NCBI GenBank assembly: GCA_965215265.1
Contig: OZ244048.1
Coordinates: 3,200,001 to 3,264,000 of the forward strand
Origin: Candidatus Poribacteria bacterium
GTDB lineage: Bacteria > Poribacteria > WGA-4E > WGA-3G
Reading direction: 5' to 3'
Length of the DNA: 64,000 nt
The notes under the pieces were generated by a model, which was not told the DNA's origin, ran no database searches, and saw nothing but the letters and a program-made list of their open reading frames with translations. The translations under genes and the position numbers were made by a program. Each line of letters starts with the position of its first letter. Position 1 is the stretch's first letter. Positions 1 to 64,000 of this stretch are shown in pieces.

Positions 1-2403
1 CTTGGTATCAACAATCTCATGCCCATCATTTGTGAGGCTTTTGGGCACGTTTTCAATAGGTTCGCCATCGTCAATCGTAACTTCCAGAAGCTGGCCGAGT
101 TCCATCGTTTCCAGCCGGATCTTGGCTTGGACGTAGTTAAACGGACATGCGACACCCTTCAGATCGAGGCTATCCAAGATTTCTTCAACCGGTGGCTTAG
201 TCTCCTTAACTATCTTAGGTTTACGTGCTGGACGGGCCCTACGTGTTTTCCGGCGGCTCTGTTCCTCTTCCTCTTGCTTGATGCGCATGCGCCCATAGAC
301 GTTATGCGATTCTTCCACAAAGAGCGTCGCTTCCTCGACCCGGCGGTGTGCCAATTCGTGGTCGAAGGTAGAGGCATCCTCTTCCATCGCTTTAAATAGG
401 TGTGCGCCGTAGCCGGGGAAGAAGTTCCCGGGCTCAAAGAAATGGGTTCGGAATTCGGTAACTGTAGTTGCATCGTTAATGTACTGCAATCCTGCCGTAG
501 TTAAGAGCCCATCTGCTGCCCTGATCATGGCATCAAACGCCATCTCTGCGGAATCTTGGTAGGTTCCTTTTTCCAAGTTTAAGCCCGATTCATAGAGGAG
601 CCGGTCAGCCTCTTCCAATTTGAAGGAGACCAATGCTACCAGTTGCCCAGCACATTCACCGACACCGGTTTTGAGTTGGAATTCCTTGGTGTCCCCGGTG
701 TCAACATAAAATTCCGGTGCCTCTTCATAAGAAGGAATTTTATCGTACTTGGAGAGAATCTGCTTGATTTTGGCTTTACCGAGCCTGCCTATGTAATCGG
801 TAAAGGATTCATCGTCCTCGCGTTCAGTAGTGTATTTCCCGGTTAATTCTTCAATGAACGCGGGGATATGCTTCCCGTGAATTTTGCCTGTAGGGAGTCC
901 GTAAGAGCTGGCATTTTCAATCATGTGTCCGCCGAGAAGGACCTGATAATACGGTGCAATATGTCCGCCCATCCGGCGGGAAGAACCGAAGAAACCGATG
1001 TTCGCGATGTGATGCTGTCCGCACGAGTTGGGGCATCCACTAATCTTAATCCGCAACCCCTTGATTTCATCCTGTACCCCTGCTTCCATGAAGTAGCCCC
1101 GGAGGTGTGCTGCCAATCCACGTGAAGAGGAGACCCCGAGTTTGCAAGAGTCGGTGCCGGGGCAGGCCGTAATATCCACGGTGGATTCTGCACCCGCGTC
1201 TCCCAATCCGATTGCTTTCAGTTCACGATAGAGTGCGGGCAGATCAGTCATGGTTACCCATCGGAGTACGATATTCTGTTCCACCGTAGCGCGGATGGTA
1301 TCTTTGACGTATTTGCGCGAGATGTCTGCCAAAGCGCGTGTCTGGTCTGCGGTAATATCACCCAGTGGAAGCGTAATCGTGACGACTGCGTACCCCGGTT
1401 GTTTCTGCGAGCGCACGTTGGATTCATACCACTCTGCGAACCCTTCTGGTTGTGCTGCGCCGTTGAGCTGGGTTGGCGGTTTAAGCGGGCTTTCAGCGTA
1501 AGCATCCAGATTCTCGAGATATGCTGTCCAGGCCGGGTCGTGCCTCAGTTTGGCGCGTTCCTCAAGCACCAGTTTTCGGAATTCGTCAATTCCGTGTTTT
1601 GCAATCACGAATTTCAGGCGTGCTTTATTTCGGTTCCGCCGTTCGCCCAAGCGGGTGAAAACCTTGGAGATTGCTTGTGAAATCGGTAAGAGTTCCTCAG
1701 CTGGCACGAAATCGTCAAAGACTTTTGCCTGATGCGGTACTGCACCGAGCCCACCCCCGACGTAGAGTTTAAAGCCGCGCTTCACTTCACCGTCGATCTC
1801 TTTCACCGCGGCAACTGCGCCGATGTCGTGCATGTTTGCTAGACCGCAGGCGTGCTCTTCACAGCCTGAAAACGCGATTTTGAATTTACGTCCGAAATCC
1901 TGCGCGTCCGGATGCCCGAGCAGAAAAGCAGATAACGCCTTGGAATACGCTGTCACGTCAAACGTCTCATCTTGGCAGACACCCGTGATGGGACAAGCAG
2001 TGACATTACGGACAACGTTACCGCATGCTTCCTTTGTCGTAATGCCAACGCTGGCTAGGCGACGCATTAGCTCTGGCGTATTATTGATGTCAACGTAGTG
2101 GTATTGCACATCTTGTCGCGTGGTGATGTGAATGATATTGTCAGAGAACTCCTCTGCGACATCCGCGAGCATCTCAAGCTGGACCGCGGTGAGTCCGCCA
2201 AACGGTATTTTCACACGAATCATCTGGGAGCCGTCATCGCGTTGCCCGTAAACCCCGTGACGTAACCTAAATTCGGTAAAGAGGGTCTCCTCCACTTGGC
2301 CGGCTTGCACGCGGCCGAGTTGGATTTCATAAATTTCTATAGCGCGGGCCTCATCGGGCGGAATCGCCGCCGCGTCATACGGACCCGCATGTCCGATAGC
2401 CAT
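1..2403 (-). CDS. Nitrite/sulfite reductase (siroheme/4Fe-4S) with C-terminal helical region and TusA/SirA-like domain; 3' end runs off the window
   Basis: Not in the ORF track because there is no stop inside the window. Manual translation from ATG 2403 (GGAG RBS upstream): FRLRHGVYGQR, MIRVKIPFG, HITTRQDVQ, EACGNVVRNVTACP, RKFKIAFSGC, CPGTDSCKLG, ISGCPNSCGQHH. The same frame ends in LDLKGVACPFNYV...DDGEPIENVP (TusA). Confidence 0.88.
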   Translation of the reverse strand, partial: MAIGHAGPYDAAAIPPDEARAIEIYEIQLGRVQAGQVEETLFTEFRLRHGVYGQRDDGSQMIRVKIPFGGLTAVQLEMLADVAEEFSDNIIHITTRQDVQYHYVDINNTPELMRRLASVGITTKEACGNVVRNVTACPITGVCQDETFDVTAYSKALSAFLLGHPDAQDFGRKFKIAFSGCEEHACGLANMHDIGAVAAVKEIDGEVKRGFKLYVGGGLGAVPHQAKVFDDFVPAEELLPISQAISKVFTRLGERRNRNKARLKFVIAKHGIDEFRKLVLEERAKLRHDPAWTAYLENLDAYAESPLKPPTQLNGAAQPEGFAEWYESNVRSQKQPGYAVVTITLPLGDITADQTRALADISRKYVKDTIRATVEQNIVLRWVTMTDLPALYRELKAIGLGDAGAESTVDITACPGTDSCKLGVSSSRGLAAHLRGYFMEAGVQDEIKGLRIKISGCPNSCGQHHIANIGFFGSSRRMGGHIAPYYQVLLGGHMIENASSYGLPTGKIHGKHIPAFIEELTGKYTTEREDDESFTDYIGRLGKAKIKQILSKYDKIPSYEEAPEFYVDTGDTKEFQLKTGVGECAGQLVALVSFKLEEADRLLYESGLNLEKGTYQDSAEMAFDAMIRAADGLLTTAGLQYINDATTVTEFRTHFFEPGNFFPGYGAHLFKAMEEDASTFDHELAHRRVEEATLFVEESHNVYGRMRIKQEEEEQSRRKTRRARPARKPKIVKETKPPVEEILDSLDLKGVACPFNYVQAKIRLETMELGQLLEVTIDDGEPIENVPKSLTNDGHEIVDTK

Positions 2404-2498
2404 AAATACTCCTTTTTTTCTCTATAGGAACGATCTGGTACTTGCAACAACAAATGATCTTGTTCGGGATGCGTATCTCCAACCTATTTAAAGTATAT

Positions 2499-2527
2499 AG
2501 TATACCTTTAATTCATTTTAAAGTCAA
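2499..2527 (-). promoter_or_regulatory. sigma70-like promoter for the reductase
   Basis: TTGACT-17 bp-TATACT on the minus strand, about 95 bp upstream of the ATG. Confidence 0.6.
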
Positions 2528-2740
2528 GTTTTTTTCTTCGTGCTCACTTAACCCATTTTTTGTAGCAGACTTGTGATAAAGGGTTTCATCTGGAAAAAGC
2601 CTGGGAAGGTGTGTCGGTGTCTGGCAAAATCTCTCCTGACAGACACACCAATTCTAGTTAAGAGGGATGCGGCGGCAGTTCTTTTTCAAAAAAGTTGACA
2701 TTTTTGCGAATTGGGTATAATATATTATATTATATACCTT

Positions 2741-2809
2741 GCCGCCGTGCTAGAACGGATACGAGCACCTCTTATAGGGGGACTTTCGGATTCTATCTCT
2801 GTTGAGGCA
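2741..2809 (+). ncRNA. Degenerate tRNA-like structure (pseudo-tRNA?)
   Basis: GCCGCCG/TTGAGGC partial acceptor stem, GCT..GGATA..GAGC D-arm, CCTC/GGGG arm, CGGA-TTCTATC-TCTG T-arm; TTGACA and TATAAT just upstream; no CCA. Confidence 0.25.
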
Positions 2810-2848
2810 GATTTAAATTTACCTACCTGACACGTCAATCAATTCTCT

Positions 2849-4786
2849 CTACGGCCAGAAATTGTACATCGGCTGCTGCGTCACAACACTGACAAGGCTC
2901 CATATACCGCCGACGGTGAAATCACCGAGCATTAATCCGAGCGCGAACCTGACCAGGTGATCGGATGCCCGCGGCCCTGCAATTTTCAACACAGACCATT
3001 TGACGAGCGAACTGACCAACATACAACTCCACAGATAACGCATGCCCCAATCGCTTGAGACGACGAATCCGATCGGATGGAATGGCCACCAGAAGAAGCG
3101 CGCCCGCATGAACATCAGGAGTGTCGAAAAGAGCAGCCCGAAGACAATCCCACCGGTGGCGTAGAAATTCGGCTCCGTCGGATAGTAGAGCCAACGTTGG
3201 AGGCCGTTGAACACGCGTCCCCCAAAACCGGTTGCCCAGCTGCTCGTACCGCTCATATTCAACGCCCCATACGTATAGAAAATATAGAGGATAACCGCGA
3301 ACACCATCACGGCGGCGAACCCCGAAATCCCGAGCAGTGCGAAGAACAGCCGCCTCGGATGAATGTCGGAACGTTCTGAAAGTTTGAAGCCTTCTAATTG
3401 ATGCGGCATCGGATGGCTTGTATAACTCCGATTAAACCACCGGTAGAGCGTTAAAACAACCAGGTTATTCGTTCCTAACGCACGCGTTCCAAAACTGTCC
3501 ACGAGGATGTGATGATTTGGCATGTTTTCCATTGCATGCACCGGAAACCCTTGTTCCGCACGCATGCGTGTCAGCACAAAAACGATGATGAAATAGATTG
3601 CGAAAAATATAGGAATCAGCCAGATTGACATGCCGATTCGATTAGAGAATAGGAAGAGCAGCAGGAACCCGGCAACGATACCCCATAGCGCGAATCTATA
3701 AGGAATCGGTTCATTTGTGTCTTCACCGGTTCGGTGGCGTGCGATACGAAAGACCCCGCGGAAGTGACGTAAATTTAGCACCAACACGGAAATGAAAATC
3801 CCGATAGCAGCGCCAAAGCACTGTCTGTCAATATAAGGGAATCCGGGCAGGCTCGATAGCCCGGCGGCACTGGCGACAACTAATTGTGCCTTGTAAAACA
3901 GAAAGAAGAACCAACTGGAGAACGAAAGATCTAGCGGCATCAATAAGCCGAGTCCGATGACAAAAGGATAGTAAGACATGCTGATGCCGCCGATGGCATT
4001 CCACGGTTTTTCGGTGAAGAGGTGCCCGAATCCCTGCCAACCGCCAATGCGTTTAATCGGGAGGGTTGGAAGTGCCGGATATAGGAAGCTGAAGCCGTTC
4101 AGCACTGCAATGGATGCAGCAATGCCGAATCCGAGCCATGTAGCACGGTGCGAAAATAGCGACTTCGTGTTATGCGTGACGTGAAAGGCGATTTGCGTAA
4201 TTGGGTACGCAAGCCGCTCGCGTTCTATCCACTGTTTCCGCAATATGACGTTGATGCAAAGCATCACCAGAACGAGCACCGTCATGAACGCCGCCCACGA
4301 GAGTGTCGGCACTATCCATGCACTGATTGATTCTAATATAGAAAGCCGCGATTCGCCTATGTAATACCCCGAGAGCACTTTCGCATCCTCTACAAGCAGC
4401 CATTTCGGGAGATAATCCCAAAAGAGCTGCTTCCATTCGTTTTCCGGTGTGGCGAACCAGAACGCGTGTCCGACCGTTGTCACCAGAATTGTCATCAGGG
4501 TAATAGAGGGAAAAGCGCACGCCGTGCTCAGCAGAATGTATATGGTGAGGAGTTCAGCATCCGTGACTAGGTTGACTCGCGTCGTTCGCCGGATGACAAG
4601 GTTGAGTAGGGAGAACGCGAAAATCACGAAAACGACATTGTAAAACGGAACTGCATAGGTATTCAGCGCGTACCCAACGAGCCCTACTTCGCCCGCAATT
4701 ATCCAGTAAAAATTGAACGGAATCAGCACGAGTGTAATGATGACAGATTTCCACGTTACACCGTGCTGTTTGAGCGGATTTTTCAT
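2849..4786 (-). CDS. Polytopic membrane protein, DUF6785/DUF6784 (peptide-transporter-like) family
   Basis: 645 aa, many TM segments, LRKQWIERERLAYPI and WWPFHPIGF motifs. Confidence 0.75.
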   Translation of the reverse strand: MKNPLKQHGVTWKSVIITLVLIPFNFYWIIAGEVGLVGYALNTYAVPFYNVVFVIFAFSLLNLVIRRTTRVNLVTDAELLTIYILLSTACAFPSITLMTILVTTVGHAFWFATPENEWKQLFWDYLPKWLLVEDAKVLSGYYIGESRLSILESISAWIVPTLSWAAFMTVLVLVMLCINVILRKQWIERERLAYPITQIAFHVTHNTKSLFSHRATWLGFGIAASIAVLNGFSFLYPALPTLPIKRIGGWQGFGHLFTEKPWNAIGGISMSYYPFVIGLGLLMPLDLSFSSWFFFLFYKAQLVVASAAGLSSLPGFPYIDRQCFGAAIGIFISVLVLNLRHFRGVFRIARHRTGEDTNEPIPYRFALWGIVAGFLLLFLFSNRIGMSIWLIPIFFAIYFIIVFVLTRMRAEQGFPVHAMENMPNHHILVDSFGTRALGTNNLVVLTLYRWFNRSYTSHPMPHQLEGFKLSERSDIHPRRLFFALLGISGFAAVMVFAVILYIFYTYGALNMSGTSSWATGFGGRVFNGLQRWLYYPTEPNFYATGGIVFGLLFSTLLMFMRARFFWWPFHPIGFVVSSDWGMRYLWSCMLVSSLVKWSVLKIAGPRASDHLVRFALGLMLGDFTVGGIWSLVSVVTQQPMYNFWP

Positions 4787-4929
4787 CGAACCGTTACGTT
4801 TTTTCGTCTATTAGAGTCGTCAGTTGAACCATGCCTGAAATTTATTATGCGTATGTCGTCTGAGACGTTCCGGGGCCGGGTGTCTCTATTGCAGATGGCA
4901 TATCAAGTCGCGCCAGAAAACCATGCCTG

Positions 4930-5907
4930 TCAAGATTCAGCCTCATGCCGCGCCAGAAAATCCATGAAGGTATCGAGTTCTTCGGAGACGCTTGCAAACA
5001 ACTTCTCAATCTGCTTCGCGTGTTGCTCGGTTTTCTCGTAAATCAATTCTTCGCCATAGAGATGATTGACGCGATGGCGGAAGTCTAAAAGTTCTTTGAG
5101 CCGCACCCGGTTTTTTTCCGAAATCACGGGTGGCCGTTCTGGTCGTTGTTCTGCCATTTGGGCAAGCAAATCGTTATGCCACCGACTCCCACTCGGCATG
5201 TGCATGTCCACCTCACGGGCTATCCGCTCGAAAATCTTCTCAATCCCTCTGTAGACATTGGCGAGTTTTGAGGAGATTGACTCTTCGATATATTTTTTCG
5301 CAGCCGCAGGCATGACTTCAATGTCTTCTAGTGCTTGCACGATATTGGCAATCGTGTGTTGAATTTTAGTTCGTTCATCTGCGAGGCGTTGGGTGAGTTT
5401 ACGCCGGTTCATTTCGTAGATGCGTCCGAACGTGCCAGAAACTGTTTCTGCTTGCTGATATTCATAAGGAACGTGGTTTGCTGTGCACTTGTCGCCATTT
5501 TTAATCGGAATTGCTTGCCTCTGCAGCTGCTCACAGAAAAGGGTTGTAGAGGTTTCAACGTTGATAAGGTCAATTTTGAAACCTTCAGCCAGAGTTCCGA
5601 TTTCCCATCGTGCATCAACAGAGGCAGAATCCGAAAGTCCCCAGACAGCGACATCAATATCGGATGCCTGCGTGAACCATTCGCGCTCCGCTAGTGAACC
5701 GAAAACGGCTACGTGTGTTGCCCCAAAATCTGTATAGAGCATCGCTGCGACGCGATGGGCCGTATCCCAGGCTCGCCGGATTAATGCCTCATCCACTTTC
5801 CGATTTTCCCAGCGGCGTTTGAGTTGCGCCCGACATGCTGCAAGTTCTTTTGTCGACATCTCTTTAGCAGGGGGATGTCGTTCTTTTCTAGAAGACATGT
5901 CAATCAC
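4930..5907 (-). CDS. Fused minimal nucleotidyltransferase (MNT) and HEPN RNase (MntA-HepT-like)
   Basis: N-half VFGSLA...SDID; C-half RHRVNHLY = Rx4HxY; one 325-aa ORF. Confidence 0.8.
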   Translation of the reverse strand: MIDMSSRKERHPPAKEMSTKELAACRAQLKRRWENRKVDEALIRRAWDTAHRVAAMLYTDFGATHVAVFGSLAEREWFTQASDIDVAVWGLSDSASVDARWEIGTLAEGFKIDLINVETSTTLFCEQLQRQAIPIKNGDKCTANHVPYEYQQAETVSGTFGRIYEMNRRKLTQRLADERTKIQHTIANIVQALEDIEVMPAAAKKYIEESISSKLANVYRGIEKIFERIAREVDMHMPSGSRWHNDLLAQMAEQRPERPPVISEKNRVRLKELLDFRHRVNHLYGEELIYEKTEQHAKQIEKLFASVSEELDTFMDFLARHEAES

Positions 5908-5973
5908 CTCCGCCTTCTGTTGATGAATAAACGGATAGATTGTGCTAACTTTATGGGTGCCTCAGCGTATACT

Positions 5974-6957
5974 TTATAGCTGGATGGTCCCTGCATAAAG
6001 ATCTTCCAAGGCATCTTCCGGGCGTGGTTCAGGACTACTTTTGGCAAACTCAAGATCAGCTTCCAGTTCATCTGCAAGGGCAGTCTCAATTGCGTCGAGT
6101 TCTTCTTGGCTAACGTCTGCTTCCTCGGTAAGTACTTGGGTGAGCCTCCGGATTGGGTCGCGTTGTCGTTCTTGTTCTTGCACCTCTTCTCTGTTTCGGT
6201 AAGAGGTTCCTGGGTCGCCGATGTGATGCCCTCGGAATCTATAGGTGTCACAATTGAGAAGGGTAGGTCCCCCGCCGTCACGTGCCCGCGTGACGGCATC
6301 ATGTGCTGCTGCGTAAACTTTAAGTACATCATTGCCATCAACGGTGATGCCCGGCATGTCGTAAGCGGGTGCGCGCACGGCTATATCCTCTACGCGTTGA
6401 TGTTCCTTTTGGGGTGTCCCCATCCCGAATCGGTTGTTTTCACAGACAAAAATGACAGGCAATTCCCAGACTGCGGCGAGATTAAGGCTTTCATGGAACA
6501 CGCCTTGGTTGGTTGCGCCATCGCCAAAGAAGGACACTGCAATCTGATTCGTGCTGCGCATTTTGGCAGAGAGCCCTGCGCCTGCAGCGAGCGGAATGCC
6601 GGCACCCACAACGCCGTTTGCCCCAAGGATCCCGGTCGCTTTATCGGCGATGTGCATGGAACCGCCTTTACCTTTACAGTAACCTGTTGTACGGGCGAAC
6701 AGCTCCGCCATCATCCGGGAACGTTTTCCGCCTTTCGCAATCAGATGGCCGTGGCCCCGGTGCGTACTGGTAATATAATCGTCATCTTTCAAATGGGCGC
6801 AAACTCCTACGGCCGTCGCCTCTTCACCGATGTAGAGATGAAGGAAACCGGGGAGTTGGCCGCTCTGATAAAGCGTGCCGGCGGCTTCTTCAAACTGCCG
6901 AATTTCTACCATCTTACGATACATCCAAAGCATCTGCTCTTTGCTCGGTTTTGACAT
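5974..6957 (-). CDS. TPP-dependent 2-oxoacid/acetoin dehydrogenase E1 alpha subunit
   Basis: GFLHLYIGEEA, THRGHGH, GKGGSMH, FGDGA...N TPP motif, YRFRGH. Confidence 0.92.
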   Translation of the reverse strand: MSKPSKEQMLWMYRKMVEIRQFEEAAGTLYQSGQLPGFLHLYIGEEATAVGVCAHLKDDDYITSTHRGHGHLIAKGGKRSRMMAELFARTTGYCKGKGGSMHIADKATGILGANGVVGAGIPLAAGAGLSAKMRSTNQIAVSFFGDGATNQGVFHESLNLAAVWELPVIFVCENNRFGMGTPQKEHQRVEDIAVRAPAYDMPGITVDGNDVLKVYAAAHDAVTRARDGGGPTLLNCDTYRFRGHHIGDPGTSYRNREEVQEQERQRDPIRRLTQVLTEEADVSQEELDAIETALADELEADLEFAKSSPEPRPEDALEDLYAGTIQL

Positions 6958-7123
6958 AGTTTCTCCTATTGGTATACTTGATTTAGTTCACACGAAGCGT
7001 GTGAAATTGTAATATGGGTTTGCATTGCTTCACAAAGAAACAGTATAAAATAGTACAAATATCCTCTTATTTTAAATTAACATTTGTTAGAGATGTTCTA
7101 TATTTTCTTGAACAAGAAATATT

Positions 7124-7619
7124 TTAAAGGATTCCATACTCTTCACATTTTTGTATGATTAATTCTGTATTCTTGCAGTTATCCAGAATCCAATAATTTT
7201 CCTTCAAATCACTTATCTTATTAATAGAAATGCTTTTTTGATTCAAGCATTCAATGAGAATTGTTGGAACGAAATAGAGTTCAAATGCGTGATCGCTTAT
7301 CGGGTGGATCCCGATGATAACGTCTGAGGTTTCTGTTGATTGTGTATACGTTTTCACATTTGATTTATATTCTCTATCAACACCGCCTCTTGCCCCACCG
7401 GTGAATGCAACTGATTTAGTGGCAGTTTTGACTTGTGCGCGAATAATATCTTCATGTCCATCTGTTTTTTTTTCGAACAACGATGATATCGTAAGGCGAT
7501 AGTGGTAAATCTACTAAAGAAACGTTCTGGTATTTTTTCATCAGAATTCCAGCAACGATATGCTCATGGGCAAATCCATCTACTGAAGTTTGTCTGCCTC
7601 TTTCTTCTGTTTTTGCCAT
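7124..7619 (-). pseudogene. Putative type II restriction endonuclease (PD-(D/E)xK-like), frameshifted at an A9 run
   Basis: ATG 7619 with GAGGT RBS gives MAKTEERGRQTSVDGFAHE...PYDIIVVRKK. Deleting one A at 7465-7473 joins it to TDGHEDIIRAQVKT... (164 aa). It follows a methyltransferase in an AT-rich segment. Confidence 0.65.
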
Positions 7620-8929
7620 CTTTTACCTCGGACTGCTTGTTTTTTTAGTACTAAGATCCAGTCGGTGTTGATGCGTTCACCTCTCGGTACTGTAATAAAA
7701 TGTTTGATAATCTCTGAGCCAAAGTAGGTTTCAACTTGGAACCCGATTTTTTCGGCGAGTCCCATAAGATACTTCCAATTTTCGAACAACCGCCCTCGGA
7801 TACGATTATTCCCGACAACGATGATATATCTTCCCCCTGTTCGCAAAACTTTATAAACTTCAACAAGGTTTTGCTGCATATCTTCTAGGTATTTGAAGGC
7901 GATGAACGCCCGCCTCGGGTCTTCTTCAAAAATACTTGAGATGACGTTATCCGCTTCTGGTAACCCTATTTGATGGCAAATTTTGTAATCTAGAACCGAA
8001 ACGCTTTCTGTTCCAACGTTTCTCTTTTTCAAATCGGTTAAAGAATTCTGCATGAAATCGAGCCAGTACATCTCCAATTGGTGGGTGCGTGGATAGTCAA
8101 CTGCATTGACGTAAGGTGGGGAAGTCAGTGCAAGGTCAAAAGAGGCTTCTCCGTATTTGATATGTCTCGCATCCATGTCTTCGGGAAAACAGGCAGTTAT
8201 GCTGTCTGGATAATTATGAGAAAAGACTACCATTTTAGGTACTTTATCAAGTACTGCTTTTGCAAATCGGTTCAGTGCGTCGGCCGGACGTACCAATTTG
8301 TTCAATTTCTTCCGGATTACGGTACGTGTGCAATTATCGTCTGCGTTTGAGACGGCACGGATGATAGAAGAAAAACAGACTCGGAAGAAGTCTTTAACCG
8401 CGCTGCTTGCATCAAGGGAGCCGATCTCTTTTTTTAAATAGGACAGTTCGAAAAGAATTTCTTTGTTGAACCAGTTGTCCCTATAAGGGAAATCCGGTAA
8501 GTCGGTTTCGTCTACGAGTGCCGGTCGGTAATTTAAGACAGCCTCCAACAGCAATTTTCGCGATGTCCTCAATTCGTTTTCTGGTAAAGGTGTGACTTTC
8601 ACTCTGGAAAGGAAGCGAGAAAATGGGTCTACATCAATTCCTACAGAGTGTCTTCTGGCGAGGAGGGCTTCAAGGTTTGTGGTTCCGCTGCCGGCAAACG
8701 GATCGAGGATGCGTTCATTTTCCTCAGAGTACCGTTTGATGAGCCAGCGCGGTAATTCAGGAAAAAATTTGGCTGGGTACTTGTGCAAACCGTGCGTTAG
8801 AGAACGTTGGGCGTTGCTGATAAACAAGAATCTGTCGCCAGCATTTGCCGGCAAATCGACCGGAATGTCCCCCGTGACGCGGATAATACTCTCGCCAAAT
8901 TCATTTACAATTTCGGTAATGTTTTCCAT
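7580..8929 (-). CDS. DNA amino-methyltransferase, probably N4-cytosine, alpha-class motif order
   Basis: HKYPAKF, motif I LDPFAGSGTT precedes catalytic TSPPY. Confidence 0.88.
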   Translation of the reverse strand: MENITEIVNEFGESIIRVTGDIPVDLPANAGDRFLFISNAQRSLTHGLHKYPAKFFPELPRWLIKRYSEENERILDPFAGSGTTNLEALLARRHSVGIDVDPFSRFLSRVKVTPLPENELRTSRKLLLEAVLNYRPALVDETDLPDFPYRDNWFNKEILFELSYLKKEIGSLDASSAVKDFFRVCFSSIIRAVSNADDNCTRTVIRKKLNKLVRPADALNRFAKAVLDKVPKMVVFSHNYPDSITACFPEDMDARHIKYGEASFDLALTSPPYVNAVDYPRTHQLEMYWLDFMQNSLTDLKKRNVGTESVSVLDYKICHQIGLPEADNVISSIFEEDPRRAFIAFKYLEDMQQNLVEVYKVLRTGGRYIIVVGNNRIRGRLFENWKYLMGLAEKIGFQVETYFGSEIIKHFITVPRGERINTDWILVLKKQAVRGKRWQKQKKEADKLQ

Positions 8930-9067
8930 TATTAGAATCTCCCTGACCTTCTATCAGTGAGGTAACACCTACCTGGAAAATTAACGTGAATTATTTAATG
9001 TGTAATAAGTTTTTTAGCATTGAAATTATAACACAATTAAAGGGGGGCTGCTATAAAATCGAGATAT

Positions 9068-9745
9068 TCAATGCTCTGTAAAGGGCTCGATACACGTAGC
9101 GGAATCATTCTGCGGACGATTGACAAACCGGGACACCGGATAAGCGTCCATCTCTTCACCGGGGTAGGAAGTGAGGAGCGGCTGCAGTACGTCTGCAGAC
9201 TGTTCATCTGCTGAAAGCCACTGTGCATAAGCATCTTGTGGAAGAATTACGGGCATCCGGTGATGAATGTTTTCCAGAAAAGCATTCGGTGCACACGTGA
9301 CAATAGTACAGGAACGGATCGGTTCATCCATTCCATCAGCGTTCCATACCTCCCATAAGCCTGCGAACGCGAACGGCTTTTGCGATTTGAGTCTGATGTA
9401 GACGGGCTGTTTTAGCCTTTCCCCTGGGACCTTTTGCCATTCGTAGTAGCCGTCTGCCAAGATAAGGCATCGTCGTCGTTTGTAAGCATTGCGGAAGGAC
9501 GGTTTTTCTGCAAGCGTCTCGGCGCGCGCGTTAATCATGCGATTTCCGATGCCCGGTTCTTTTGCCCAAAACGGGATTAGTCCCCAATGAAAAAAATCAA
9601 TTTGTTTCTCCGTGTTCGCTATTACGGCTACGTTTTGTGTAGGTGAAATATTATAGCGCGGTGCCATATTCGCAGGAATATCAAAAACGATGAAAGTTTG
9701 CGTCAATGTTTCTGTATCGCTTGCTAAGGTAAATCGTCCACACAT
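9068..9745 (-). CDS. SOS response-associated peptidase (SRAP, YedK/HMCES family), abasic-site protection
   Basis: Start re-assigned to MCGRF (catalytic Cys2); RYNISPTQ, INARAET, GYYEW, HHRMPVIL. Confidence 0.92.
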   Translation of the reverse strand: MCGRFTLASDTETLTQTFIVFDIPANMAPRYNISPTQNVAVIANTEKQIDFFHWGLIPFWAKEPGIGNRMINARAETLAEKPSFRNAYKRRRCLILADGYYEWQKVPGERLKQPVYIRLKSQKPFAFAGLWEVWNADGMDEPIRSCTIVTCAPNAFLENIHHRMPVILPQDAYAQWLSADEQSADVLQPLLTSYPGEEMDAYPVSRFVNRPQNDSATCIEPFTEH

Positions 9746-9876
9746 GGTTATCTCCTTGCCAAGAGTGCAACTCGACGGTTTGCGTGTTTTGGTCTTCCAC
9801 TCTGGCGTTTTCAGCATGACAAGGCGTTGCTGATAGCCCTGTAATTTTAAAATTTCTGAGTGGGAGGTACAATTAA

Positions 9877-10725
9877 TTATTTTGGTTTCGGTATCAGAAT
9901 ATCGTCTCGCCAGCGTAGGCGGAAGGAAGGCCGCACGAGTGCCTCTGGGGATTGAAGTGTCAAGCCTCCATCTGCAGTCAAAACGATGCCTGTGATGAAA
10001 TCGGCTTCATCGGATGCCAAAAAGAGTGCGGCATTTGCAATATCTTCAGGTTTGCCGTAACGTCCGATCGGATAGCAATCGCGTGATGCTTGTTCTTCAA
10101 GTGCGTCCTTGGCGAGTGCGGTTTCGCCTCTTTCGCCAACAATCTGCCCGGGTGCAATAGCGTTCGCCCGAATGCCCTCCCTACCGTAATCGAGGGCGAT
10201 GCTCCGTGTCAACGCATTCAGTCCCCCTTTTCCGGCTCCGTAAAGCCCGAAACCAGGGTTCGTAATGGTGGCGTTGACGGTAGAAATAAAAACGAGACTG
10301 CCGCCCCCATTTTGAATCATCTCTGGTATACAGTACTTTGCCCCGAGCCACGGGCCGCCTAGCGTTACCCCGAGGCTTTCATTCCACTCTTCTTGGGTAA
10401 ATTCAATTGCCTTTTTGGTGTATGAGTGCGCGGCGTTATGGACAAGCGTTGTGATTTTACCGTAGTTTGCTAATGCGGTTGTAACGAGTCTTTGCCATGT
10501 GGTTGCGTCGGCGACATCGCCCATAACTGCGACAGCTTCGCCGCCTGCGTCCTGAATTCGGTTTACCGTCTCAGTGAGTTTTTCTTCTCTGCGGCGTGTA
10601 TTGACAACGATTTTCGCACCTTGACAAGCAAATTTGTAGGCTGTGGCAGCACCAATCCCACCCCACGCTGCGCCTGCAACAATGGCGACTTTTCCTGAGA
10701 GTCTCATAATCATCCTTTCTTTCAA
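9877..10725 (-). CDS. Short-chain dehydrogenase/reductase
   Basis: GAAWGGIG, HNAA, YGAGK, ANAIAPG. Confidence 0.9.
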   Translation of the reverse strand: MKERMIMRLSGKVAIVAGAAWGGIGAATAYKFACQGAKIVVNTRRREEKLTETVNRIQDAGGEAVAVMGDVADATTWQRLVTTALANYGKITTLVHNAAHSYTKKAIEFTQEEWNESLGVTLGGPWLGAKYCIPEMIQNGGGSLVFISTVNATITNPGFGLYGAGKGGLNALTRSIALDYGREGIRANAIAPGQIVGERGETALAKDALEEQASRDCYPIGRYGKPEDIANAALFLASDEADFITGIVLTADGGLTLQSPEALVRPSFRLRWRDDILIPKPK

Positions 10726-10810
10726 TTCTTTTAATTCGCTATGGAAACTGTAAATATGCCTGATATACGTATCATTTTAACGGAGATGCTTAGAAATATC
10801 AAGCAGATTC

Positions 10811-11239
10811 TTGCATAATTTTCGTTTGGTTGGTAACATGCACAATATAATGAATGAATCAATAAAGGGAGCGCCTTGTGTGAAAGCAGCACTCAAAGAA
10901 TGGGTTGATATTTGTATTGAAAAACTGAGGACCGGTGAGTTGACGGAGGCTCATCTGCGCAGCGTAACTGACGTGCTGGAGGTAGAAAAACAGTTGCTTC
11001 TGTATCTTTATTCCAAATCGACAAACCTGCGTTCGCCGCTCGGTGGGTGGGCACTCTATAATCCGACAGAGCCGGAAGTACCTATTTTACCTTCACAAGA
11101 GGCACCTTACGCTTCGGTGCTTGACGCAGTTCGTGACGGTTGGCGGATTGTGCAATTCCCACGCCCGGAACTTCACAATTTTTCAGATGTTGACAACGCC
11201 TATCTCGGCTTTGAATTTATTTTAGAGAAATTTGTTTGA
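10811..11239 (+). CDS. Hypothetical protein (start probably GTG near 10879)
   Basis: AAGGGAG RBS before VKAALKEW; stop 9 bp before the PhyH gene; C-terminal YASVLDAVRDGWRIVQFP...FEFILEK. Confidence 0.65.
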   Translation: MHNFRLVGNMHNIMNESIKGAPCVKAALKEWVDICIEKLRTGELTEAHLRSVTDVLEVEKQLLLYLYSKSTNLRSPLGGWALYNPTEPEVPILPSQEAPYASVLDAVRDGWRIVQFPRPELHNFSDVDNAYLGFEFILEKFV

Positions 11240-11248
11240 GGTGTACAC

Positions 11249-12043
11249 ATGATTAATGTTGAACCAACGCTGAATGATAGCCAGATTATGCAGTTTATAC
11301 ACAACGGGTATATCACGCTAGAGCGTATTGTAGATGCGGAGTTTAATCGGACGTGTGACTCGGTGCCAGGTGGGCATCTGAGCGATTTTGTTTGCACGGA
11401 TGAATTTCGGCGTAACGTCTTGCTGCATTCAGAGGTCTCCGGTGTTGTGCGTTCGCTCTTAGGCGAGAATTTCCTCGTGCCGATAAGCGCGCACCATCAC
11501 CTGTTTGAAGGCGCACATCTCGGGCAAACCTGGCACTCCGATGGGCTGACAGAGCGCGGCTACGGCATCACGCATCTCCAATGCTATTACTACCCCAACG
11601 CGGTAAAGATTGAAGACGGCCCCACGATGATTCTGCCCGGTTCACATCATCGTCTCGTGGATAGGGAGGCCATCGCGCATTACGGTGATATTTTGGGGCA
11701 GCTCTCCCTCACGGTGCCTGCTGGTACTGTTGCTATAACACGCTACGGCATCTGGCATAAAGCAGGACCCAAGCTCAATTCGGCGAGACGGGGGATGATT
11801 AAGTTCTCCTACTTTCGCACCACCATGCCCAAGCGCGATTGGATGCGCGATTCGGATGAGCCGCCGCCCTATCAGCATGCCGGCCGACATCCGTATGTGA
11901 CAGAGGTAGAATCCTACCGTGAGCGGCGCAGAGGCGAACTGACATGGCGCTGGCTGTGCGGCTTAGAGGCCGTGGAAGAACCTATTCCGCCGATACAAAT
12001 GTTTAACAGAGGCATTCCGTTGTCGGAAATCCGATTTGATTAG
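11249..12043 (+). CDS. Phytanoyl-CoA dioxygenase (PhyH) family Fe(II)/2-OG oxygenase
   Basis: WHSD (HxD), GPTMILPGSH, distal WH. Confidence 0.85.
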   Translation: MINVEPTLNDSQIMQFIHNGYITLERIVDAEFNRTCDSVPGGHLSDFVCTDEFRRNVLLHSEVSGVVRSLLGENFLVPISAHHHLFEGAHLGQTWHSDGLTERGYGITHLQCYYYPNAVKIEDGPTMILPGSHHRLVDREAIAHYGDILGQLSLTVPAGTVAITRYGIWHKAGPKLNSARRGMIKFSYFRTTMPKRDWMRDSDEPPPYQHAGRHPYVTEVESYRERRRGELTWRWLCGLEAVEEPIPPIQMFNRGIPLSEIRFD

Positions 12044-12226
12044 CGCTGCGTATCTTGTAGCACAATTTCCTTCGCACCGCCGCCAATTGCAATTGTTGCT
12101 AACACCGCAGCGACATGAATAATGCAGAGAGTACATTTTGTTGGCACAGATTGCGGAAAACCGAATGGATGCCCCTTCAATGAAACGCAGATAGTGTATC
12201 CAAAGCGTTAAAGCAGAATTTTCACT

Positions 12227-13024
12227 TTAACGCGCACCACACGCCTGCAAACATGCCTGCATGTGCCCGCGTGACTCCGCTGCAATTGTGCAACACTGCG
12301 CTAACGAGTATTCTTTCGCCCCGATAACCTCGAGATTTAGCGGCCCGGTATAGCCGTTCTCATGCAGCACGCGAATGTATCCAACCAGGTCGATGTCGCC
12401 GCGGCCATTGGCTTGCAGTTCAGGGTTACCGGGCCCGTGCTGTGTGCCTTTACAATCGCGGATATGCACGTGTTTCACATGCGAAACCACTGCGGCAATC
12501 GCCTCGACAGGGTTTTCGCCGGCACGATGAATGTGCGACGCATCCATATCAATACCGAATGCGGGAGACGAAATCTCTTCGATAGCACGCAGGGTTGTGG
12601 GTGTATTATAGATGCTCGCACCGACATGCGCCTTGACACAGAGTGTCACGCCATAGTGTTCTGCCTGCTCTGAGAGGCTCTGCAACGAATCTATTACCTC
12701 GGGCCACGCGGATTCATCATCCGATTTACCGCCGGGCCCGCAATTAATAATGGGGATGCCTATTTCAACTGCTGCTTGGAACGCGAGCGCCATTTTCTCT
12801 GCATCTCGGGACGGTTGCTCCATCGCCAGCAGTTCGAGTTCGTATTCCTTCGCAAGACGTTTAATCTCGTCAGCGAGTTCCTTCCAATTTGCAAGTACGA
12901 GGTGCTGACTCATTCCGTCAATTGCGGAGAGTTCAATTCCGTCGTAGCCCGCCATAGCGATGTGCTTGAAGGCGGTTTCCATATCGTAGCCGCCAAACAG
13001 CACTGAGTTTGCTCCTAATTTCAA
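12227..13024 (-). CDS. Sugar phosphate isomerase/epimerase (AP endonuclease 2 TIM barrel)
   Basis: GYDGIEL, DASH, HVHIRD, GYTGPLNLE. Confidence 0.85.
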   Translation of the reverse strand: MKLGANSVLFGGYDMETAFKHIAMAGYDGIELSAIDGMSQHLVLANWKELADEIKRLAKEYELELLAMEQPSRDAEKMALAFQAAVEIGIPIINCGPGGKSDDESAWPEVIDSLQSLSEQAEHYGVTLCVKAHVGASIYNTPTTLRAIEEISSPAFGIDMDASHIHRAGENPVEAIAAVVSHVKHVHIRDCKGTQHGPGNPELQANGRGDIDLVGYIRVLHENGYTGPLNLEVIGAKEYSLAQCCTIAAESRGHMQACLQACGAR

Positions 13025-13134
13025 TCAACTTCCTCCTATAAATATTATCCTCTTCTAGAACGTTAGTTCTGAACCGATGAAAACAACATAAATCAAATTT
13101 GATCTTTTAGACGCGGCTTGAATGATGAATGCAA

Positions 13135-14211
13135 TTATCCGTGCAGCGTCGGAAGAGGCTGTGGGCGGACCAGGATACCACCTTGTTCATAAGATTCCAT
13201 TGCTGCCCAAGTGTACTCAAGCGCAGCGAGAGCATCTCTGCCAGAGGCGCGGAGTTTTTCCTTCGGCACGCCGTTCGTGATGTCTTCTAAAAAGGCGTGG
13301 ATTCTTAACGGGAAGGTTTGCCCGAAGTCTGTGATACCGGATTCAGTGACAACTGCATCACCGCTATTCGGTGCGCCCGGGGCGGCCCAATATGTAACCT
13401 TCTCTATACAGTTTTCAATACAGAACGTGCCGCGGGTCCCTGCAAGTTCAACGCTCCACCAGCCGCCGAGTCCGAACGTTGCATCCCCGCGTTGGCTAAG
13501 CAGATAGCCGATGCATCCGTTCTGAAAACGGAGATGGATTCCGTTAATAGAGAGCATCAGATCGTTCTCGCGTCGCCGAAAGTGCGGGCGTTCCATAAAG
13601 GCTTGGACGTGTGTCACGTCGCCGCAGAAATGACGCATCACGCTAAACGGATGCGATAGAAACGCTTTGACATGAAAGTACGGGAAGCCGTGTGAACGTG
13701 GCGCTTTGGACAGCTGGTAGTTGAATTCCCCGCCGGCAAACCCCATTTTGTGTAAGCAGTAAACCATCTCGCCGATTTCGCCATCATCGATGTATTGCTT
13801 CGCGCGTTCTGCAGGCGGCGTGAAGTAGTGGTTCAGGTTGCAGCCGAGGTAAAGATCTGCCTCGGTGGCTTTCGCTACCATGTCGCGTGCTTGCCCAATA
13901 TCGTTAGAGATCGGTTTTTCGACGAGGACGTGCTTTCCAGCTGCTAATGCTTCCATCGTCGGTTCGTAGTGCCAGCTGCCGTTCTCATTGCCGCCAGTAG
14001 TGACATCGACGATATCTAAGTCTGGTTCACCGTCAATCATATCGGCGAGGCTGTAGTATGCTTTTACGCCGAGGCGTTCGGCTGCGTCATCCGCACGCTG
14101 TTTCATAAGATCGCAGACAGCGACAAGCTCGGCTAAGTCATCTTGGGCGTGGCAGTTTGCGTGGTTGTTACCGATTCCACTCATGCCGACAACGCCAACT
14201 TTTAGTGCCAT
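13135..14211 (-). CDS. Gfo/Idh/MocA oxidoreductase
   Basis: VGVVGMSGIG, GKHVLVEKP. Confidence 0.88.
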   Translation of the reverse strand: MALKVGVVGMSGIGNNHANCHAQDDLAELVAVCDLMKQRADDAAERLGVKAYYSLADMIDGEPDLDIVDVTTGGNENGSWHYEPTMEALAAGKHVLVEKPISNDIGQARDMVAKATEADLYLGCNLNHYFTPPAERAKQYIDDGEIGEMVYCLHKMGFAGGEFNYQLSKAPRSHGFPYFHVKAFLSHPFSVMRHFCGDVTHVQAFMERPHFRRRENDLMLSINGIHLRFQNGCIGYLLSQRGDATFGLGGWWSVELAGTRGTFCIENCIEKVTYWAAPGAPNSGDAVVTESGITDFGQTFPLRIHAFLEDITNGVPKEKLRASGRDALAALEYTWAAMESYEQGGILVRPQPLPTLHG

Positions 14212-14284
14212 TTCTGATTCCTTCCATGCAGCGGGGTTTGGACATCCCGCTTACCATAACTTAAAAATAGATTCCTATAGTTTA

Positions 14285-14312
14285 ATTATACGGCTTCGCG
14301 TGAATTTGTCAA
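14285..14312 (-). promoter_or_regulatory. sigma70 promoter for the Gfo/TIM-barrel pair
   Basis: TTGACA-16 bp-TATAAT on the minus strand. Confidence 0.6.
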
Positions 14313-14556
14313 CAAATATGTTTAACCTGGACCCAGATTTTTGCGTTTTCAACTGCTGCTTTACTAAAAAAAAACGAATTTTTTGCCGCTGTGTGCCCCC
14401 ATTCGCATTTTTTTTTCGCAGAAAGTGTAGCAAAATTCTAACCTTGACGGGTAAAGGTTTATGTGGATGCCTGCGACCTTCACATGCTTCATAAGAAAGA
14501 AATTTTTTGCGTAAAAATGAAAATGTGGCAAAAAAACTTTTTATTTCGGAAAAAAC

Positions 14557-15242
14557 TTGAGAAAAAAACACAAAATGTGCTATACTTCAAAACAACGTTA
14601 GAAAACTTTTTTGTGATGATTTGCTGAGAAAAAAGAAATCTTGACAAAAATTGCTGTTTGCGTGATAATTCAAGTTGTTTTATTTAGCATGCACATTGAA
14701 ATTTCAAAAAGATCGTTTTTTGGGAAAAAATGGGTGACATTCCTGAAAGATAGGTATTTTCCCGAAAAATTATGCGTTTTTTCATTTTTTTAATTTGACA
14801 AACACTTCTTCATAGGGTATAATTAAAATAACCTTTTGCGAGAAAGGCAGGAGTGTTCTTTAAAAGTGAAAGAATGAACTGACGTGCCCGTTGACAGTTT
14901 GTGAATGCACTTCATTTCATTTTTTGAAAAGGCGCTCACAAACACGATTTCATTTTTTGAACAACTGTCTGCACATCTTACGAACTTATAGTTCAGTTGG
15001 AATTTTTAGTTGACAAATTTTGAAATGGGATGTATAATTTATTCTTTGATTGTTGAATGCCGCTTCATGGAAACATATCCAGATATCGGCAAGCAATGTA
15101 AGAGTAGGCATTACGCTAGTTAAATCTGATGCACAGATTCACATGAACGCATAATAGGTTGCTGTTCGGTCACTATTGGTGTGATAATTAATTTTGATAA
15201 GAAATAGTAGCCTTGACAAGCGTGTGTAAATTCTGTTAGCAT
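14557..15242 (+). promoter_or_regulatory. Array of at least five co-oriented sigma70-type promoters
   Basis: TTGAGA-18-TATACT (14557), TTGACA-17-GATAAT (14641), TTGACA-17-TATAAT (14795), TTGACA-17-TATAAT (15010), TTGACA-18-TAGCAT (15213). Confidence 0.65.
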
Positions 15243-16113
15243 ATTAAAAAATTGGAATCAACTTGACAAAAAGGGTTGAATCGGTATTCGTAAAATCGTT
15301 AGACGACAAGCATTCTTCGTGTCTCGTTGACGCAATAACAGGCGAGATGCGGAGTTACGAAACAAGGAACGAGCATGATGCACCGAAGGTTAATCCCAAC
15401 ATTATCAATGGAAGAAAGATGTTCGGGCAGAAGTGCCCAACCCCTCAATAGTTTGCATTCGGTGTCAGTTCTGTGCTATTTTCGTTATTCACCTGCCACT
15501 TGTCAAGTTAACTATAGGTTAAATACCCCCCCCCTCATATATTAACTATCCGTTAATTTGCAAAGACAACTTTACTGTCGACCTCTGCGTGGGATTGATG
15601 TTGACTCTATCCCCGGGCGGCAAGGGTTGTTCCATTCGCCTTGGATTGCAACGTTCTCGTTGCGACAACTTCTCATGGTCCCTTCTTCCGATTCCCATTC
15701 TGTTTAAGAACTATCGACAGGTGTCCTCCCTTATTTTTGGAAACCAAAAGGAACCGATGCAGTCTGATTCTGACTTTTTTGTCGGTGCGAGTTTTGCTAA
15801 TGTTTTTCCGATGAGGCACCCACCTGCTGATAGCTTCAAGCTGGGAGGATCTGCTAATGGAACGAAAGGGAGATGCTCCTGCCTGCTATGGTATGTGGGC
15901 ACTGCCGTGCTAAGGGGCCTTATACTTATTGTCTCAAAAACACAAGGCATAGCCGGCGCAAAACCCGTGCGGCCCCTAAATGCCGCTCGCGACTTCGCGT
16001 CACTATTGGTTGCGTACTGGTGAAGTTTCACCTAGTTTATATAGTTCATAAAAATTTTCTTAACTAAGTTTACAGTATAACTTAATTAATTTAGAGTATA
16101 AAAGGAGAATAGA

Positions 16114-17712
16114 ATGAAGACGCTGTTAGGTTTATTAGTAGTGCTTTGCGTGATACTTGTTGGGAACACCCACGCTCAAAATTTGTTTACATTTAAAGCT
16201 GAGACGCAACAGGAGTTAGTTCCAAAACCAATCGAGATAGGCGATGCAGTTCCGTTGAAAATTACACTGACGCGTAATAATCGGGCGGTGGCGGGCGTGA
16301 CAGTTTCATTTAGGCCGGAGGATCCGGCCGAAGCAACGGTTAATCCGTCGAAGGGGACAACCAATGCGCGTGGAATGGTAACAACTAATGTCACCTTTCA
16401 TAAAGGCGGAGAAATCGATATTTTTGTAGATGCTCCGGCGCACGACTCTAGCTACACCCATACTTTCAAAGTCAGTAGGCAACCAGTCCAGATCCAGCTC
16501 ACCCGTATTGTCGCTACCCCTGTTAAGAAGATTGTGGGAGGTCAGCCTACTGCTCTTGGCGAGATAGCCGTTGGCGATACTGTCAGATACCAGATTGAAA
16601 TCAAAGGCGTGTCAAATTTAGCCGCTTGGCAAATGGACATTGTGTTCAATCCGGAGGTTCTTGAATTCGTTGAGATTAGGGAAGGGGATTTTCTTGAAAG
16701 AAACGACGTGAATGCTTTCTTCCAGGGAGGTACCCGGAGTTCAGGAAAAATCGCCGGCATAAGGCAAGCGCGCATTGGGCGGGTAACGAATGCTGCCGGT
16801 CAACATACATTAACCGCACCTGTAGCAGGTGTCAATGGGACGGGCACACTGCTAGAAATTGACTTTAAGGTATTGGAATTTGCAGAGGAGGCATTAGGGT
16901 TGCATAATGTACACCTCAGCGATTCCGCTAATTTCACAAATACCAACTTCAATGATCTTAATAGGTTGGATGTCCCGAACATGCATTTTAATCTTTCAAA
17001 GCGACATGATCGGATATCCTACTATATTGTGAGTAACCCTATGGTTGTGACTCAACGGTATCCGCTGGAAGATGTCAATCGCGATCGGCATGTCAATATC
17101 CAAGATCTGGTGGTAGTCGCAGGTAGCCTCGGGAAAGCCAGTAACAATCCACGTGCTGACGTGAATAACGATGGATTTGTCAATATGCAGGATCTCATCT
17201 TGGTTGCTCGACATCCAAATTGGGGCAAGCGTGTGGGGGTGACTACAGTTAGAGCTCAGAATAGTCAGATAGGAACTGCTCCCTCCCTTGCAAGTGGAAA
17301 TCTTACGCCTGAAACAATTCAGGGCTGGATAGACCTTGCGCGTGTTGAGGACGACGGTTCTGTGATTTTCGACCGCGGTGTCACAAATCTTGAAAATCTT
17401 CTAGGTTCCATGATTCCGTCCGAAACACGGCTCCTCTTGAACTACCCCAATCCATTCAACCCTGAAACGTGGATACCATATCAATTGGCGAAATCTGCGG
17501 ATGTCACGCTGAGCATCTACTCGGTGCAGGGTACCTTGGTTCGTACCTTAGCGTTAGGGCATCAACCTGCAGGGGTTTATCAAAGCAAGAGCCAAGCAGC
17601 CTATTGGGATGGCCAGAATGAGCTCGGTGAGCAGGTAGCAAGTGGTGTCTATTTCTATACGCTGGTTGCAGGTAATTTCAGTGCGACTGGAAAAATGCTT
17701 GTCAGGAAGTAA
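16114..17712 (+). CDS. Secreted protein: Ig-like, cohesin, dockerin and FlgD-Ig/T9SS-like C-terminal domains
   Basis: Signal peptide; cohesin-like VGDTV...LAAWQMDIVFNPEVLEFVEIREGDFL; paired dockerin repeats DVNRDRHVNIQDL and DVNNDGFVNMQDL; LLNYPNPFNPETWIPY...WDGQN...SGVYFY; AAGGAG RBS. Confidence 0.85.
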   Translation: MKTLLGLLVVLCVILVGNTHAQNLFTFKAETQQELVPKPIEIGDAVPLKITLTRNNRAVAGVTVSFRPEDPAEATVNPSKGTTNARGMVTTNVTFHKGGEIDIFVDAPAHDSSYTHTFKVSRQPVQIQLTRIVATPVKKIVGGQPTALGEIAVGDTVRYQIEIKGVSNLAAWQMDIVFNPEVLEFVEIREGDFLERNDVNAFFQGGTRSSGKIAGIRQARIGRVTNAAGQHTLTAPVAGVNGTGTLLEIDFKVLEFAEEALGLHNVHLSDSANFTNTNFNDLNRLDVPNMHFNLSKRHDRISYYIVSNPMVVTQRYPLEDVNRDRHVNIQDLVVVAGSLGKASNNPRADVNNDGFVNMQDLILVARHPNWGKRVGVTTVRAQNSQIGTAPSLASGNLTPETIQGWIDLARVEDDGSVIFDRGVTNLENLLGSMIPSETRLLLNYPNPFNPETWIPYQLAKSADVTLSIYSVQGTLVRTLALGHQPAGVYQSKSQAAYWDGQNELGEQVASGVYFYTLVAGNFSATGKMLVRK

Positions 17713-17720
17713 CCAGCTTT

Positions 17721-17749
17721 GTAGGGGTAGGTTTGAAACCTGCCCCTAT
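17721..17749. repeat. GTAG-type REP-like hairpin / possible terminator
   Basis: GTAGGGGTAGGTTT-G-AAACCTGCCCCTA directly after the stop codon. Confidence 0.55.
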
Positions 17750-18097
17750 ACTTATTTCCGGGTGTTTAAACTCCCTGTTAATATGATGACCCCACGTACG
17801 TTTAGTTAAAGAGATCGTTAGAAAATGGGTTAATTTTTAACTATCTGTTAATTTCTAGTTCATTTTTTGCCCGGTGCATGCTGAACCCGGTAGCGACAGA
17901 TAAAACCAGAGGTGTGATGGTGAGTAGGCCGTGTGCCGAATGCTATCACACCTCTTTCTCTTTGAGGCGATACCGATTTCTCCGCCTGATTTCTCTCTCT
18001 TTGCTTGAAAATGATTCCCTGATATGTTATCATAAATGAAAAGTAGTCGTTTTGAGAAGGGAAGCACTTGCCACCTGCCACGTTTTAGGAGTCTAAT

Positions 18098-19258
18098 ATG
18101 CAGAAGAAGGACATCCACGACTTTTTGTCCGAGATGTCTGTTTCGAACTTTTCCGATCGGAGCATACGCCGCTTATTAGAAAACAAGGAAAACGTCCGGG
18201 GCTTGTTAGAACTCGTTGCGGCAGAACTCGCAGCGTTGATTGATTTTGAGCATCTGGTTCTAATCAATAGGAGCCTGCTGCCCGCCACTCTCCGAGAACA
18301 AGAGGCAGACATTGTGTATCGGGTGCCCTTCAAAAGTGATGGTGATGAGGCTGGGGAGGAGCTGCTCATCTATCTACTGATTGAACATCAATCGACGGTG
18401 GATGCGACGATGGGATTTCGTGTGCTTTTCTACATGATGCTGATTTGGGACGCAGAGCGGCGGCGGTGGGCGGCCGAGAAGGTGCGGAGAAGAGAGCGTG
18501 TGTTGCCGCCGATTCTGCCCGTGGTGTTTTACACGGGGGAGCGGCGGTGGGAGAAGCCACTGACACTTGAGGCGCTGATGAATCTGCCGGTGGCGCTCTC
18601 TCGATTCGTTCCGAGATTTGACATCCTGTTTCTGAATCTGAAAGGCACAGACAAGGCGACGCTGACAGAGGCGGCGCATCCGTTCGGGTGGCTGATGAGA
18701 GTGCTTCAACAAGGAGATTCAGACAAAGCGTCTATAAGCCGTGCGTTACGAGAGACTTTGACGCAGCTGGAGACGCTTGATGCGGTGGATTCAGGGCAGC
18801 GTAGGGAAGCGATAATGTATCTGGTATCGCTGATTGTGCATCGGCGTTCAAAGGAAGAACAAGAAGAGTTGATAGAGTTGATAGACCGGCATACGAGTGA
18901 TATGGAGGTAGCACCTATGGCAGAGACAATGGCAGAATTCCTCTTCGAACGAGGCATAGCACAAGGGATGGAACGAGGCATAGCACAAGGGATGGAACGA
19001 GGCATTGAACAAGGCATAGAAAAAGGCATTGAACGAGGCATTGAACGAGGCATTGAACAAGGCATAGAAAAAGGGGCGTGCCAGACGGCTATCAAAAATA
19101 TAACCGCCGTCCTCAACGCGCGATTCCCAGGCTGTGACATAGAGACGGCGACACAGCAACTCGAAACGCTTTCTAACCTAGAACACCTCGAGCAATTGCT
19201 GCTGACAGCCGTCAAAGCCGACAGTTTTCAAGCCTTCCTACAGGCATTAGAACTATAG
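18098..19258 (+). CDS. Rpn/YhgA-like recombination-promoting nuclease, copy 1
   Basis: EADIVY...LIEHQS nuclease motif, PVVFYTG, C-terminal GIE(R/Q/K) repeats. Confidence 0.9.
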   Translation: MQKKDIHDFLSEMSVSNFSDRSIRRLLENKENVRGLLELVAAELAALIDFEHLVLINRSLLPATLREQEADIVYRVPFKSDGDEAGEELLIYLLIEHQSTVDATMGFRVLFYMMLIWDAERRRWAAEKVRRRERVLPPILPVVFYTGERRWEKPLTLEALMNLPVALSRFVPRFDILFLNLKGTDKATLTEAAHPFGWLMRVLQQGDSDKASISRALRETLTQLETLDAVDSGQRREAIMYLVSLIVHRRSKEEQEELIELIDRHTSDMEVAPMAETMAEFLFERGIAQGMERGIAQGMERGIEQGIEKGIERGIERGIEQGIEKGACQTAIKNITAVLNARFPGCDIETATQQLETLSNLEHLEQLLLTAVKADSFQAFLQALEL

Positions 19259-19378
19259 AAACGCACGCGCCGAACGCCATGGCCGGCACCGGGCTGCTCT
19301 TGTCAGGGTGTCAGGTAGGAACCCTAGTCGTTTTGAGAAGGGAAGCACTTGACAACTGATACGTTTTAGGAGCATAAT

Positions 19379-20491
19379 ATGCAGAAGAAGGACATCCACG
19401 ACTTTTTGTCCGAGATGTCTATTTCGAACTTTTCCGACCGGAGCATACGCCGCCTATTAGAAAACAAGGAAAACGTCCGGGGCTTGTTAGAAATCGTGTC
19501 GGCAGAACTCGCGGCGTTGATTGATTTTGCGCATCTGGTTCCAATGAATAGGAGTCTGCTGCCCGCCACTCTCCGAGAACAAGAGGCAGACATTGTATAT
19601 CGGGTGCCCTTCAAAAGTGATAGGGATGAGGGTGCGGCAGAGCTGCTCATCTATCTGCTGATTGAACATCAATCGACGGTAGATGCGACGATGGGATTTC
19701 GTGTGCTTTTCTACATGATGCTGATTTGGGACGCGGAGCGGCGGCGGTGGGCGGCCGAGAAGGTGCGGAGAAGAGAGCGTGTATTGCCGCCGATTCTGCC
19801 TGTGGTGTTTTACACGGGGAGCGGAGGGTGGAAAAAGCCTCTGACACTTGAGGCGATGATGAATCTGCCTGCGGCGCTCTCTAGATTCGTTCCGAGATTT
19901 GACATCCTGTTTCTGAATCTGACAGGCACAGACAAGGCGACGCTGACAGAGGCGGCGCATCCGTTCGGGTGGCTGATGAGAGTGCTGCAACAAGGAGATT
20001 CGGACAAAGCGTCTATAAGCCGTGCGTTACGAGAGACTTTGACGCAGTTGGCGACGCTTGATGCGGTGGATTCTGGGCAGCGTAGGGAAGCGATAATGTA
20101 TCTGGTATCGCTGATTGTGCATCGGCGTTCAAAGGAAGAACAGGAAGAGTTGATAGAGTTGATAGCCCGGCATACGAGTGATATGGAGGTAGCACCGATG
20201 GCAGAGACAATGGCCGAATTCCTCTTAGAACGAGGCATAGCACAAGGGATGGAACGAGGCATTGAACAAGGCATAGAAAAAGGGATGGAACGAGGCATAG
20301 AAAAAGGGGCGTGCCAGACGGCTATCAAAAATATAACCGCCGTCCTCAACGCGCGATTCCCTCATTGTGACATACACACTGCTACGCAGCAACTCGAAAC
20401 GCTTTCTGACCTAGAACACCTCGAGCAATTGCTGCTGACAGCCGTCAAAGCCGACAGTTTTCAAGCATTCCTACAGGCTTTAGAACTATAG
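19379..20491 (+). CDS. Rpn/YhgA-like nuclease, copy 2
   Basis: As copy 1, four fewer 4-aa repeats. Confidence 0.9.
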   Translation: MQKKDIHDFLSEMSISNFSDRSIRRLLENKENVRGLLEIVSAELAALIDFAHLVPMNRSLLPATLREQEADIVYRVPFKSDRDEGAAELLIYLLIEHQSTVDATMGFRVLFYMMLIWDAERRRWAAEKVRRRERVLPPILPVVFYTGSGGWKKPLTLEAMMNLPAALSRFVPRFDILFLNLTGTDKATLTEAAHPFGWLMRVLQQGDSDKASISRALRETLTQLATLDAVDSGQRREAIMYLVSLIVHRRSKEEQEELIELIARHTSDMEVAPMAETMAEFLLERGIAQGMERGIEQGIEKGMERGIEKGACQTAIKNITAVLNARFPHCDIHTATQQLETLSDLEHLEQLLLTAVKADSFQAFLQALEL

Positions 20492-20611
20492 AAACGCACG
20501 CGCCGAACGCCCTGGCCGGCGCCGGGCTGCTCTTGTCGGGGTGTCAGGTAGGAACCCTAGTCGTTTTGAGAAGGGAAGCACTTGCCACCTGCCACGTTTT
20601 AGGAGTCTAAT

Positions 20612-21736
20612 ATGCAGAAGAAGGACATCCACGACTTTTTGTCCGAGATGTCTGTTTCGAACTTTTCGGATCGGAGCATACGCCGTTTATTAGAAAACAA
20701 GGAAAACGTCCGGGGCTTGTTAGAAATCGTGTCGGCAGAACTCGCGGCGTTGATTGATTTTGAGCATTTGGTTCCAATGAATAGGAGTCTGCTGCCCGCC
20801 ACTCTCCGAGAACAAGAGGCAGACATTGTATATCGTGTGCCCTTCAAAAGTGATAGGGATGAGGGTGGTGAGGAGCTACTCATCTATCTGCTGATTGAAC
20901 ATCAATCGACGGTAGATGCGACGATGGGATTTCGTGTGCTTTTCTACATGATGCTGATTTGGGACGCAGAGCGGCGGCGGTGGGCGGCCGAGAAGGTGCC
21001 GAGAAGAGAGCGTGTGTTGCCGCCGATTCTGCCTGTGGTGTTTTACACGGGGGAGCGGCGGTGGGAAAAACCACTGACACTTGAGGCGCTGATGAATCTG
21101 CCCGCGGCGCTCTCTCGATTCGTTCCGAGATTTGACATCCTGTTTCTGAATCTGAACCGCACAGACAAGGCGACGCTGACAGAGGCGGCTCATCCGTTCG
21201 GGTGGCTGATGAGAGTGCTGCAACAAGGAGATTCGGACAAAGCGTCTATAAGCCGTGCGTTACGAGAGACTTTGACGCAGTTGGCGACACTTGATGCGGC
21301 GGATTCAGGGCAGCGTAGGGAAGCGATAATGTATCTGGTATCGCTGATTGTGCATCGGCGTTCAAAGGAAGAACAGGAAGAGTTGATAGAGCTGGTAGCC
21401 CGGCATACGAGTGATATGGAGGTAGCACCGATGGCAGAGACAATGGCCGAATTCCTCTTCGAACGAGGCATGGCACAAGGCATAGAACGAGGCATAGAAC
21501 AAGGCATAGAACGAGGCATAGAACAAGGGAGAGAAGAAGGGAGAGAACAGGGGGCGTGCCAGACGGCTATCAAAAATATAACCGCCGTCCTCAACGCGCG
21601 ATTCCCTCATTGTGACATACACACTGCCACGCAGAAACTCGAAACGCTTTCTAACCTCGAACACCTCGAGCAATTGCTGCTGACAGCCGTCAAAGCCGAC
21701 AGTTTTCAAGCATTCCTACAGGCTTTAGAACTATAG
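20612..21736 (+). CDS. Rpn/YhgA-like nuclease, copy 3
   Basis: As copy 1, distinct repeat tract ending GREEGREQG. Confidence 0.9.
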   Translation: MQKKDIHDFLSEMSVSNFSDRSIRRLLENKENVRGLLEIVSAELAALIDFEHLVPMNRSLLPATLREQEADIVYRVPFKSDRDEGGEELLIYLLIEHQSTVDATMGFRVLFYMMLIWDAERRRWAAEKVPRRERVLPPILPVVFYTGERRWEKPLTLEALMNLPAALSRFVPRFDILFLNLNRTDKATLTEAAHPFGWLMRVLQQGDSDKASISRALRETLTQLATLDAADSGQRREAIMYLVSLIVHRRSKEEQEELIELVARHTSDMEVAPMAETMAEFLFERGMAQGIERGIEQGIERGIEQGREEGREQGACQTAIKNITAVLNARFPHCDIHTATQKLETLSNLEHLEQLLLTAVKADSFQAFLQALEL

Positions 21737-21764
21737 AAACGCACGCGCCGGACGGTGGACGGTG

Positions 21765-21791
21765 GACGAGGGTGCCAGTGGCACCCTCGTC
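21765..21791. terminator. Perfect 13-bp inverted repeat closing the rpn array
   Basis: GACGAGGGTGCCA-G-TGGCACCCTCGTC followed by TGCTTT. Confidence 0.5.
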
Positions 21792-22078
21792 TGCTTTCAC
21801 TGATAGAAAGAGAAGAATCTATGACTATTCTGGACAAAACCTCCATCACACCTAAGTTCCTTTTCACAAAGGCACCTGCTAAGCCGCAGAGACAATTGAT
21901 GTCCTTGTTCGTAACAATGCACCTGACATTTCTAAAATCTTTTTATTACTTGTCTGTTTTTGGGTTTCTTAACCGGATGTGATCGGTGTGTGCTAACCTC
22001 TGCTTGAGAAAACGCTTGATAGAATTCCCGAAGGATGATATTTTTTGATACAAATTCCATTCAAGAGGCAAAGAACCG

Positions 22079-23173
22079 ATGAGTATCAGTATCGGGATGG
22101 TCGGCTTGGGGATGTTCGGGCCGTCGTTCATAAAATCGTTTAAGGAGCATCCGGATGTGCATCGCCTCGCCTTGTGTGATTTACATGCGGATAGATTGTC
22201 AAAGTGGGCGAAACAGTTTCACATCGCGGAGACATATCCGGGTCTTGATGCTATCTGTCAATCAGATTTAGATGCAGTGGTCATCATCACTCAACATTGG
22301 ATGCATGCACCACAAGCAATTCAGGCGATGGAAGCCGGCAAACATGTGTATACCGCTGTTCCGGCTGCTGTTTCCCTGGATGAGTGCGAGGGACTGGTAC
22401 GCACTGTTGAAAGGACCGGGATGATTTACATGAATGGCGAGACGAGTTATTTCCGTCCGGAGGCGGCTTTCTGTCGTGAGAAAGCCGCAGAGGGTGCGTT
22501 CGGCGAATTTGTCCACTGCCGTGCTGAGTATTTTCACGACATCAGCCACGGGCTCTACGATGTCGCAAAAAATCGATGGGGTGAGCAGTGGAGCCGTGAC
22601 AAGAGCGGTGGAATTCCGATGTACTATCCGACGCATTCTACGTGTTTTCCGATCTCAGTGATGAACGCTCACGCTACCTCTGTCTCTGCGCAAGGGTACG
22701 TCTACCCGAACGATGACTGGTTTCGAGAGGATACGATTCACAAAAATCCGTTCTCCAATGAAGTTGGACTGTTTACGATGAGCAACGGTGCCACGATGCA
22801 GATCTGTGAGTTCCGCCGGGTCGGGCACCCTGGATGTGAGCGCCTGAGCGGTATTTACGGCACAGCCGGAAGTTTCGAGCAAAACCTCGCTGGAGCCGTT
22901 TGGGCAGATAAACACGGAAAACAGACCGTCCATCCTTCAAGGGAGCATGAATATCTGCCGGAGGCATTGGCTGCTGATTTGGGGGGCCACGGTGGTTCAC
23001 ACGCCTATCTGGTGCATGAATTTGTGGATGCGGTGAATCGGCAGCGATTGCCACGCATCAATGTGTGGGAAGCAGTTAGGTACTGTGCGCCGGGGCTTGT
23101 CGCGCATGAATCTGCCGTCCGGGATGGAGAATTGCTGCCTGTTCCGGATTGGGGCGATGCGCCTTCGGATTAG
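22079..23173 (+). CDS. Gfo/Idh/MocA oxidoreductase
   Basis: IGMVGLGMFG, AGKHVY, YPTHS, GGHGGSH. Confidence 0.85.
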   Translation: MSISIGMVGLGMFGPSFIKSFKEHPDVHRLALCDLHADRLSKWAKQFHIAETYPGLDAICQSDLDAVVIITQHWMHAPQAIQAMEAGKHVYTAVPAAVSLDECEGLVRTVERTGMIYMNGETSYFRPEAAFCREKAAEGAFGEFVHCRAEYFHDISHGLYDVAKNRWGEQWSRDKSGGIPMYYPTHSTCFPISVMNAHATSVSAQGYVYPNDDWFREDTIHKNPFSNEVGLFTMSNGATMQICEFRRVGHPGCERLSGIYGTAGSFEQNLAGAVWADKHGKQTVHPSREHEYLPEALAADLGGHGGSHAYLVHEFVDAVNRQRLPRINVWEAVRYCAPGLVAHESAVRDGELLPVPDWGDAPSD

Positions 23174-24348
23174 AAGGCTGCTTCAAGCAAGCGTGCCATA
23201 TCTTCTTCTGTACAGGAACGCGGGTTGAACTTGTAACAGTGATCGAGCATGGCATCGGCTGCGAGTTTGGGAATGCGTTCGTGCGCCAGACCGGCTGTCT
23301 GGAGCCCGCTCGGTATTTCTAATTCCGCGTTCAGTTCTCGGATCTCATCAATCGCAGCACATGCCGCTTCACCGGGAGACATGCTTGTCGTGTTGACACC
23401 TAATGCTTTGGCGATTTCTGCGTATCCATCAATTGCATGAGGCAGGTTAAATTCCATGACGTGTGGCAACAGTATCGCGTTCGCCATGCCGTGCGGGATG
23501 GGTGCTTCTGTGGATAGCTGATGTGCGAGCGAATGAACGGCCCCGAGCCCTTTTTGAAATGAAAACGCGGCCATACAGGCTCCGAGCAACATCTCGTTTC
23601 GCGCTGTAATATCATCGCCCTGATGATACGCTTTTCGGATATTCGCGGCTAACATTTTCAGTGCCTGTAGTGCGACACCTTCTGCTATCGGGTGATATTT
23701 GGTTGCCACGTACGCCTCAATACCGTGCGTTATCGCGTCCATTCCAGTTGCAGCGGTGAGCGCGGGGGGCATTCCAACCGTCAATTCGGCATCTAGTACA
23801 GCGATGTCTGCCATATTGAAGGGTGTAACGATTGCGCGTTTGCGCCACCGATTCGTGGTCTGTCCGGAGGTGTCAGTGATAACGGTGCCTTGCGAAACTT
23901 CGCTGCCGGTTCCAGCGGTGGTAGGCACACAAATGAGGGGTGGCATGTCGGCGCGGATCCGTTCGAACCCGCCGGAATCAACGTAGTAAGGCTCTAAAGG
24001 CGGCGGGTGAGTTGTGAGGAGGCGGATAGCTTTTGCGGCATCCATAACGCTCCCGCCGCCGATAGCGATGACGACATCACATTTTTCTGCGGTGCAAATT
24101 TCCACCCCTCGTACAATACTGGTATCTGTGGGATTGGGTTCGATTTCGGTATAGCAGGCGTGGGCAAGTTTAGCGGCTTCCAAGGCTGCGAGTCCGCGAG
24201 CGAGTAGTCCTGCGTTGACGATACCGGCATCACTGACAACGAGCGGTTTTTTGCCCCCGAGATGCGTAACATGGGCACCCAGGTTTTTGATGGTACCGCT
24301 CCCACATTCAATACGTGGCGGTAAAAAATAGTTCAACTGTGCTTGCAT
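23170..24348 (-). CDS. Iron-containing alcohol dehydrogenase
   Basis: GGGS, PTTAGTGSE, DAITHGIEAY, HSLAH, PHG. Confidence 0.92.
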   Translation of the reverse strand: MQAQLNYFLPPRIECGSGTIKNLGAHVTHLGGKKPLVVSDAGIVNAGLLARGLAALEAAKLAHACYTEIEPNPTDTSIVRGVEICTAEKCDVVIAIGGGSVMDAAKAIRLLTTHPPPLEPYYVDSGGFERIRADMPPLICVPTTAGTGSEVSQGTVITDTSGQTTNRWRKRAIVTPFNMADIAVLDAELTVGMPPALTAATGMDAITHGIEAYVATKYHPIAEGVALQALKMLAANIRKAYHQGDDITARNEMLLGACMAAFSFQKGLGAVHSLAHQLSTEAPIPHGMANAILLPHVMEFNLPHAIDGYAEIAKALGVNTTSMSPGEAACAAIDEIRELNAELEIPSGLQTAGLAHERIPKLAADAMLDHCYKFNPRSCTEEDMARLLEAAF

Positions 24349-24430
24349 AGAAATCCCCTGATGTATGTGTGCTATAAACGCCTTAAGCGGAACTGATAGG
24401 TCTATGTTTTAACGGATGTAAGTGCTCTGT

Positions 24431-26389
24431 TTAATCCCAGCCTTGCTGTATCTCTGCAACTAATGCATTTAAATGCACGTGTCGAAAAAATTCAGATAAA
24501 CGTCTCCGTTTGAGGACTTTCGGCAGTAGAGTGAAGTACTGGTAAGGTTTCTCAGCGAGTTCGAGCACGTTTCGATAGGCTTTACTGGTTGCGTAGCCGA
24601 CTGTTAATTCGTATTTTTGTCCATGTTTTTTGAGGTAGTCAACGAGGCGCGTTGCACAGAGTTCTATTTGTGTTGTGTTTTGTGCGGCGAGTTGAAAATC
24701 GTATCGAAGAATAGCCTCTTCTTCCTCAAATTCTTCAGGGATGGGTCCATAGAGTCCGGACAACGTGACTTTGTGAATTCGGTGATGCTTGTCTGGAAAT
24801 GCTTCTTTCAGTTTTTTCGCTATGATAGTGTGGGTTCGTGAGAGTGAGTATGGTTTTTTTCCTGCACACGGAATGACGAGAAGAATCTCTTTCTGTGTTG
24901 GCGGCTGATATTCCGCAGGGACCTGAAAATCATCTGGCGTATAAGAGAGAGAGATGGTGCGCGTTTCGGCTTCCTGGAGGAGCGTGTTGGAATTTTCTGA
25001 GTTCTCGTAATTGAGCGGGAAAAGTTCCAATTGATTTGGGTTTTTGGCGTTTTTTTCTGCGACAGCCGGCATCTGCATTAATGTGCGGTTTAAACGGATG
25101 CCCAATTCAATATCTTGTGCAGAGAGCCAGTCTATGACATTCCGGATTCTGTTGTTGCGTTGGTATTTTTTGAAATGCCGTGTTAAGGCTTCTTGTGCGT
25201 CATCAGCCAGGATTGCCTCGCGCATTTCTGCGAGCATTTCGGTTTCCATCTCAAAATTGTGAAGTGCTATAACTGCATAGTACTCGCTTTTAAATTTGCC
25301 GGTTGAGGTGGGTTGATAACTTTTCTCATCCATGAAAGCTTGTTGTATCTCTTCAAGTGGCGTTGCTTGGCAAATGCGGCAATCACAGACATAGGTGTCC
25401 ATCTCTAGGATTTTCAATTTCTGGTGGTCCTGTGGGTGTAAATAGGAAAGTCCGCGTGATGCTTGGACGTAGGAAGAGCTGTCAAAACTATCAACGCCCA
25501 TATATGCTAAGATAGGTGTCAAGATGCCGGAGACGCCGAAGGCGTGAATCGGTGTATTATCTCGTCGTGTAGTTGGAATTGTGTTAAGGACGGCCTTGAA
25601 GAGTTGCATGATTGCGGTATCATTTTTCCCGCGCAACGGGACGAGGGAGCCGACGGCGAGTCCGAAGGAAGGTAAGATGTCGCCGAGTTGTTCAAAAACT
25701 TTATTCACATAAGCTTGTATATCGTTTCCGGATTGCCCATGACAGCAGGCGTAGAGGTATGGCATGTCCTCTTTTTGGCTGATTCGTTCGGCGGCTTGAC
25801 GGGCGTTAGCGAGACTTTTTGCCATTCTGAGTTCGGCCTCATCGCGTGCTAAGTTGGGTGGGATAGGATAGTCAAGGGATGCGACAATATCGCCATCAAA
25901 ATCTAATTGCATAGAGAGAATATCATCTGCTTCTGTCTCGGGTTGAATACCGTAGGCGGATAAATCTAAGCTAGTGTTGTAAAGCAGTTTGAAACCGCCG
26001 GAATCTAAGAAGAGCGTGCCGTTGTAGTCGCCATTGATTTCGCGGTAATGCTCGCGCATCGGTTTTTGTCGCCAACGTTCGAGATATTTGGCGGTGAAGT
26101 TAAAATCGAGAAAGTGTAAAACCTGTGACAACGCCGGCGTATCGTGTTTCATCAGATCGCGTAGAATGTATTTCCATACACCTCCGCCACGTGCACTGGT
26201 TCCAGTGAGGAAGTTGATAACAGGATAGAGCAGCGGTGTAGTTATTTTTCGATTTGCCGCCCTAAATTGCAATTCGCCAATTCGTCCATGCTGTGTAGAA
26301 ACGACGGTTTGGTAGATAGTGGGCTTTTTATGAGCACGGAGCTCCGGTTGTGTTTGCATAGTCAATGTTGTAATCTCATTTCTTTTCAA
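24431..26389 (-). CDS. Archaeal-type tRNA-guanine transglycosylase-like protein fused to an ArcS/DUF5591-like domain
   Basis: LDSGGF, LDYP, GSLVP, PIHAFG, GVDSFDSSSY, Zn site CDCRIC...HN; C-terminal PCAGKKPYSLSRTH...SGLYGPIPEEFE. Confidence 0.82.
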   Translation of the reverse strand: MKRNEITTLTMQTQPELRAHKKPTIYQTVVSTQHGRIGELQFRAANRKITTPLLYPVINFLTGTSARGGGVWKYILRDLMKHDTPALSQVLHFLDFNFTAKYLERWRQKPMREHYREINGDYNGTLFLDSGGFKLLYNTSLDLSAYGIQPETEADDILSMQLDFDGDIVASLDYPIPPNLARDEAELRMAKSLANARQAAERISQKEDMPYLYACCHGQSGNDIQAYVNKVFEQLGDILPSFGLAVGSLVPLRGKNDTAIMQLFKAVLNTIPTTRRDNTPIHAFGVSGILTPILAYMGVDSFDSSSYVQASRGLSYLHPQDHQKLKILEMDTYVCDCRICQATPLEEIQQAFMDEKSYQPTSTGKFKSEYYAVIALHNFEMETEMLAEMREAILADDAQEALTRHFKKYQRNNRIRNVIDWLSAQDIELGIRLNRTLMQMPAVAEKNAKNPNQLELFPLNYENSENSNTLLQEAETRTISLSYTPDDFQVPAEYQPPTQKEILLVIPCAGKKPYSLSRTHTIIAKKLKEAFPDKHHRIHKVTLSGLYGPIPEEFEEEEAILRYDFQLAAQNTTQIELCATRLVDYLKKHGQKYELTVGYATSKAYRNVLELAEKPYQYFTLLPKVLKRRRLSEFFRHVHLNALVAEIQQGWD

Positions 26390-26483
26390 GGATATAAACT
26401 TCTATCATATCACAAATCGAATTTTCTGACAACCCGGGCGGTGATTTTTGTGTTTTGCAGCAGCACGTCGGATCAATTTTCAG

Positions 26484-27053
26484 TCATAATGCGCTAAAAA
26501 TGAGATAGGCAACTAACGAAATACTGTTTACTACAACTAAGCTCCATTTTCCGATACGAGATTGTAGTCTCTGAAAGAGATAGATTGATACTGCAAGTGT
26601 AACGCATATTTCAATGGGTCTGACAATATGTCCATAATGTGCCGCATCCCAATAGGAGACAGGACTTTCAAAAGCGAAGTCGGAGAGGGGAAAGAAGTGG
26701 TGGTGGGCATCGTCGTTGTGAAGGAAAAAGTCGAAAAGGCTGTGCAGCAGTAAGCTCCAGCCTAAAATCGTTGCAGATTCGGATTTCACGAGATAACGGC
26801 AGAGCGCTAAGAAAACAAGAGTAATTGGAATGGAGTTGAAAAGGTCAAAGAAATTCTGCCATGTCTTTATGAAATATCGTTCGGACCAGAGTTCTTGTTG
26901 GGGTGTTTGGAGGATAAAAGTTTCCACGGCGAAGAAGATGAACATAGGTAAGTCGGGAAGCACTGCGCCAATCAAGGCATAGCGGTGAAGCTCAGGTTTC
27001 CCTGGACGCGAGAGCATCGCGATGTTAATGATGGCATGGGATTGGGTTGTCAT
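26484..27053 (-). CDS. Membrane-bound metal-dependent hydrolase (YdjM-like)
   Basis: SH, GAVLPD, HSLFD, HHFFP with TM segments. Confidence 0.65.
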   Translation of the reverse strand: MTTQSHAIINIAMLSRPGKPELHRYALIGAVLPDLPMFIFFAVETFILQTPQQELWSERYFIKTWQNFFDLFNSIPITLVFLALCRYLVKSESATILGWSLLLHSLFDFFLHNDDAHHHFFPLSDFAFESPVSYWDAAHYGHIVRPIEICVTLAVSIYLFQRLQSRIGKWSLVVVNSISLVAYLIFSAL

Positions 27054-27093
27054 AGCGAGTAATTTTGGGGTAATGCAGGATAGCTATAGACAC

Positions 27094-28431
27094 TTATCCG
27101 AATACCCATACCTCTCCGGTAAAGGGAGGAAAGAGACAATCCAGTAGCACTGCTGCGGTGTCGTGTGCCCAACAATCAACGAACTGTGATGTTAGTTCTT
27201 CTGTGCGTCGTCGTCCGCAGAGTAGCTGCAAAAAGGTAAGTTCTGGGAACGCGGCATCCCCCGCTTCAACGGAATCCGACTCCCAGTTGGAGAGCTCGCT
27301 TATTTTTCCTCGGTTAAACTTAATGTGTAATCCGCTCCGGTAGAAGTTAAGTTTGAGCTGGCCGCTGTAGCCCTCCGCTACTGTGCCAACGAGGTGTTTT
27401 TCAAGTGCCGGCTGGATGTGCCGCAAAAACGCGATGAGAGTAGGGATGCGAATAAACAGGGCATACGGCTCTTCCTGTCGGACAATGCCTTTGGGTAAGC
27501 AGGAATAGACTGGATGCTCACGTCCCAACATGAGCTGGAGCCCTTTCGCTTTTCCATCTTTACCCTTCTCATCTGCTTGTAATAACCACAAGGCTCTTAA
27601 TAGAGAGGGCGTGAGGTGTAGATAACCGACACCGGATTTGAGTTCAAGTTGTGTGATAATTAAATTATCGTCCTCGAGGCGCGGCATATACTGGACATAA
27701 CCTAGCGGTGTTCCTGCCGCATCCTCTATAATCCCCCATGCGAACCGCGACTGACTTCCTTCTGAACGCCCAGTGAATTCATAGTTCCACATTGCAGATG
27801 TGCGGGGACACGCAAAAACGTGGCGACGCATCATACCTTCGTATAAGTTTTGAATGAAGTTGGTATCATCAGTTGCTTGAGCGCGAAGGCGACAACTTTC
27901 GACATCACTTTTTCGCAGTGTCTGAATGTTCGGAATGTGCCGTGCGTCAATAACCCTTTCGCCTTCTATATCCATTGCCATTTCGTAACCAAACTGGCGG
28001 TAATACCACGGAATGCCCGTGATACCCTGCATCAATTCACCCCGGCTCTCACTGAGGGCATGGATGACTTCGAACTGCTTTCGCACCAGCCCGCGTCTAC
28101 GGTAAGCTGCATCTGTGGCTACAAATTCCGGTCTCCCGAATTTGAAAGGGATGCCACTGTAGCTCCACGTCTGCGAAATCAAGCATGCGGATGAAACAAT
28201 CTTTCCGCTTTGTGTCTCTTCAACAACGGTGAAATCGTTCGCCTTGCATGTAGGGTGCTGTCCTGACATCAAATCACGGACTGCGGGGCCGGTATCCATA
28301 GTTTCGTGTAAGCGGAGATTGAAGTCGACGAGTTCGGCCGTATCTTCAACCGTAGCAAATCGGAGCGTGAGGTTGTCACCCAAATCGAGCGGCATTTGTG
28401 TGAGATTGAGAGTTGTAGTATTTTGGGACAT
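27094..28431 (-). CDS. Eis-like GNAT N-acetyltransferase
   Basis: VATDAAYRRRGL acetyl-CoA motif, YYRQFGY, C-terminal SCP-like region. Confidence 0.8.
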   Translation of the reverse strand: MSQNTTTLNLTQMPLDLGDNLTLRFATVEDTAELVDFNLRLHETMDTGPAVRDLMSGQHPTCKANDFTVVEETQSGKIVSSACLISQTWSYSGIPFKFGRPEFVATDAAYRRRGLVRKQFEVIHALSESRGELMQGITGIPWYYRQFGYEMAMDIEGERVIDARHIPNIQTLRKSDVESCRLRAQATDDTNFIQNLYEGMMRRHVFACPRTSAMWNYEFTGRSEGSQSRFAWGIIEDAAGTPLGYVQYMPRLEDDNLIITQLELKSGVGYLHLTPSLLRALWLLQADEKGKDGKAKGLQLMLGREHPVYSCLPKGIVRQEEPYALFIRIPTLIAFLRHIQPALEKHLVGTVAEGYSGQLKLNFYRSGLHIKFNRGKISELSNWESDSVEAGDAAFPELTFLQLLCGRRRTEELTSQFVDCWAHDTAAVLLDCLFPPFTGEVWVFG

Positions 28432-28529
28432 TTACGTTCCTTGGCGTTCGGATATCGAATTCCTGTTCACGTTTATCTTATCTTATGCGACGCATAATTG
28501 TCAAGAGGAATACGAAAAATTGGTTTTCC

Positions 28530-28558
28530 TTGACAGGATTCCGATGCCTCCGTATAAT
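28530..28558 (+). promoter_or_regulatory. Consensus sigma70 promoter of comEC
   Basis: TTGACA-17-TATAAT, 80 bp upstream of ATG 28639. Confidence 0.7.
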
Positions 28559-28638
28559 ACTTTATCTTAAGTATTGTAACGCAATTTCGGATTTGCTTTA
28601 TATGAAAAAGTAGAAAGTTTGGGGAACGAAAAGAGGAA

Positions 28639-31196
28639 ATGCATCGACCGGCCCTCTATTTCCTTATTCCATACCTGCTCGGCATTGCTATAGGACGGTA
28701 CACGCCGGTGCCTTCTTTCTGGCTGTGGCTCTTCACGTTGATTTGTCTGATCGGCGCGCTGCTCTGCCAACGGTTTACCAAATTGAAAAGTAAGATGCCA
28801 GTATACGTCTTGCTGCATCTCGCTGTATTTGCCAGTGGTAGCCTACGCTTGAACATCGCCGAGGTGTCGCCAATTCCGACCTATTTTTATGATAAACCGA
28901 TTCACTTTTCCGGAAGAACTGTGTATCAACCGGAGCGAGGTGAACAGTGGGATGCTTGTTATGCTATAGGACGGATTGAACTGTTGTCAACCACAACAAC
29001 GCCGAACGGTACTGAAGTCGATATTCACCCCCCCCTTCATATCCATTAAGTTATTATACAATAACGCCGAACGGTGTCAAAGTTCTCGTCCGGTTCCAGG
29101 AACCGGTGGAACTCCGATACGGAAAACAGTTGACATTGACAGGTGTCTTGCGGCAACCGCAAGCCCAACGTAATCCAGGGGGTTTTGACTATCGCGGATA
29201 CCTCGCCCGGCAGAAGGTTCACGGCATCATCGACAGCCGGGGACTGGTTCGGATTGGGAAGCAGGTAGGATTTCCACCGTTGGGTTGGATAGAAAGATTT
29301 CGTCTCCGTGTTGAAACGGCTATCGAGGCGACGTACAGAAAAAAACCGTTACACGCACAACTCATCAAAGGTATCCTACTCGGAAAGCGGAGCGATATCC
29401 GCTCAGAGACGTTGAACATTTTCCGCAATAGTGGTACTTTCCACGTGCTGGCGGTCTCCGGTTTGCACGTTGGGTTGATTGCTGCGTTCTGTTACTTGGG
29501 GTTTTCAAGGTTGCGGCTTCCAAAAAAGGTTTTATGCGTTTTGACGATTGTCGCAGTGCTGGTTTATGCGTGCATCGTTGGGTTTCGCCCGTCTGTTTTT
29601 CGTGCCTCCCTCATGGCAATTCTGTTTCTATTCGCGAGAATTATCGACCGGGATGCAGATATTTTTAACCTGCTAGCAGTTGCTGCGTTGCTTTTACTGC
29701 TTCTGAATCCAACCCAAGTGTGGGATGTCGGTTTCCAATTGTCATTCGTTGCTGTGGCGGTGATTGTCTATTTGGTGCCGAAAATGGAAAAGCATCTCCG
29801 AGATTGGTGGCAACCGCCGGAATCTTATAGAGATGACACCTCCGGAATTCAACGTCTCTTTATCAGACTTGGACGGCGTGCTTTAAAATGGCTGGTGCTT
29901 TCCTACGTTATAACATTGGCTGCCCAACTCGGCACTGGCCCTATTATCGCCTTCCATTTTTTTCGGGCGTATCCGTGGGGTATCCTTGTGGGTCCTTTTG
30001 CTGTTGGGCTCGTCTCTCTTATTGTGGCGGTAGGCCTGCTCTCGATAGGTGCGGGACTTATCTGGCTCCCGTTGGCGAAACTTCTCGCCTTGTTGAACGA
30101 TGCAATTATATTTCTGTTTTTGGAGCTCATTGCAATTTTTGGAGAGGTGGGCGGGGTGTTGAAGGTAAAACCGCCCACATTAGGGTTCTTCTGCCTTTAC
30201 GGCGGTTTGTGTTTAGGTATAGTGCATTGGCGATTCGTCTACAACCAGTGGCGATTGGCGACACTCGTTGGGCTGTGTCTCATAGCAGTCTGGGTGTGGG
30301 ACAGGGCCTTTCACGAGAAAGGGCAATTGCTGGAGGTAGTCACGTTAGATGTCGGCCAAGGGGATGCGGCTGTCATTATCTTCCCGGATAAACGGACGAT
30401 GCTCATCGACGGTGGTATCCGGCGCGCTTATTACGATGAAAAAAGGCAGAGACATATCGAGTACGATGCGGGCGAACGGATTGTCGCGCCTTATCTTGAC
30501 TCGCGAGGAATCCGTCAGTTGGATATCGTGCTGCTAACCCATCCGGATATTGACCACGGCGGCGGACTTGTACATATTTTGGAAAACTTTGATGTCAGAC
30601 AGGTAATCGGAATTTCGGATGACATCTCCGGGTCTTCAACACTTGCGCGATTACGCAACACCGCTAAAGAGAGAAGCATTCCCTACTCGTTCAAATACGC
30701 TGGCGACATCCAGTTGACACCGACAGCAACGCTCACACTCTTGCATCCGATCGACGCTTCCACTACCGAGCTGATGGACAAAGATACCAATAACGATTCG
30801 CTTGTCATCAAGCTAAGTTATGGTACGGTAGATATGCTTTTTACAGGAGATATTGGTGCGCCAGCGGAGTCCGCCTTGATCGCATCAGGTCAAGATTTAC
30901 GGGCGGAGATTCTGAAAGTACCGCATCACGGTAGTCGAACGTCAAGCACAGCACGGTTTTTAGATGCTGTTCAAGCACAGTACGCTATCTTTTCACTCGG
31001 AAAACGGAATCGGTATCGATTTCCACATCCGGATGTCGTGGCACGCTATCAGGAACGAGGATGTGTGCAGTTGCGAACAGATGAACTCGGTGCAATTACT
31101 TTGAAGACAGATGGCACCCGGTGTTGGTTTCGTTATCATGTTTTTGACGAGGGTGCTCCTTCTGATTCTTCTGATTTGACAATAAAGGGGAAATGA
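28639..31196 (+). pseudogene. comEC: DNA uptake channel ComEC/Rec2 interrupted by a 65-bp insertion (fragments 28639-29049 and 29106-31196)
   Basis: RNPGGFDY, HVLAVSGLHVG, PSVFRA, GFQLSF, DVGQGD, THPDIDHGGG, KVPHHGS; frame restored by removing 65 bp between 18-bp direct repeats. Confidence 0.85.
28993..29075 (+). repeat. 18-bp direct repeat (1 mismatch) flanking a 47-bp insert
   Basis: ACAACAACGCCGAACGGT (28993-29010) and ACAATAACGCCGAACGGT (29058-29075). Confidence 0.85.
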
Positions 31197-31287
31197 CGTA
31201 AAATAGAGCAGCAACCGAAAAAAAAACTAACGCAGAGATGATGTTATACGGAGAGAGAAACGCCAATTAAAGAGAGGGAAATTTTTT

Positions 31288-32334
31288 ATGAGTCAAACGA
31301 GAAAAGTTGTGATGATGAATGAAGCGGGACGAATCTGGACAGAGGAACAGGAGACTCCTGCACCAAAACCCGGACAGTTGCTAATTGAAGTGCGCGCCTC
31401 TATGGTAAGTCCCGGTACCGAGTTAGGGGGCGTGAAGCGGCGGCGGGAGAATCCGGGCGCGACAGAGAGACAACGGCCCTTTGGGTATACTAACGCCGGT
31501 GTCGTCGTAGGAAAAGCAGGTGCCTGCGGCCCGTTTAAGCTCGGCGACCGGGTATCCGGCATGGGTGGCGGGTACGCCCTCCACGCTACGTACGCTTGTG
31601 TCCCCCATAATTTGTGTGCAAAGATTCCTGATAACCTGAGCGATGAAGCAGCCGCGTCCAACCATCTCGCTGCGACGGCATTGCACGCTGTGCAACGCGG
31701 GCGTATCCGCATCGGTGAAAACGTTGTGGTTGCAGGTTTGGGCATCGTCGGGCAATTCGCGTGCCAGATTGCGAAGGCCGCTGGTGCTTACGTAATGGGG
31801 TTGGATCGGTTGCCTTTACGCGTAGCTATTGCAGAACGTGCAGGCGTTTATCGGGCAGTCAATGTATCTGAAACCGATGCGGTAGCGCTCGCAGCGGATT
31901 TTACGAACGGTTACGGCATGGATTGTGGCATCATCGCTTTCGGCGGTGACGCAACCAGTGCCTTTCAACAGATTCGGGCAATGCTCAAAAGCGCACCGGA
32001 TACGCATAAGATGGGACGGATTGTCATCGTTGGCGGCGCGAGTATCACACACGGTTTTGCAGCCGGACTCGGGAACGTTGACGTTATCAGTGCAGCACGT
32101 ACCGGCCCCGGCTATCACGATGAAGCTTATGAACACGGTGCGGATTACCCACCCGTCTTCGTCTCGTGGCCGACACAGCGGAACTTGGAATTGGTTTTGC
32201 GCATGATGTCAGAAGGCAAGATCCAGGTTAAGCCGTTGATAACAGATGTGGTTCCGATTGATGATGCCCCTGCCGCTTGTGAAAAATTGATTGAGAGCCC
32301 CAATGAGGCGTTGGGCGTTATCTTTTCTATGTAA
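31288..32334 (+). CDS. Medium-chain (zinc-binding-type) dehydrogenase
   Basis: VSPGTE, PFGY, GLGIVG Rossmann motif. Confidence 0.85.
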   Translation: MSQTRKVVMMNEAGRIWTEEQETPAPKPGQLLIEVRASMVSPGTELGGVKRRRENPGATERQRPFGYTNAGVVVGKAGACGPFKLGDRVSGMGGGYALHATYACVPHNLCAKIPDNLSDEAAASNHLAATALHAVQRGRIRIGENVVVAGLGIVGQFACQIAKAAGAYVMGLDRLPLRVAIAERAGVYRAVNVSETDAVALAADFTNGYGMDCGIIAFGGDATSAFQQIRAMLKSAPDTHKMGRIVIVGGASITHGFAAGLGNVDVISAARTGPGYHDEAYEHGADYPPVFVSWPTQRNLELVLRMMSEGKIQVKPLITDVVPIDDAPAACEKLIESPNEALGVIFSM

Positions 32335-32398
32335 ATATGTAAATGTGTAAAAAGGTAAAAAGGTAAAAAAACAGAGAGTTTCTGCTATAGACAAAAAA

Positions 32399-33604
32399 AT
32401 GGAAATTAGAGCCGTTCGCGAATTAGAATTAGAACAGGTCGTTGAACTGTCATGCCTAGCGTTTAATCCAGATGGGCATGAACGGTATTGGCAATATGTC
32501 CATGGGGATAGGAGTTACAACCTTTCTCAGACGCGCGTTGTTGTTGTGAACCAGCGGGTTGTTTCAACTTTGCGGGTGTGGGAGCGCCGGATGCGGGTTG
32601 GGGCATCTATTATAACAATGGGTGGTATCGGCGGCGTTTGTACGCATCCGAATTACCGTGGCGTTGGCTATGCTTCTGCTCTTATGGAGGATACGGTTGG
32701 CTATCTGCGGACAATTGGCTGTGACATCGGTGCCCTTTTTACCATCATTCCTGATGGGTTCTATCGGCGGTTGGGCTGGGCCCCTTTCCCGTTAGCGGGG
32801 TTTCAGGTTGCAGGTCCTTCTCTAAAGCGCCCCGTTAATACAGTGTGGGCGGTGCGGGATTTCAGTTTGCAGTCTGATTTAGATGCGGTTGCAGGCGTTT
32901 ATGATGCTGCTAATGTTGAGCAGAGCGGTAGCGTGGTGCGAACACGTGCCTATTGGGACATGCAACCGTCACGTATCCGGGGGGTCCTGCCGACCGTGGT
33001 TGCGTACAAAAACGGGAGACTGGGTGGGTATCTCAATTATCAGATAGACGGAGACGCAGCGGAGGTATTTGAAGTTGTGGTGCATCCAGAAGAACCGGCT
33101 GTGTTAGACGCGCTCGGTTCGCATCTGCTGGAAGTGTGTGAGGAACAAGACGTTTCGGAAATATATGGCAAATTTTCGCATCGCCATCCTTTTGTGGCGC
33201 GGCTGGCACCGGAATCTAATGGCGGGGTAGGAGAGTGCGAGGACAGTTCGATGATGCTCTATGCGGTTAACCTACAAGTGTTTTTACGCCGTCTGTTGCT
33301 TGAGGGGCAGGCACGACTGGCGGCATCGGGTCAAGTATTCCCGGAGCTGGCGATGCGATTTACTGTCAATAATCAAGAGGCGGTTCTTCACCACGATGGA
33401 AATGGGACGCTGCAAATATACGCTGAACATCCGAATGCACTTGAGCTCGGCATCCCCGAGGCGGTGTTCTGGAAACTTCTCTTTGGCGAATTAAGTTCGG
33501 GGCAGGTTAAAGCGGATGTTTCCGGGCGGTCCGATATCTGGCGCTTTTTATCTACACTGTTTCCGCAACGCGATGTCATCTTCTGGTCTCCGGACCGGTA
33601 TTGA
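32399..33604 (+). CDS. Eis-like GNAT N-acetyltransferase
   Basis: IGGVCTHPNYRGVGYA, FYRRLGW. Confidence 0.85.
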   Translation: MEIRAVRELELEQVVELSCLAFNPDGHERYWQYVHGDRSYNLSQTRVVVVNQRVVSTLRVWERRMRVGASIITMGGIGGVCTHPNYRGVGYASALMEDTVGYLRTIGCDIGALFTIIPDGFYRRLGWAPFPLAGFQVAGPSLKRPVNTVWAVRDFSLQSDLDAVAGVYDAANVEQSGSVVRTRAYWDMQPSRIRGVLPTVVAYKNGRLGGYLNYQIDGDAAEVFEVVVHPEEPAVLDALGSHLLEVCEEQDVSEIYGKFSHRHPFVARLAPESNGGVGECEDSSMMLYAVNLQVFLRRLLLEGQARLAASGQVFPELAMRFTVNNQEAVLHHDGNGTLQIYAEHPNALELGIPEAVFWKLLFGELSSGQVKADVSGRSDIWRFLSTLFPQRDVIFWSPDRY

Positions 33605-33674
33605 CAGAGACCGTAACTGGAATACCCGATGAAAATGATTTTGCTTTTCTTGATACTATTCTCTGTTACCGCTT

Positions 33675-33828
33675 ATGAGCGGAGAGCCTCCGTCCCACAA
33701 TGTCTCCTCGTTGAGTCTGTGCCGCCGAAAACCATCGCCCCGAGCCGTCCGTTTCCCACAGGGAGCGCGTCTGTCCACTCTTCGGCTGGGTTTTGATACC
33801 ATAAAATGAGTTTATCTGTGTCCGTCAT
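33675..33828 (-). pseudogene. N-terminal remnant of a GH95 (alpha-L-fucosidase-like) gene
   Basis: Manual translation [36 protein letters not shown], then after a frameshift LNEETLWDG; truncated. Confidence 0.7.
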
Positions 33829-33831
33829 GGC

Positions 33832-36800
33832 TTATCCTTGATCGTCGAACTTAAGGCTGTCTGTAACGCTGGCGAGTACCTGGTTTATCTGTTCCAACAT
33901 CTCGGCTGACGGGGTTTCTCCCTTCGCGGTAATGACGAGCCGGAATTTGAAGTTGAGTTCAGGCGCGCTCTCTATCAGTTCGCCAACAGCCTCAGACAGA
34001 TCTTGAATTTCAACATCTGTTAGGGGCGATTCTGTATGGCCTACCCATGCTGGTTTCTGTACTCGCCTGTTTAGAAAGTCCTCATTATCTTCGGATAAAG
34101 TGATGGTGCCAGTGTTAATCGCTTTAGTTACAACGGCGCGAAACACCTCGTCGGGTATAGGGAAGCCTTTTTTGGTCTGGAGTGCGGTTTTAATGGCTCG
34201 GAGCGTCGCGGTTTGAGATTCCCCCCAGGCTGCTTCGACATCCGGACCGGTGAGCTCCGACGGTTCCAAGTCCGGAATAGGCTGCAACACTTTCAAATGG
34301 ACGTTATCCGCCTGTTCGGGGGTACAGGGCCATTCGGGTCCTCCGTCTATGATTTCAAAGAGGTTGGCATTCACGCCGCTGTCGATGGTATTAACAAGCA
34401 TCGACCACGGGATGGGGGTGGCTTTGCGTTGTGCTAACACGCTACGGATGCGCCCAACAGAGGTGGTTTCGTTATCCCACGCGTCGGACAGATTTTTGGG
34501 TGTGATGTGGGCGTGCTGAATCTGTGCGATCGGTTTTCGGAGCTGCAATGTATCGTTTCGGGCATCGTCCGGAATGGGTTCATTCTGATAGGCGTTATCT
34601 TGGTGGCAGGCCATAAGCATGCCGTTTTTAACGGCGGTCTGAATGGCTGTGAAAAGGACGTTGGGGTTGGCAATTGTTGGTGCCTGTGCTCCGTCAAAGA
34701 ACGCCCGTAGTGCTTCCACACTAATCGGGGCATTCTCATCGGGCCATACCTCCTGAAGCTTCCCGGGTACGAATAGGTTAGGTCTGAGGGTGTCGAGTTT
34801 AGCGTGTTGGATTGGTACGATATCGAAGTTTCGGTCCCGGAGTTCTGTCTCGGTAGTGGGTGCCTCGCGCCAATAGGTTAACTGGGTGCCGTCTGGCCGG
34901 GTGGATTGGAGTACGATTTGTCCTTCTTCGGCGGCACGTCGGAGGGTTTCAAGGAGTACCTGCTGGTTCAAGAGTCGCGGTAGTCTCGGCAGGCTGCCGA
35001 ACATCCGGTAGAAATCTTGTACCGGTTTCGCTGTCTCGTCTGGTCCCCATAATTCATAAGGGCCCGTTGGGGTGATGAGGGCTGGGTCTAGGGTGGCCTG
35101 GATCAATCTATCATCGCTGGTGAGTTTAGTTTTGACGCGCTCGAACGGTGAATCGTTCCCGGATGTCGGTATAGTGCTCGCTTCAATATTGCCGTCCGGG
35201 TTAACGGCTATCAGTACATTATACGCCCCGATGACCGAGTCAGCGATGCTGTTTTCGTCCTTGCGTTTCCGAGTGAGGAGCTGTGTCCGCTGCGATTCGG
35301 TCAAAGACCTCATCTCGTTCTCGTTCTGTTCGATGTTGTGCCATCCGAGGATTTTCCTGATGCTTTCTCGCAGTGTGTAGAGTCGGTTTGTATCGGCGGC
35401 GAGGATGAGTACGTTGTTCGGGAAGGTGCCGTCGAAGAACGCAGTGAGCGTCTCCGAGACCGCTTCTCCGGGGCGTGCTGTATCTTTGGGGTTTGCAATC
35501 ACAAAGTGGAGTTCGGGGGTGTCCGGCACATCGGTACGCGAGGTTGGCAGTGTGTGCAGCGCTACACCATCTCGTTTCCTGCCGAGGGAGGCATCTCTGA
35601 CGCGTTGGACGAGGTCGTCCGTGATCTGCTCGTCGGTAAGCCGTTCCATCGCACGGACGTGCATCCTGGTGAGATTAGTAGTGATGCTCAGGGACCATCT
35701 GGCTGGGTCTTCTTTGAGGAACCAGGAGCGTTCTCGCCAGGCATCGAGTCCTTTTTCGAGGGAGGCGGCATCCATGTCCGCGTGTGCGACGAGGCGGTAG
35801 AGGTCGGTGTCTTCTGCACTCTGCCCGGTGGGTTGCGAGTGCAGAAAAGTAGCGAGCACAGCAGCCTCGACCTCTCGGTGCTCGAGTTGGGGGAGTTGCG
35901 TCTGAACGGCCCGTGCTCTGTCTAGTTCGCCGTTGAGGATCGGTGTCCATTTATTGCTCTCTTCACAGGCGTTGATGAGTTCTTGGAGTGCATCCGAGAG
36001 TTCTGTATCGGTGGCGAGGAGTGTGCTGGGGCCGACGAACGGGGCGGTGTCTTTCCGTTCGGCTTCTTTCAGCATGAGTGCGAACGTTCGGAACATTCCG
36101 CGGGTGCCTTGGAAGCCTTTGAGCTGCGTCCATTTTTGATAGAGGACCTCGATGAGGTCGGGATGGAAGGGGTAGGATTTGAGGAGTGCGGCCTCTGGAT
36201 TATCGCTTTGTGTTGTGTCGAGTGAGAGTTTTTCGCGTGCGGCGAGCAGGCGTTTGACAATGGGTTTCCGTTTTTCTTCGGGTATGACGCTTTCAAAGAG
36301 TCGCCGTCTGAGCAGTTCTGCGATGTCGTCTCTGGAGACGGGTTCGACAGGCTTTTCCGTGCGGCGGAACACGCCCTCCAGCATAGTTAGGACGTTAGTG
36401 CCGGTCGGGTCGTCGGCGCTAATCTCGGCGGCGATGAGGCTGGCGACGATGGCGGCATGTTCCACTTTGTCTACTGCCTGCGTGAGTCCTTGGAAGAAGT
36501 CCTGCAGCGTTCCGAATCGATCGGGGTTGTCATTAACTGCACCGCGTGCGTACATCAGCGCTTCGTCGAGCAGGATGAGGGTAGACATCCCTTGCTTCTG
36601 TGGTGCTCTGAGGAGTTCGACGAGGGTCGGTTCGGCGGGCGGGACGTAGTCCCTATCATGGGCGGCGACCTTGGCGAGCCCTGCCTCACCGGCGAGTTGA
36701 TAGGCTAGTGCTCCCCAAGGCGTGTTAACGTGTCTCTGTTTCCCATCTGGGCCGAGCACCGAAAGTCCGTCTTTGACATCGAATTTGTCAAACGGGAGGA

Positions 36801-37188
36801 GGGCGACTCTGGCACGCGGCAACGTCGTTAACTCACTATCCTCCATGAATTCTTGGACTGTGGGGTGTGCTTGGAATTCAATGCCTCGTTCGGCGAGATG
36901 TAAGAGCGTAATCAGCGAGTGTGTTTTGCCACCGCCGTAGGCCACCTGCACCGTGATGACGGGGTTGCCATCCTCCCCAGCAAGCCGTCGAAGCACTTCG
37001 CGTACCAACCTTTTGAGGTTGCGGGTAGGGTAGGTGCGGTCGAAGAATTGGTCTGGGAGCCTGTAGACGTTAGGGGCATCCCCGGTTCGGACGCTGTAGA
37101 GGTCGGCTGCGAATTCTGCCAAGTTAAGGCTGCCGCTCCGGACATCTTCTCTTAATGTACACTCGGTATGCCATGCGTTACTGTTCAT
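33832..37188 (-). CDS. DUF499 family ATPase of a restriction-like defence system
   Basis: EFAADL, FFDRTYPT, Walker A YGGGKTHS, LLDE, SYPFHP, FQGTRG. Confidence 0.88.
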   Translation of the reverse strand: MNSNAWHTECTLREDVRSGSLNLAEFAADLYSVRTGDAPNVYRLPDQFFDRTYPTRNLKRLVREVLRRLAGEDGNPVITVQVAYGGGKTHSLITLLHLAERGIEFQAHPTVQEFMEDSELTTLPRARVALLPFDKFDVKDGLSVLGPDGKQRHVNTPWGALAYQLAGEAGLAKVAAHDRDYVPPAEPTLVELLRAPQKQGMSTLILLDEALMYARGAVNDNPDRFGTLQDFFQGLTQAVDKVEHAAIVASLIAAEISADDPTGTNVLTMLEGVFRRTEKPVEPVSRDDIAELLRRRLFESVIPEEKRKPIVKRLLAAREKLSLDTTQSDNPEAALLKSYPFHPDLIEVLYQKWTQLKGFQGTRGMFRTFALMLKEAERKDTAPFVGPSTLLATDTELSDALQELINACEESNKWTPILNGELDRARAVQTQLPQLEHREVEAAVLATFLHSQPTGQSAEDTDLYRLVAHADMDAASLEKGLDAWRERSWFLKEDPARWSLSITTNLTRMHVRAMERLTDEQITDDLVQRVRDASLGRKRDGVALHTLPTSRTDVPDTPELHFVIANPKDTARPGEAVSETLTAFFDGTFPNNVLILAADTNRLYTLRESIRKILGWHNIEQNENEMRSLTESQRTQLLTRKRKDENSIADSVIGAYNVLIAVNPDGNIEASTIPTSGNDSPFERVKTKLTSDDRLIQATLDPALITPTGPYELWGPDETAKPVQDFYRMFGSLPRLPRLLNQQVLLETLRRAAEEGQIVLQSTRPDGTQLTYWREAPTTETELRDRNFDIVPIQHAKLDTLRPNLFVPGKLQEVWPDENAPISVEALRAFFDGAQAPTIANPNVLFTAIQTAVKNGMLMACHQDNAYQNEPIPDDARNDTLQLRKPIAQIQHAHITPKNLSDAWDNETTSVGRIRSVLAQRKATPIPWSMLVNTIDSGVNANLFEIIDGGPEWPCTPEQADNVHLKVLQPIPDLEPSELTGPDVEAAWGESQTATLRAIKTALQTKKGFPIPDEVFRAVVTKAINTGTITLSEDNEDFLNRRVQKPAWVGHTESPLTDVEIQDLSEAVGELIESAPELNFKFRLVITAKGETPSAEMLEQINQVLASVTDSLKFDDQG

Positions 37189-37198
37189 AAATGTGTTC

Positions 37199-40144
37199 CT
37201 ATTTTCTATCTGTGCTCTGCTTTCGCGACAACGACTCTATGTCGAATAGAGATTGCTGTTGGTCTGTGTCAGTAGTCTTGCTTATATGAGTCCAGTCTGT
37301 ACCGATGCGTGCTGAGGGTTTGTAATTCAGCAGCGTCTCCAAAAGTGCCCTTTCATTGGAACCTTCGGGGTTCATCTCTATGAGTGCCTGTACAACTGGC
37401 TTGAAGACCTGGCTTTCCGCGAGCCCTGAATCGATAAAGTAGTCGTTTAGTTCGGCCCGTTCGTTGGCATCCCAGAGGAGCATGAGCCGATGGATAACGT
37501 CTATTATCGGAACCTGCCCTAAGGTGTGTGTATAACCGACGCGAGTTGCGTCGCGTTCGGTGTAACCGTGGAGTTTGAGTGCGTTGCCGGAGGCGACCTT
37601 CTTCAAGAAGCCGTCACGGCGGTTGCGGAGCTCGTCAAGGGATACGCCGTAGCCTTGTGCCAATAGGATACACTCGCCTACGGGGGCATCCGCGGTGCCG
37701 AAATGGTTCCTGTGCATCAGGTAGTAGGATGTCCATGCGTCTAAAGCCTCGGTGTTCTGGAGATTGAGAATCTGTCCCAATGCGAAGTTGGTGACGCGCC
37801 GTCTGACCTCCGTGAGAAATTCAGTTACCGTGAAGCGGTTGCCGGTTGCTCGCCGGACTTCTGTATGGGCGGAGTAGCTTTCGAGGGCGGGGCCGATGGC
37901 TGCCCAGACGAAGTCGGGGCCCCGGATGCCCATGTCCCAGAAGTCGCGGAGCCGTTCAGTGATGCGTGCTTTCATGGCCCTTGTGACTTGGTTGTACCAG
38001 CCGACTTTTGCGTCAGCGGGACGTTTCCGGCAGACGAGCCACAGCGACGTTGCGAGAGAGGCTTTCCTTTGTGAGCTCAGGCTGTTCTTTAGTTCTGTGT
38101 CAATAGGCCACGATGCGGTAACGACCAGCCCGGCTTCGATCATCGCTGTCACCAAGGTTTCCCATGCGTCTGGGGATTTGTGTGCGAACACAATCACTAT
38201 TCGCCCGGTGTCTACGAGTGCATTGCGTGCAGCTGAAAAAGTAGCGGCCATACCAGATTCGTAAAACTTCTTCGCCGCCTTATTATCGCCATCAAAATGA
38301 TCCGAATGTTGGACAAGTTCATCAGATTTTGGTGTGAGTGTGTCTGCAAAAATGTCAGGAAATTGTTCTCCAATTGAGCGCCGGAGCCATACATAGAAGA
38401 AGTCGGAGAGGTCTGCGTACGGAATCGCGTCATAGTAGGGCGGATCCGTAATAATTGCCGATACCTTTTGACTGACTTGACAACGGCTCGATTGTTGATT
38501 GATGTCGGGTGTGGAGGTTAATTTGGTCGCGAGCATGTTTTCCAGAAAACGTGTCACCGAACCAATGTGGGCGGAATAACTACCTGCGAGCTGAGAAAAG
38601 GGATTTAGCTCAGCAAAGTCCCAAACGATCGGCATTGCGAATCTCATAAAAGTGCTTCTTACTGCTTCGCTAGTGTTATGCCATGTACAGATCGTAGAAT
38701 TATAATCAGCAATTCTATTAACAAGGACTGCTAGGTAAGCCCAAACTGCCTCTATCCACGGCGTGGGATATCCAATTTTTTTCATTTCCTTACATGATGT
38801 AAGCGTCCATTTCACAAAAGTCATCAACGCCAGTAGCTGCCGGTCTCTAAAGAGCTGCGACCACTGCTTAAAGCCGTAGAGGGGGATGCTAAATCCGAGC
38901 GTTTTGGGGCTGGGCATCGGTTCATCGGGGATGCCGTGTGGGATTTGCGCTTCGATGGCTGCTAAGGTTTCGGGTGGTATCTCGGCTGCGTTAATCTCCT
39001 CTTGTGTGGGTGTGCGGTACTCCTTGCCGTAGGTTTCCTGATAAACGACGGCTGTCATCTGTGCCTTAAGTTTTCCGATATGTCCGCACCGTTTGATATG
39101 ATCGCCGGGTTGTGGAGCGCTGCAAAAGGGGCAGGTCGCAGCCGCCCCTCTACCGGACATTGTGGGAGTTCCAAGGTCGTCTACATTTTTCGGTGCGTAG
39201 ATTTCAAATTGGACGCGTTTCGTCTCGGGGTGCGTGGAGAGTTTGAGGGCGCGTTTTGCGTTGATGACGACTTTCTTCTGGTTTCTCGTCTCTTTGGTGC
39301 GTAGGAAATCGGGGCGTGCTCGATTTTCGGGTGTGTCAGGGAGCGTTTTCTCCGCTTTTTTGGACAAATAGAGGGTTTTGAGTAGCGGGATCTGCCCGTT
39401 GCAGCTCGGATCTTGACATGGGATTGTCCGTGTCCAGAGGTAGGCGACTGTCGGTTTGTCATCTATAGTCGGGTAGAAGTGCTTCAGTTCGTTGCGTGCG
39501 TTCTCTAAGACCCACTGTCCCCAGAGGCGGACGTGATCGACGAGGTCTCCGTTCTTCAGCTCGGGCGGTTCAGAGAGGTTGAGCTTCGGGAGTTGATGCG
39601 TTTTACCGGCGAGACGTTGCGGGTATTCGAGCGTGCATTTGAGGATGAACCATGCGACGGGGTTGTAGTCGTTGGCGATTGCTTCACAGCCGAGTCGCAT
39701 CGCTTCGAGGGGGATTGCCCCGCCGCCTGCGAATAGGTCGAGGACTTTCGGCGGCTTGCCGTTGTAAGCGGTCTGTATCAGTTCCCTAGCGATGCGGAGT
39801 TTATTGAGCCATCGTCCCTTCTGGTCTTTCTCGTGCCATTCTGCGTGTCCGTTTTCGTCGCCCCATCGGGTGAGTGCGGCGATGAGATCACAGAGATATT
39901 TGCGTTGGTCATCAGGGAGGGATGAGCCAGAGAGGCGTGTGTATTCGGCCTTGAGAGGCTCAGGTGCATCTTCGGGCTCTGGGAGTAGGGTAGCGAGTGT
40001 GACTGCTCGGCATGCGGCGAGGGGGCGTCGTGCGGGCCAAATATGGAGGTTGGAGATATGGCCGTGGTGTACGTTCTTTTCGTGTTTTGAATCTGTGGAG
40101 ACCTTTTCTAGGGGGAAGGCTTCCTCTATAAGCCTACGTGGCAT
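37199..40144 (-). CDS. DUF1156-containing DNA adenine methyltransferase
   Basis: LHIWPARRPLAACRA, DLFAGGGAIPLEA, TDPPYY, CxxC Zn pairs. Confidence 0.9.
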   Translation of the reverse strand: MPRRLIEEAFPLEKVSTDSKHEKNVHHGHISNLHIWPARRPLAACRAVTLATLLPEPEDAPEPLKAEYTRLSGSSLPDDQRKYLCDLIAALTRWGDENGHAEWHEKDQKGRWLNKLRIARELIQTAYNGKPPKVLDLFAGGGAIPLEAMRLGCEAIANDYNPVAWFILKCTLEYPQRLAGKTHQLPKLNLSEPPELKNGDLVDHVRLWGQWVLENARNELKHFYPTIDDKPTVAYLWTRTIPCQDPSCNGQIPLLKTLYLSKKAEKTLPDTPENRARPDFLRTKETRNQKKVVINAKRALKLSTHPETKRVQFEIYAPKNVDDLGTPTMSGRGAAATCPFCSAPQPGDHIKRCGHIGKLKAQMTAVVYQETYGKEYRTPTQEEINAAEIPPETLAAIEAQIPHGIPDEPMPSPKTLGFSIPLYGFKQWSQLFRDRQLLALMTFVKWTLTSCKEMKKIGYPTPWIEAVWAYLAVLVNRIADYNSTICTWHNTSEAVRSTFMRFAMPIVWDFAELNPFSQLAGSYSAHIGSVTRFLENMLATKLTSTPDINQQSSRCQVSQKVSAIITDPPYYDAIPYADLSDFFYVWLRRSIGEQFPDIFADTLTPKSDELVQHSDHFDGDNKAAKKFYESGMAATFSAARNALVDTGRIVIVFAHKSPDAWETLVTAMIEAGLVVTASWPIDTELKNSLSSQRKASLATSLWLVCRKRPADAKVGWYNQVTRAMKARITERLRDFWDMGIRGPDFVWAAIGPALESYSAHTEVRRATGNRFTVTEFLTEVRRRVTNFALGQILNLQNTEALDAWTSYYLMHRNHFGTADAPVGECILLAQGYGVSLDELRNRRDGFLKKVASGNALKLHGYTERDATRVGYTHTLGQVPIIDVIHRLMLLWDANERAELNDYFIDSGLAESQVFKPVVQALIEMNPEGSNERALLETLLNYKPSARIGTDWTHISKTTDTDQQQSLFDIESLSRKQSTDRK

Positions 40145-40411
40145 TCGTATTTCCCTTTGTTGTGTGGTTGATATAATAAATATAACTTACTTAATTGTGC
40201 GATTTCTGTCAAGCGGGGTTTAAGCCGCGTGTTTTTTTTCTGTTTCTGTGAGTATGCTAGCATATTTATAGAAATATGTCAAGTTTTTTTTATGTGTGTC
40301 ATTTTTCTAAACAAAAACCTTTCACCCTTCAAAAAAATGGGGGTAAGTGAGTTTTTGTGTCGGTTTCGGTTTAAATTGTAGGCTTGCAGCATGGATAGAT
40401 GAGGGTGGCTG

Positions 40412-43400
40412 TCAATTTTTTTTGTTTTGTGTATTGTTAAGGATATCAGCGGATTTGATGATATAGGTAGCTTTGCATTTCGCCTTGAGGTGGTTATAGG
40501 GGTCAGCGTGTATATGTAGCTGAGGATTGCTGTCGCAGTGATAGACGACGTAGAGCCAGTAGCGGTCGGGGTGGTTATCGGCTTGTCGCCATTCGTTTTC
40601 TGTTAATTGGATGTCGCCGGTTGTGGCGCGTCCTTTGACTTCGATGTAGCGGACTTCTCCGTTTGGGTGTCTGGATTCGAGGTCGAATCCGCGTTTGAGG
40701 TGTGGTGCGGAGACATCTTGGACGGTTGCGCCGCGTTGGCGTTCGTAGTTAATGACGGTGTTGATGGCGATGGCTTCGGTGTCAGGCAAGGTGCGGGTGG
40801 GGAGTCCGGGCTCGTCTGGGGGCGGTGGTGTGACAAAGGCGCGTGCGTAGAGTTCGACGGGTTCTAATCGAATGGTTTCGATTTCTTGGGTGAGTCGTGC
40901 TTTCGCGGCCTCGTGTTCTTCAGGGAGAGTCTTGAGGAGGCGGTTGCATCTCTCTAGTTTGGTTTGTGCGGCGGGGGTACCGCTGTTGACATCCGTTTTG
41001 AGCGTTTGGCGTTGCTTTAGCAGCTCAGACCTTTGTAAGTTAAACGAGACTTGGAGCTGCTCCTGTCTATTTTTTAATCCATTCTGAAACTGGTTGCGAA
41101 ATTGAAGCAGTTTCGGATTTCCGAAATTTTCACGGATGCAATCTTTGACTCGCTGCGTCTGCTCAGCGAGTGAGTGCAATTCGGGTGTGAGGAGTGTGGC
41201 TGTGTTCTGTTCAGCTGTAGGTGGGATGAGTGTTAACAAGAGATGTGCGGGTGTTTCGCTACATTTTGCGTCCGCGGTCTGTTTGATTCCGAGGAGGGTT
41301 TGGTCGAGGATTTGAGACGTTTCGCCGGTCTGTTGTACGATGTTGACTTTTGCGAGATAGAAGAGGTAGGGTTCCTCGGTGTGTGGGTCGAAAAAGATGG
41401 CGCCGTGTTTGGCTGCGGCGTTAAATTTTTGGAGGAAATGGGTTTGGACGGTGTCGAAGATAGGTTCGCCGGGGTGTAGCAAGATGGCCTCGGGTTTTTC
41501 TGCGGTGTTGGGGAGTGCGAGTTGGCGTGAGAAGGTGAGGTGGTGCTGGAGGTTGGGAGGGTATTCATCGATGGCGTTTTGTAATGGTGCGGGAGAGTTG
41601 ACAAGTTTAAAAGTGTGTTCGGTGCTGCCTTTGATATGTGCGCCGAGGTGTTGTGCGGCCTGTTCGAAGAAACTTCTGGCGTAAGCGGGTAGCATCCGGA
41701 AGGTTTCTGCGGCTTCGCGCTGGTGCTGGGTATCGGCGAGTAGGTGCTTAATGTCGCTTGGCATGACAGACTTTTGCTGCCTCTCCAGCTGTGTTTTGAA
41801 ATTTTCGGCAGTGAATTGCTCGTTGATAGCGCGGATAGATGCGTCGGTCTGGTTTTCTGTGATGGCTTTTGTGATGAGTTGTGAGAGAGATGTTTGGCTG
41901 AATTGCTGTCCGATGACATCGAAGACCTTATCGTCATCTAGTTCGTCGCGCATTTTCTGCAATTTATCGAGGAGTACCGTGAGTACTCGTCCTTCGCGCG
42001 TGTCTTCAGCGACGAGATTAAGCAGTACGACTGTGTGCGTCTGCTTGTATCGGTGTATGCGTCCCATGCGTTGTTCGAGTCGTGCGGGGTTCCATGGGAT
42101 ATCGTAGTTGACCATCAGCCAGCAGAATTGGAGGTTAATGCCTTCGCCTGCGGCATCGGTAGCGATGAGATATTGCGCGTCGTGTGTGTCTCGGAAACGT
42201 TCGACCTGTTTTTCGCGTTCAGTGTAATTCATCCCGCCGTGGATTTGGGCGACTTTTCCGGTAAAGCCCAACGCCTCTAAGCGGTGGGTAACAAATTCCA
42301 GTGTGTCTCGATGCTCGGTGAAGATGAGGACTTTTGTGTCGGGGTATTCGGAGAGTGCCTCCCAGAGTTTTTCAAATTTGCTTTCCGATTTGAGTCGGTA
42401 AACGTTCTCAGCGAGTGCTTTAATCGTTTGCAGGTGCTGGATTTCGGTTTCGAGCTGTTGCGTGGATTGTGCGGTGGTTGCACGTTCGAGTTCTCGATCT
42501 GCGTGTTCGGATTCTTCGGTGCCGTCAATGAATTCTTCCTCGTCGCCAGTTTTCTCTTCTCGGACATCGGTGTGTGAGAGCGTCTGCTGTCGTGTTTCTA
42601 GTTGTGCTGTTGAGAGGTTGCCGTTTCGGAGGTTTTGTAGGGTAGCGTGAAGTTTCTGCGTACGTCTGATAATGCTCTGCCGCAGTGCGAAGGTTGAGCT
42701 GGCGAGTCGTCGTTGTAGTACTAGCATGGCCATTTTTGCGGCGTTTCGGTTGTATTGGTTGGCGAGATCGAAATATTGTTCGCAATAGGTTGTGACGGCG
42801 TCGTAGAGGGCTTGCTCGCTAACGGGACCTTGCTTAAGGGGATAGGTGATTGTTCGGCTGTGTCGAGGCGGGTAGATGGGTTTTCCGTCGAAGGTGATCA
42901 TCTCCTCTTTCATGCGTCGGAGCAGATGTTTAGTTTTTTCGTCGGTGGCGAGTCGTTCGAAGGCTTTCTGTGCGGCGAGGCGTTCTGGCATCAGCAGTCG
43001 CCATAGAAAATAGTAAGCGTCCTCTTTTCCCATGTGTGGTGTAGCTGTGAGGAGGAGCAGATGTTTGCGTTGTGCGGCGATGCGCTCCGCCAAAAGGTAA
43101 CGTTTGGATTTGTGGATTGTGCCGTCGCGTTCGTAGCGTGCGGAGAGTTTATGTGCTTCGTCAAAGACGACGAGTTGATAATCTGGTGCGTTAAAGAGGT
43201 GTTTCTGCATCCGTTCTTGCCTTAGGGTATCCAAGCTGATGATCGCTAGGCGGTTTTTGGGTTCTGCAAATGGATTCGTTCTGTTTGCATCGTTACTAGA
43301 GAGGATACGGAAGTTGAGGCGGAAGCAGAGTCGTAGTTCCCGTTCCCAATTCCCGATGAGTCCGGCCGGTGGTACGACGAGTATCCGTTCTACTTGTCCA

Positions 43401-43885
43401 CGAAGGAGCAACTCTTGGATGTAGAGTCCGGTCATGATTGTTTTGCCAGCGCCGGCATCGTCAGCCAAGAGGAAGCGTAGGGGTGCGTGTTTGAGAAGAT
43501 GCTGATAGACGGCGATGAATTGGTGCGGTAGCGGGTCGATGAGAGATGTCTCTGTAGCGAAGATCGGGTTGAATAGATAGGCGTGTTGAAGTCTTCTGGC
43601 TTCAGCGACAAGCGTCACCAGTTTTGGGTCAGTTTGGAAAGCGTTGGGTGCGACTTGAAAACGCGTCTGTAGTTCATCGGTGGAATAGGTATATGTCTCC
43701 TCCTCGTCTTCAAAAAGGAGTTCGACGAAGGAATCGTGGGGTACGAGTTTACGGATGACGCGGGTTTTGTGGTGATGTGTGTCGATGAGTGCGGTGCCGG
43801 AGCGAATAGCGTTGGCTTGGATGGTGTCAGTTGGGTACGCCTCATCTCTCTGTTCAGGGTTTGGATGTTCTGCGTTATTGTTCAT
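40412..43885 (-). CDS. SNF2-family helicase with C-terminal DUF3883 PD-(D/E)xK nuclease
   Basis: LADDAGAGKT, DEAH, TATP, EQRMGRIHR; C-terminal GFDLES...IEVKG. Confidence 0.9.
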   Translation of the reverse strand: MNNNAEHPNPEQRDEAYPTDTIQANAIRSGTALIDTHHHKTRVIRKLVPHDSFVELLFEDEEETYTYSTDELQTRFQVAPNAFQTDPKLVTLVAEARRLQHAYLFNPIFATETSLIDPLPHQFIAVYQHLLKHAPLRFLLADDAGAGKTIMTGLYIQELLLRGQVERILVVPPAGLIGNWERELRLCFRLNFRILSSNDANRTNPFAEPKNRLAIISLDTLRQERMQKHLFNAPDYQLVVFDEAHKLSARYERDGTIHKSKRYLLAERIAAQRKHLLLLTATPHMGKEDAYYFLWRLLMPERLAAQKAFERLATDEKTKHLLRRMKEEMITFDGKPIYPPRHSRTITYPLKQGPVSEQALYDAVTTYCEQYFDLANQYNRNAAKMAMLVLQRRLASSTFALRQSIIRRTQKLHATLQNLRNGNLSTAQLETRQQTLSHTDVREEKTGDEEEFIDGTEESEHADRELERATTAQSTQQLETEIQHLQTIKALAENVYRLKSESKFEKLWEALSEYPDTKVLIFTEHRDTLEFVTHRLEALGFTGKVAQIHGGMNYTEREKQVERFRDTHDAQYLIATDAAGEGINLQFCWLMVNYDIPWNPARLEQRMGRIHRYKQTHTVVLLNLVAEDTREGRVLTVLLDKLQKMRDELDDDKVFDVIGQQFSQTSLSQLITKAITENQTDASIRAINEQFTAENFKTQLERQQKSVMPSDIKHLLADTQHQREAAETFRMLPAYARSFFEQAAQHLGAHIKGSTEHTFKLVNSPAPLQNAIDEYPPNLQHHLTFSRQLALPNTAEKPEAILLHPGEPIFDTVQTHFLQKFNAAAKHGAIFFDPHTEEPYLFYLAKVNIVQQTGETSQILDQTLLGIKQTADAKCSETPAHLLLTLIPPTAEQNTATLLTPELHSLAEQTQRVKDCIRENFGNPKLLQFRNQFQNGLKNRQEQLQVSFNLQRSELLKQRQTLKTDVNSGTPAAQTKLERCNRLLKTLPEEHEAAKARLTQEIETIRLEPVELYARAFVTPPPPDEPGLPTRTLPDTEAIAINTVINYERQRGATVQDVSAPHLKRGFDLESRHPNGEVRYIEVKGRATTGDIQLTENEWRQADNHPDRYWLYVVYHCDSNPQLHIHADPYNHLKAKCKATYIIKSADILNNTQNKKN

Positions 43886-44395
43886 AGATTTGTTCCTGTT
43901 TCAAGCATAAGGTTTTTGTCCGCTTCTGCAAATAAGATAATCTGTTTGCAATTAGAAGGCGGTGATTCGATGTCTCTGTTGAGAATACTTTTCCCGGTTT
44001 AAAATTCTCCACTAATTTTATAGCAGCGATGTGGAATTTTGTCAAGGCTTTTATGATAGCGGAGCCGGGCTGTTGTGTGGAGAGGGAGATGTGCGGTTTT
44101 TTATGGGTTAAGGAAAGTTTCTATTGTAAAGGGGAGGCACGTGTATAGAAATTTTTGAAAGGAAACCTATTATTATATAATAAGTATTTAGCTAAAAATC
44201 GTTAGCATTAAAGGTGTCGACAAGGAAACTGATTTGGAAGGTGGGATGGAACAAGAGAGACAGCATGTTTCTTTAGCGAGCTCAGAGTGATGTGAAAGAT
44301 TTGTGGGTATCCCAAAAATTTTGAATTGACATGAAAAGCTAAATCTGCTAAAAATAGATTTTATAGGGTTTATATCTTAAAGGTTATGAGGACTT

Positions 44396-45265
44396 ATGCT
44401 TGAACAGAAAGATTCATTGTCCGTAGCGGGTGGGACACAAGCGTTGCCAGCGATGGGTTTTACGGATATTCTGGATGGTACGTTCAGTCTGTATCGGAGC
44501 CATTTCGGTCTGTTTTTGAGGATAAACTCACTTTATTTCAGTCTCACGTCGTTTTGCCTGACTGTGCTATTAAGATTTTCGCCTGCAGTTTCGGATTTTG
44601 ATATGTTATTGTCCATAGTTATTCTTTTTTGCATGAGTCTAATACCAATTTTGGTTATGGGTAGCCTAGCTTTGGCTGGGGCCCACACCTATTTAGGGTG
44701 GCAGATTAGCCCGCGAAGTGTCTACCAGCAAGTTTTTAATAGGTTTTTTCCGTATCTCGGTAGCAGTCTGCTTTGGTATTTAACGACGGTAGTTTTGGCA
44801 GCAACGGTCATTGGTATTCCGTTTGCTATCTATTTTGGTGTTCGGTGGTCTCTCTACGGTTTGCCTGTGCTGTTTGAAGGCACCGGTGTCCGGCAGTCCT
44901 TAAAACGGAGTGGCCAATTAGTCAAAGGGATGTGGTGGCGTGTGTTTGGGATTTCGCTTGGTATTTTTTTACTCTTTTTCGTGATTCAAACTATACTTCA
45001 ATCTAATTTAGGATTTGCCTTAACATTAGTCGGTGTCAAGTCTGAGGGCGATGTGAGAGACACGCTGCTAAGAATAATACTTGGTCCTTATCGATCTGAT
45101 GAACCGTTCTTCTTTTATGTACAGATGTTTATCCACTTCATTGTGAGTTTGTTCACGCTTCCGCTTTTACCGATCTGCTCCACGCTTCTCTACTTTGATC
45201 TGCGTATCCGGAAGGAAGGTTTTGATATTGGCATGGTGGAGAACAGTCGTGAATTGGTTGATTAA
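44396..45265 (+). CDS. Membrane protein (glycerophosphodiester-phosphodiesterase membrane-domain-like), copy 1
   Basis: DILDGTFSLYR, SLKRSGQLVKG.WWRVFG, LLYFDLRIRKEGFD. Confidence 0.75.
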   Translation: MLEQKDSLSVAGGTQALPAMGFTDILDGTFSLYRSHFGLFLRINSLYFSLTSFCLTVLLRFSPAVSDFDMLLSIVILFCMSLIPILVMGSLALAGAHTYLGWQISPRSVYQQVFNRFFPYLGSSLLWYLTTVVLAATVIGIPFAIYFGVRWSLYGLPVLFEGTGVRQSLKRSGQLVKGMWWRVFGISLGIFLLFFVIQTILQSNLGFALTLVGVKSEGDVRDTLLRIILGPYRSDEPFFFYVQMFIHFIVSLFTLPLLPICSTLLYFDLRIRKEGFDIGMVENSRELVD

Positions 45266-45464
45266 GTCTGTCCATATAGGCAAGGTAGACGGGTGTTTTC
45301 TGTTCGGTATACGGTTTATTTTCGTGTTGGTGCTGTGTTCGGTTCTGCTCGTGCTTGGTTTCGTTGGCTTGGGTGCGGTAGTTATATTTTTGAATTGACA
45401 TGAAAAGCTAAATCTGCTAAAAATAGATTTTATAGGGTTTATATCTTAAAGGTTGGGAGGACTT

Positions 45465-46343
45465 ATGCTTGAACAGAAAGATTCATTGTCCGTAGCGGAT
45501 GGGACACAAGCGTTGCCAGCGATGGGTTTTACGGATATTCTGGATGGTACGTTCAGTCTGTATCGGAGCCATTTCGGTCTATTTTTGAGGATAAACGCGG
45601 TTTATTTCGTTTTGGTGTTTTGCCTGAATCTGCTATCAAAATTTTCGACCGGATTTTCGGATGCGGCGGATGGGATTGTGTTATCGCCCATAGTTATTCT
45701 TTTTTTCATCAGTCTAGTAGCCATGTTGTTTACGGGTGGCATATTTTTGGCGGGTGCCCACACGTATTTAGGGCAGCAGATTAGCGCGGGGAGCGCCTAC
45801 CAGCAAGTTTTTAATCGGTTTTTGCCCTATCTGGGCAGCAATTTACTTTACCTATTAACGACGGGAGTTTTGGCAGTCACTGTGATTGGTATTCCGTTTG
45901 CTATCTATTTTGGTGTTCGGTGGTCTCTCTACGGTTTGCCTGTGCTGTTTGAAGGCACCGGTGTCCGGCAGTCCTTAAAACGGAGTGGCCAATTAGTCAA
46001 AGGGACGTGGTGGCGTGTGTTTGGGATTTCGCTTGGTATTTTTTTACTCTTTTTCATGATTCAAACTATACTTAAATCTACTTTAGGATTTGCGCTAACC
46101 TTAGTTGGGATTACGTCTGAGGGCGATGTGAGAGATACGCTGCTAAGAATAATACTTGGTCCTTATCGACTTGATGAACCGTTCTTCTCTTATACGATGC
46201 AGATGCTTGTCCACCTCGGTGTGAGTACGTTCACGCTCCCCATTTTATCGATCGGCTCCACGCTTCTCTACTTTGATCTGCGTATCCGGAAGGAAGGTTT
46301 TGATATTGGCATGGTGGAGAACAGTCGTGAATTGGCTAGCTAG
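45465..46343 (+). CDS. Membrane protein, same family, copy 2
   Basis: Paralogue of 44396-45265; GGAGG RBS before ATG 45465. Confidence 0.75.
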   Translation: MLEQKDSLSVADGTQALPAMGFTDILDGTFSLYRSHFGLFLRINAVYFVLVFCLNLLSKFSTGFSDAADGIVLSPIVILFFISLVAMLFTGGIFLAGAHTYLGQQISAGSAYQQVFNRFLPYLGSNLLYLLTTGVLAVTVIGIPFAIYFGVRWSLYGLPVLFEGTGVRQSLKRSGQLVKGTWWRVFGISLGIFLLFFMIQTILKSTLGFALTLVGITSEGDVRDTLLRIILGPYRLDEPFFSYTMQMLVHLGVSTFTLPILSIGSTLLYFDLRIRKEGFDIGMVENSRELAS

Positions 46344-46353
46344 GGGTGTCCGC

Positions 46354-47013
46354 ATGCGCAAGATAGACGGGCGTTGGCTGTCCGCTATAGGGTTTATTTT
46401 TGTGTTGGTGCTGTTTCCGGTTTTGCTGGCGATGGAGACAACAGAAGAGCGTTTGAGAGAGGAGTTCGCTTCGGATGCGGCGGGGACAACGGTTTCATTT
46501 GAGAAATATCAATCAACTTTATCGAAGCTTTTGTCGGACGATGGTACAAGCTGGCATATAGGATTGCGTGATATTCTGTTCGTGTTTGGCTTCGTTGGGT
46601 TGGGGGCGGTGGTTATATTTTTTGTACGTCGGATTCGAGGAAATTTGATTGTTGAAGCATCAGATGAAGTGGTTTCTGCGTCAGTTGAAACGGTAGGAAC
46701 AGAAAAAGTCGCGCTCACGCATGCGGATGAGGCGTTGGCATCGTCTAACTTTCGGCATGCGCTGCGCTTCCTGTATCTCTCTGTCATTTTGCATCTACAA
46801 GAGCGAGGCGTTCTGAGTTATGATAAGAGTTTGACGAACCGTGAGTATCTACGTGCGTTGCAAACAGATCCAGAATTAGAAAGCACGTTGCACGCCTTGC
46901 GACCTGTGATTAGGATTTTTGATGAGGTGTGGTATGGACACAAACCGTGCGATGAAAAGACGGTCACAAATTACCGTGAGCTGTTGCAAGCCGTCTATCT
47001 AACTCGCGAATAA
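46354..47013 (+). CDS. DUF4129 domain membrane protein
   Basis: FRHALRFLY, SLTNREYL, FDEVWYG; start re-assigned to MRKIDG. Confidence 0.8.
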   Translation: MRKIDGRWLSAIGFIFVLVLFPVLLAMETTEERLREEFASDAAGTTVSFEKYQSTLSKLLSDDGTSWHIGLRDILFVFGFVGLGAVVIFFVRRIRGNLIVEASDEVVSASVETVGTEKVALTHADEALASSNFRHALRFLYLSVILHLQERGVLSYDKSLTNREYLRALQTDPELESTLHALRPVIRIFDEVWYGHKPCDEKTVTNYRELLQAVYLTRE

Positions 47014-47070
47014 GAGCAGACACGCAGTGACTGGTATAAAATTGAGTGTGGGTAGAGAGCGGGGTGAGTT

Positions 47071-48240
47071 TTGATGTCAAGGCGAACTTACAGAGTCCTT
47101 CTACAAAAACTTTTGATAGGCTGCGTTTGTTTCATACTGGGATGCGATGGTTTGGATAGAGGGAGTACGCTGCACAATATTTTGCATGCCTTGAAATTTC
47201 GCGTCACAAAAATATCTGCGTTGTCGCCTGTGCAGTTGGATAGGTTGGATGTCCTATTCCTGAGAGAGCTTTCCAAGGCTCTGACTGACGAGGAAATTGA
47301 GGAGATACGCGATTTTGTGAGGGATGGGGGGATTCTGGTAGCAGCGGGAGACAGTGAAAAGTTTGATTCGCTCCTATCAGCATACAGGTTAAGAGGGCGA
47401 AAATTAGAAACGGTGTTGTCCAATTCACAACGGCTTCTAAAGTCTCCGCTCTTTCCAACGCGTCCAGTGCCAGAAATTCGCTCACGTACTGATTTTTTGA
47501 TTGAGCTTGCAGATGAGCCCGTGCCGGACGGTGAGGTAATTCCACTCTACGGGTTTGTGAGAGACGGTAGTGGTTTAGATTCGATTGTAGAGTTCTCAAT
47601 TGTGGGCTACTTTGAAGGTAAGGGGCGTGCGTTTTTCATCTCGTGTCCGTATATTTTCAGACGTTCTGGATTAAAATATGAGGAGAACGCGACGTTTCTT
47701 TACAATCTAATGTCTACGCTGCCGCGTAAAGCGCGGATTGGGCTGGCTGAGGTCCGTTACTATAGTTCGAGTTCAACGAGTACGACGGATCCGTTGATGT
47801 TTCTGTTGTTCAGAACGCCGGGTGGCTGGGCAGCGGTTTATATCGGGCTGACGCTTTTTATGTTTCTCATCCTGCGTGGGCAGCGATTTGGCAGGCCTTT
47901 GGAGCCGCAAGCGCGTCCCCGGCGTCTCAGTTCGGAGTATGTGCTGGCTATGACAACCCTCTACCAAAAAGCAGACACGCGGCTGGAGCTCTTGGAACAA
48001 ATCGGCAGCAGGTTCCGATTTGACCTGGGTGTGCATTGGGGTGTTGACGTGAATTTAGAGACTTCTGCGTTTGTTGAGGAAATTGCACGGGGCGCTGCGT
48101 CGGATGCAGATGAGCTCAAAGCGCTATTGAGCGTGTTAGACTCGAGGCGGAAGATATCGGAGGCGCAGCTGCTAGAAATTGCTAATCGGGTTGATGCCTA
48201 TTATGAAAGGACAAAAATGAGGCGGACGCGCCGCAGTTAG
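47071..48240 (+). CDS. DUF4350-like membrane-anchored protein
   Basis: [17 protein letters not shown] then RFGRP...EYVLAM; typical position before moxR. Confidence 0.7.
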
Positions 48241-48251
48241 AAAAGACAAAA

Positions 48252-49205
48252 ATGGAAAATATCGTTTACACCGTTTTTGAAAAGATGAAAGCGGAGGCTC
48301 AAAAGGTTATCATTGGGCAGGAAGAGTTGTTTAAATTGGTCGTAGTCGGTTTTTTCTCGGGTGGGCATATACTGCTGGAAGGGGTGCCGGGTACAGCGAA
48401 AACGTTGATCTCCAAGACGTTAGCGATGTTAATCTCGGGTGAATTCAGTCGCGTGCAATTCACGCCGGACTTGATGCCGTCAGATATTGTGGGTACAAGT
48501 GTTTATGATTTGTCAATGAACGCCTTTAATCTGAAACGCGGTCCTGTGTTTACGAATGTTCTCTTGGCGGATGAAATTAACCGTGCACCGGCTAAGACAC
48601 AATCGGCACTTTTGGAATGTATGGAAGAGAGGCAGGTGAGCATTGACGGTGTCTGCCATGAGCTCCCTCCGCCCTTTATGGTTTTAGCGACGCAAAATCC
48701 TATAGAGTATGAAGGCACGTATCCGCTACCTGAGGCGCAATTGGATCGGTTCCTTTTCAAGTTGAGGGTTGAATACCCTGGGCGAGACAGTGAACGTCAG
48801 CTTCTGATAAACTATCATAAAGGCTTTAGTGCTTTTCATCTGGGTGAGGCAGGGGTTGAAAGTGTTATCGACACGGAGTTACTAGAACGTTGCCAAAAAG
48901 CGATTCAAGAGGTGATGGTTGAGGATTCTATTTTCAACTATATTATCAGTCTTGCCGAAGCGTCGCGTGATTCGCCGGATCTGATTTTGGGTGCGAGTCC
49001 GCGTGCCTCAATTGCGTTGTTATTGGCGAGCAAAACGTACGCGGCGTTGGAAGGCAGGAATTACATCTTACCGGATGATGTTAAGGTTTTAGCCCCGCAT
49101 GTCTATCGTCACCGCATTCTGCTCAAACCGGAAACAGAAATTGAGGGCTTATCCCCGGAGAACGTGATTGATAGATTGCTGACTGCATCCGAGGTACCGC
49201 GTTAA
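48252..49205 (+). CDS. moxR: MoxR family AAA+ ATPase
   Basis: [42 protein letters not shown]. Confidence 0.95.
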
Positions 49206-49209
49206 GAGT

Positions 49210-50604
49210 ATGCAATTGAGTAACCGGCTGTTGTATCTGCTATTCCCTGGGGCGATACCGATTGCCCTTTACAACGTTTCACCAAATTTGTTGTTCGTTG
49301 GTGGTGGCTATCTGTTCCTGTTGTTTATCGTCAGTGCGGTAGACTATCTGACCAATCCACTTTTCACAGAGGTTGAAGTGCGTCGGAAAATGAACACTAA
49401 GTTTTCATTGGGAGCAGAGAACTTGGTGACACTGAATATTGTGAATCGTTCTCGTTATCCGTTAAAGTTACAGGTTAAAGATGATTTTCCGCCAGCCTTT
49501 CGGTTTCAGTTTGCGATGCATGATGTGCAGGTAGCGCCTGCTGCGAGTGAGGTAATTAGATACGTGCTCATGCCGTTGCGTAGAGGTGTGTATGCGTTTG
49601 AAGATATTCATCTTCGATGCTACGGAATTTTGGGGTTAGTTATCCGGCAGCGGTGCATCGCGGCGGCAGCGGAGGTCAAGGTTTACCCGAACCTGCAAGC
49701 GGTGGGCCAATATGAGCTGTTAGCACGGAGGGGCCTGCTGGGCCAATTGGGGTTAAAAAATTCACGGCAATTTGGGGTGGGGACGGAAATTGAGCGGCTC
49801 CGTGAATACGCGCCGGACGATGATTTCCGTCGTATTGATTGGAAGGCGACAGCACGGCATAGAAAACCCATCGTCAGGGAGTTTGAAACGGAGCGGAGCC
49901 AAGATGTTATCTTCATGTTAGACATTGGTAGATTAATGGCATCGCCTATTCCGATAAGCAGTGCTGGTGCGTTTTCCGAAACCGGGTTCCTTGATTCAAA
50001 TGGAGGTGCTGGGCTTTCAGCGGAAAATGCGCAGCAAGCGATGATTAAACTAGATTTCGCGATTAATACCATCTTAATGACAAGTTATGTCTCAACGCTC
50101 AAGGGCGATAAGATAGGGTTAATTGCCTTTGCTGATGCCGTTCAGCACTATCTCGCACCTAAGGGGGGAAAGGCACAGTTTCTGACGATCTTAGAGACTA
50201 TCTATGCGTTACAGGTTCATCCAGTAGAGCCTGATTTTCAAGATGCGTTTCAGTACTTAGCTGCGAAGCAGCGAAAGCGGGCGTTAATTTTACTTTTTAC
50301 GGATATCTTGGATAAAGATGCGGCAGAGGGGCTGTCACGCTATGTCGGGCAGCTCTCAAAGCATCATCTTGTTGGCTGTGTGACGTTGACAGACTCAACG
50401 ATTGTGGCGCTCGCGGAGCAGAAGTTAACGGATTCCAAAACGGTTTATCAGAAAGCGATTGCTGAGAAATTGCTTCAGGAAAAACATGCGACTTTGGAAA
50501 TCCTTCGGAGGCGAGGCGTTATTACACTTGATGTGCCTGCCCATCAGTTAACGATGACAGTTGTGAATAAGTACCTGGAACTTAAAGCGAAATCCAGTAT
50601 TTAG
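49210..50604 (+). CDS. DUF58 (VWA-like) protein
   Basis: LREYAPDDDFRRIDWKATAR, LDIGRLM, LFTD. Confidence 0.9.
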   Translation: MQLSNRLLYLLFPGAIPIALYNVSPNLLFVGGGYLFLLFIVSAVDYLTNPLFTEVEVRRKMNTKFSLGAENLVTLNIVNRSRYPLKLQVKDDFPPAFRFQFAMHDVQVAPAASEVIRYVLMPLRRGVYAFEDIHLRCYGILGLVIRQRCIAAAAEVKVYPNLQAVGQYELLARRGLLGQLGLKNSRQFGVGTEIERLREYAPDDDFRRIDWKATARHRKPIVREFETERSQDVIFMLDIGRLMASPIPISSAGAFSETGFLDSNGGAGLSAENAQQAMIKLDFAINTILMTSYVSTLKGDKIGLIAFADAVQHYLAPKGGKAQFLTILETIYALQVHPVEPDFQDAFQYLAAKQRKRALILLFTDILDKDAAEGLSRYVGQLSKHHLVGCVTLTDSTIVALAEQKLTDSKTVYQKAIAEKLLQEKHATLEILRRRGVITLDVPAHQLTMTVVNKYLELKAKSSI

Positions 50605-50643
50605 TTTGGTGGCGCTGCTGTGCTAAATATGACTGCAATTTTG

Positions 50644-51591
50644 TCATTTGTTATAAAAAAGATAACCGAACAAGAGAACACCGGTTATCACTCCGATTGT
50701 GATTTTAAGATAAGGCGACAGTCCGGAAGGTGAGATAAAACCTTCAATAATTCCTGCGATGAGGAAGAGTGCGATACATCCGCCGAGGAGGTGGACGGCG
50801 GTTTGTGCGGCATTGACGAGTGCGCGTTTGCGAGTGAGCAAGCCGGGCGCTATCAGTGCGTAGCCCATTTTTAGTCCGGCACCGCCTGCGATAAAAATCG
50901 CTGTCAATTCAATATAGCCGTGTGGGGAAACGAATGACCAGAGCGCGAGCGAGAATCCATGCACATGGCAAAGTCCTGCAACTGCGCCGATTGATACCCC
51001 GTTAAGGGCTAATACATAAACGGTGCCTATCATGAAGATAATGCCGGCGGCAAATGCCAGAAATGCCACTCGTATATTGTTGGTAATCACGAAAGAAGCA
51101 AATAGATTTCTCGCTTCTGCCGATGTATTGTTCCACGTCGCCTTGTCTGAGTCGTAAAGTTTATCGAGGAGGCTGGATGGAACGATATTTTCCGCAAAAT
51201 CTGGGTTGACTACAGCGAGGCAATAGGATGCTGCGAATCCGATGATGAACAGTGCAAATGCTGTGGCAATAAAGGTGAGATTGCTGCGGAAGAGTGCGGG
51301 AAAACCGGACTGAAGGAATTGGCGTAACGTGCCGCGTTTGAAAGGCGAAGTCTGGTAAATCCCAGTGTGTGCCTGGGATGCAAGTTGGTTGAGATATCTG
51401 GTGCAAGCGGTCTGCGGGAAATCGCGTCTCGCCATGGCTAAGTCTGAGGTAACACGTCGATACAGATAGCCTAAACGATTCAATTGGGCTGTGGACAAGT
51501 TGGCGCGCTGCGCGCTGCGCGTCCGCTTTAGCAATTCTTCCAATTCTGTCCAGATTGGCTGTTTTTTATGTACAAATTGTTCTAAAGTCAT
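50644..51591 (-). CDS. Stage II sporulation protein M family membrane protein
   Basis: LYRRVTSDLA, NNIRVAF, PHGYIEL, IEGFISP. Confidence 0.88.
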   Translation of the reverse strand: MTLEQFVHKKQPIWTELEELLKRTRSAQRANLSTAQLNRLGYLYRRVTSDLAMARRDFPQTACTRYLNQLASQAHTGIYQTSPFKRGTLRQFLQSGFPALFRSNLTFIATAFALFIIGFAASYCLAVVNPDFAENIVPSSLLDKLYDSDKATWNNTSAEARNLFASFVITNNIRVAFLAFAAGIIFMIGTVYVLALNGVSIGAVAGLCHVHGFSLALWSFVSPHGYIELTAIFIAGGAGLKMGYALIAPGLLTRKRALVNAAQTAVHLLGGCIALFLIAGIIEGFISPSGLSPYLKITIGVITGVLLFGYLFYNK

Positions 51592-51670
51592 AATAACTCC
51601 GTTTTACAGACAGTTCTCTAATCGTGAATTGGCACTGACGTGCTCACCTCGTTGAAGGGCCCTCTCAAAA

Positions 51671-52174
51671 ATGAACGAACATTTATCTATTGAAACTCCT
51701 GAACAGATTGAACTCAGATATAATCTTGCGGGCATCGGTTCGCGTTTTTATGCAGCGTTGCTGGATACATCTCTGCTTTTGGTAATTATCTTTTTAGGGT
51801 TCTTTGTTACTTACTATACCCAATTCGAATTAGTGAGCCTTCTCGGGAACTGGCTTGCGGCGATAAGCGGGCTGGTTGTCTTCGCGCTGTTCTGGGGTTA
51901 CTATATGATTTTTGAAATTACGATGAATGGACAGTCACCGGGCAAACGTGCGTTGGGCTTACGCGTTATCAAAGAAGGTGGTTACCCTATCAGTTTCGCG
52001 GATTCTGCCATTCGGAATTTAGTTCGGATAATTGACTTTCTCCCGATCGGTTACGGGGTTGGGCTTCTCTCTATGCTGATGAATAAGAATTGGCGGCGAT
52101 TAGGTGACTTAGCCGCAGGGACCTTGGTTATTAAAGAGAGCACAAAGTCTAAAAAGCCGAGAACTTTCCGTTAA
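51671..52174 (+). CDS. RDD family protein
   Basis: IETPE, RFYAALLD, GQSPGKR, RLGDLAAGT. Confidence 0.9.
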   Translation: MNEHLSIETPEQIELRYNLAGIGSRFYAALLDTSLLLVIIFLGFFVTYYTQFELVSLLGNWLAAISGLVVFALFWGYYMIFEITMNGQSPGKRALGLRVIKEGGYPISFADSAIRNLVRIIDFLPIGYGVGLLSMLMNKNWRRLGDLAAGTLVIKESTKSKKPRTFR

Positions 52175-52510
52175 CTCTACATGCAGATAGCAAAAAAGTC
52201 AACGTTAAAATTTATTTTGCTATTTTTGAGTGTATCTGGTATGGTATATTTTTATATTGACAATCTCATCCTCAATTCCTTACAATGTAACCTAAGTTGG
52301 CGAATGTAAGGGTATAAGAGATTTGCCAATCTCGGAAGGCAAACGGAGTTTGTGGCGAAAATTGTACGTTTGTGGCCGTGAAGAATTTTTGAGATGTAGA
52401 GAAATGGCGAGAGAGGCTTATGCAAATTCTAGACTGCATTTACAATGCAAAAAAGCGTGTTTTTTATTACTTCAAAACCTTTAAGATTTTAGGCAAGGAC
52501 AAGTTAACCT

Positions 52511-53269
52511 GTGGCATCTATTAATGACATTGCGAACGCGTTTCTGCGTGAGGAAATTGAAGAGTTTCTTGAACGTCCGGAAGAGATAGCTGTTTTTATT
52601 GAGATGTTCGCGCAAGCGGCACCGGCAATGCAGGATATCGCGGCAGCGCTAATTGATGGCGACCATCACACTGTCGATGATTTGACAGCGGGAGCACTTG
52701 CAGGAGGCACTGAGGCGCTAGAGGTTATGGATGATGGACTGATTGCAGGGATGGGCATCGTCGGCATAAAATTCCGTGAAAACTTCATTTTTGTCCCGGA
52801 GGTTTTAGCATGCGCGCGTGCGATGAAAGCCGGAATGGCACATATTGAACCGATACTCTCTGATTCTGGTATTGAACCGATCGGCACTGTGATTATGGGT
52901 ACTGTCAAAGGTGATTTGCACGATATCGGCAAAAATTTATGTATTATGATGCTGCGCGGTGCTGGATTTGTTGTCCATGATTTAGGCGTAGATACCTCTG
53001 AGGATGAATTCATTGAGGCAGTGGAGACGTACGAAGCTCCCATCTTGGGCATGTCCGCGCTGTTAACGACGACCATGCCGAATATGGGGAAAACGATTGA
53101 GGCATTTATTGATGAGGACCTGCGCGAGGATGTAAGGATTATGGTAGGCGGTGCACCCGTAACTCAGGGGTTTGCAGATGATATGGGTGCCGACGGTTAC
53201 GGAAAAGACGCACTCGCATGTGTGGCTTTAGCAAAGCAGTTCATGACGCAGGAAGGCAACGAGTTTTAA
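52511..53269 (+). CDS. Cobalamin-binding corrinoid protein (MetH cap and B12-binding domains)
   Basis: FIFVPEVL, GDLHDIGKN (DxHxxG), MSALL, VGGA. Confidence 0.92.
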   Translation: MASINDIANAFLREEIEEFLERPEEIAVFIEMFAQAAPAMQDIAAALIDGDHHTVDDLTAGALAGGTEALEVMDDGLIAGMGIVGIKFRENFIFVPEVLACARAMKAGMAHIEPILSDSGIEPIGTVIMGTVKGDLHDIGKNLCIMMLRGAGFVVHDLGVDTSEDEFIEAVETYEAPILGMSALLTTTMPNMGKTIEAFIDEDLREDVRIMVGGAPVTQGFADDMGADGYGKDALACVALAKQFMTQEGNEF

Positions 53270-53296
53270 TCCAAGTACCGAAAGCAGAATTGGAAA

Positions 53297-55228
53297 ATGG
53301 AAAAAATAGACAAAACCGAGTATCAAAAACGACTGGATAAAATCACGCAGATTTTCGAGGGACTTGTCGTCCATGCTGACGAACAGGCAACGTATCGATG
53401 TCCCTACAAAAATAGAGAAGACCGGTGTACTGCTAAGTTCGGGTGCCGTAACCAACGGAAGGTTGGTGGAGAAAATAGGTCAGATTCATTACTGCTATGC
53501 GTAGGTGACGATAAGTTAGATTATCGTAGTGCTTGGGAAACAGAGCCGGAAAAGGGAGTGAGCTCTGGCGGCGGCACGATTAGTTCGGAGGGCAGCAATT
53601 TGCGAGCCGGGCTTCCGATTAGAGTAGGAAAAACGGTGTTTGACTATGCAGACGACTTAGCAGTTCAAGTGCCTACCTCCTGTTTCCGGACTGGGCAGTG
53701 CCACGAGTGTATTGTTGAGATAAAGCGAGGGATGGAATGTTTAACGCCCCGGAACGAAGCGGAGGCTTTTCTGGGTGAAAATTACCGGCTCGCGTGTCAA
53801 GCAGTGGTGCGGGATGCGGAAAGCGATATAGTTTTTGAGCCGCTGTGTCGCAAACCGAGGATTTTAGTAGAAGCGCCTTTGGAGCCTAACATAGAACTGC
53901 AGCCCTGCGTCACACATCGCGACGGTATTGTCTATTATGATGCTGAGCCGATAGATAGGTACCGTGGTCATCTCTACGGGCTCGCGCTTGACATCGGCAC
54001 AACGACGGTTGTTGCCAACCTCGTGGATTTGGAGAGGGGTGAGACGGTCTGTGTGAGTTCATTTGAGAATCCGCAGCGTTTCGGTGGGAGTGATATTATG
54101 CACCGCATCTCCTACGATGGTAAATTTCCGGGTGAGCTGCGGCGTTCGCTGGTTGCGGCGCTCAACAGTGAAATTATGGCGATGTGTGCACGGCACAACT
54201 TTGTCCGGCAGGAAATTTACGAGATTGTTGTGGTTGGCAACAGTACTATGCGGGATATTTTCTTCAAACAAGATGTCCAAAGCATTGGTCAAAAGCCTTA
54301 CAAGTCTATGATTGAGCATGCGTATCGTGATGGTGGGCGTTCAACGACCGGTCTCACGGAAAAAACGAGACGTTTAGGGATAAGGGCCAACCCAAAAGCG
54401 ATGGTTTATAGCCTGCCTTTAATTGCGAGCCACGTCGGTGCAGATGTTGCCGCGGACCTGGTTGCAATTGATATCTCTTCGCGGAACGGGACGGTGATGC
54501 TTGTTGATGTCGGTACAAACACTGAAGTCGTTATCGGAAATTCAGAGCGGATGGTTTGCGCTTCATGTCCTGCCGGGCCTGCTTTTGAAGGGCGCGGGAT
54601 TAAATACGGGATGCCTGCTTACCCTGGTGCTATTGAGTCGATCAGATGGCATGATGGGCAGGTTGAGTATCAGACGATTCAGGATGAGGAATCGCAAGAC
54701 GCAATGGTTCCGGCTGGGCTCTGCGGTTCTGGTCTGATTTCGCTGCTCGCGGAACTTCGTCGGCATCAGCAGATGAGCGCGAAAGGGGTTTTCGCTGATA
54801 GGAAGCAGAAAGAATTGGCACTTCTCCCGCAATACGGTATTACCTTCTCACGAGAAGATGCGAGCAATCTGGCACAAGCGAAAGCGGCGAACTACTGTGG
54901 GCAATATATTCTGCTCCGGTACTTCGGCTGTACTCCGCAAGACATCACAAAACTCTTTTTGGCAGGCGGATTTGCCAACTATGTGAACCTTCAAGATGCG
55001 ATTGAGATAGGGTTCTTAGCGCCTGTGCCGGAGGAACGGATTGTCAAGATAGGGAACGCCGCAGTCAGTGGTGCCAAAATCGTGTTGCTTTCGAAAAAGA
55101 GACGGGCTGATGTTGAGGCCTTTGTTAAAAACATTGAACACGTCGAGTTGGAAACAACCCCGGATTTTTTTGAAGTCTTCGTTGAGGGCTGTCAATTTAA
55201 ACCGATGCCGAGAGGGCTGTCAATTTAA
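53297..55228 (+). CDS. ASKHA/DUF4445 reductive activator of corrinoid proteins with 2Fe-2S domain
   Basis: CFRTGQCHEC...RLACQ, DIGTTTV, DVGTNTE, AGPAFEG, CGSG, LAGGF, GNAA. Confidence 0.9.
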   Translation: MEKIDKTEYQKRLDKITQIFEGLVVHADEQATYRCPYKNREDRCTAKFGCRNQRKVGGENRSDSLLLCVGDDKLDYRSAWETEPEKGVSSGGGTISSEGSNLRAGLPIRVGKTVFDYADDLAVQVPTSCFRTGQCHECIVEIKRGMECLTPRNEAEAFLGENYRLACQAVVRDAESDIVFEPLCRKPRILVEAPLEPNIELQPCVTHRDGIVYYDAEPIDRYRGHLYGLALDIGTTTVVANLVDLERGETVCVSSFENPQRFGGSDIMHRISYDGKFPGELRRSLVAALNSEIMAMCARHNFVRQEIYEIVVVGNSTMRDIFFKQDVQSIGQKPYKSMIEHAYRDGGRSTTGLTEKTRRLGIRANPKAMVYSLPLIASHVGADVAADLVAIDISSRNGTVMLVDVGTNTEVVIGNSERMVCASCPAGPAFEGRGIKYGMPAYPGAIESIRWHDGQVEYQTIQDEESQDAMVPAGLCGSGLISLLAELRRHQQMSAKGVFADRKQKELALLPQYGITFSREDASNLAQAKAANYCGQYILLRYFGCTPQDITKLFLAGGFANYVNLQDAIEIGFLAPVPEERIVKIGNAAVSGAKIVLLSKKRRADVEAFVKNIEHVELETTPDFFEVFVEGCQFKPMPRGLSI

Positions 55229-55237
55229 ACCGATGCC
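55184..55237 (+). repeat. 28-bp-period tandem duplication at the 3' end of the ASKHA gene
   Basis: GAGGGCTGTCAATTTAAACCGATGCC at 55184-55209 and 55212-55237. Confidence 0.9.
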
Positions 55238-55261
55238 AGCGTGCGGAGAACACGAATCACT

Positions 55262-56305
55262 GTGAAGACTTTTCGAGAACGTTTAAAATCGCATAAACCG
55301 ATACTTTACGACGGTGGGTTTGGCACGCAATTATTCGTTAGAGAGATAGAATTGGCGAATAGTGCACTTGCCAACGAATTGCATCCGGCTGCAGTGATAG
55401 ACATTCATTCAGATTATATTCGGGCGGGGGCAGAAGTTATTGGAACGAACACCTTTGTCGCCTCTCCTTTGCATTTACAGATGGCTGGACAGGATAAGTC
55501 TGGCGCGCAACGGCTTACGCAGCTCGCTGTGGAACACGCGAAGAGAGCGGTCGCTCTGAACGACAAGCACATCTACATCGCCGGGTCTGTGGGTCCATCG
55601 CCCGGTGCAATTGAGGCGGACAGCGGCGATACAACTTTCGGCATCGCAAATGCAGAAGTTCGAGAGGCGCACCAATTAGTTATCCACACGCTCGCAGAGG
55701 CAGGGGTAGATTTTTTCTGCATTGAGACGATGTTTTCCGCTAAAGAAGCCGCTATCGCCGTTGATGTGGCACGGGAAACAGGACTGCCGATTGCCTTGAA
55801 CCTTACCTACAAGTGGACACAGAACCGTCGGACCGGTGATGTTATCTATAGAACGGATTGGGGGCATTCTCCTGCAGATGTGCTTCAAATCCTTGATAGC
55901 GGTGAATTTTCGAAAGGTGACTCACTCTTAGAATCGGTTGACATTATCGGCATTAACTGCGGTGCTGAAACCCGGCACCCTGAACACACAGGGATGCCGT
56001 ATGCAATTATAGGTATCCAGCAATTACGTGAAGCGTTTTCTGAAAAAGGGCTTGACGTTAAACGAACGATGGCCTATCCGAACGCTGGCATGCCGCAGCT
56101 AGATAAAAGTATGAAAACGTTCTACACGCAAACGCCAGCCGAGATGGCGAGCTATATCCCTAAATTGATTGAAGTGGGTGCACATCTTATCGGAGGGTGT
56201 TGTGGTACGACACCTGCGCATATCAATGTTTTCCGAGAAGTAATAGATTCAGAGCAATCTGTCCCTGAAAGCGATGAAAATGGAAACGTTAACACTTGTC
56301 TATAA
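55262..56305 (+). CDS. Homocysteine S-methyltransferase family protein (MetH N-terminal domain)
   Basis: YDGGFGT, TNTF, AGSVGP, IETM, GINC, YPNAG, GGCCGT Zn ligands; start probably GTG 55262. Confidence 0.9.
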   Translation: MKTFRERLKSHKPILYDGGFGTQLFVREIELANSALANELHPAAVIDIHSDYIRAGAEVIGTNTFVASPLHLQMAGQDKSGAQRLTQLAVEHAKRAVALNDKHIYIAGSVGPSPGAIEADSGDTTFGIANAEVREAHQLVIHTLAEAGVDFFCIETMFSAKEAAIAVDVARETGLPIALNLTYKWTQNRRTGDVIYRTDWGHSPADVLQILDSGEFSKGDSLLESVDIIGINCGAETRHPEHTGMPYAIIGIQQLREAFSEKGLDVKRTMAYPNAGMPQLDKSMKTFYTQTPAEMASYIPKLIEVGAHLIGGCCGTTPAHINVFREVIDSEQSVPESDENGNVNTCL

Positions 56306-56768
56306 AAGACTTCCAGATCGAGTTGCCTATTTCCAACAGCAGTTGCTTTATGAAGATGAAAACGTCATTATCACGACGCAACGCGTTAAACCGTCCGCGC
56401 CTATTGTTTATAACGGCCAAACAGTATTAGGTGATAACTTCACAGCGATCTGGTTTGTGTTCCCGGAGCTTTGGTATGATATAGGCAAAATTTACAATCT
56501 GAATAACGAGTGGACAGGCTACTATTGCGATATTATCCTCCCTATGAAACGGACTGAAACGTTATTTGAAATTGTAGATCTGTTTCTCGATCTCTGGGTA
56601 TTTCCGGATGGTAGGTATGAAATTCAAGATGAGGACGAATTTGAAGCGGCACTTCAGACAGGCGCGATTGATGCCGAATTGGCACGAAAAGCGCGCGATG
56701 CACTGAATGCGCTAATTGCTGACGTTGCATCCGGAAAATTTCCACCAAAAATTGTGGAAGAATATTGA
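56274..56768 (+). CDS. DUF402 domain protein
   Basis: GYYCDI, DLFLDLWV, DEDEF. Confidence 0.8.
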   Translation: MKMETLTLVYKRLPDRVAYFQQQLLYEDENVIITTQRVKPSAPIVYNGQTVLGDNFTAIWFVFPELWYDIGKIYNLNNEWTGYYCDIILPMKRTETLFEIVDLFLDLWVFPDGRYEIQDEDEFEAALQTGAIDAELARKARDALNALIADVASGKFPPKIVEEY

Positions 56769-56963
56769 TACCTTTTTGTTGTAATTAAACGGATAATAAA
56801 GATAGCAGAATTAAAGAACGGAGTAGTCCACAGAAATGCTGAACTGTGTAGCGCGCAGCTTGAAGCGATGACTTACAAACAGTCTCCTCACTATCCGCGG
56901 TGAGAATTAGAAATGCTGGTATAACTGACTCTTACCCGCAAATTATACAAAGGTGCCAAACGC

Positions 56964-58184
56964 ATGCCAACACTCGCAATAAACGGCGGAGAACCTATCC
57001 GCACTAAACCGTTTCCAGCCTGGCCGACGCTGGATGCGACGGATATTGAAGCCTTTCAGGATATCTACGACAGCCGACACTGGGGTGTTAGCGGTACGAA
57101 GGTGCCTGAATTTGAGAAAAAGTTCGCTGAGTTCCAAGGTGCTAACTACGGTGTTTGTGTCAATAGCGGTACCTCGGCACTCTATGTCTCCTTGAAGGCG
57201 GCAGGTGTCGGTCCGGGCGACGAGGTTATTACTACTGCTTATACCTTCCAAGCCACGGTTGTCGCAATTCTGATGACGCATGCGGTGCCTGTGTTTGTGG
57301 ATACTGCCCCGGATAATTTTCTGTTAGATGCATCGAAGGTTGAATCAGCGATAACAGGAAAGACCAAAGTTATCTTGCCTGTGCACATCGCAGGTTATCC
57401 TGCTGATATGGATGCGCTGGTTGAGATTGCCCGGAGACATCGTCTCAAATTGATTGAGGATTGCGCGCAGGCGCATGGTGCGGAGTGGCGCGGCCGCGGT
57501 GTAGGCAGCTGGGGGGATTTCGGGTGCTTTAGTTTTCAGTCCTCGAAAAACTTGTGCGCTGGCGAAGGTGGGATTATTCTCACCACCGATCGGGAGCTCT
57601 ATGAACGTGCTTGGGCATTTCATAACTGCGGGCGGACACCTCCGGATGCTGAATATGGAATGGTTGAGCCGTTCGGCGGGAACTTTCGGATGACAGAATG
57701 GCAGGCTGGACTTCTGCTATCCCGTTTGACGCGGCTTGAATCGGAAACGAACCACCGGCACATGAATATGCGCTGGTTAGATGGTTGGTTTGGCGAAATC
57801 CCTGGTATCAAAGTCACGCCGCTGGATCCACGTGCCACCCGCGGGGGGTGCCACGGTTACAAAGCGATTTTTGACGCTGAGGAATTCGGGGGCATCTCCC
57901 GGAAAATCTTCCTAAACGCAATGCGTGCGGAAGGCATCCCGATGGGATATTGGTACGCGACACCCATGTACCGCGCGGACTTCTTAGCATCCAATCTCTT
58001 TGGACAAGAACAAGACCTTTCCGAGGCACACTGTCCTGAGACGGAGAAACTGTGTCAAACAGGGCTTGCCTTGGGGCAGAATGTTTTAATGGGGAGCGAA
58101 GTAGATATGGAAGATATCATTGAGGCGGCAATGAAAGTGCGTAGGAACGTAGCAGAGCTCAAAGAAGCTAGTGCTGATGCTTAA
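56964..58184 (+). CDS. DegT/DnrJ/EryC1/StrS PLP aminotransferase
   Basis: NSGTSAL, IEDCAQAHG, SFQSSKN, GEGG, GNFRM. Confidence 0.92.
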   Translation: MPTLAINGGEPIRTKPFPAWPTLDATDIEAFQDIYDSRHWGVSGTKVPEFEKKFAEFQGANYGVCVNSGTSALYVSLKAAGVGPGDEVITTAYTFQATVVAILMTHAVPVFVDTAPDNFLLDASKVESAITGKTKVILPVHIAGYPADMDALVEIARRHRLKLIEDCAQAHGAEWRGRGVGSWGDFGCFSFQSSKNLCAGEGGIILTTDRELYERAWAFHNCGRTPPDAEYGMVEPFGGNFRMTEWQAGLLLSRLTRLESETNHRHMNMRWLDGWFGEIPGIKVTPLDPRATRGGCHGYKAIFDAEEFGGISRKIFLNAMRAEGIPMGYWYATPMYRADFLASNLFGQEQDLSEAHCPETEKLCQTGLALGQNVLMGSEVDMEDIIEAAMKVRRNVAELKEASADA

Positions 58185-58299
58185 AGCACGCATTCTCAAC
58201 GTTGAGGATACGCGATTTCTTCTGCGAAGGTTTGATGTTAATAAAGGCACGGTAGGAGCAATCTCCAGATATTGATGCTACGCGGAAGTGCATCTGCCG

Positions 58300-61005
58300 T
58301 TACCCAATTGATGCCATCTCCAATAGTCCTTTCATAGATGTCTGTAGCATTCGCTTCAGTAATTGGTGCTCAGGTGCCTTCAATTTCGCATCTGTTTTGA
58401 CGACTCGTGCTGCTTCCTTTTTCGCTTCTTCCAAAAGAGATATATCGCTGAGAATGTTAGCGATTTTAAAATTTGGGATTCCGGATTGCCGCGTGCCGAA
58501 GAATTCGCCGGGCCCGCGGATGCTGAGATCTTCTTCAGCCAATTCAAACCCGTTGTTTGAGCGGACCATCACCTGTACTCGGCGGTATGCATCATCCGTT
58601 TTCGGTGTAGCGATGAGGTAGCACGCGGATTTGTCGTGTCCTCTACCGACGCGCCCACGCAATTGATGCAGCTGCGCCAAGCCGAACCGTTCCGCGTTTT
58701 CAATTACCATCAACGTTGCATTAGGGATGTCGATGCCGACCTCAATGACGGTCGTCGCAACGAGGATATCAATCTGATGTGCGTTGAACTTAGACATGGT
58801 CTCCTGTTTTTCCGTAGACTTCATTTGGCCGTGCAGCAGCCCCACCCGCAGCTGTGGAAAGACCTCGTGTTGGAAGTGTTCCGCCATGCTTGTCGCCGCT
58901 TTCAACTCTTCAAGTTTCTCGGATTCTTCAACGAGCGGATAAACAATGTAAGCCTGTTTGCCTTTTCGGACTTCCTGTTCGAGCATGCGGTATAACCGTT
59001 CCCGATCTTTTTCTTTCATCCAGAAAGTTGCAATTTTCTGCCTGCCGGGTGGTAATTCATCAATGACGGAGACGTTTAGGTCTCCGTAAATGGTGAGTGA
59101 GAGGGTTCGCGGAATCGGAGTCGCTGTCATCACGAGTACATCTGGTGCTTGTCCTTTGTGCCGTAACGTTGCACGTTGCATCACACCGAACCGGTGTTGC
59201 TCGTCAATTATAGCGAGGCCTAGTTTATGAAATTCCACTCCTTCTTGTATTAACGCCTGCGTTCCAACGATGAGGTGCGCGGTGCCGTCTTTAATGGCTG
59301 CGAGAGCTGCTTGCCTTTCAGATTTCCGTAAATCGCTCTTGAGAAGAATGACGTTTAAGCCGAGAGGGGCAAAAAGCCCCGAGAGATTATGATGATGTTG
59401 CTCGGCGAGGATTTCAGTCGGTACCATCAACGCGCCTTGGTAGCCATTCTGAATTGCGCAGAGCAGTGCCATCGCGGCTACGACGGTTTTTCCTGAGCCG
59501 ACATCGCCTTGGATGAGGCGGTTCATGACTTTTTTGCTTCCCATATCCGCCTGAATTTCGTCGAAGACCTGTTTTTGCGCGCGAGTGAGTTCAAAGGGGA
59601 GGCTCTGAATGAATTTCTGTAGGAGTGAGTTTTGGCGATTCGCTTTAGAATCCACCCTAGCTCCGTGCTTATCGTTCTCAATCCGGAATTCAATGCCTTT
59701 TTGGGAAGTGCTGCGATCTTTCCTGAGCTCCATGCCGAGGCTGAGCAGGAAAAATTCATCGAACGCCAGGCGTCGCTGTGCGGCGAGTCGATGTGCTTCG
59801 GAGTCCGGAAAGTGAATGTGGTTAATCGCTGTTTGCCGATCAATCAACTGTTGATGCTGGCGGATTCGCGATGGTAAAAATTCGGGGATCTGCGTTCCGT
59901 ACTCATCAAGGGCGGTGCGAGTCCACGTGCGTAGCATTTTCGCTGTAATCTTCGCGGTAAGCGGATATTTAGGCACGATACGTTTTGTATGAATTAAAGT
60001 GTCGTTTTCTGCATCAAACACCTCAAATTCATAATCGGTTGCCTGAATTTCGTTGTAACGGCGTGAGAATTTGCCGCTCACGACGACTTCGGTGCCTATG
60101 GGTAAAATTGATTTGATATACCCTATACGTCGTCCGAAATTCACTAATACTGCAACCCCCGTCTCGTCGTAAATAGAGACTTTGCCGACGCGCGGGCGCC
60201 CTTTCGCGGTGCGTTTGTTGGCAGTATGATTCACCACCTTGCCTTGAATTGTCTCAGGTTCCCCATCGTCTGTTCTCCCGACGTTGTATATGTCCACTGT
60301 TTTGGATCTGTCGATGTAGTCGCGAGGGTAGTGCTCTAAGAGCTCGCCGACCGTCCGGATGTTCAGTTCCGCTGCTAACAGTGCTGCGCGGCGTGGTCCG
60401 ATGCCTTTAAGATATTGGAGCGATTTTGATAAGAAGGATAGGGATTCCACATCGGTTGAAACGGGTGTCTCTGAAATGTGAGCCGGTGCCTCGGAGACAG
60501 GACGCGTTGAAGAGACGGGAGCCGGGGAGGGGTGTGCCACAGAACCTGCTATCTCTTTCAGCAGCGGCAAATTGGCTGTTATTGTCGCGTGCTGCTGGCT
60601 GTTCGTGGTATAAGTCGTGCTTTCTTCTGCTAAAACAGGCGTTGACTGTTGCTTCTGTGTCGTCTGGAACAGGGGCAAATTTTTGTTTGATCTAGATTTG
60701 GGCGGACTGGAGGCAACGGATTTTCCTTTTCCTGCTCCCAATGCGTTTCCGATCTGCTGTATAGCGGCTTCAATGGTGTGCTGCCGTTCGGTAGGAGATG
60801 CGTGTTCGTAGTTTTCAAAAAGTGCTGAGAGTGCGTTCAAAACGGCTTTCTCATCTGGCTTGAGCGAGAAGGCCTCGCCATTTTTCACCCAGAGTCGGAC
60901 GTACGCGCCCAAGCCGTTAACAACAACACTGTCGTTACATCCCTTCTGAATTTCTTGCTGAAATGGACGGCGGATGGTGGTGAGAATTGTTTTGAAATTG
61001 TCCAT
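58300..61005 (-). CDS. recG: ATP-dependent DNA helicase RecG with N-terminal extension
   Basis: LKGIGP, RRLAFDE, QGDVGSGKT, DEQHRFG, TATPIPRTL, QLRGRVGRG, RGPGEFFGTRQSG; start re-assigned to ATG 61005 (MDNFK). Confidence 0.95.
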   Translation of the reverse strand: MDNFKTILTTIRRPFQQEIQKGCNDSVVVNGLGAYVRLWVKNGEAFSLKPDEKAVLNALSALFENYEHASPTERQHTIEAAIQQIGNALGAGKGKSVASSPPKSRSNKNLPLFQTTQKQQSTPVLAEESTTYTTNSQQHATITANLPLLKEIAGSVAHPSPAPVSSTRPVSEAPAHISETPVSTDVESLSFLSKSLQYLKGIGPRRAALLAAELNIRTVGELLEHYPRDYIDRSKTVDIYNVGRTDDGEPETIQGKVVNHTANKRTAKGRPRVGKVSIYDETGVAVLVNFGRRIGYIKSILPIGTEVVVSGKFSRRYNEIQATDYEFEVFDAENDTLIHTKRIVPKYPLTAKITAKMLRTWTRTALDEYGTQIPEFLPSRIRQHQQLIDRQTAINHIHFPDSEAHRLAAQRRLAFDEFFLLSLGMELRKDRSTSQKGIEFRIENDKHGARVDSKANRQNSLLQKFIQSLPFELTRAQKQVFDEIQADMGSKKVMNRLIQGDVGSGKTVVAAMALLCAIQNGYQGALMVPTEILAEQHHHNLSGLFAPLGLNVILLKSDLRKSERQAALAAIKDGTAHLIVGTQALIQEGVEFHKLGLAIIDEQHRFGVMQRATLRHKGQAPDVLVMTATPIPRTLSLTIYGDLNVSVIDELPPGRQKIATFWMKEKDRERLYRMLEQEVRKGKQAYIVYPLVEESEKLEELKAATSMAEHFQHEVFPQLRVGLLHGQMKSTEKQETMSKFNAHQIDILVATTVIEVGIDIPNATLMVIENAERFGLAQLHQLRGRVGRGHDKSACYLIATPKTDDAYRRVQVMVRSNNGFELAEEDLSIRGPGEFFGTRQSGIPNFKIANILSDISLLEEAKKEAARVVKTDAKLKAPEHQLLKRMLQTSMKGLLEMASIG

Positions 61006-61708
61006 ATTTTTTTGAAAACGGTATCTATATCGTTTTGAATTGTGTAATAATTGTCGCCGGTTTTGGGGTGCCCCGCGAACCGTGCTGGCATTGAAAAAGA
61101 AAGTTAAGGAGTCCGGCTCTGTAATAGTATAACAAATTATTACCGTGATTGGCAAGTGAAATAGGTACCTCACTTACTCCAATTTTTGCAGCAGCCTTAC
61201 CGTTCTTCTCTTACCCATCCTACCTATCCTGATTTGGCACGTTACCTCACACGGTTGTTTCAAGGGCTATTTTTGTTGCATTGCTGCACACCTTATCCAC
61301 ACGAGGAACATACACTAAATGTTATTTATTTTTTTACTTGATTTTCATGCAGTAGGTGTGATAATATGAGTCATATCTCCTGCGAATTGAGAGGTGCGCC
61401 TAAGGTGTCTCTAGTACCCATTGACGCAGTACTGCTGTAGAAGACGTTTGCTCCACATCAAAATGCTCGGCGAATGATAATTGTGGAGGTGACGTAGTCG
61501 GCAGTTGTAGAGAGAATTGCTCTTGCGAGAGTTGTTGTGACTCTTTCTGTTCACAAGGTTCATCTGCTTCCAACAGATGTGAGGAAGGTTGTAACGAATC
61601 AGATATTGGCCGAAGTAGTTAGGGAGTGCCTGATAGAACTTCCTAAAAATTCTATAACGCACAATTTGCGATCTTTTGCCGCTCACTGTGAAAAAAAACG
61701 GGAGGTAT

Positions 61709-63703
61709 ATGGTGGAAAATCGGAAGGTACAGACATTTACACAAGGTTCTGACATTACTACGGATGTTATCACGTGGGCTTTACCAGAGGGCGCGATTGC
61801 CCGCTTGGCACGAGGCAGGGCTCAAGACGTGGCCTTCTCTCCGAAAAGGAACACGCTTGCCGTCGGCAGTCGTGTTGGAGTCTGGCTATACGATATGTCC
61901 ACCATTTCCCCTATTGCTTTGTGGGATACAGAACGCGGCGTTGTTTTTGCTGTCGCATTTTCACCGGACGGGAACTTGCTTGCTACCGGCAATTGGGACG
62001 GAGATGTCAAAGTGTGGGACGTACAGAGCAAACGGTGCATCTCAAAAATGAGGCGAGAGGGGCATTTTGATGCTGCTTCCCAACTCGCATTTTCGCCGGA
62101 TGGACAACGTCTTGCCTCTTCTGGTGGACGCTACGATGCGGTTTATGTTTGGTGTCCGGAAACTGGCGAACAGGTTGCGAAATTCACCGTTGAAAATGCT
62201 CCCAAAGGGAGTGCACGCCCCACCATCATCCCGCTTACCTTTTCACCAGACGGAAAACAGGTCGCCGCCGCGACACCCGAAAACACTTTTTCTATCTGGG
62301 ATATTGAGACAGGCGAACGCTTCGCTTGTTTCAGTGGACAGACTGAAATGGTAGTTGCCATCACTTTCTCACCGTGTGGTAGGTTTATTGCCTCTGGAGA
62401 TAGAAAGGGGACACTACGACAATGGGATGTCAGAGCTGCACATCTGATTGGAACCCCTGTTCAATATTCAAAGAACGCAGTGATGCCTAGCTATGCTGTG
62501 GCAGGTGTCTTACGAGCTGCAGCGGTTTATCAAACGACTATCGCCGTGTGGGATGTGGAACGCGATGAGAAGCTGGAGACGTTTGAACATCGTGGGAAGA
62601 TTGACGCGATGCGCTTTTCAAATGGCACAGATCTGGCGGTCACAAGCTACTCTGATTTCAAAGTGTGGACTGCGGATACCGCTCATCAGGTTTCTTCTAT
62701 TCCTGGGCACACTCACGTCCCCTATTCTCTGACGTTATCACCTGATGGGAAGACGCTGGCAAGTGTCGGCTTCGGACTTGCCACTTGTTGGGATGTAGCG
62801 ACGAAACAACCTCGGCGTATCTGCTGTGCCCAAACACACGTCCGTTCGCTCTCTTTTTCCCCGGATGGCAGCAGACAAGCATTGGGCACCCAGGGACAAT
62901 CGGGAAGCACGCTTAGTGTGTGGAATGTTGAAACCAACGAAACCTTCGCCACTTTTACTGCCCATGAGAAAGTTCCAACTGAAGCGGCATTTGCCCCTAT
63001 AGGTGGGCTTTGGGCAAGTGGAGATGTAGAAGGGACAGTGTATGTGTGGGATGGTTCTGGGAAACAGACGGCCTGCCGAGGGCATACCGAGTCTATTAAG
63101 GCCCTGGCGTTCTCTCCGGATGAGAAGCACCTTGCGAGTGCGTCAAGAGATAAAACGGCGCGGGTGTGGGATGTTGCGTCAGGTGAACAGATTATCTCCC
63201 TGCCTTTATCACTACCGGTGCATATCTGTTTACCTGCTTCAAGAGCGCGGTTAGCCCCGGAGGTCTATAAAGGCGATTTTGATAGGATCGAATCTGTATT
63301 GAACGGAGAAAAACCCCGGTCGCACAACCCGGCAATCATGGCGATTACATTTTCCGCGTGTGGGAATCTCATCGCCGGGGGTTTTGAGGGTGGTATTCGG
63401 ATATGGGATGCTCATTCCTATGAAACTTACATGCTCCTACTCTTACAGCGAGAATATAGACGGCAATATGCTTTAGCCTTTTCTCCGTGTAGTCGGTATC
63501 TGGTCTCAGGGGCGTGGTGGTGGTCGCCTCTGGAAAAAGTTCCTATCTATGTGTGGGATGTTGGCACGGGTGAGAATGTTGCGACGTTCTGGGGCCACTC
63601 GACGGATGTGCAAGATTTGGCGTTTTCGCCCGATGGCACGTTATTAGCGAGTGGGGGTTTTGATGGCACTATCCTGCTCTGGGATATGAAGCCTTATCTA
63701 TGA
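61709..63703 (+). CDS. WD40 repeat protein
   Basis: Many AFSPDG...WD repeats; GGAGGT RBS before ATG 61709. Confidence 0.9.
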   Translation: MVENRKVQTFTQGSDITTDVITWALPEGAIARLARGRAQDVAFSPKRNTLAVGSRVGVWLYDMSTISPIALWDTERGVVFAVAFSPDGNLLATGNWDGDVKVWDVQSKRCISKMRREGHFDAASQLAFSPDGQRLASSGGRYDAVYVWCPETGEQVAKFTVENAPKGSARPTIIPLTFSPDGKQVAAATPENTFSIWDIETGERFACFSGQTEMVVAITFSPCGRFIASGDRKGTLRQWDVRAAHLIGTPVQYSKNAVMPSYAVAGVLRAAAVYQTTIAVWDVERDEKLETFEHRGKIDAMRFSNGTDLAVTSYSDFKVWTADTAHQVSSIPGHTHVPYSLTLSPDGKTLASVGFGLATCWDVATKQPRRICCAQTHVRSLSFSPDGSRQALGTQGQSGSTLSVWNVETNETFATFTAHEKVPTEAAFAPIGGLWASGDVEGTVYVWDGSGKQTACRGHTESIKALAFSPDEKHLASASRDKTARVWDVASGEQIISLPLSLPVHICLPASRARLAPEVYKGDFDRIESVLNGEKPRSHNPAIMAITFSACGNLIAGGFEGGIRIWDAHSYETYMLLLLQREYRRQYALAFSPCSRYLVSGAWWWSPLEKVPIYVWDVGTGENVATFWGHSTDVQDLAFSPDGTLLASGGFDGTILLWDMKPYL

Positions 63704-63753
63704 ATTTCACCGGTAAAGTCAGGTTTATGTCATTCAAAAAGGGAGGGATTAGG

Positions 63754-64000
63754 TGAAACATCAAATACTCCAGATTCCGCCCTCGCTTTTTCAGCGTGTG
63801 GTGAGTGGCTTGCGGTTGGTAATACGGACGGTATTGTGAAAGTGTGGAACGTGAAGCGTGGCATCTGCGTCACTCAGACAGAACGTCTCCAGCGGGTAAG
63901 GCGAACCATCCAGTAACTTTGGTGTTGTGGTATGGTGCGATGGCATACTCGCAGTGGGTGGGTAAACGCCTGCCCACCGAGGCGGAGTGGGAAAAAGCGG
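63754..64000 (+). pseudogene. Chimeric remnant: one WD40 repeat followed out of frame by an FGE-sulfatase (SUMF1) domain fragment
   Basis: [25 protein letters not shown]...stop; a second frame from ~63894 reads [35 protein letters not shown]. Confidence 0.65.

Follow-up and report, generated by a model that had tools for sequence, protein, structure and literature searches.

The window, the whole 64,000-nucleotide stretch of the Candidatus Poribacteria contig analyzed here, carries a TGT-DUF5591 open reading frame at 24431..26389 on the minus strand (-), the strand of all features described below. The frame encodes 652 aa from a TTG at 26389 to a stop codon at 24431-24433, and translation more probably begins at the ATG at 26359 (residue M11): the database record P0002, 100% identical to the window protein, has 642 aa, the length that this start would yield. 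Upstream of both candidate starts lies a promoter-like site (TTGTCA, 17 nt, TG-TATGAT; 26404..26432) that is a consensus match only, with 6 such sites found versus 6.4 expected in shuffles. The original prediction described the gene as AT-richer, and its GC content (0.459) does fall below the genome mean (0.481, sd 0.026, 1959-bp tiles); the deviation is weak, however, at the 17.6th percentile of genome tiles, and a foreign composition was rejected because this value is unremarkable.

Pfam placed TGT at residues 121-410 (E 1.8e-19) and DUF5591 at residues 492-613 (E 1.3e-14), with no match to PUA or TGT_C2 anywhere in the window protein. The AF2 model of the whole protein (pLDDT 87, pTM 0.86) consists of two folded domains and a disordered stretch, and the chain finishes with a Rossmann-like C1 domain, C2 and PUA being absent; the earlier statement that no PUA domain is evident agrees with both analyses. 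The disordered stretch forms a linker at residues 438-475 (24965..25078), where pLDDT is <50 and the family alignment is gappy and poorly conserved, and corresponds to what had been described as a low-complexity linker.

The TGT catalytic region (residues 22-437; 25079..26326) comprises N-terminal beta strands, a TIM barrel, a Zn subdomain, and a helical bundle. Sequence and fold comparisons both led to arcTGT 1iq8 (phmmer, E 1.1e-16; Foldseek top match of the whole-protein AF2 model, E 5.4e-20), with which the window protein has the motifs DSG, LD.P.PP, G..VPL, H.FG, GVD.FDS, and C.C..C in common, and the alignment extends to the catalytic Asp pair, the substrate Asp, and the Zn site. In LDSGGF (residues 128-133; 25991..26008), D129 is aligned to arcTGT D95, and D129, S130, G131, and G132 occur in 98/98 full-length relatives, as does D173 of LDYPIPP (residues 172-178; 25856..25876), which is aligned to the arcTGT LDIPTPP stretch. 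GVDSFDSSSY (residues 298-307; 25469..25498) retains D303 in 98/98 and D300 in 94/98 of these relatives, while the Zn site (CDCRIC at 335-340 plus H377; 25256..25387) retains C335 in 97/98, C337 in 82/98, C340 in 97/98, and H377 in 98/98. L249 and V250 of the pocket motif GSLVP (residues 247-251; 25637..25651) are aligned to arcTGT V197 and V198, positions whose pocket role is described in PMC5699537, and PIHAFG and HN were found at residues 280-285 and 377-378, respectively. All motifs quoted in the original prediction were thus located, and its complete TGT-like barrel with both Asp motifs and a Zn site is matched by the Pfam hit and the AF2 model.

NCBIfam profiles scored the window protein at 93.4 bits for arcTGT, 90.1 bits for ArcS, 36.7 bits for bTGT, and 23.1 bits for DpdA, each under the curated cut-off (TIGR00432, 350 bits; NF040592, 440; TIGR00430, 306.75; and NF041059, 200, respectively), and the PADLOC DpdA profile gave 21.5 bits. 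These scores and the 1iq8 alignment indicate that the barrel is arcTGT-like rather than a bacterial-type TGT, in agreement with the archaeal rather than queuine-TGT character that had been read from its pocket motifs. The label of a bacterial TGT fused to an ArcS-like domain did not survive this comparison (arcTGT 93 bits vs. bTGT 37), nor is the window protein a new fusion, because a TGT-like N-domain followed by C1 already forms the front part of canonical ArcS (architecture as described in PMC10516641 and PMC5699537). By its profile and fold matches, it is a predicted arcTGT/ArcS superfamily member without C2-PUA.

The C-terminal half is a DUF5591 / ArcS-C1-type Rossmann-like domain (residues 476-652; 24434..24964), recognized by Pfam DUF5591 and by profile, model, and fold matches. 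The exact ArcS motif that had been reported after the linker was found as PCAGKKPYSLSRTH at residues 507-520 (24830..24871), matching PCx3KPYx2Sx2H; C508, K512, P513, Y514, and S517 of this motif are present in 98/98 full-length relatives and H520 in 83/98. A second invariant C1 motif, LSGLYGPIP (residues 543-551; 24737..24763), has S544, G545, and G548 in 98/98. The original prediction depended on an ArcS fold in this domain, and such a fold was recovered both with the family profile against the PDB (2q07, AF0587; E 5.8e-12) and with the C-domain model (pLDDT 88.9), which matched 2q07 (AF0587) in Foldseek at E 5.1e-5 and the Vibrio phage nt-1 DUF5591 protein R9TEI9 at E 3.5e-5 (TMq 0.56). The match to the ArcS profile NF040592 covers only model positions 287-405 plus part of the N-domain. 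Judged by their conserved residues, both halves of the window protein look catalytically competent. Taken together, these results suggest that the product of the window gene is a conserved two-domain enzyme with its catalytic residues intact, belonging to a distinct branch of the arcTGT/ArcS superfamily. As a separate observation, LSGLYGPIP resembles the LSAxxG motif of DUF6884 (DUF6884 motifs: PMC11701544).

Poribacteria are uncultivated sponge symbionts. The host genome has a complete queuosine tRNA pathway (tgt, queA, queC, queD, queE, and queF), all of it outside the window (3.200-3.264 Mb). Canonical tgt lies at C1:918085-919209 (524.8 bits on Pfam TGT), and on the same contig queC maps to 0.137 Mb, queE to 4.04 Mb, queD to 0.95 Mb, and queF to 3.04 Mb; queA is likewise present. 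The original prediction would have been overturned by a protein grouping with queuine TGTs as the genome's only tgt, a situation that does not apply because a separate canonical tgt is present. Of the genes it proposed to look for in the genome, tgt and queC/D/E were thus found and RaSEA was not: the RaSEA profile (TIGR01210) matched nothing in the genome (4.83 Mb, 95.4% complete), while control searches exceeded the cut-off in 3 archaea. DUF6884 is also absent from the host genome. Within the window there are no que, dpdB/dpdC, or dpdD-K genes, and the description of a stand-alone gene was confirmed.

A protein homologue search returned 396 matches at E<=0.001, with the same two domains in all 120 matches listed, and a search of representative sequences returned 103 clusters at E<=1e-30; such recurrence far exceeds what chance would give. 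Within the phylum, the TGT-DUF5591 gene is present in 58/176 genomes and absent from 118/176; one genus lacks it entirely (0/40) and another has it in 12/65, while it is near-universal in two families (9/11 and 25/29). Some genomes carry two copies, and one copy is split. The patchy distribution, second copies, and split copy are indicative of accessory-gene behavior. A phage origin was rejected, since tblastn of the window protein against 50,697 phage records gave no match and IMG/VR viral contigs gave only 4 weak TGT-only matches (23-25% identity). No bacterial TGT-C1 protein without PUA is described in the texts searched, and the supplements of PMC12458937, PMC10516641, and PMC6884629 may list such an architecture.

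The immediate neighbors of the window gene are a YdjM-like 189-aa ORF, a GNAT gene, and an Fe-ADH gene, and no DNA or defense partner is adjacent, which counts against DNA as the target. The upstream 189-aa ORF had no Pfam, NCBIfam, or PADLOC match; its resemblance to YdjM-like membrane hydrolases in the Atlas is a lead only, and 2 other loci have this ORF close to the TGT-DUF5591 gene. Fe-ADH is directly downstream in 7 loci, all belonging to a single clade of close relatives, and we treated it as inherited synteny. It was rejected as a functional partner, the link being confined to one family of close relatives in a FastTree phylogeny, which has a single ArcS outgroup and long-branch warnings and gives no position for the TGT-DUF5591 proteins with respect to arcTGT or DpdA.

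Relatives were compared across 100 loci, consisting of the window, 19 loci from the phylum, and the best 80 of 256 tblastn-confirmed metagenome matches. Many of the metagenome loci are closely related hypersaline contigs, and the neighbor counts that follow are raw, for clusters defined from the same loci. Within three genes (<=3), this set contains a second short TGT in 39 loci, a GHKL ATPase in 36, and DUF6884 in 32; QueD in 13, QueC in 10, and radical-SAM QueE in 9; and a DpdJ-like helicase (PADLOC DpdJ, 182 bits) in 9, PLD in 7, YhhQ in 4, and HerA in 4. The neighborhood comparison that the original prediction proposed thus placed relatives beside que, DpdJ-like, PLD, and DUF6884 genes. 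Relatives with que, yhhQ, DpdJ-like helicase, PLD, GHKL ATPase, DUF6884, or second-TGT neighbors are 31-49% identical to the window protein. After dereplication of the metagenome loci (from the best 80 of 256) at the 90% level, a que/yhhQ gene was found <=5 genes away in 17/59 representatives and a DNA/defense-type gene in 39/59; the corresponding figures for the phylum representatives, window included (n=18), were 2/18 and 9/18. Full-length homologues (33% identity) on Natrinema and Haladaptatus plasmids are also found amid DEAD/DEAH helicases, PLD, DUF6884, a second TGT, and ATPases. Loci of the phylum clade include an N6_N4 DNA methylase (7 loci), a MutH-like nuclease (3), a PLD-SNF2 helicase (3), and QueD (2). 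The host methylase and PLD-SNF2 helicase homologues (79% and 73% identity, respectively) sit at other loci, so these adjacencies are not obligatory, and a MutH-like gene was not found in the host genome; all three were rejected as obligate partners here. Across the family as a whole, the neighborhoods point to DNA as the target.

We infer the chemistry, product, and DNA target of the window protein from its domains and residues, its family, the neighborhoods of its relatives, and the host queuosine pathway. In the reading that we prefer, with somewhat less than even confidence, one polypeptide both installs preQ0 and converts the nitrile of that base, as the original prediction had suggested, and its substrate is most likely DNA, a choice that the prediction had left open among tRNA, another RNA, and DNA. 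The arcTGT-like N-terminal domain would replace a guanine of the nucleic acid with 7-cyano-7-deazaguanine (preQ0), the product of the FolE/QueD/QueE/QueC pathway in the same cell. Carried on the flexible linker, the ArcS-C1-type domain would then attack the preQ0 nitrile through the invariant Cys508, forming an adduct that would give rise to either an amide (ADG-like) or an amidine (G+-like or a lysine adduct). In the host genome, the window gene would act as a solo ("orphan") DNA writer. DNA is the most likely substrate because the C2 and PUA tRNA-binding domains are lacking and because relatives are embedded in 7-deazaguanine DNA modification/restriction loci. The very low DpdA HMM score and the zero tblastn matches in phage records count against this reading of the target, as does the requirement of Salmonella DpdA for the DpdB ATPase (PMC10164549), no such partner being found at the window gene. 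The single-chain reading is also weakened by T. kodakarensis ArcS, which is active only when complexed with RaSEA (PMC11298593), absent here.

The near-universality of the gene in two families would also fit a housekeeping RNA role, in which a compact arcTGT/ArcS hybrid would put G+ or preQ0-Lys into bacterial tRNA or structured RNA with one chain where archaea use two proteins. By profile and by fold, the window protein is closest to tRNA enzymes (arcTGT, ArcS, and 1iq8), the gene holds a stable chromosomal position within genus and family (ComEC and Fe-ADH synteny), and it has no defense partner beside it. The C1 domain itself does not dictate the polymer, because the minimal substrate of ArcS is the preQ0 nucleoside or its 5'-phosphate (PMC11298593). 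Against such a role, the protein is without the C2 and PUA domains described as holding tRNA in arcTGT and ArcS (PMC5699537), G+ in tRNA is described in PMC5485725 as limited to Archaea, the gene is missing from two thirds of the phylum's genomes including a whole genus, the queuosine tRNA pathway of the host is already complete, and the neighbors of relatives are DNA enzymes, not translation genes. Weighing these points, we consider an RNA target unlikely, though more probable than either reading that follows.

Two further readings would leave the cell's own nucleic acids unmarked. The association of the family with the helicases and nucleases of Dpd-like/BRIGADE-like loci, where the writer could be the second TGT, DUF6884, and ATPase already present, would also suit a defense-side enzyme that acts on foreign 7-deazaguanine DNA, either swapping the modified base out, TGT chemistry being an exchange reaction, or trapping it covalently via Cys508. 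Glycosylases against 7-deazaguanine phage DNA were recently reported as a defense (bioRxiv 10.1101/2025.10.29.685425), and the patchy distribution of the gene is consistent with such a function; we nevertheless judge it very improbable, because the association with queC/D/E and yhhQ suits a preQ0 consumer better than an eraser, ArcS is without a reverse reaction (PMC11298593), and the window has no nuclease or helicase partners. Slightly less probable still is an enzyme of free bases or nucleotides that would salvage or convert preQ0 or a related deazapurine with no polymer substrate at all. The YhhQ-type transporter adjoining in 4 loci and QueD in several (in the set including the best 80 of 256 metagenome matches), the use of preQ0 nucleoside or 5'P-preQ0 by ArcS (PMC11298593), and the Fe-ADH downstream in 7 closely related loci would fit it. 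The nucleophile and general-acid Asp for glycosidic exchange are, however, strictly conserved, the account of the TGT family in PMC5699537 knows it only for base exchange in polymers, and the Fe-ADH link is that of one family of close relatives.

DNA 7-deazaguanines occur in phages (DpdA with ArcS2, Gat-QueC, or QueF) and in the multi-gene bacterial Dpd system. To our knowledge, reports of dG+ concern phage DNA, and the tRNA form of this modification is known from archaea only. If the preferred reading of a DNA-acting enzyme is correct, no known route to a hypermodified purine in DNA would be simpler than this one-gene insert-and-mature writer, which would also serve as a compact means of producing restriction-resistant or tagged DNA and offer a direct handle on the product of the "base hypermodification" module in Dpd-like/BRIGADE defense loci; Poribacteria sponge symbionts may carry such a DNA mark. 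Should the target be tRNA instead, this would be the first archaeosine-type modification in Bacteria. A bolder extension, which we put forward tentatively and think rather doubtful, is that one polypeptide could by itself place an amidine-type 7-deazaguanine (dG+-like or lysine adduct) in bacterial chromosomal DNA as an orphan epigenetic mark without an ATPase or restriction partner, that the TGT-C1 family could be the missing "hypermodification" enzyme of Dpd-like/BRIGADE systems, and that it may resemble an undivided arcTGT/ArcS ancestor.

Among known systems, ArcS of Euryarchaeota (NF040592) resembles the window protein in its TGT-like N-domain, in the C1/DUF5591 domain that carries PCx3KPYx2Sx2H, and in both its Zn ligands and its GVDxxD Asp residues. 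It differs in having C2 and PUA, both lacking in the window protein, which scores 90 bits against its cut-off of 440, and the bona fide ArcS P0270, the single ArcS compared, has lost the DSGG Asp, D173 (the substrate Asp), and the GS(L)V pocket, all retained in the window protein. Furthermore, the ArcS partner RaSEA has no counterpart in the genome of the window protein, which is bacterial. For the barrel, arcTGT (TgtA, TIGR00432; 1iq8) is the best match by sequence and fold, whereas its C1-C2-PUA tRNA scaffold is replaced in the window protein by a catalytic ArcS-type C1 (93 bits vs. 350). The bacterial queuine/preQ1 TGT (TIGR00430) is more distant (36.7 bits vs. 306.75), and the host has its own canonical tgt.

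In haloarchaea, homologues of the same architecture (31-35% identity) are found in loci with a 7-deazaguanine cluster, YprA/DpdJ-like helicases, and PLD nucleases. These loci fit the published description of BRIGADE as a haloarchaeal system with a 7-deazaguanine cluster, YprA-like helicases, and a PLD or PD-(D/E)xK nuclease (PMC12458937; Bell et al., 2025, preprint); the main text of that preprint mentions a TGT or ArcS-like component 0 times. The window gene differs from BRIGADE in belonging to a bacterium and in standing solo, with neither a YprA helicase nor a PLD nuclease alongside.

DpdA is, like the window protein, a tgt paralogue with an arcTGT-like pocket and without PUA (as defined in PMC5699537), and the same source describes its discovery through the same reasoning, in which those features were combined with DNA-gene neighbors. 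The window protein differs in scoring 23 bits against the DpdA cut-off of 200, and the window contains neither a DpdB-type partner nor dpdD-K. Phage ArcS2 is a stand-alone C1 beside a separate DpdA in a virus, whereas the C1 of the window protein is TGT-fused and chromosomal, with the same DUF5591 fold and Cys-Lys motif. According to Table 3 of PMC10516641, nt-1 ArcS2 together with DpdA2 produced dG+ in plasmid DNA in E. coli, while DpdA2 alone produced dPreQ0. Both DpdA with DpdC and phage DpdA2 with ArcS2 thus pair a PUA-less tgt paralogue with a nitrile-converting enzyme, and the window protein appears to fuse both in one chain.

The TGT-DUF5591 gene is a single minus-strand ORF (24431-26389) of 652 amino acids counted from a TTG, the numbering used below; because the identical database protein, P0002, has 642 amino acids, the likelier start is the ATG at 26359. 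A promoter-like match lies just upstream (26404-26432), but shuffled sequence yields such matches at least as often. Pfam searches placed a TGT domain at residues 121-410 (E = 1.8e-19) and DUF5591, the catalytic C1 domain of ArcS, at 492-613 (E = 1.3e-14). All motifs quoted in the original prediction were confirmed at their positions, and no PUA domain was detected by Pfam, as had been anticipated. AlphaFold2, run on an alignment of 20 sequences, gave a model (pLDDT 87, pTM 0.86) with two folded domains separated by a disordered linker (residues 438-475). NCBIfam scores for the N-domain were 93 bits for arcTGT, 71 for generic TGT, 37 for bTGT and 23 for DpdA, every equivalog score being far under its cut-off. 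A phmmer search of PDB sequences matched the N-domain to P. horikoshii arcTGT (1iq8, E = 1.1e-16), with DSGGF, LDYPIPP, GSLVPL, PIHAFG, GVDSFDSSSY and CDCRIC falling on the corresponding arcTGT motifs, and 1iq8 was also the top Foldseek match. The C-domain modelled separately (residues 476-652, pLDDT 88.9) gave a single strong match in the PDB, AF0587 (2q07, E = 5.1e-5), to which the family profile also aligned (E = 5.8e-12) with PCx3KPYx2Sx2H in register; in the viral library it matched a DUF5591 protein from Vibrio phage nt-1 (R9TEI9, E = 3.5e-5), followed at weaker scores by YaaA and DUF6884 proteins. Since both AF0587 and the nt-1 protein were matched, the ArcS fold presupposed by the original prediction is present.

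A search for homologous proteins returned 396 at E<=0.001, with both Pfam domains in all 120 matches listed, and a search of 1.84 billion representatives returned 639 matches at E<=0.001 (103 at E<=1e-30), many of them 550-700 amino acids long and aligned along their entire length. Database annotation of the family is limited to "tRNA-guanine transglycosylase" or "7-cyano-7-deazaguanine tRNA-ribosyltransferase". Among 98 full-length members drawn from the loci described below, D129, S130, G131, G132, D173, H282, D303 and H377 of the TGT part and C508, K512, P513, Y514, S517, S544, G545 and G548 of the C1 part were invariant, while D300 (94/98), C335 (97/98), C337 (82/98), C340 (97/98) and H520 (83/98) were nearly so. 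This conservation shows that both active sites are under selection in the family. The Cys is missing from three more distant members in the family alignment (P0160, P0168 and P0134).

The window genome (4.83 Mb, one contig, 95.4% complete) encodes elsewhere a canonical tgt (524.8 bits), queC, queD, queF, queA and a queE homologue; RaSEA (TIGR01210) and DUF6884 were not found in it. These separate tgt and que genes, which the original prediction had proposed to look for together with RaSEA, indicate that the window protein is a second TGT in a cell predicted to make preQ0. The gene had also been called AT-richer, a weak claim given that its GC content of 0.459 is at the 17.6th percentile of the genome (mean 0.481, sd 0.026).

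Among named relatives, the closest (70-71% identity) come from Poribacteria MAGs. Within the phylum, DUF5591 occurs in 58 of 176 genomes (46 of 133 of high quality), with family counts of 18/111 (the genome of the window being additional), 9/11 and 25/29 and, as examples by genus, 0/40 and 12/65. Three phylum genomes carry two copies; in one of them (G031) the second copy (locus L036, 8351-10219, plus strand) is split into ORFs of 448 and 162 amino acids and looks decayed. Other classes of the phylum have stand-alone DUF5591 proteins of 287-345 amino acids with an extra N-terminal part and a variant motif, Q-C-S-x-R-R-P-F instead of P-C-x3-K-P-Y (L044, 8909-11484, minus; L045, 5862-8475, minus; L046, 9569-10432, plus). 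The genes in L044 and L045 each overlap one for an ATP-dependent DNA ligase, and the N-terminal part in L046 has a weak AlkZ-like match.

In the window the gene is solo, as originally described: its neighbors are a 189-aa ORF, a GNAT, an Fe-dependent alcohol dehydrogenase (Fe-ADH) and a GFO-type oxidoreductase, and this genome's homologues of the methylase (79%) and PLD-SNF2 helicase (73%) found beside its relatives lie at 3.92 and 1.88 Mb. The 189-aa ORF (26484-27053, minus), directly upstream, belongs to no Pfam, NCBIfam or PADLOC family; it lies near YdjM-like metal-dependent hydrolases in Atlas (score 0.96, a lead only), and homologues of it occur no more than three genes away from TGT-DUF5591 in L048 and L072. 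Fe-ADH (23170-24348, minus) follows immediately downstream, in the same orientation, in seven loci of one clade (the window, L001-L003 and L030-L032), overlapping the end of the TGT-DUF5591 gene in L001 and L002. The region is nonetheless variable, with three tandem paralogous Transposase_31/YhgA-like genes (18098-21736, plus; 386, 370 and 374 aa) 2.7-6.3 kb away and a defence-like trio (33832-43885, minus) 7.4 kb away, consisting of an 1118-aa DUF499 protein, a 981-aa DUF1156 protein that weakly matches D12 methyltransferase and a 1157-aa SNF2/ResIII helicase that carries a NOV_C domain. A 532-aa protein (16114-17712, plus) carries cohesin, dockerin, Big_1 and FlgD_ig domains and a weak Por_Secre_tail match.

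Neighborhoods were compared across 3 loci of named relatives, 20 regions from 19 phylum genomes and the best 80 of 256 confirmed metagenome matches; ORF calling was crude, clusters were formed by BLASTP, and cluster representatives were scanned against Pfam, PADLOC and NCBIfam. The family was present in 100 loci, which had within three genes a second, short TGT of ~414 aa (39), a GHKL ATPase (HATPase_c_3; 36), DUF6884 (32), QueD (13), QueC (10), radical-SAM QueE (9), a large helicase (PADLOC DpdJ, 182 bits; 9), PLD (7), and a YhhQ-type transporter (Vut_1), HerA and GIY-YIG (4 each); these counts are descriptive, without a background rate, and many of the hypersaline contigs are closely related. 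After 90% dereplication to 77 representatives, a que or yhhQ gene lay within five genes in 17 of 59 metagenome and 2 of 18 phylum representatives (window included), and a DNA or defence-type gene in 39/59 and 9/18, respectively. A block recurrent on hypersaline contigs (for example L077, L102 and L128) comprises, in this order, DUF6884, the short TGT (arcTGT-like at 123 bits, no DpdA equivalog at 26 bits), the GHKL ATPase (~516 aa) and TGT-DUF5591 (~673 aa), so that at each such locus one TGT/C1-like pair is split and another is fused.

A FastTree phylogeny of 127 rows, with one ArcS outgroup, long-branch warnings and no arcTGT or DpdA reference, placed the window protein within a phylum clade of 20 rows. 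Neighbors in this clade include an N6_N4 DNA methylase (7 loci, 3 of them with a MutH-like nuclease), a PLD-SNF2 helicase (3 loci; PADLOC "HKD+Snf2", 267 bits), QueD (2) and Fe-ADH (7). The methylase and MutH-like genes are directly upstream on the same strand in L034, L035 and L039, with a gap of ~110 bp to the TGT-DUF5591 gene in L034. The sister group (4 rows) neighbors ABC-transporter and DUF433 genes, and the neighbors of the next clade (10 rows) include YhhQ (3), a DpdJ-like helicase (2), HerA (1) and QueD (1).

By analogy with arcTGT, the barrel would exchange a target guanine for preQ0, with D303 or D300 serving as nucleophile, D129 in acid/base catalysis and D173 in base recognition. 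L249/V250 occupy the positions of arcTGT V197/V198, between the VV of arcTGT and the LA of bTGT (pockets as described in PMC5699537), a pocket that may be compatible with preQ0, to which we give low weight. Cys508 of the tethered C1 domain would then attack the nitrile, and the adduct could be resolved by ammonia, lysine or water. No prediction of the product is possible: M. jannaschii ArcS reportedly takes NH4+, Asn or Gln, the ArcS of T. kodakarensis takes lysine and is active only with RaSEA (PMC11298593), DpdC yields the amide (PMC10164549), and the nt-1 protein R9TEI9, named ArcS2, when combined with DpdA2 in E. coli produced dG+ in plasmid DNA without RaSEA (Table 3 of PMC10516641).

We tentatively favor a single-chain enzyme acting on DNA, at somewhat short of an even chance. 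The missing tRNA-binding domains, the DNA enzymes among the family's neighbors and the patchy distribution point this way, and the DpdA precedent rested on the same reasoning, as set out in PMC5699537. Salmonella DpdA requires DpdB (PMC10164549), which speaks against a solo DNA writer, yet phage DpdA2 is described as acting alone in E. coli (PMC10516641). An RNA target, which we regard as rather unlikely, would agree with the best profile matches being tRNA enzymes, with a gene that is near-universal in two phylum families and with a window that lacks a DNA partner, but sits poorly with those same missing domains and neighboring DNA enzymes. That the enzyme serves defence by acting on foreign, modified DNA appears improbable, and free-base or nucleotide metabolism slightly more so.

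Two named plasmids carry full-length homologues (33% identity), annotated "tRNA-guanine transglycosylase". On the Natrinema plasmid (NZ_CP082247) the gene is flanked by large DEAD/DEAH helicases and ATPases, and on the Haladaptatus plasmid (NZ_CP119784) two copies adjoin helicase, PLD and DUF6884 genes, a TGT gene (352 aa) and genes for an ATP-binding protein and an AAA protein (1493 aa). These loci fit the BRIGADE systems of haloarchaea, which are described as resembling Dpd and as combining YprA helicases and PLD nucleases with a gene cluster predicted to make 7-deazaguanine; the terms TGT, transglycosylase, ArcS and DpdA do not occur in the main text of that preprint (PMC12458937).

No account of a bacterial TGT-C1 protein that lacks PUA turned up in full-text literature searches. 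The original prediction viewed the protein as a bacterial TGT fused to an ArcS-like domain, but ArcS itself is described as a TGT-like Nt domain followed by catalytic, motif-bearing C1, C2 and PUA (PMC10516641; PMC5699537). Because Nt and C1 are thus already joined in ArcS, the window protein, which shares both and lacks C2-PUA, is no new fusion of unrelated parts. The one bona fide ArcS considered (P0270, 443.5 bits against a cut-off of 440) has D300, D303, the Zn ligands and the C1 motif in common with the window protein, but it lacks the DSG motif and has F, C and ATIS at the positions of D129, D173 and GSLV. The parts, the chemistry and the type of system are all already known.
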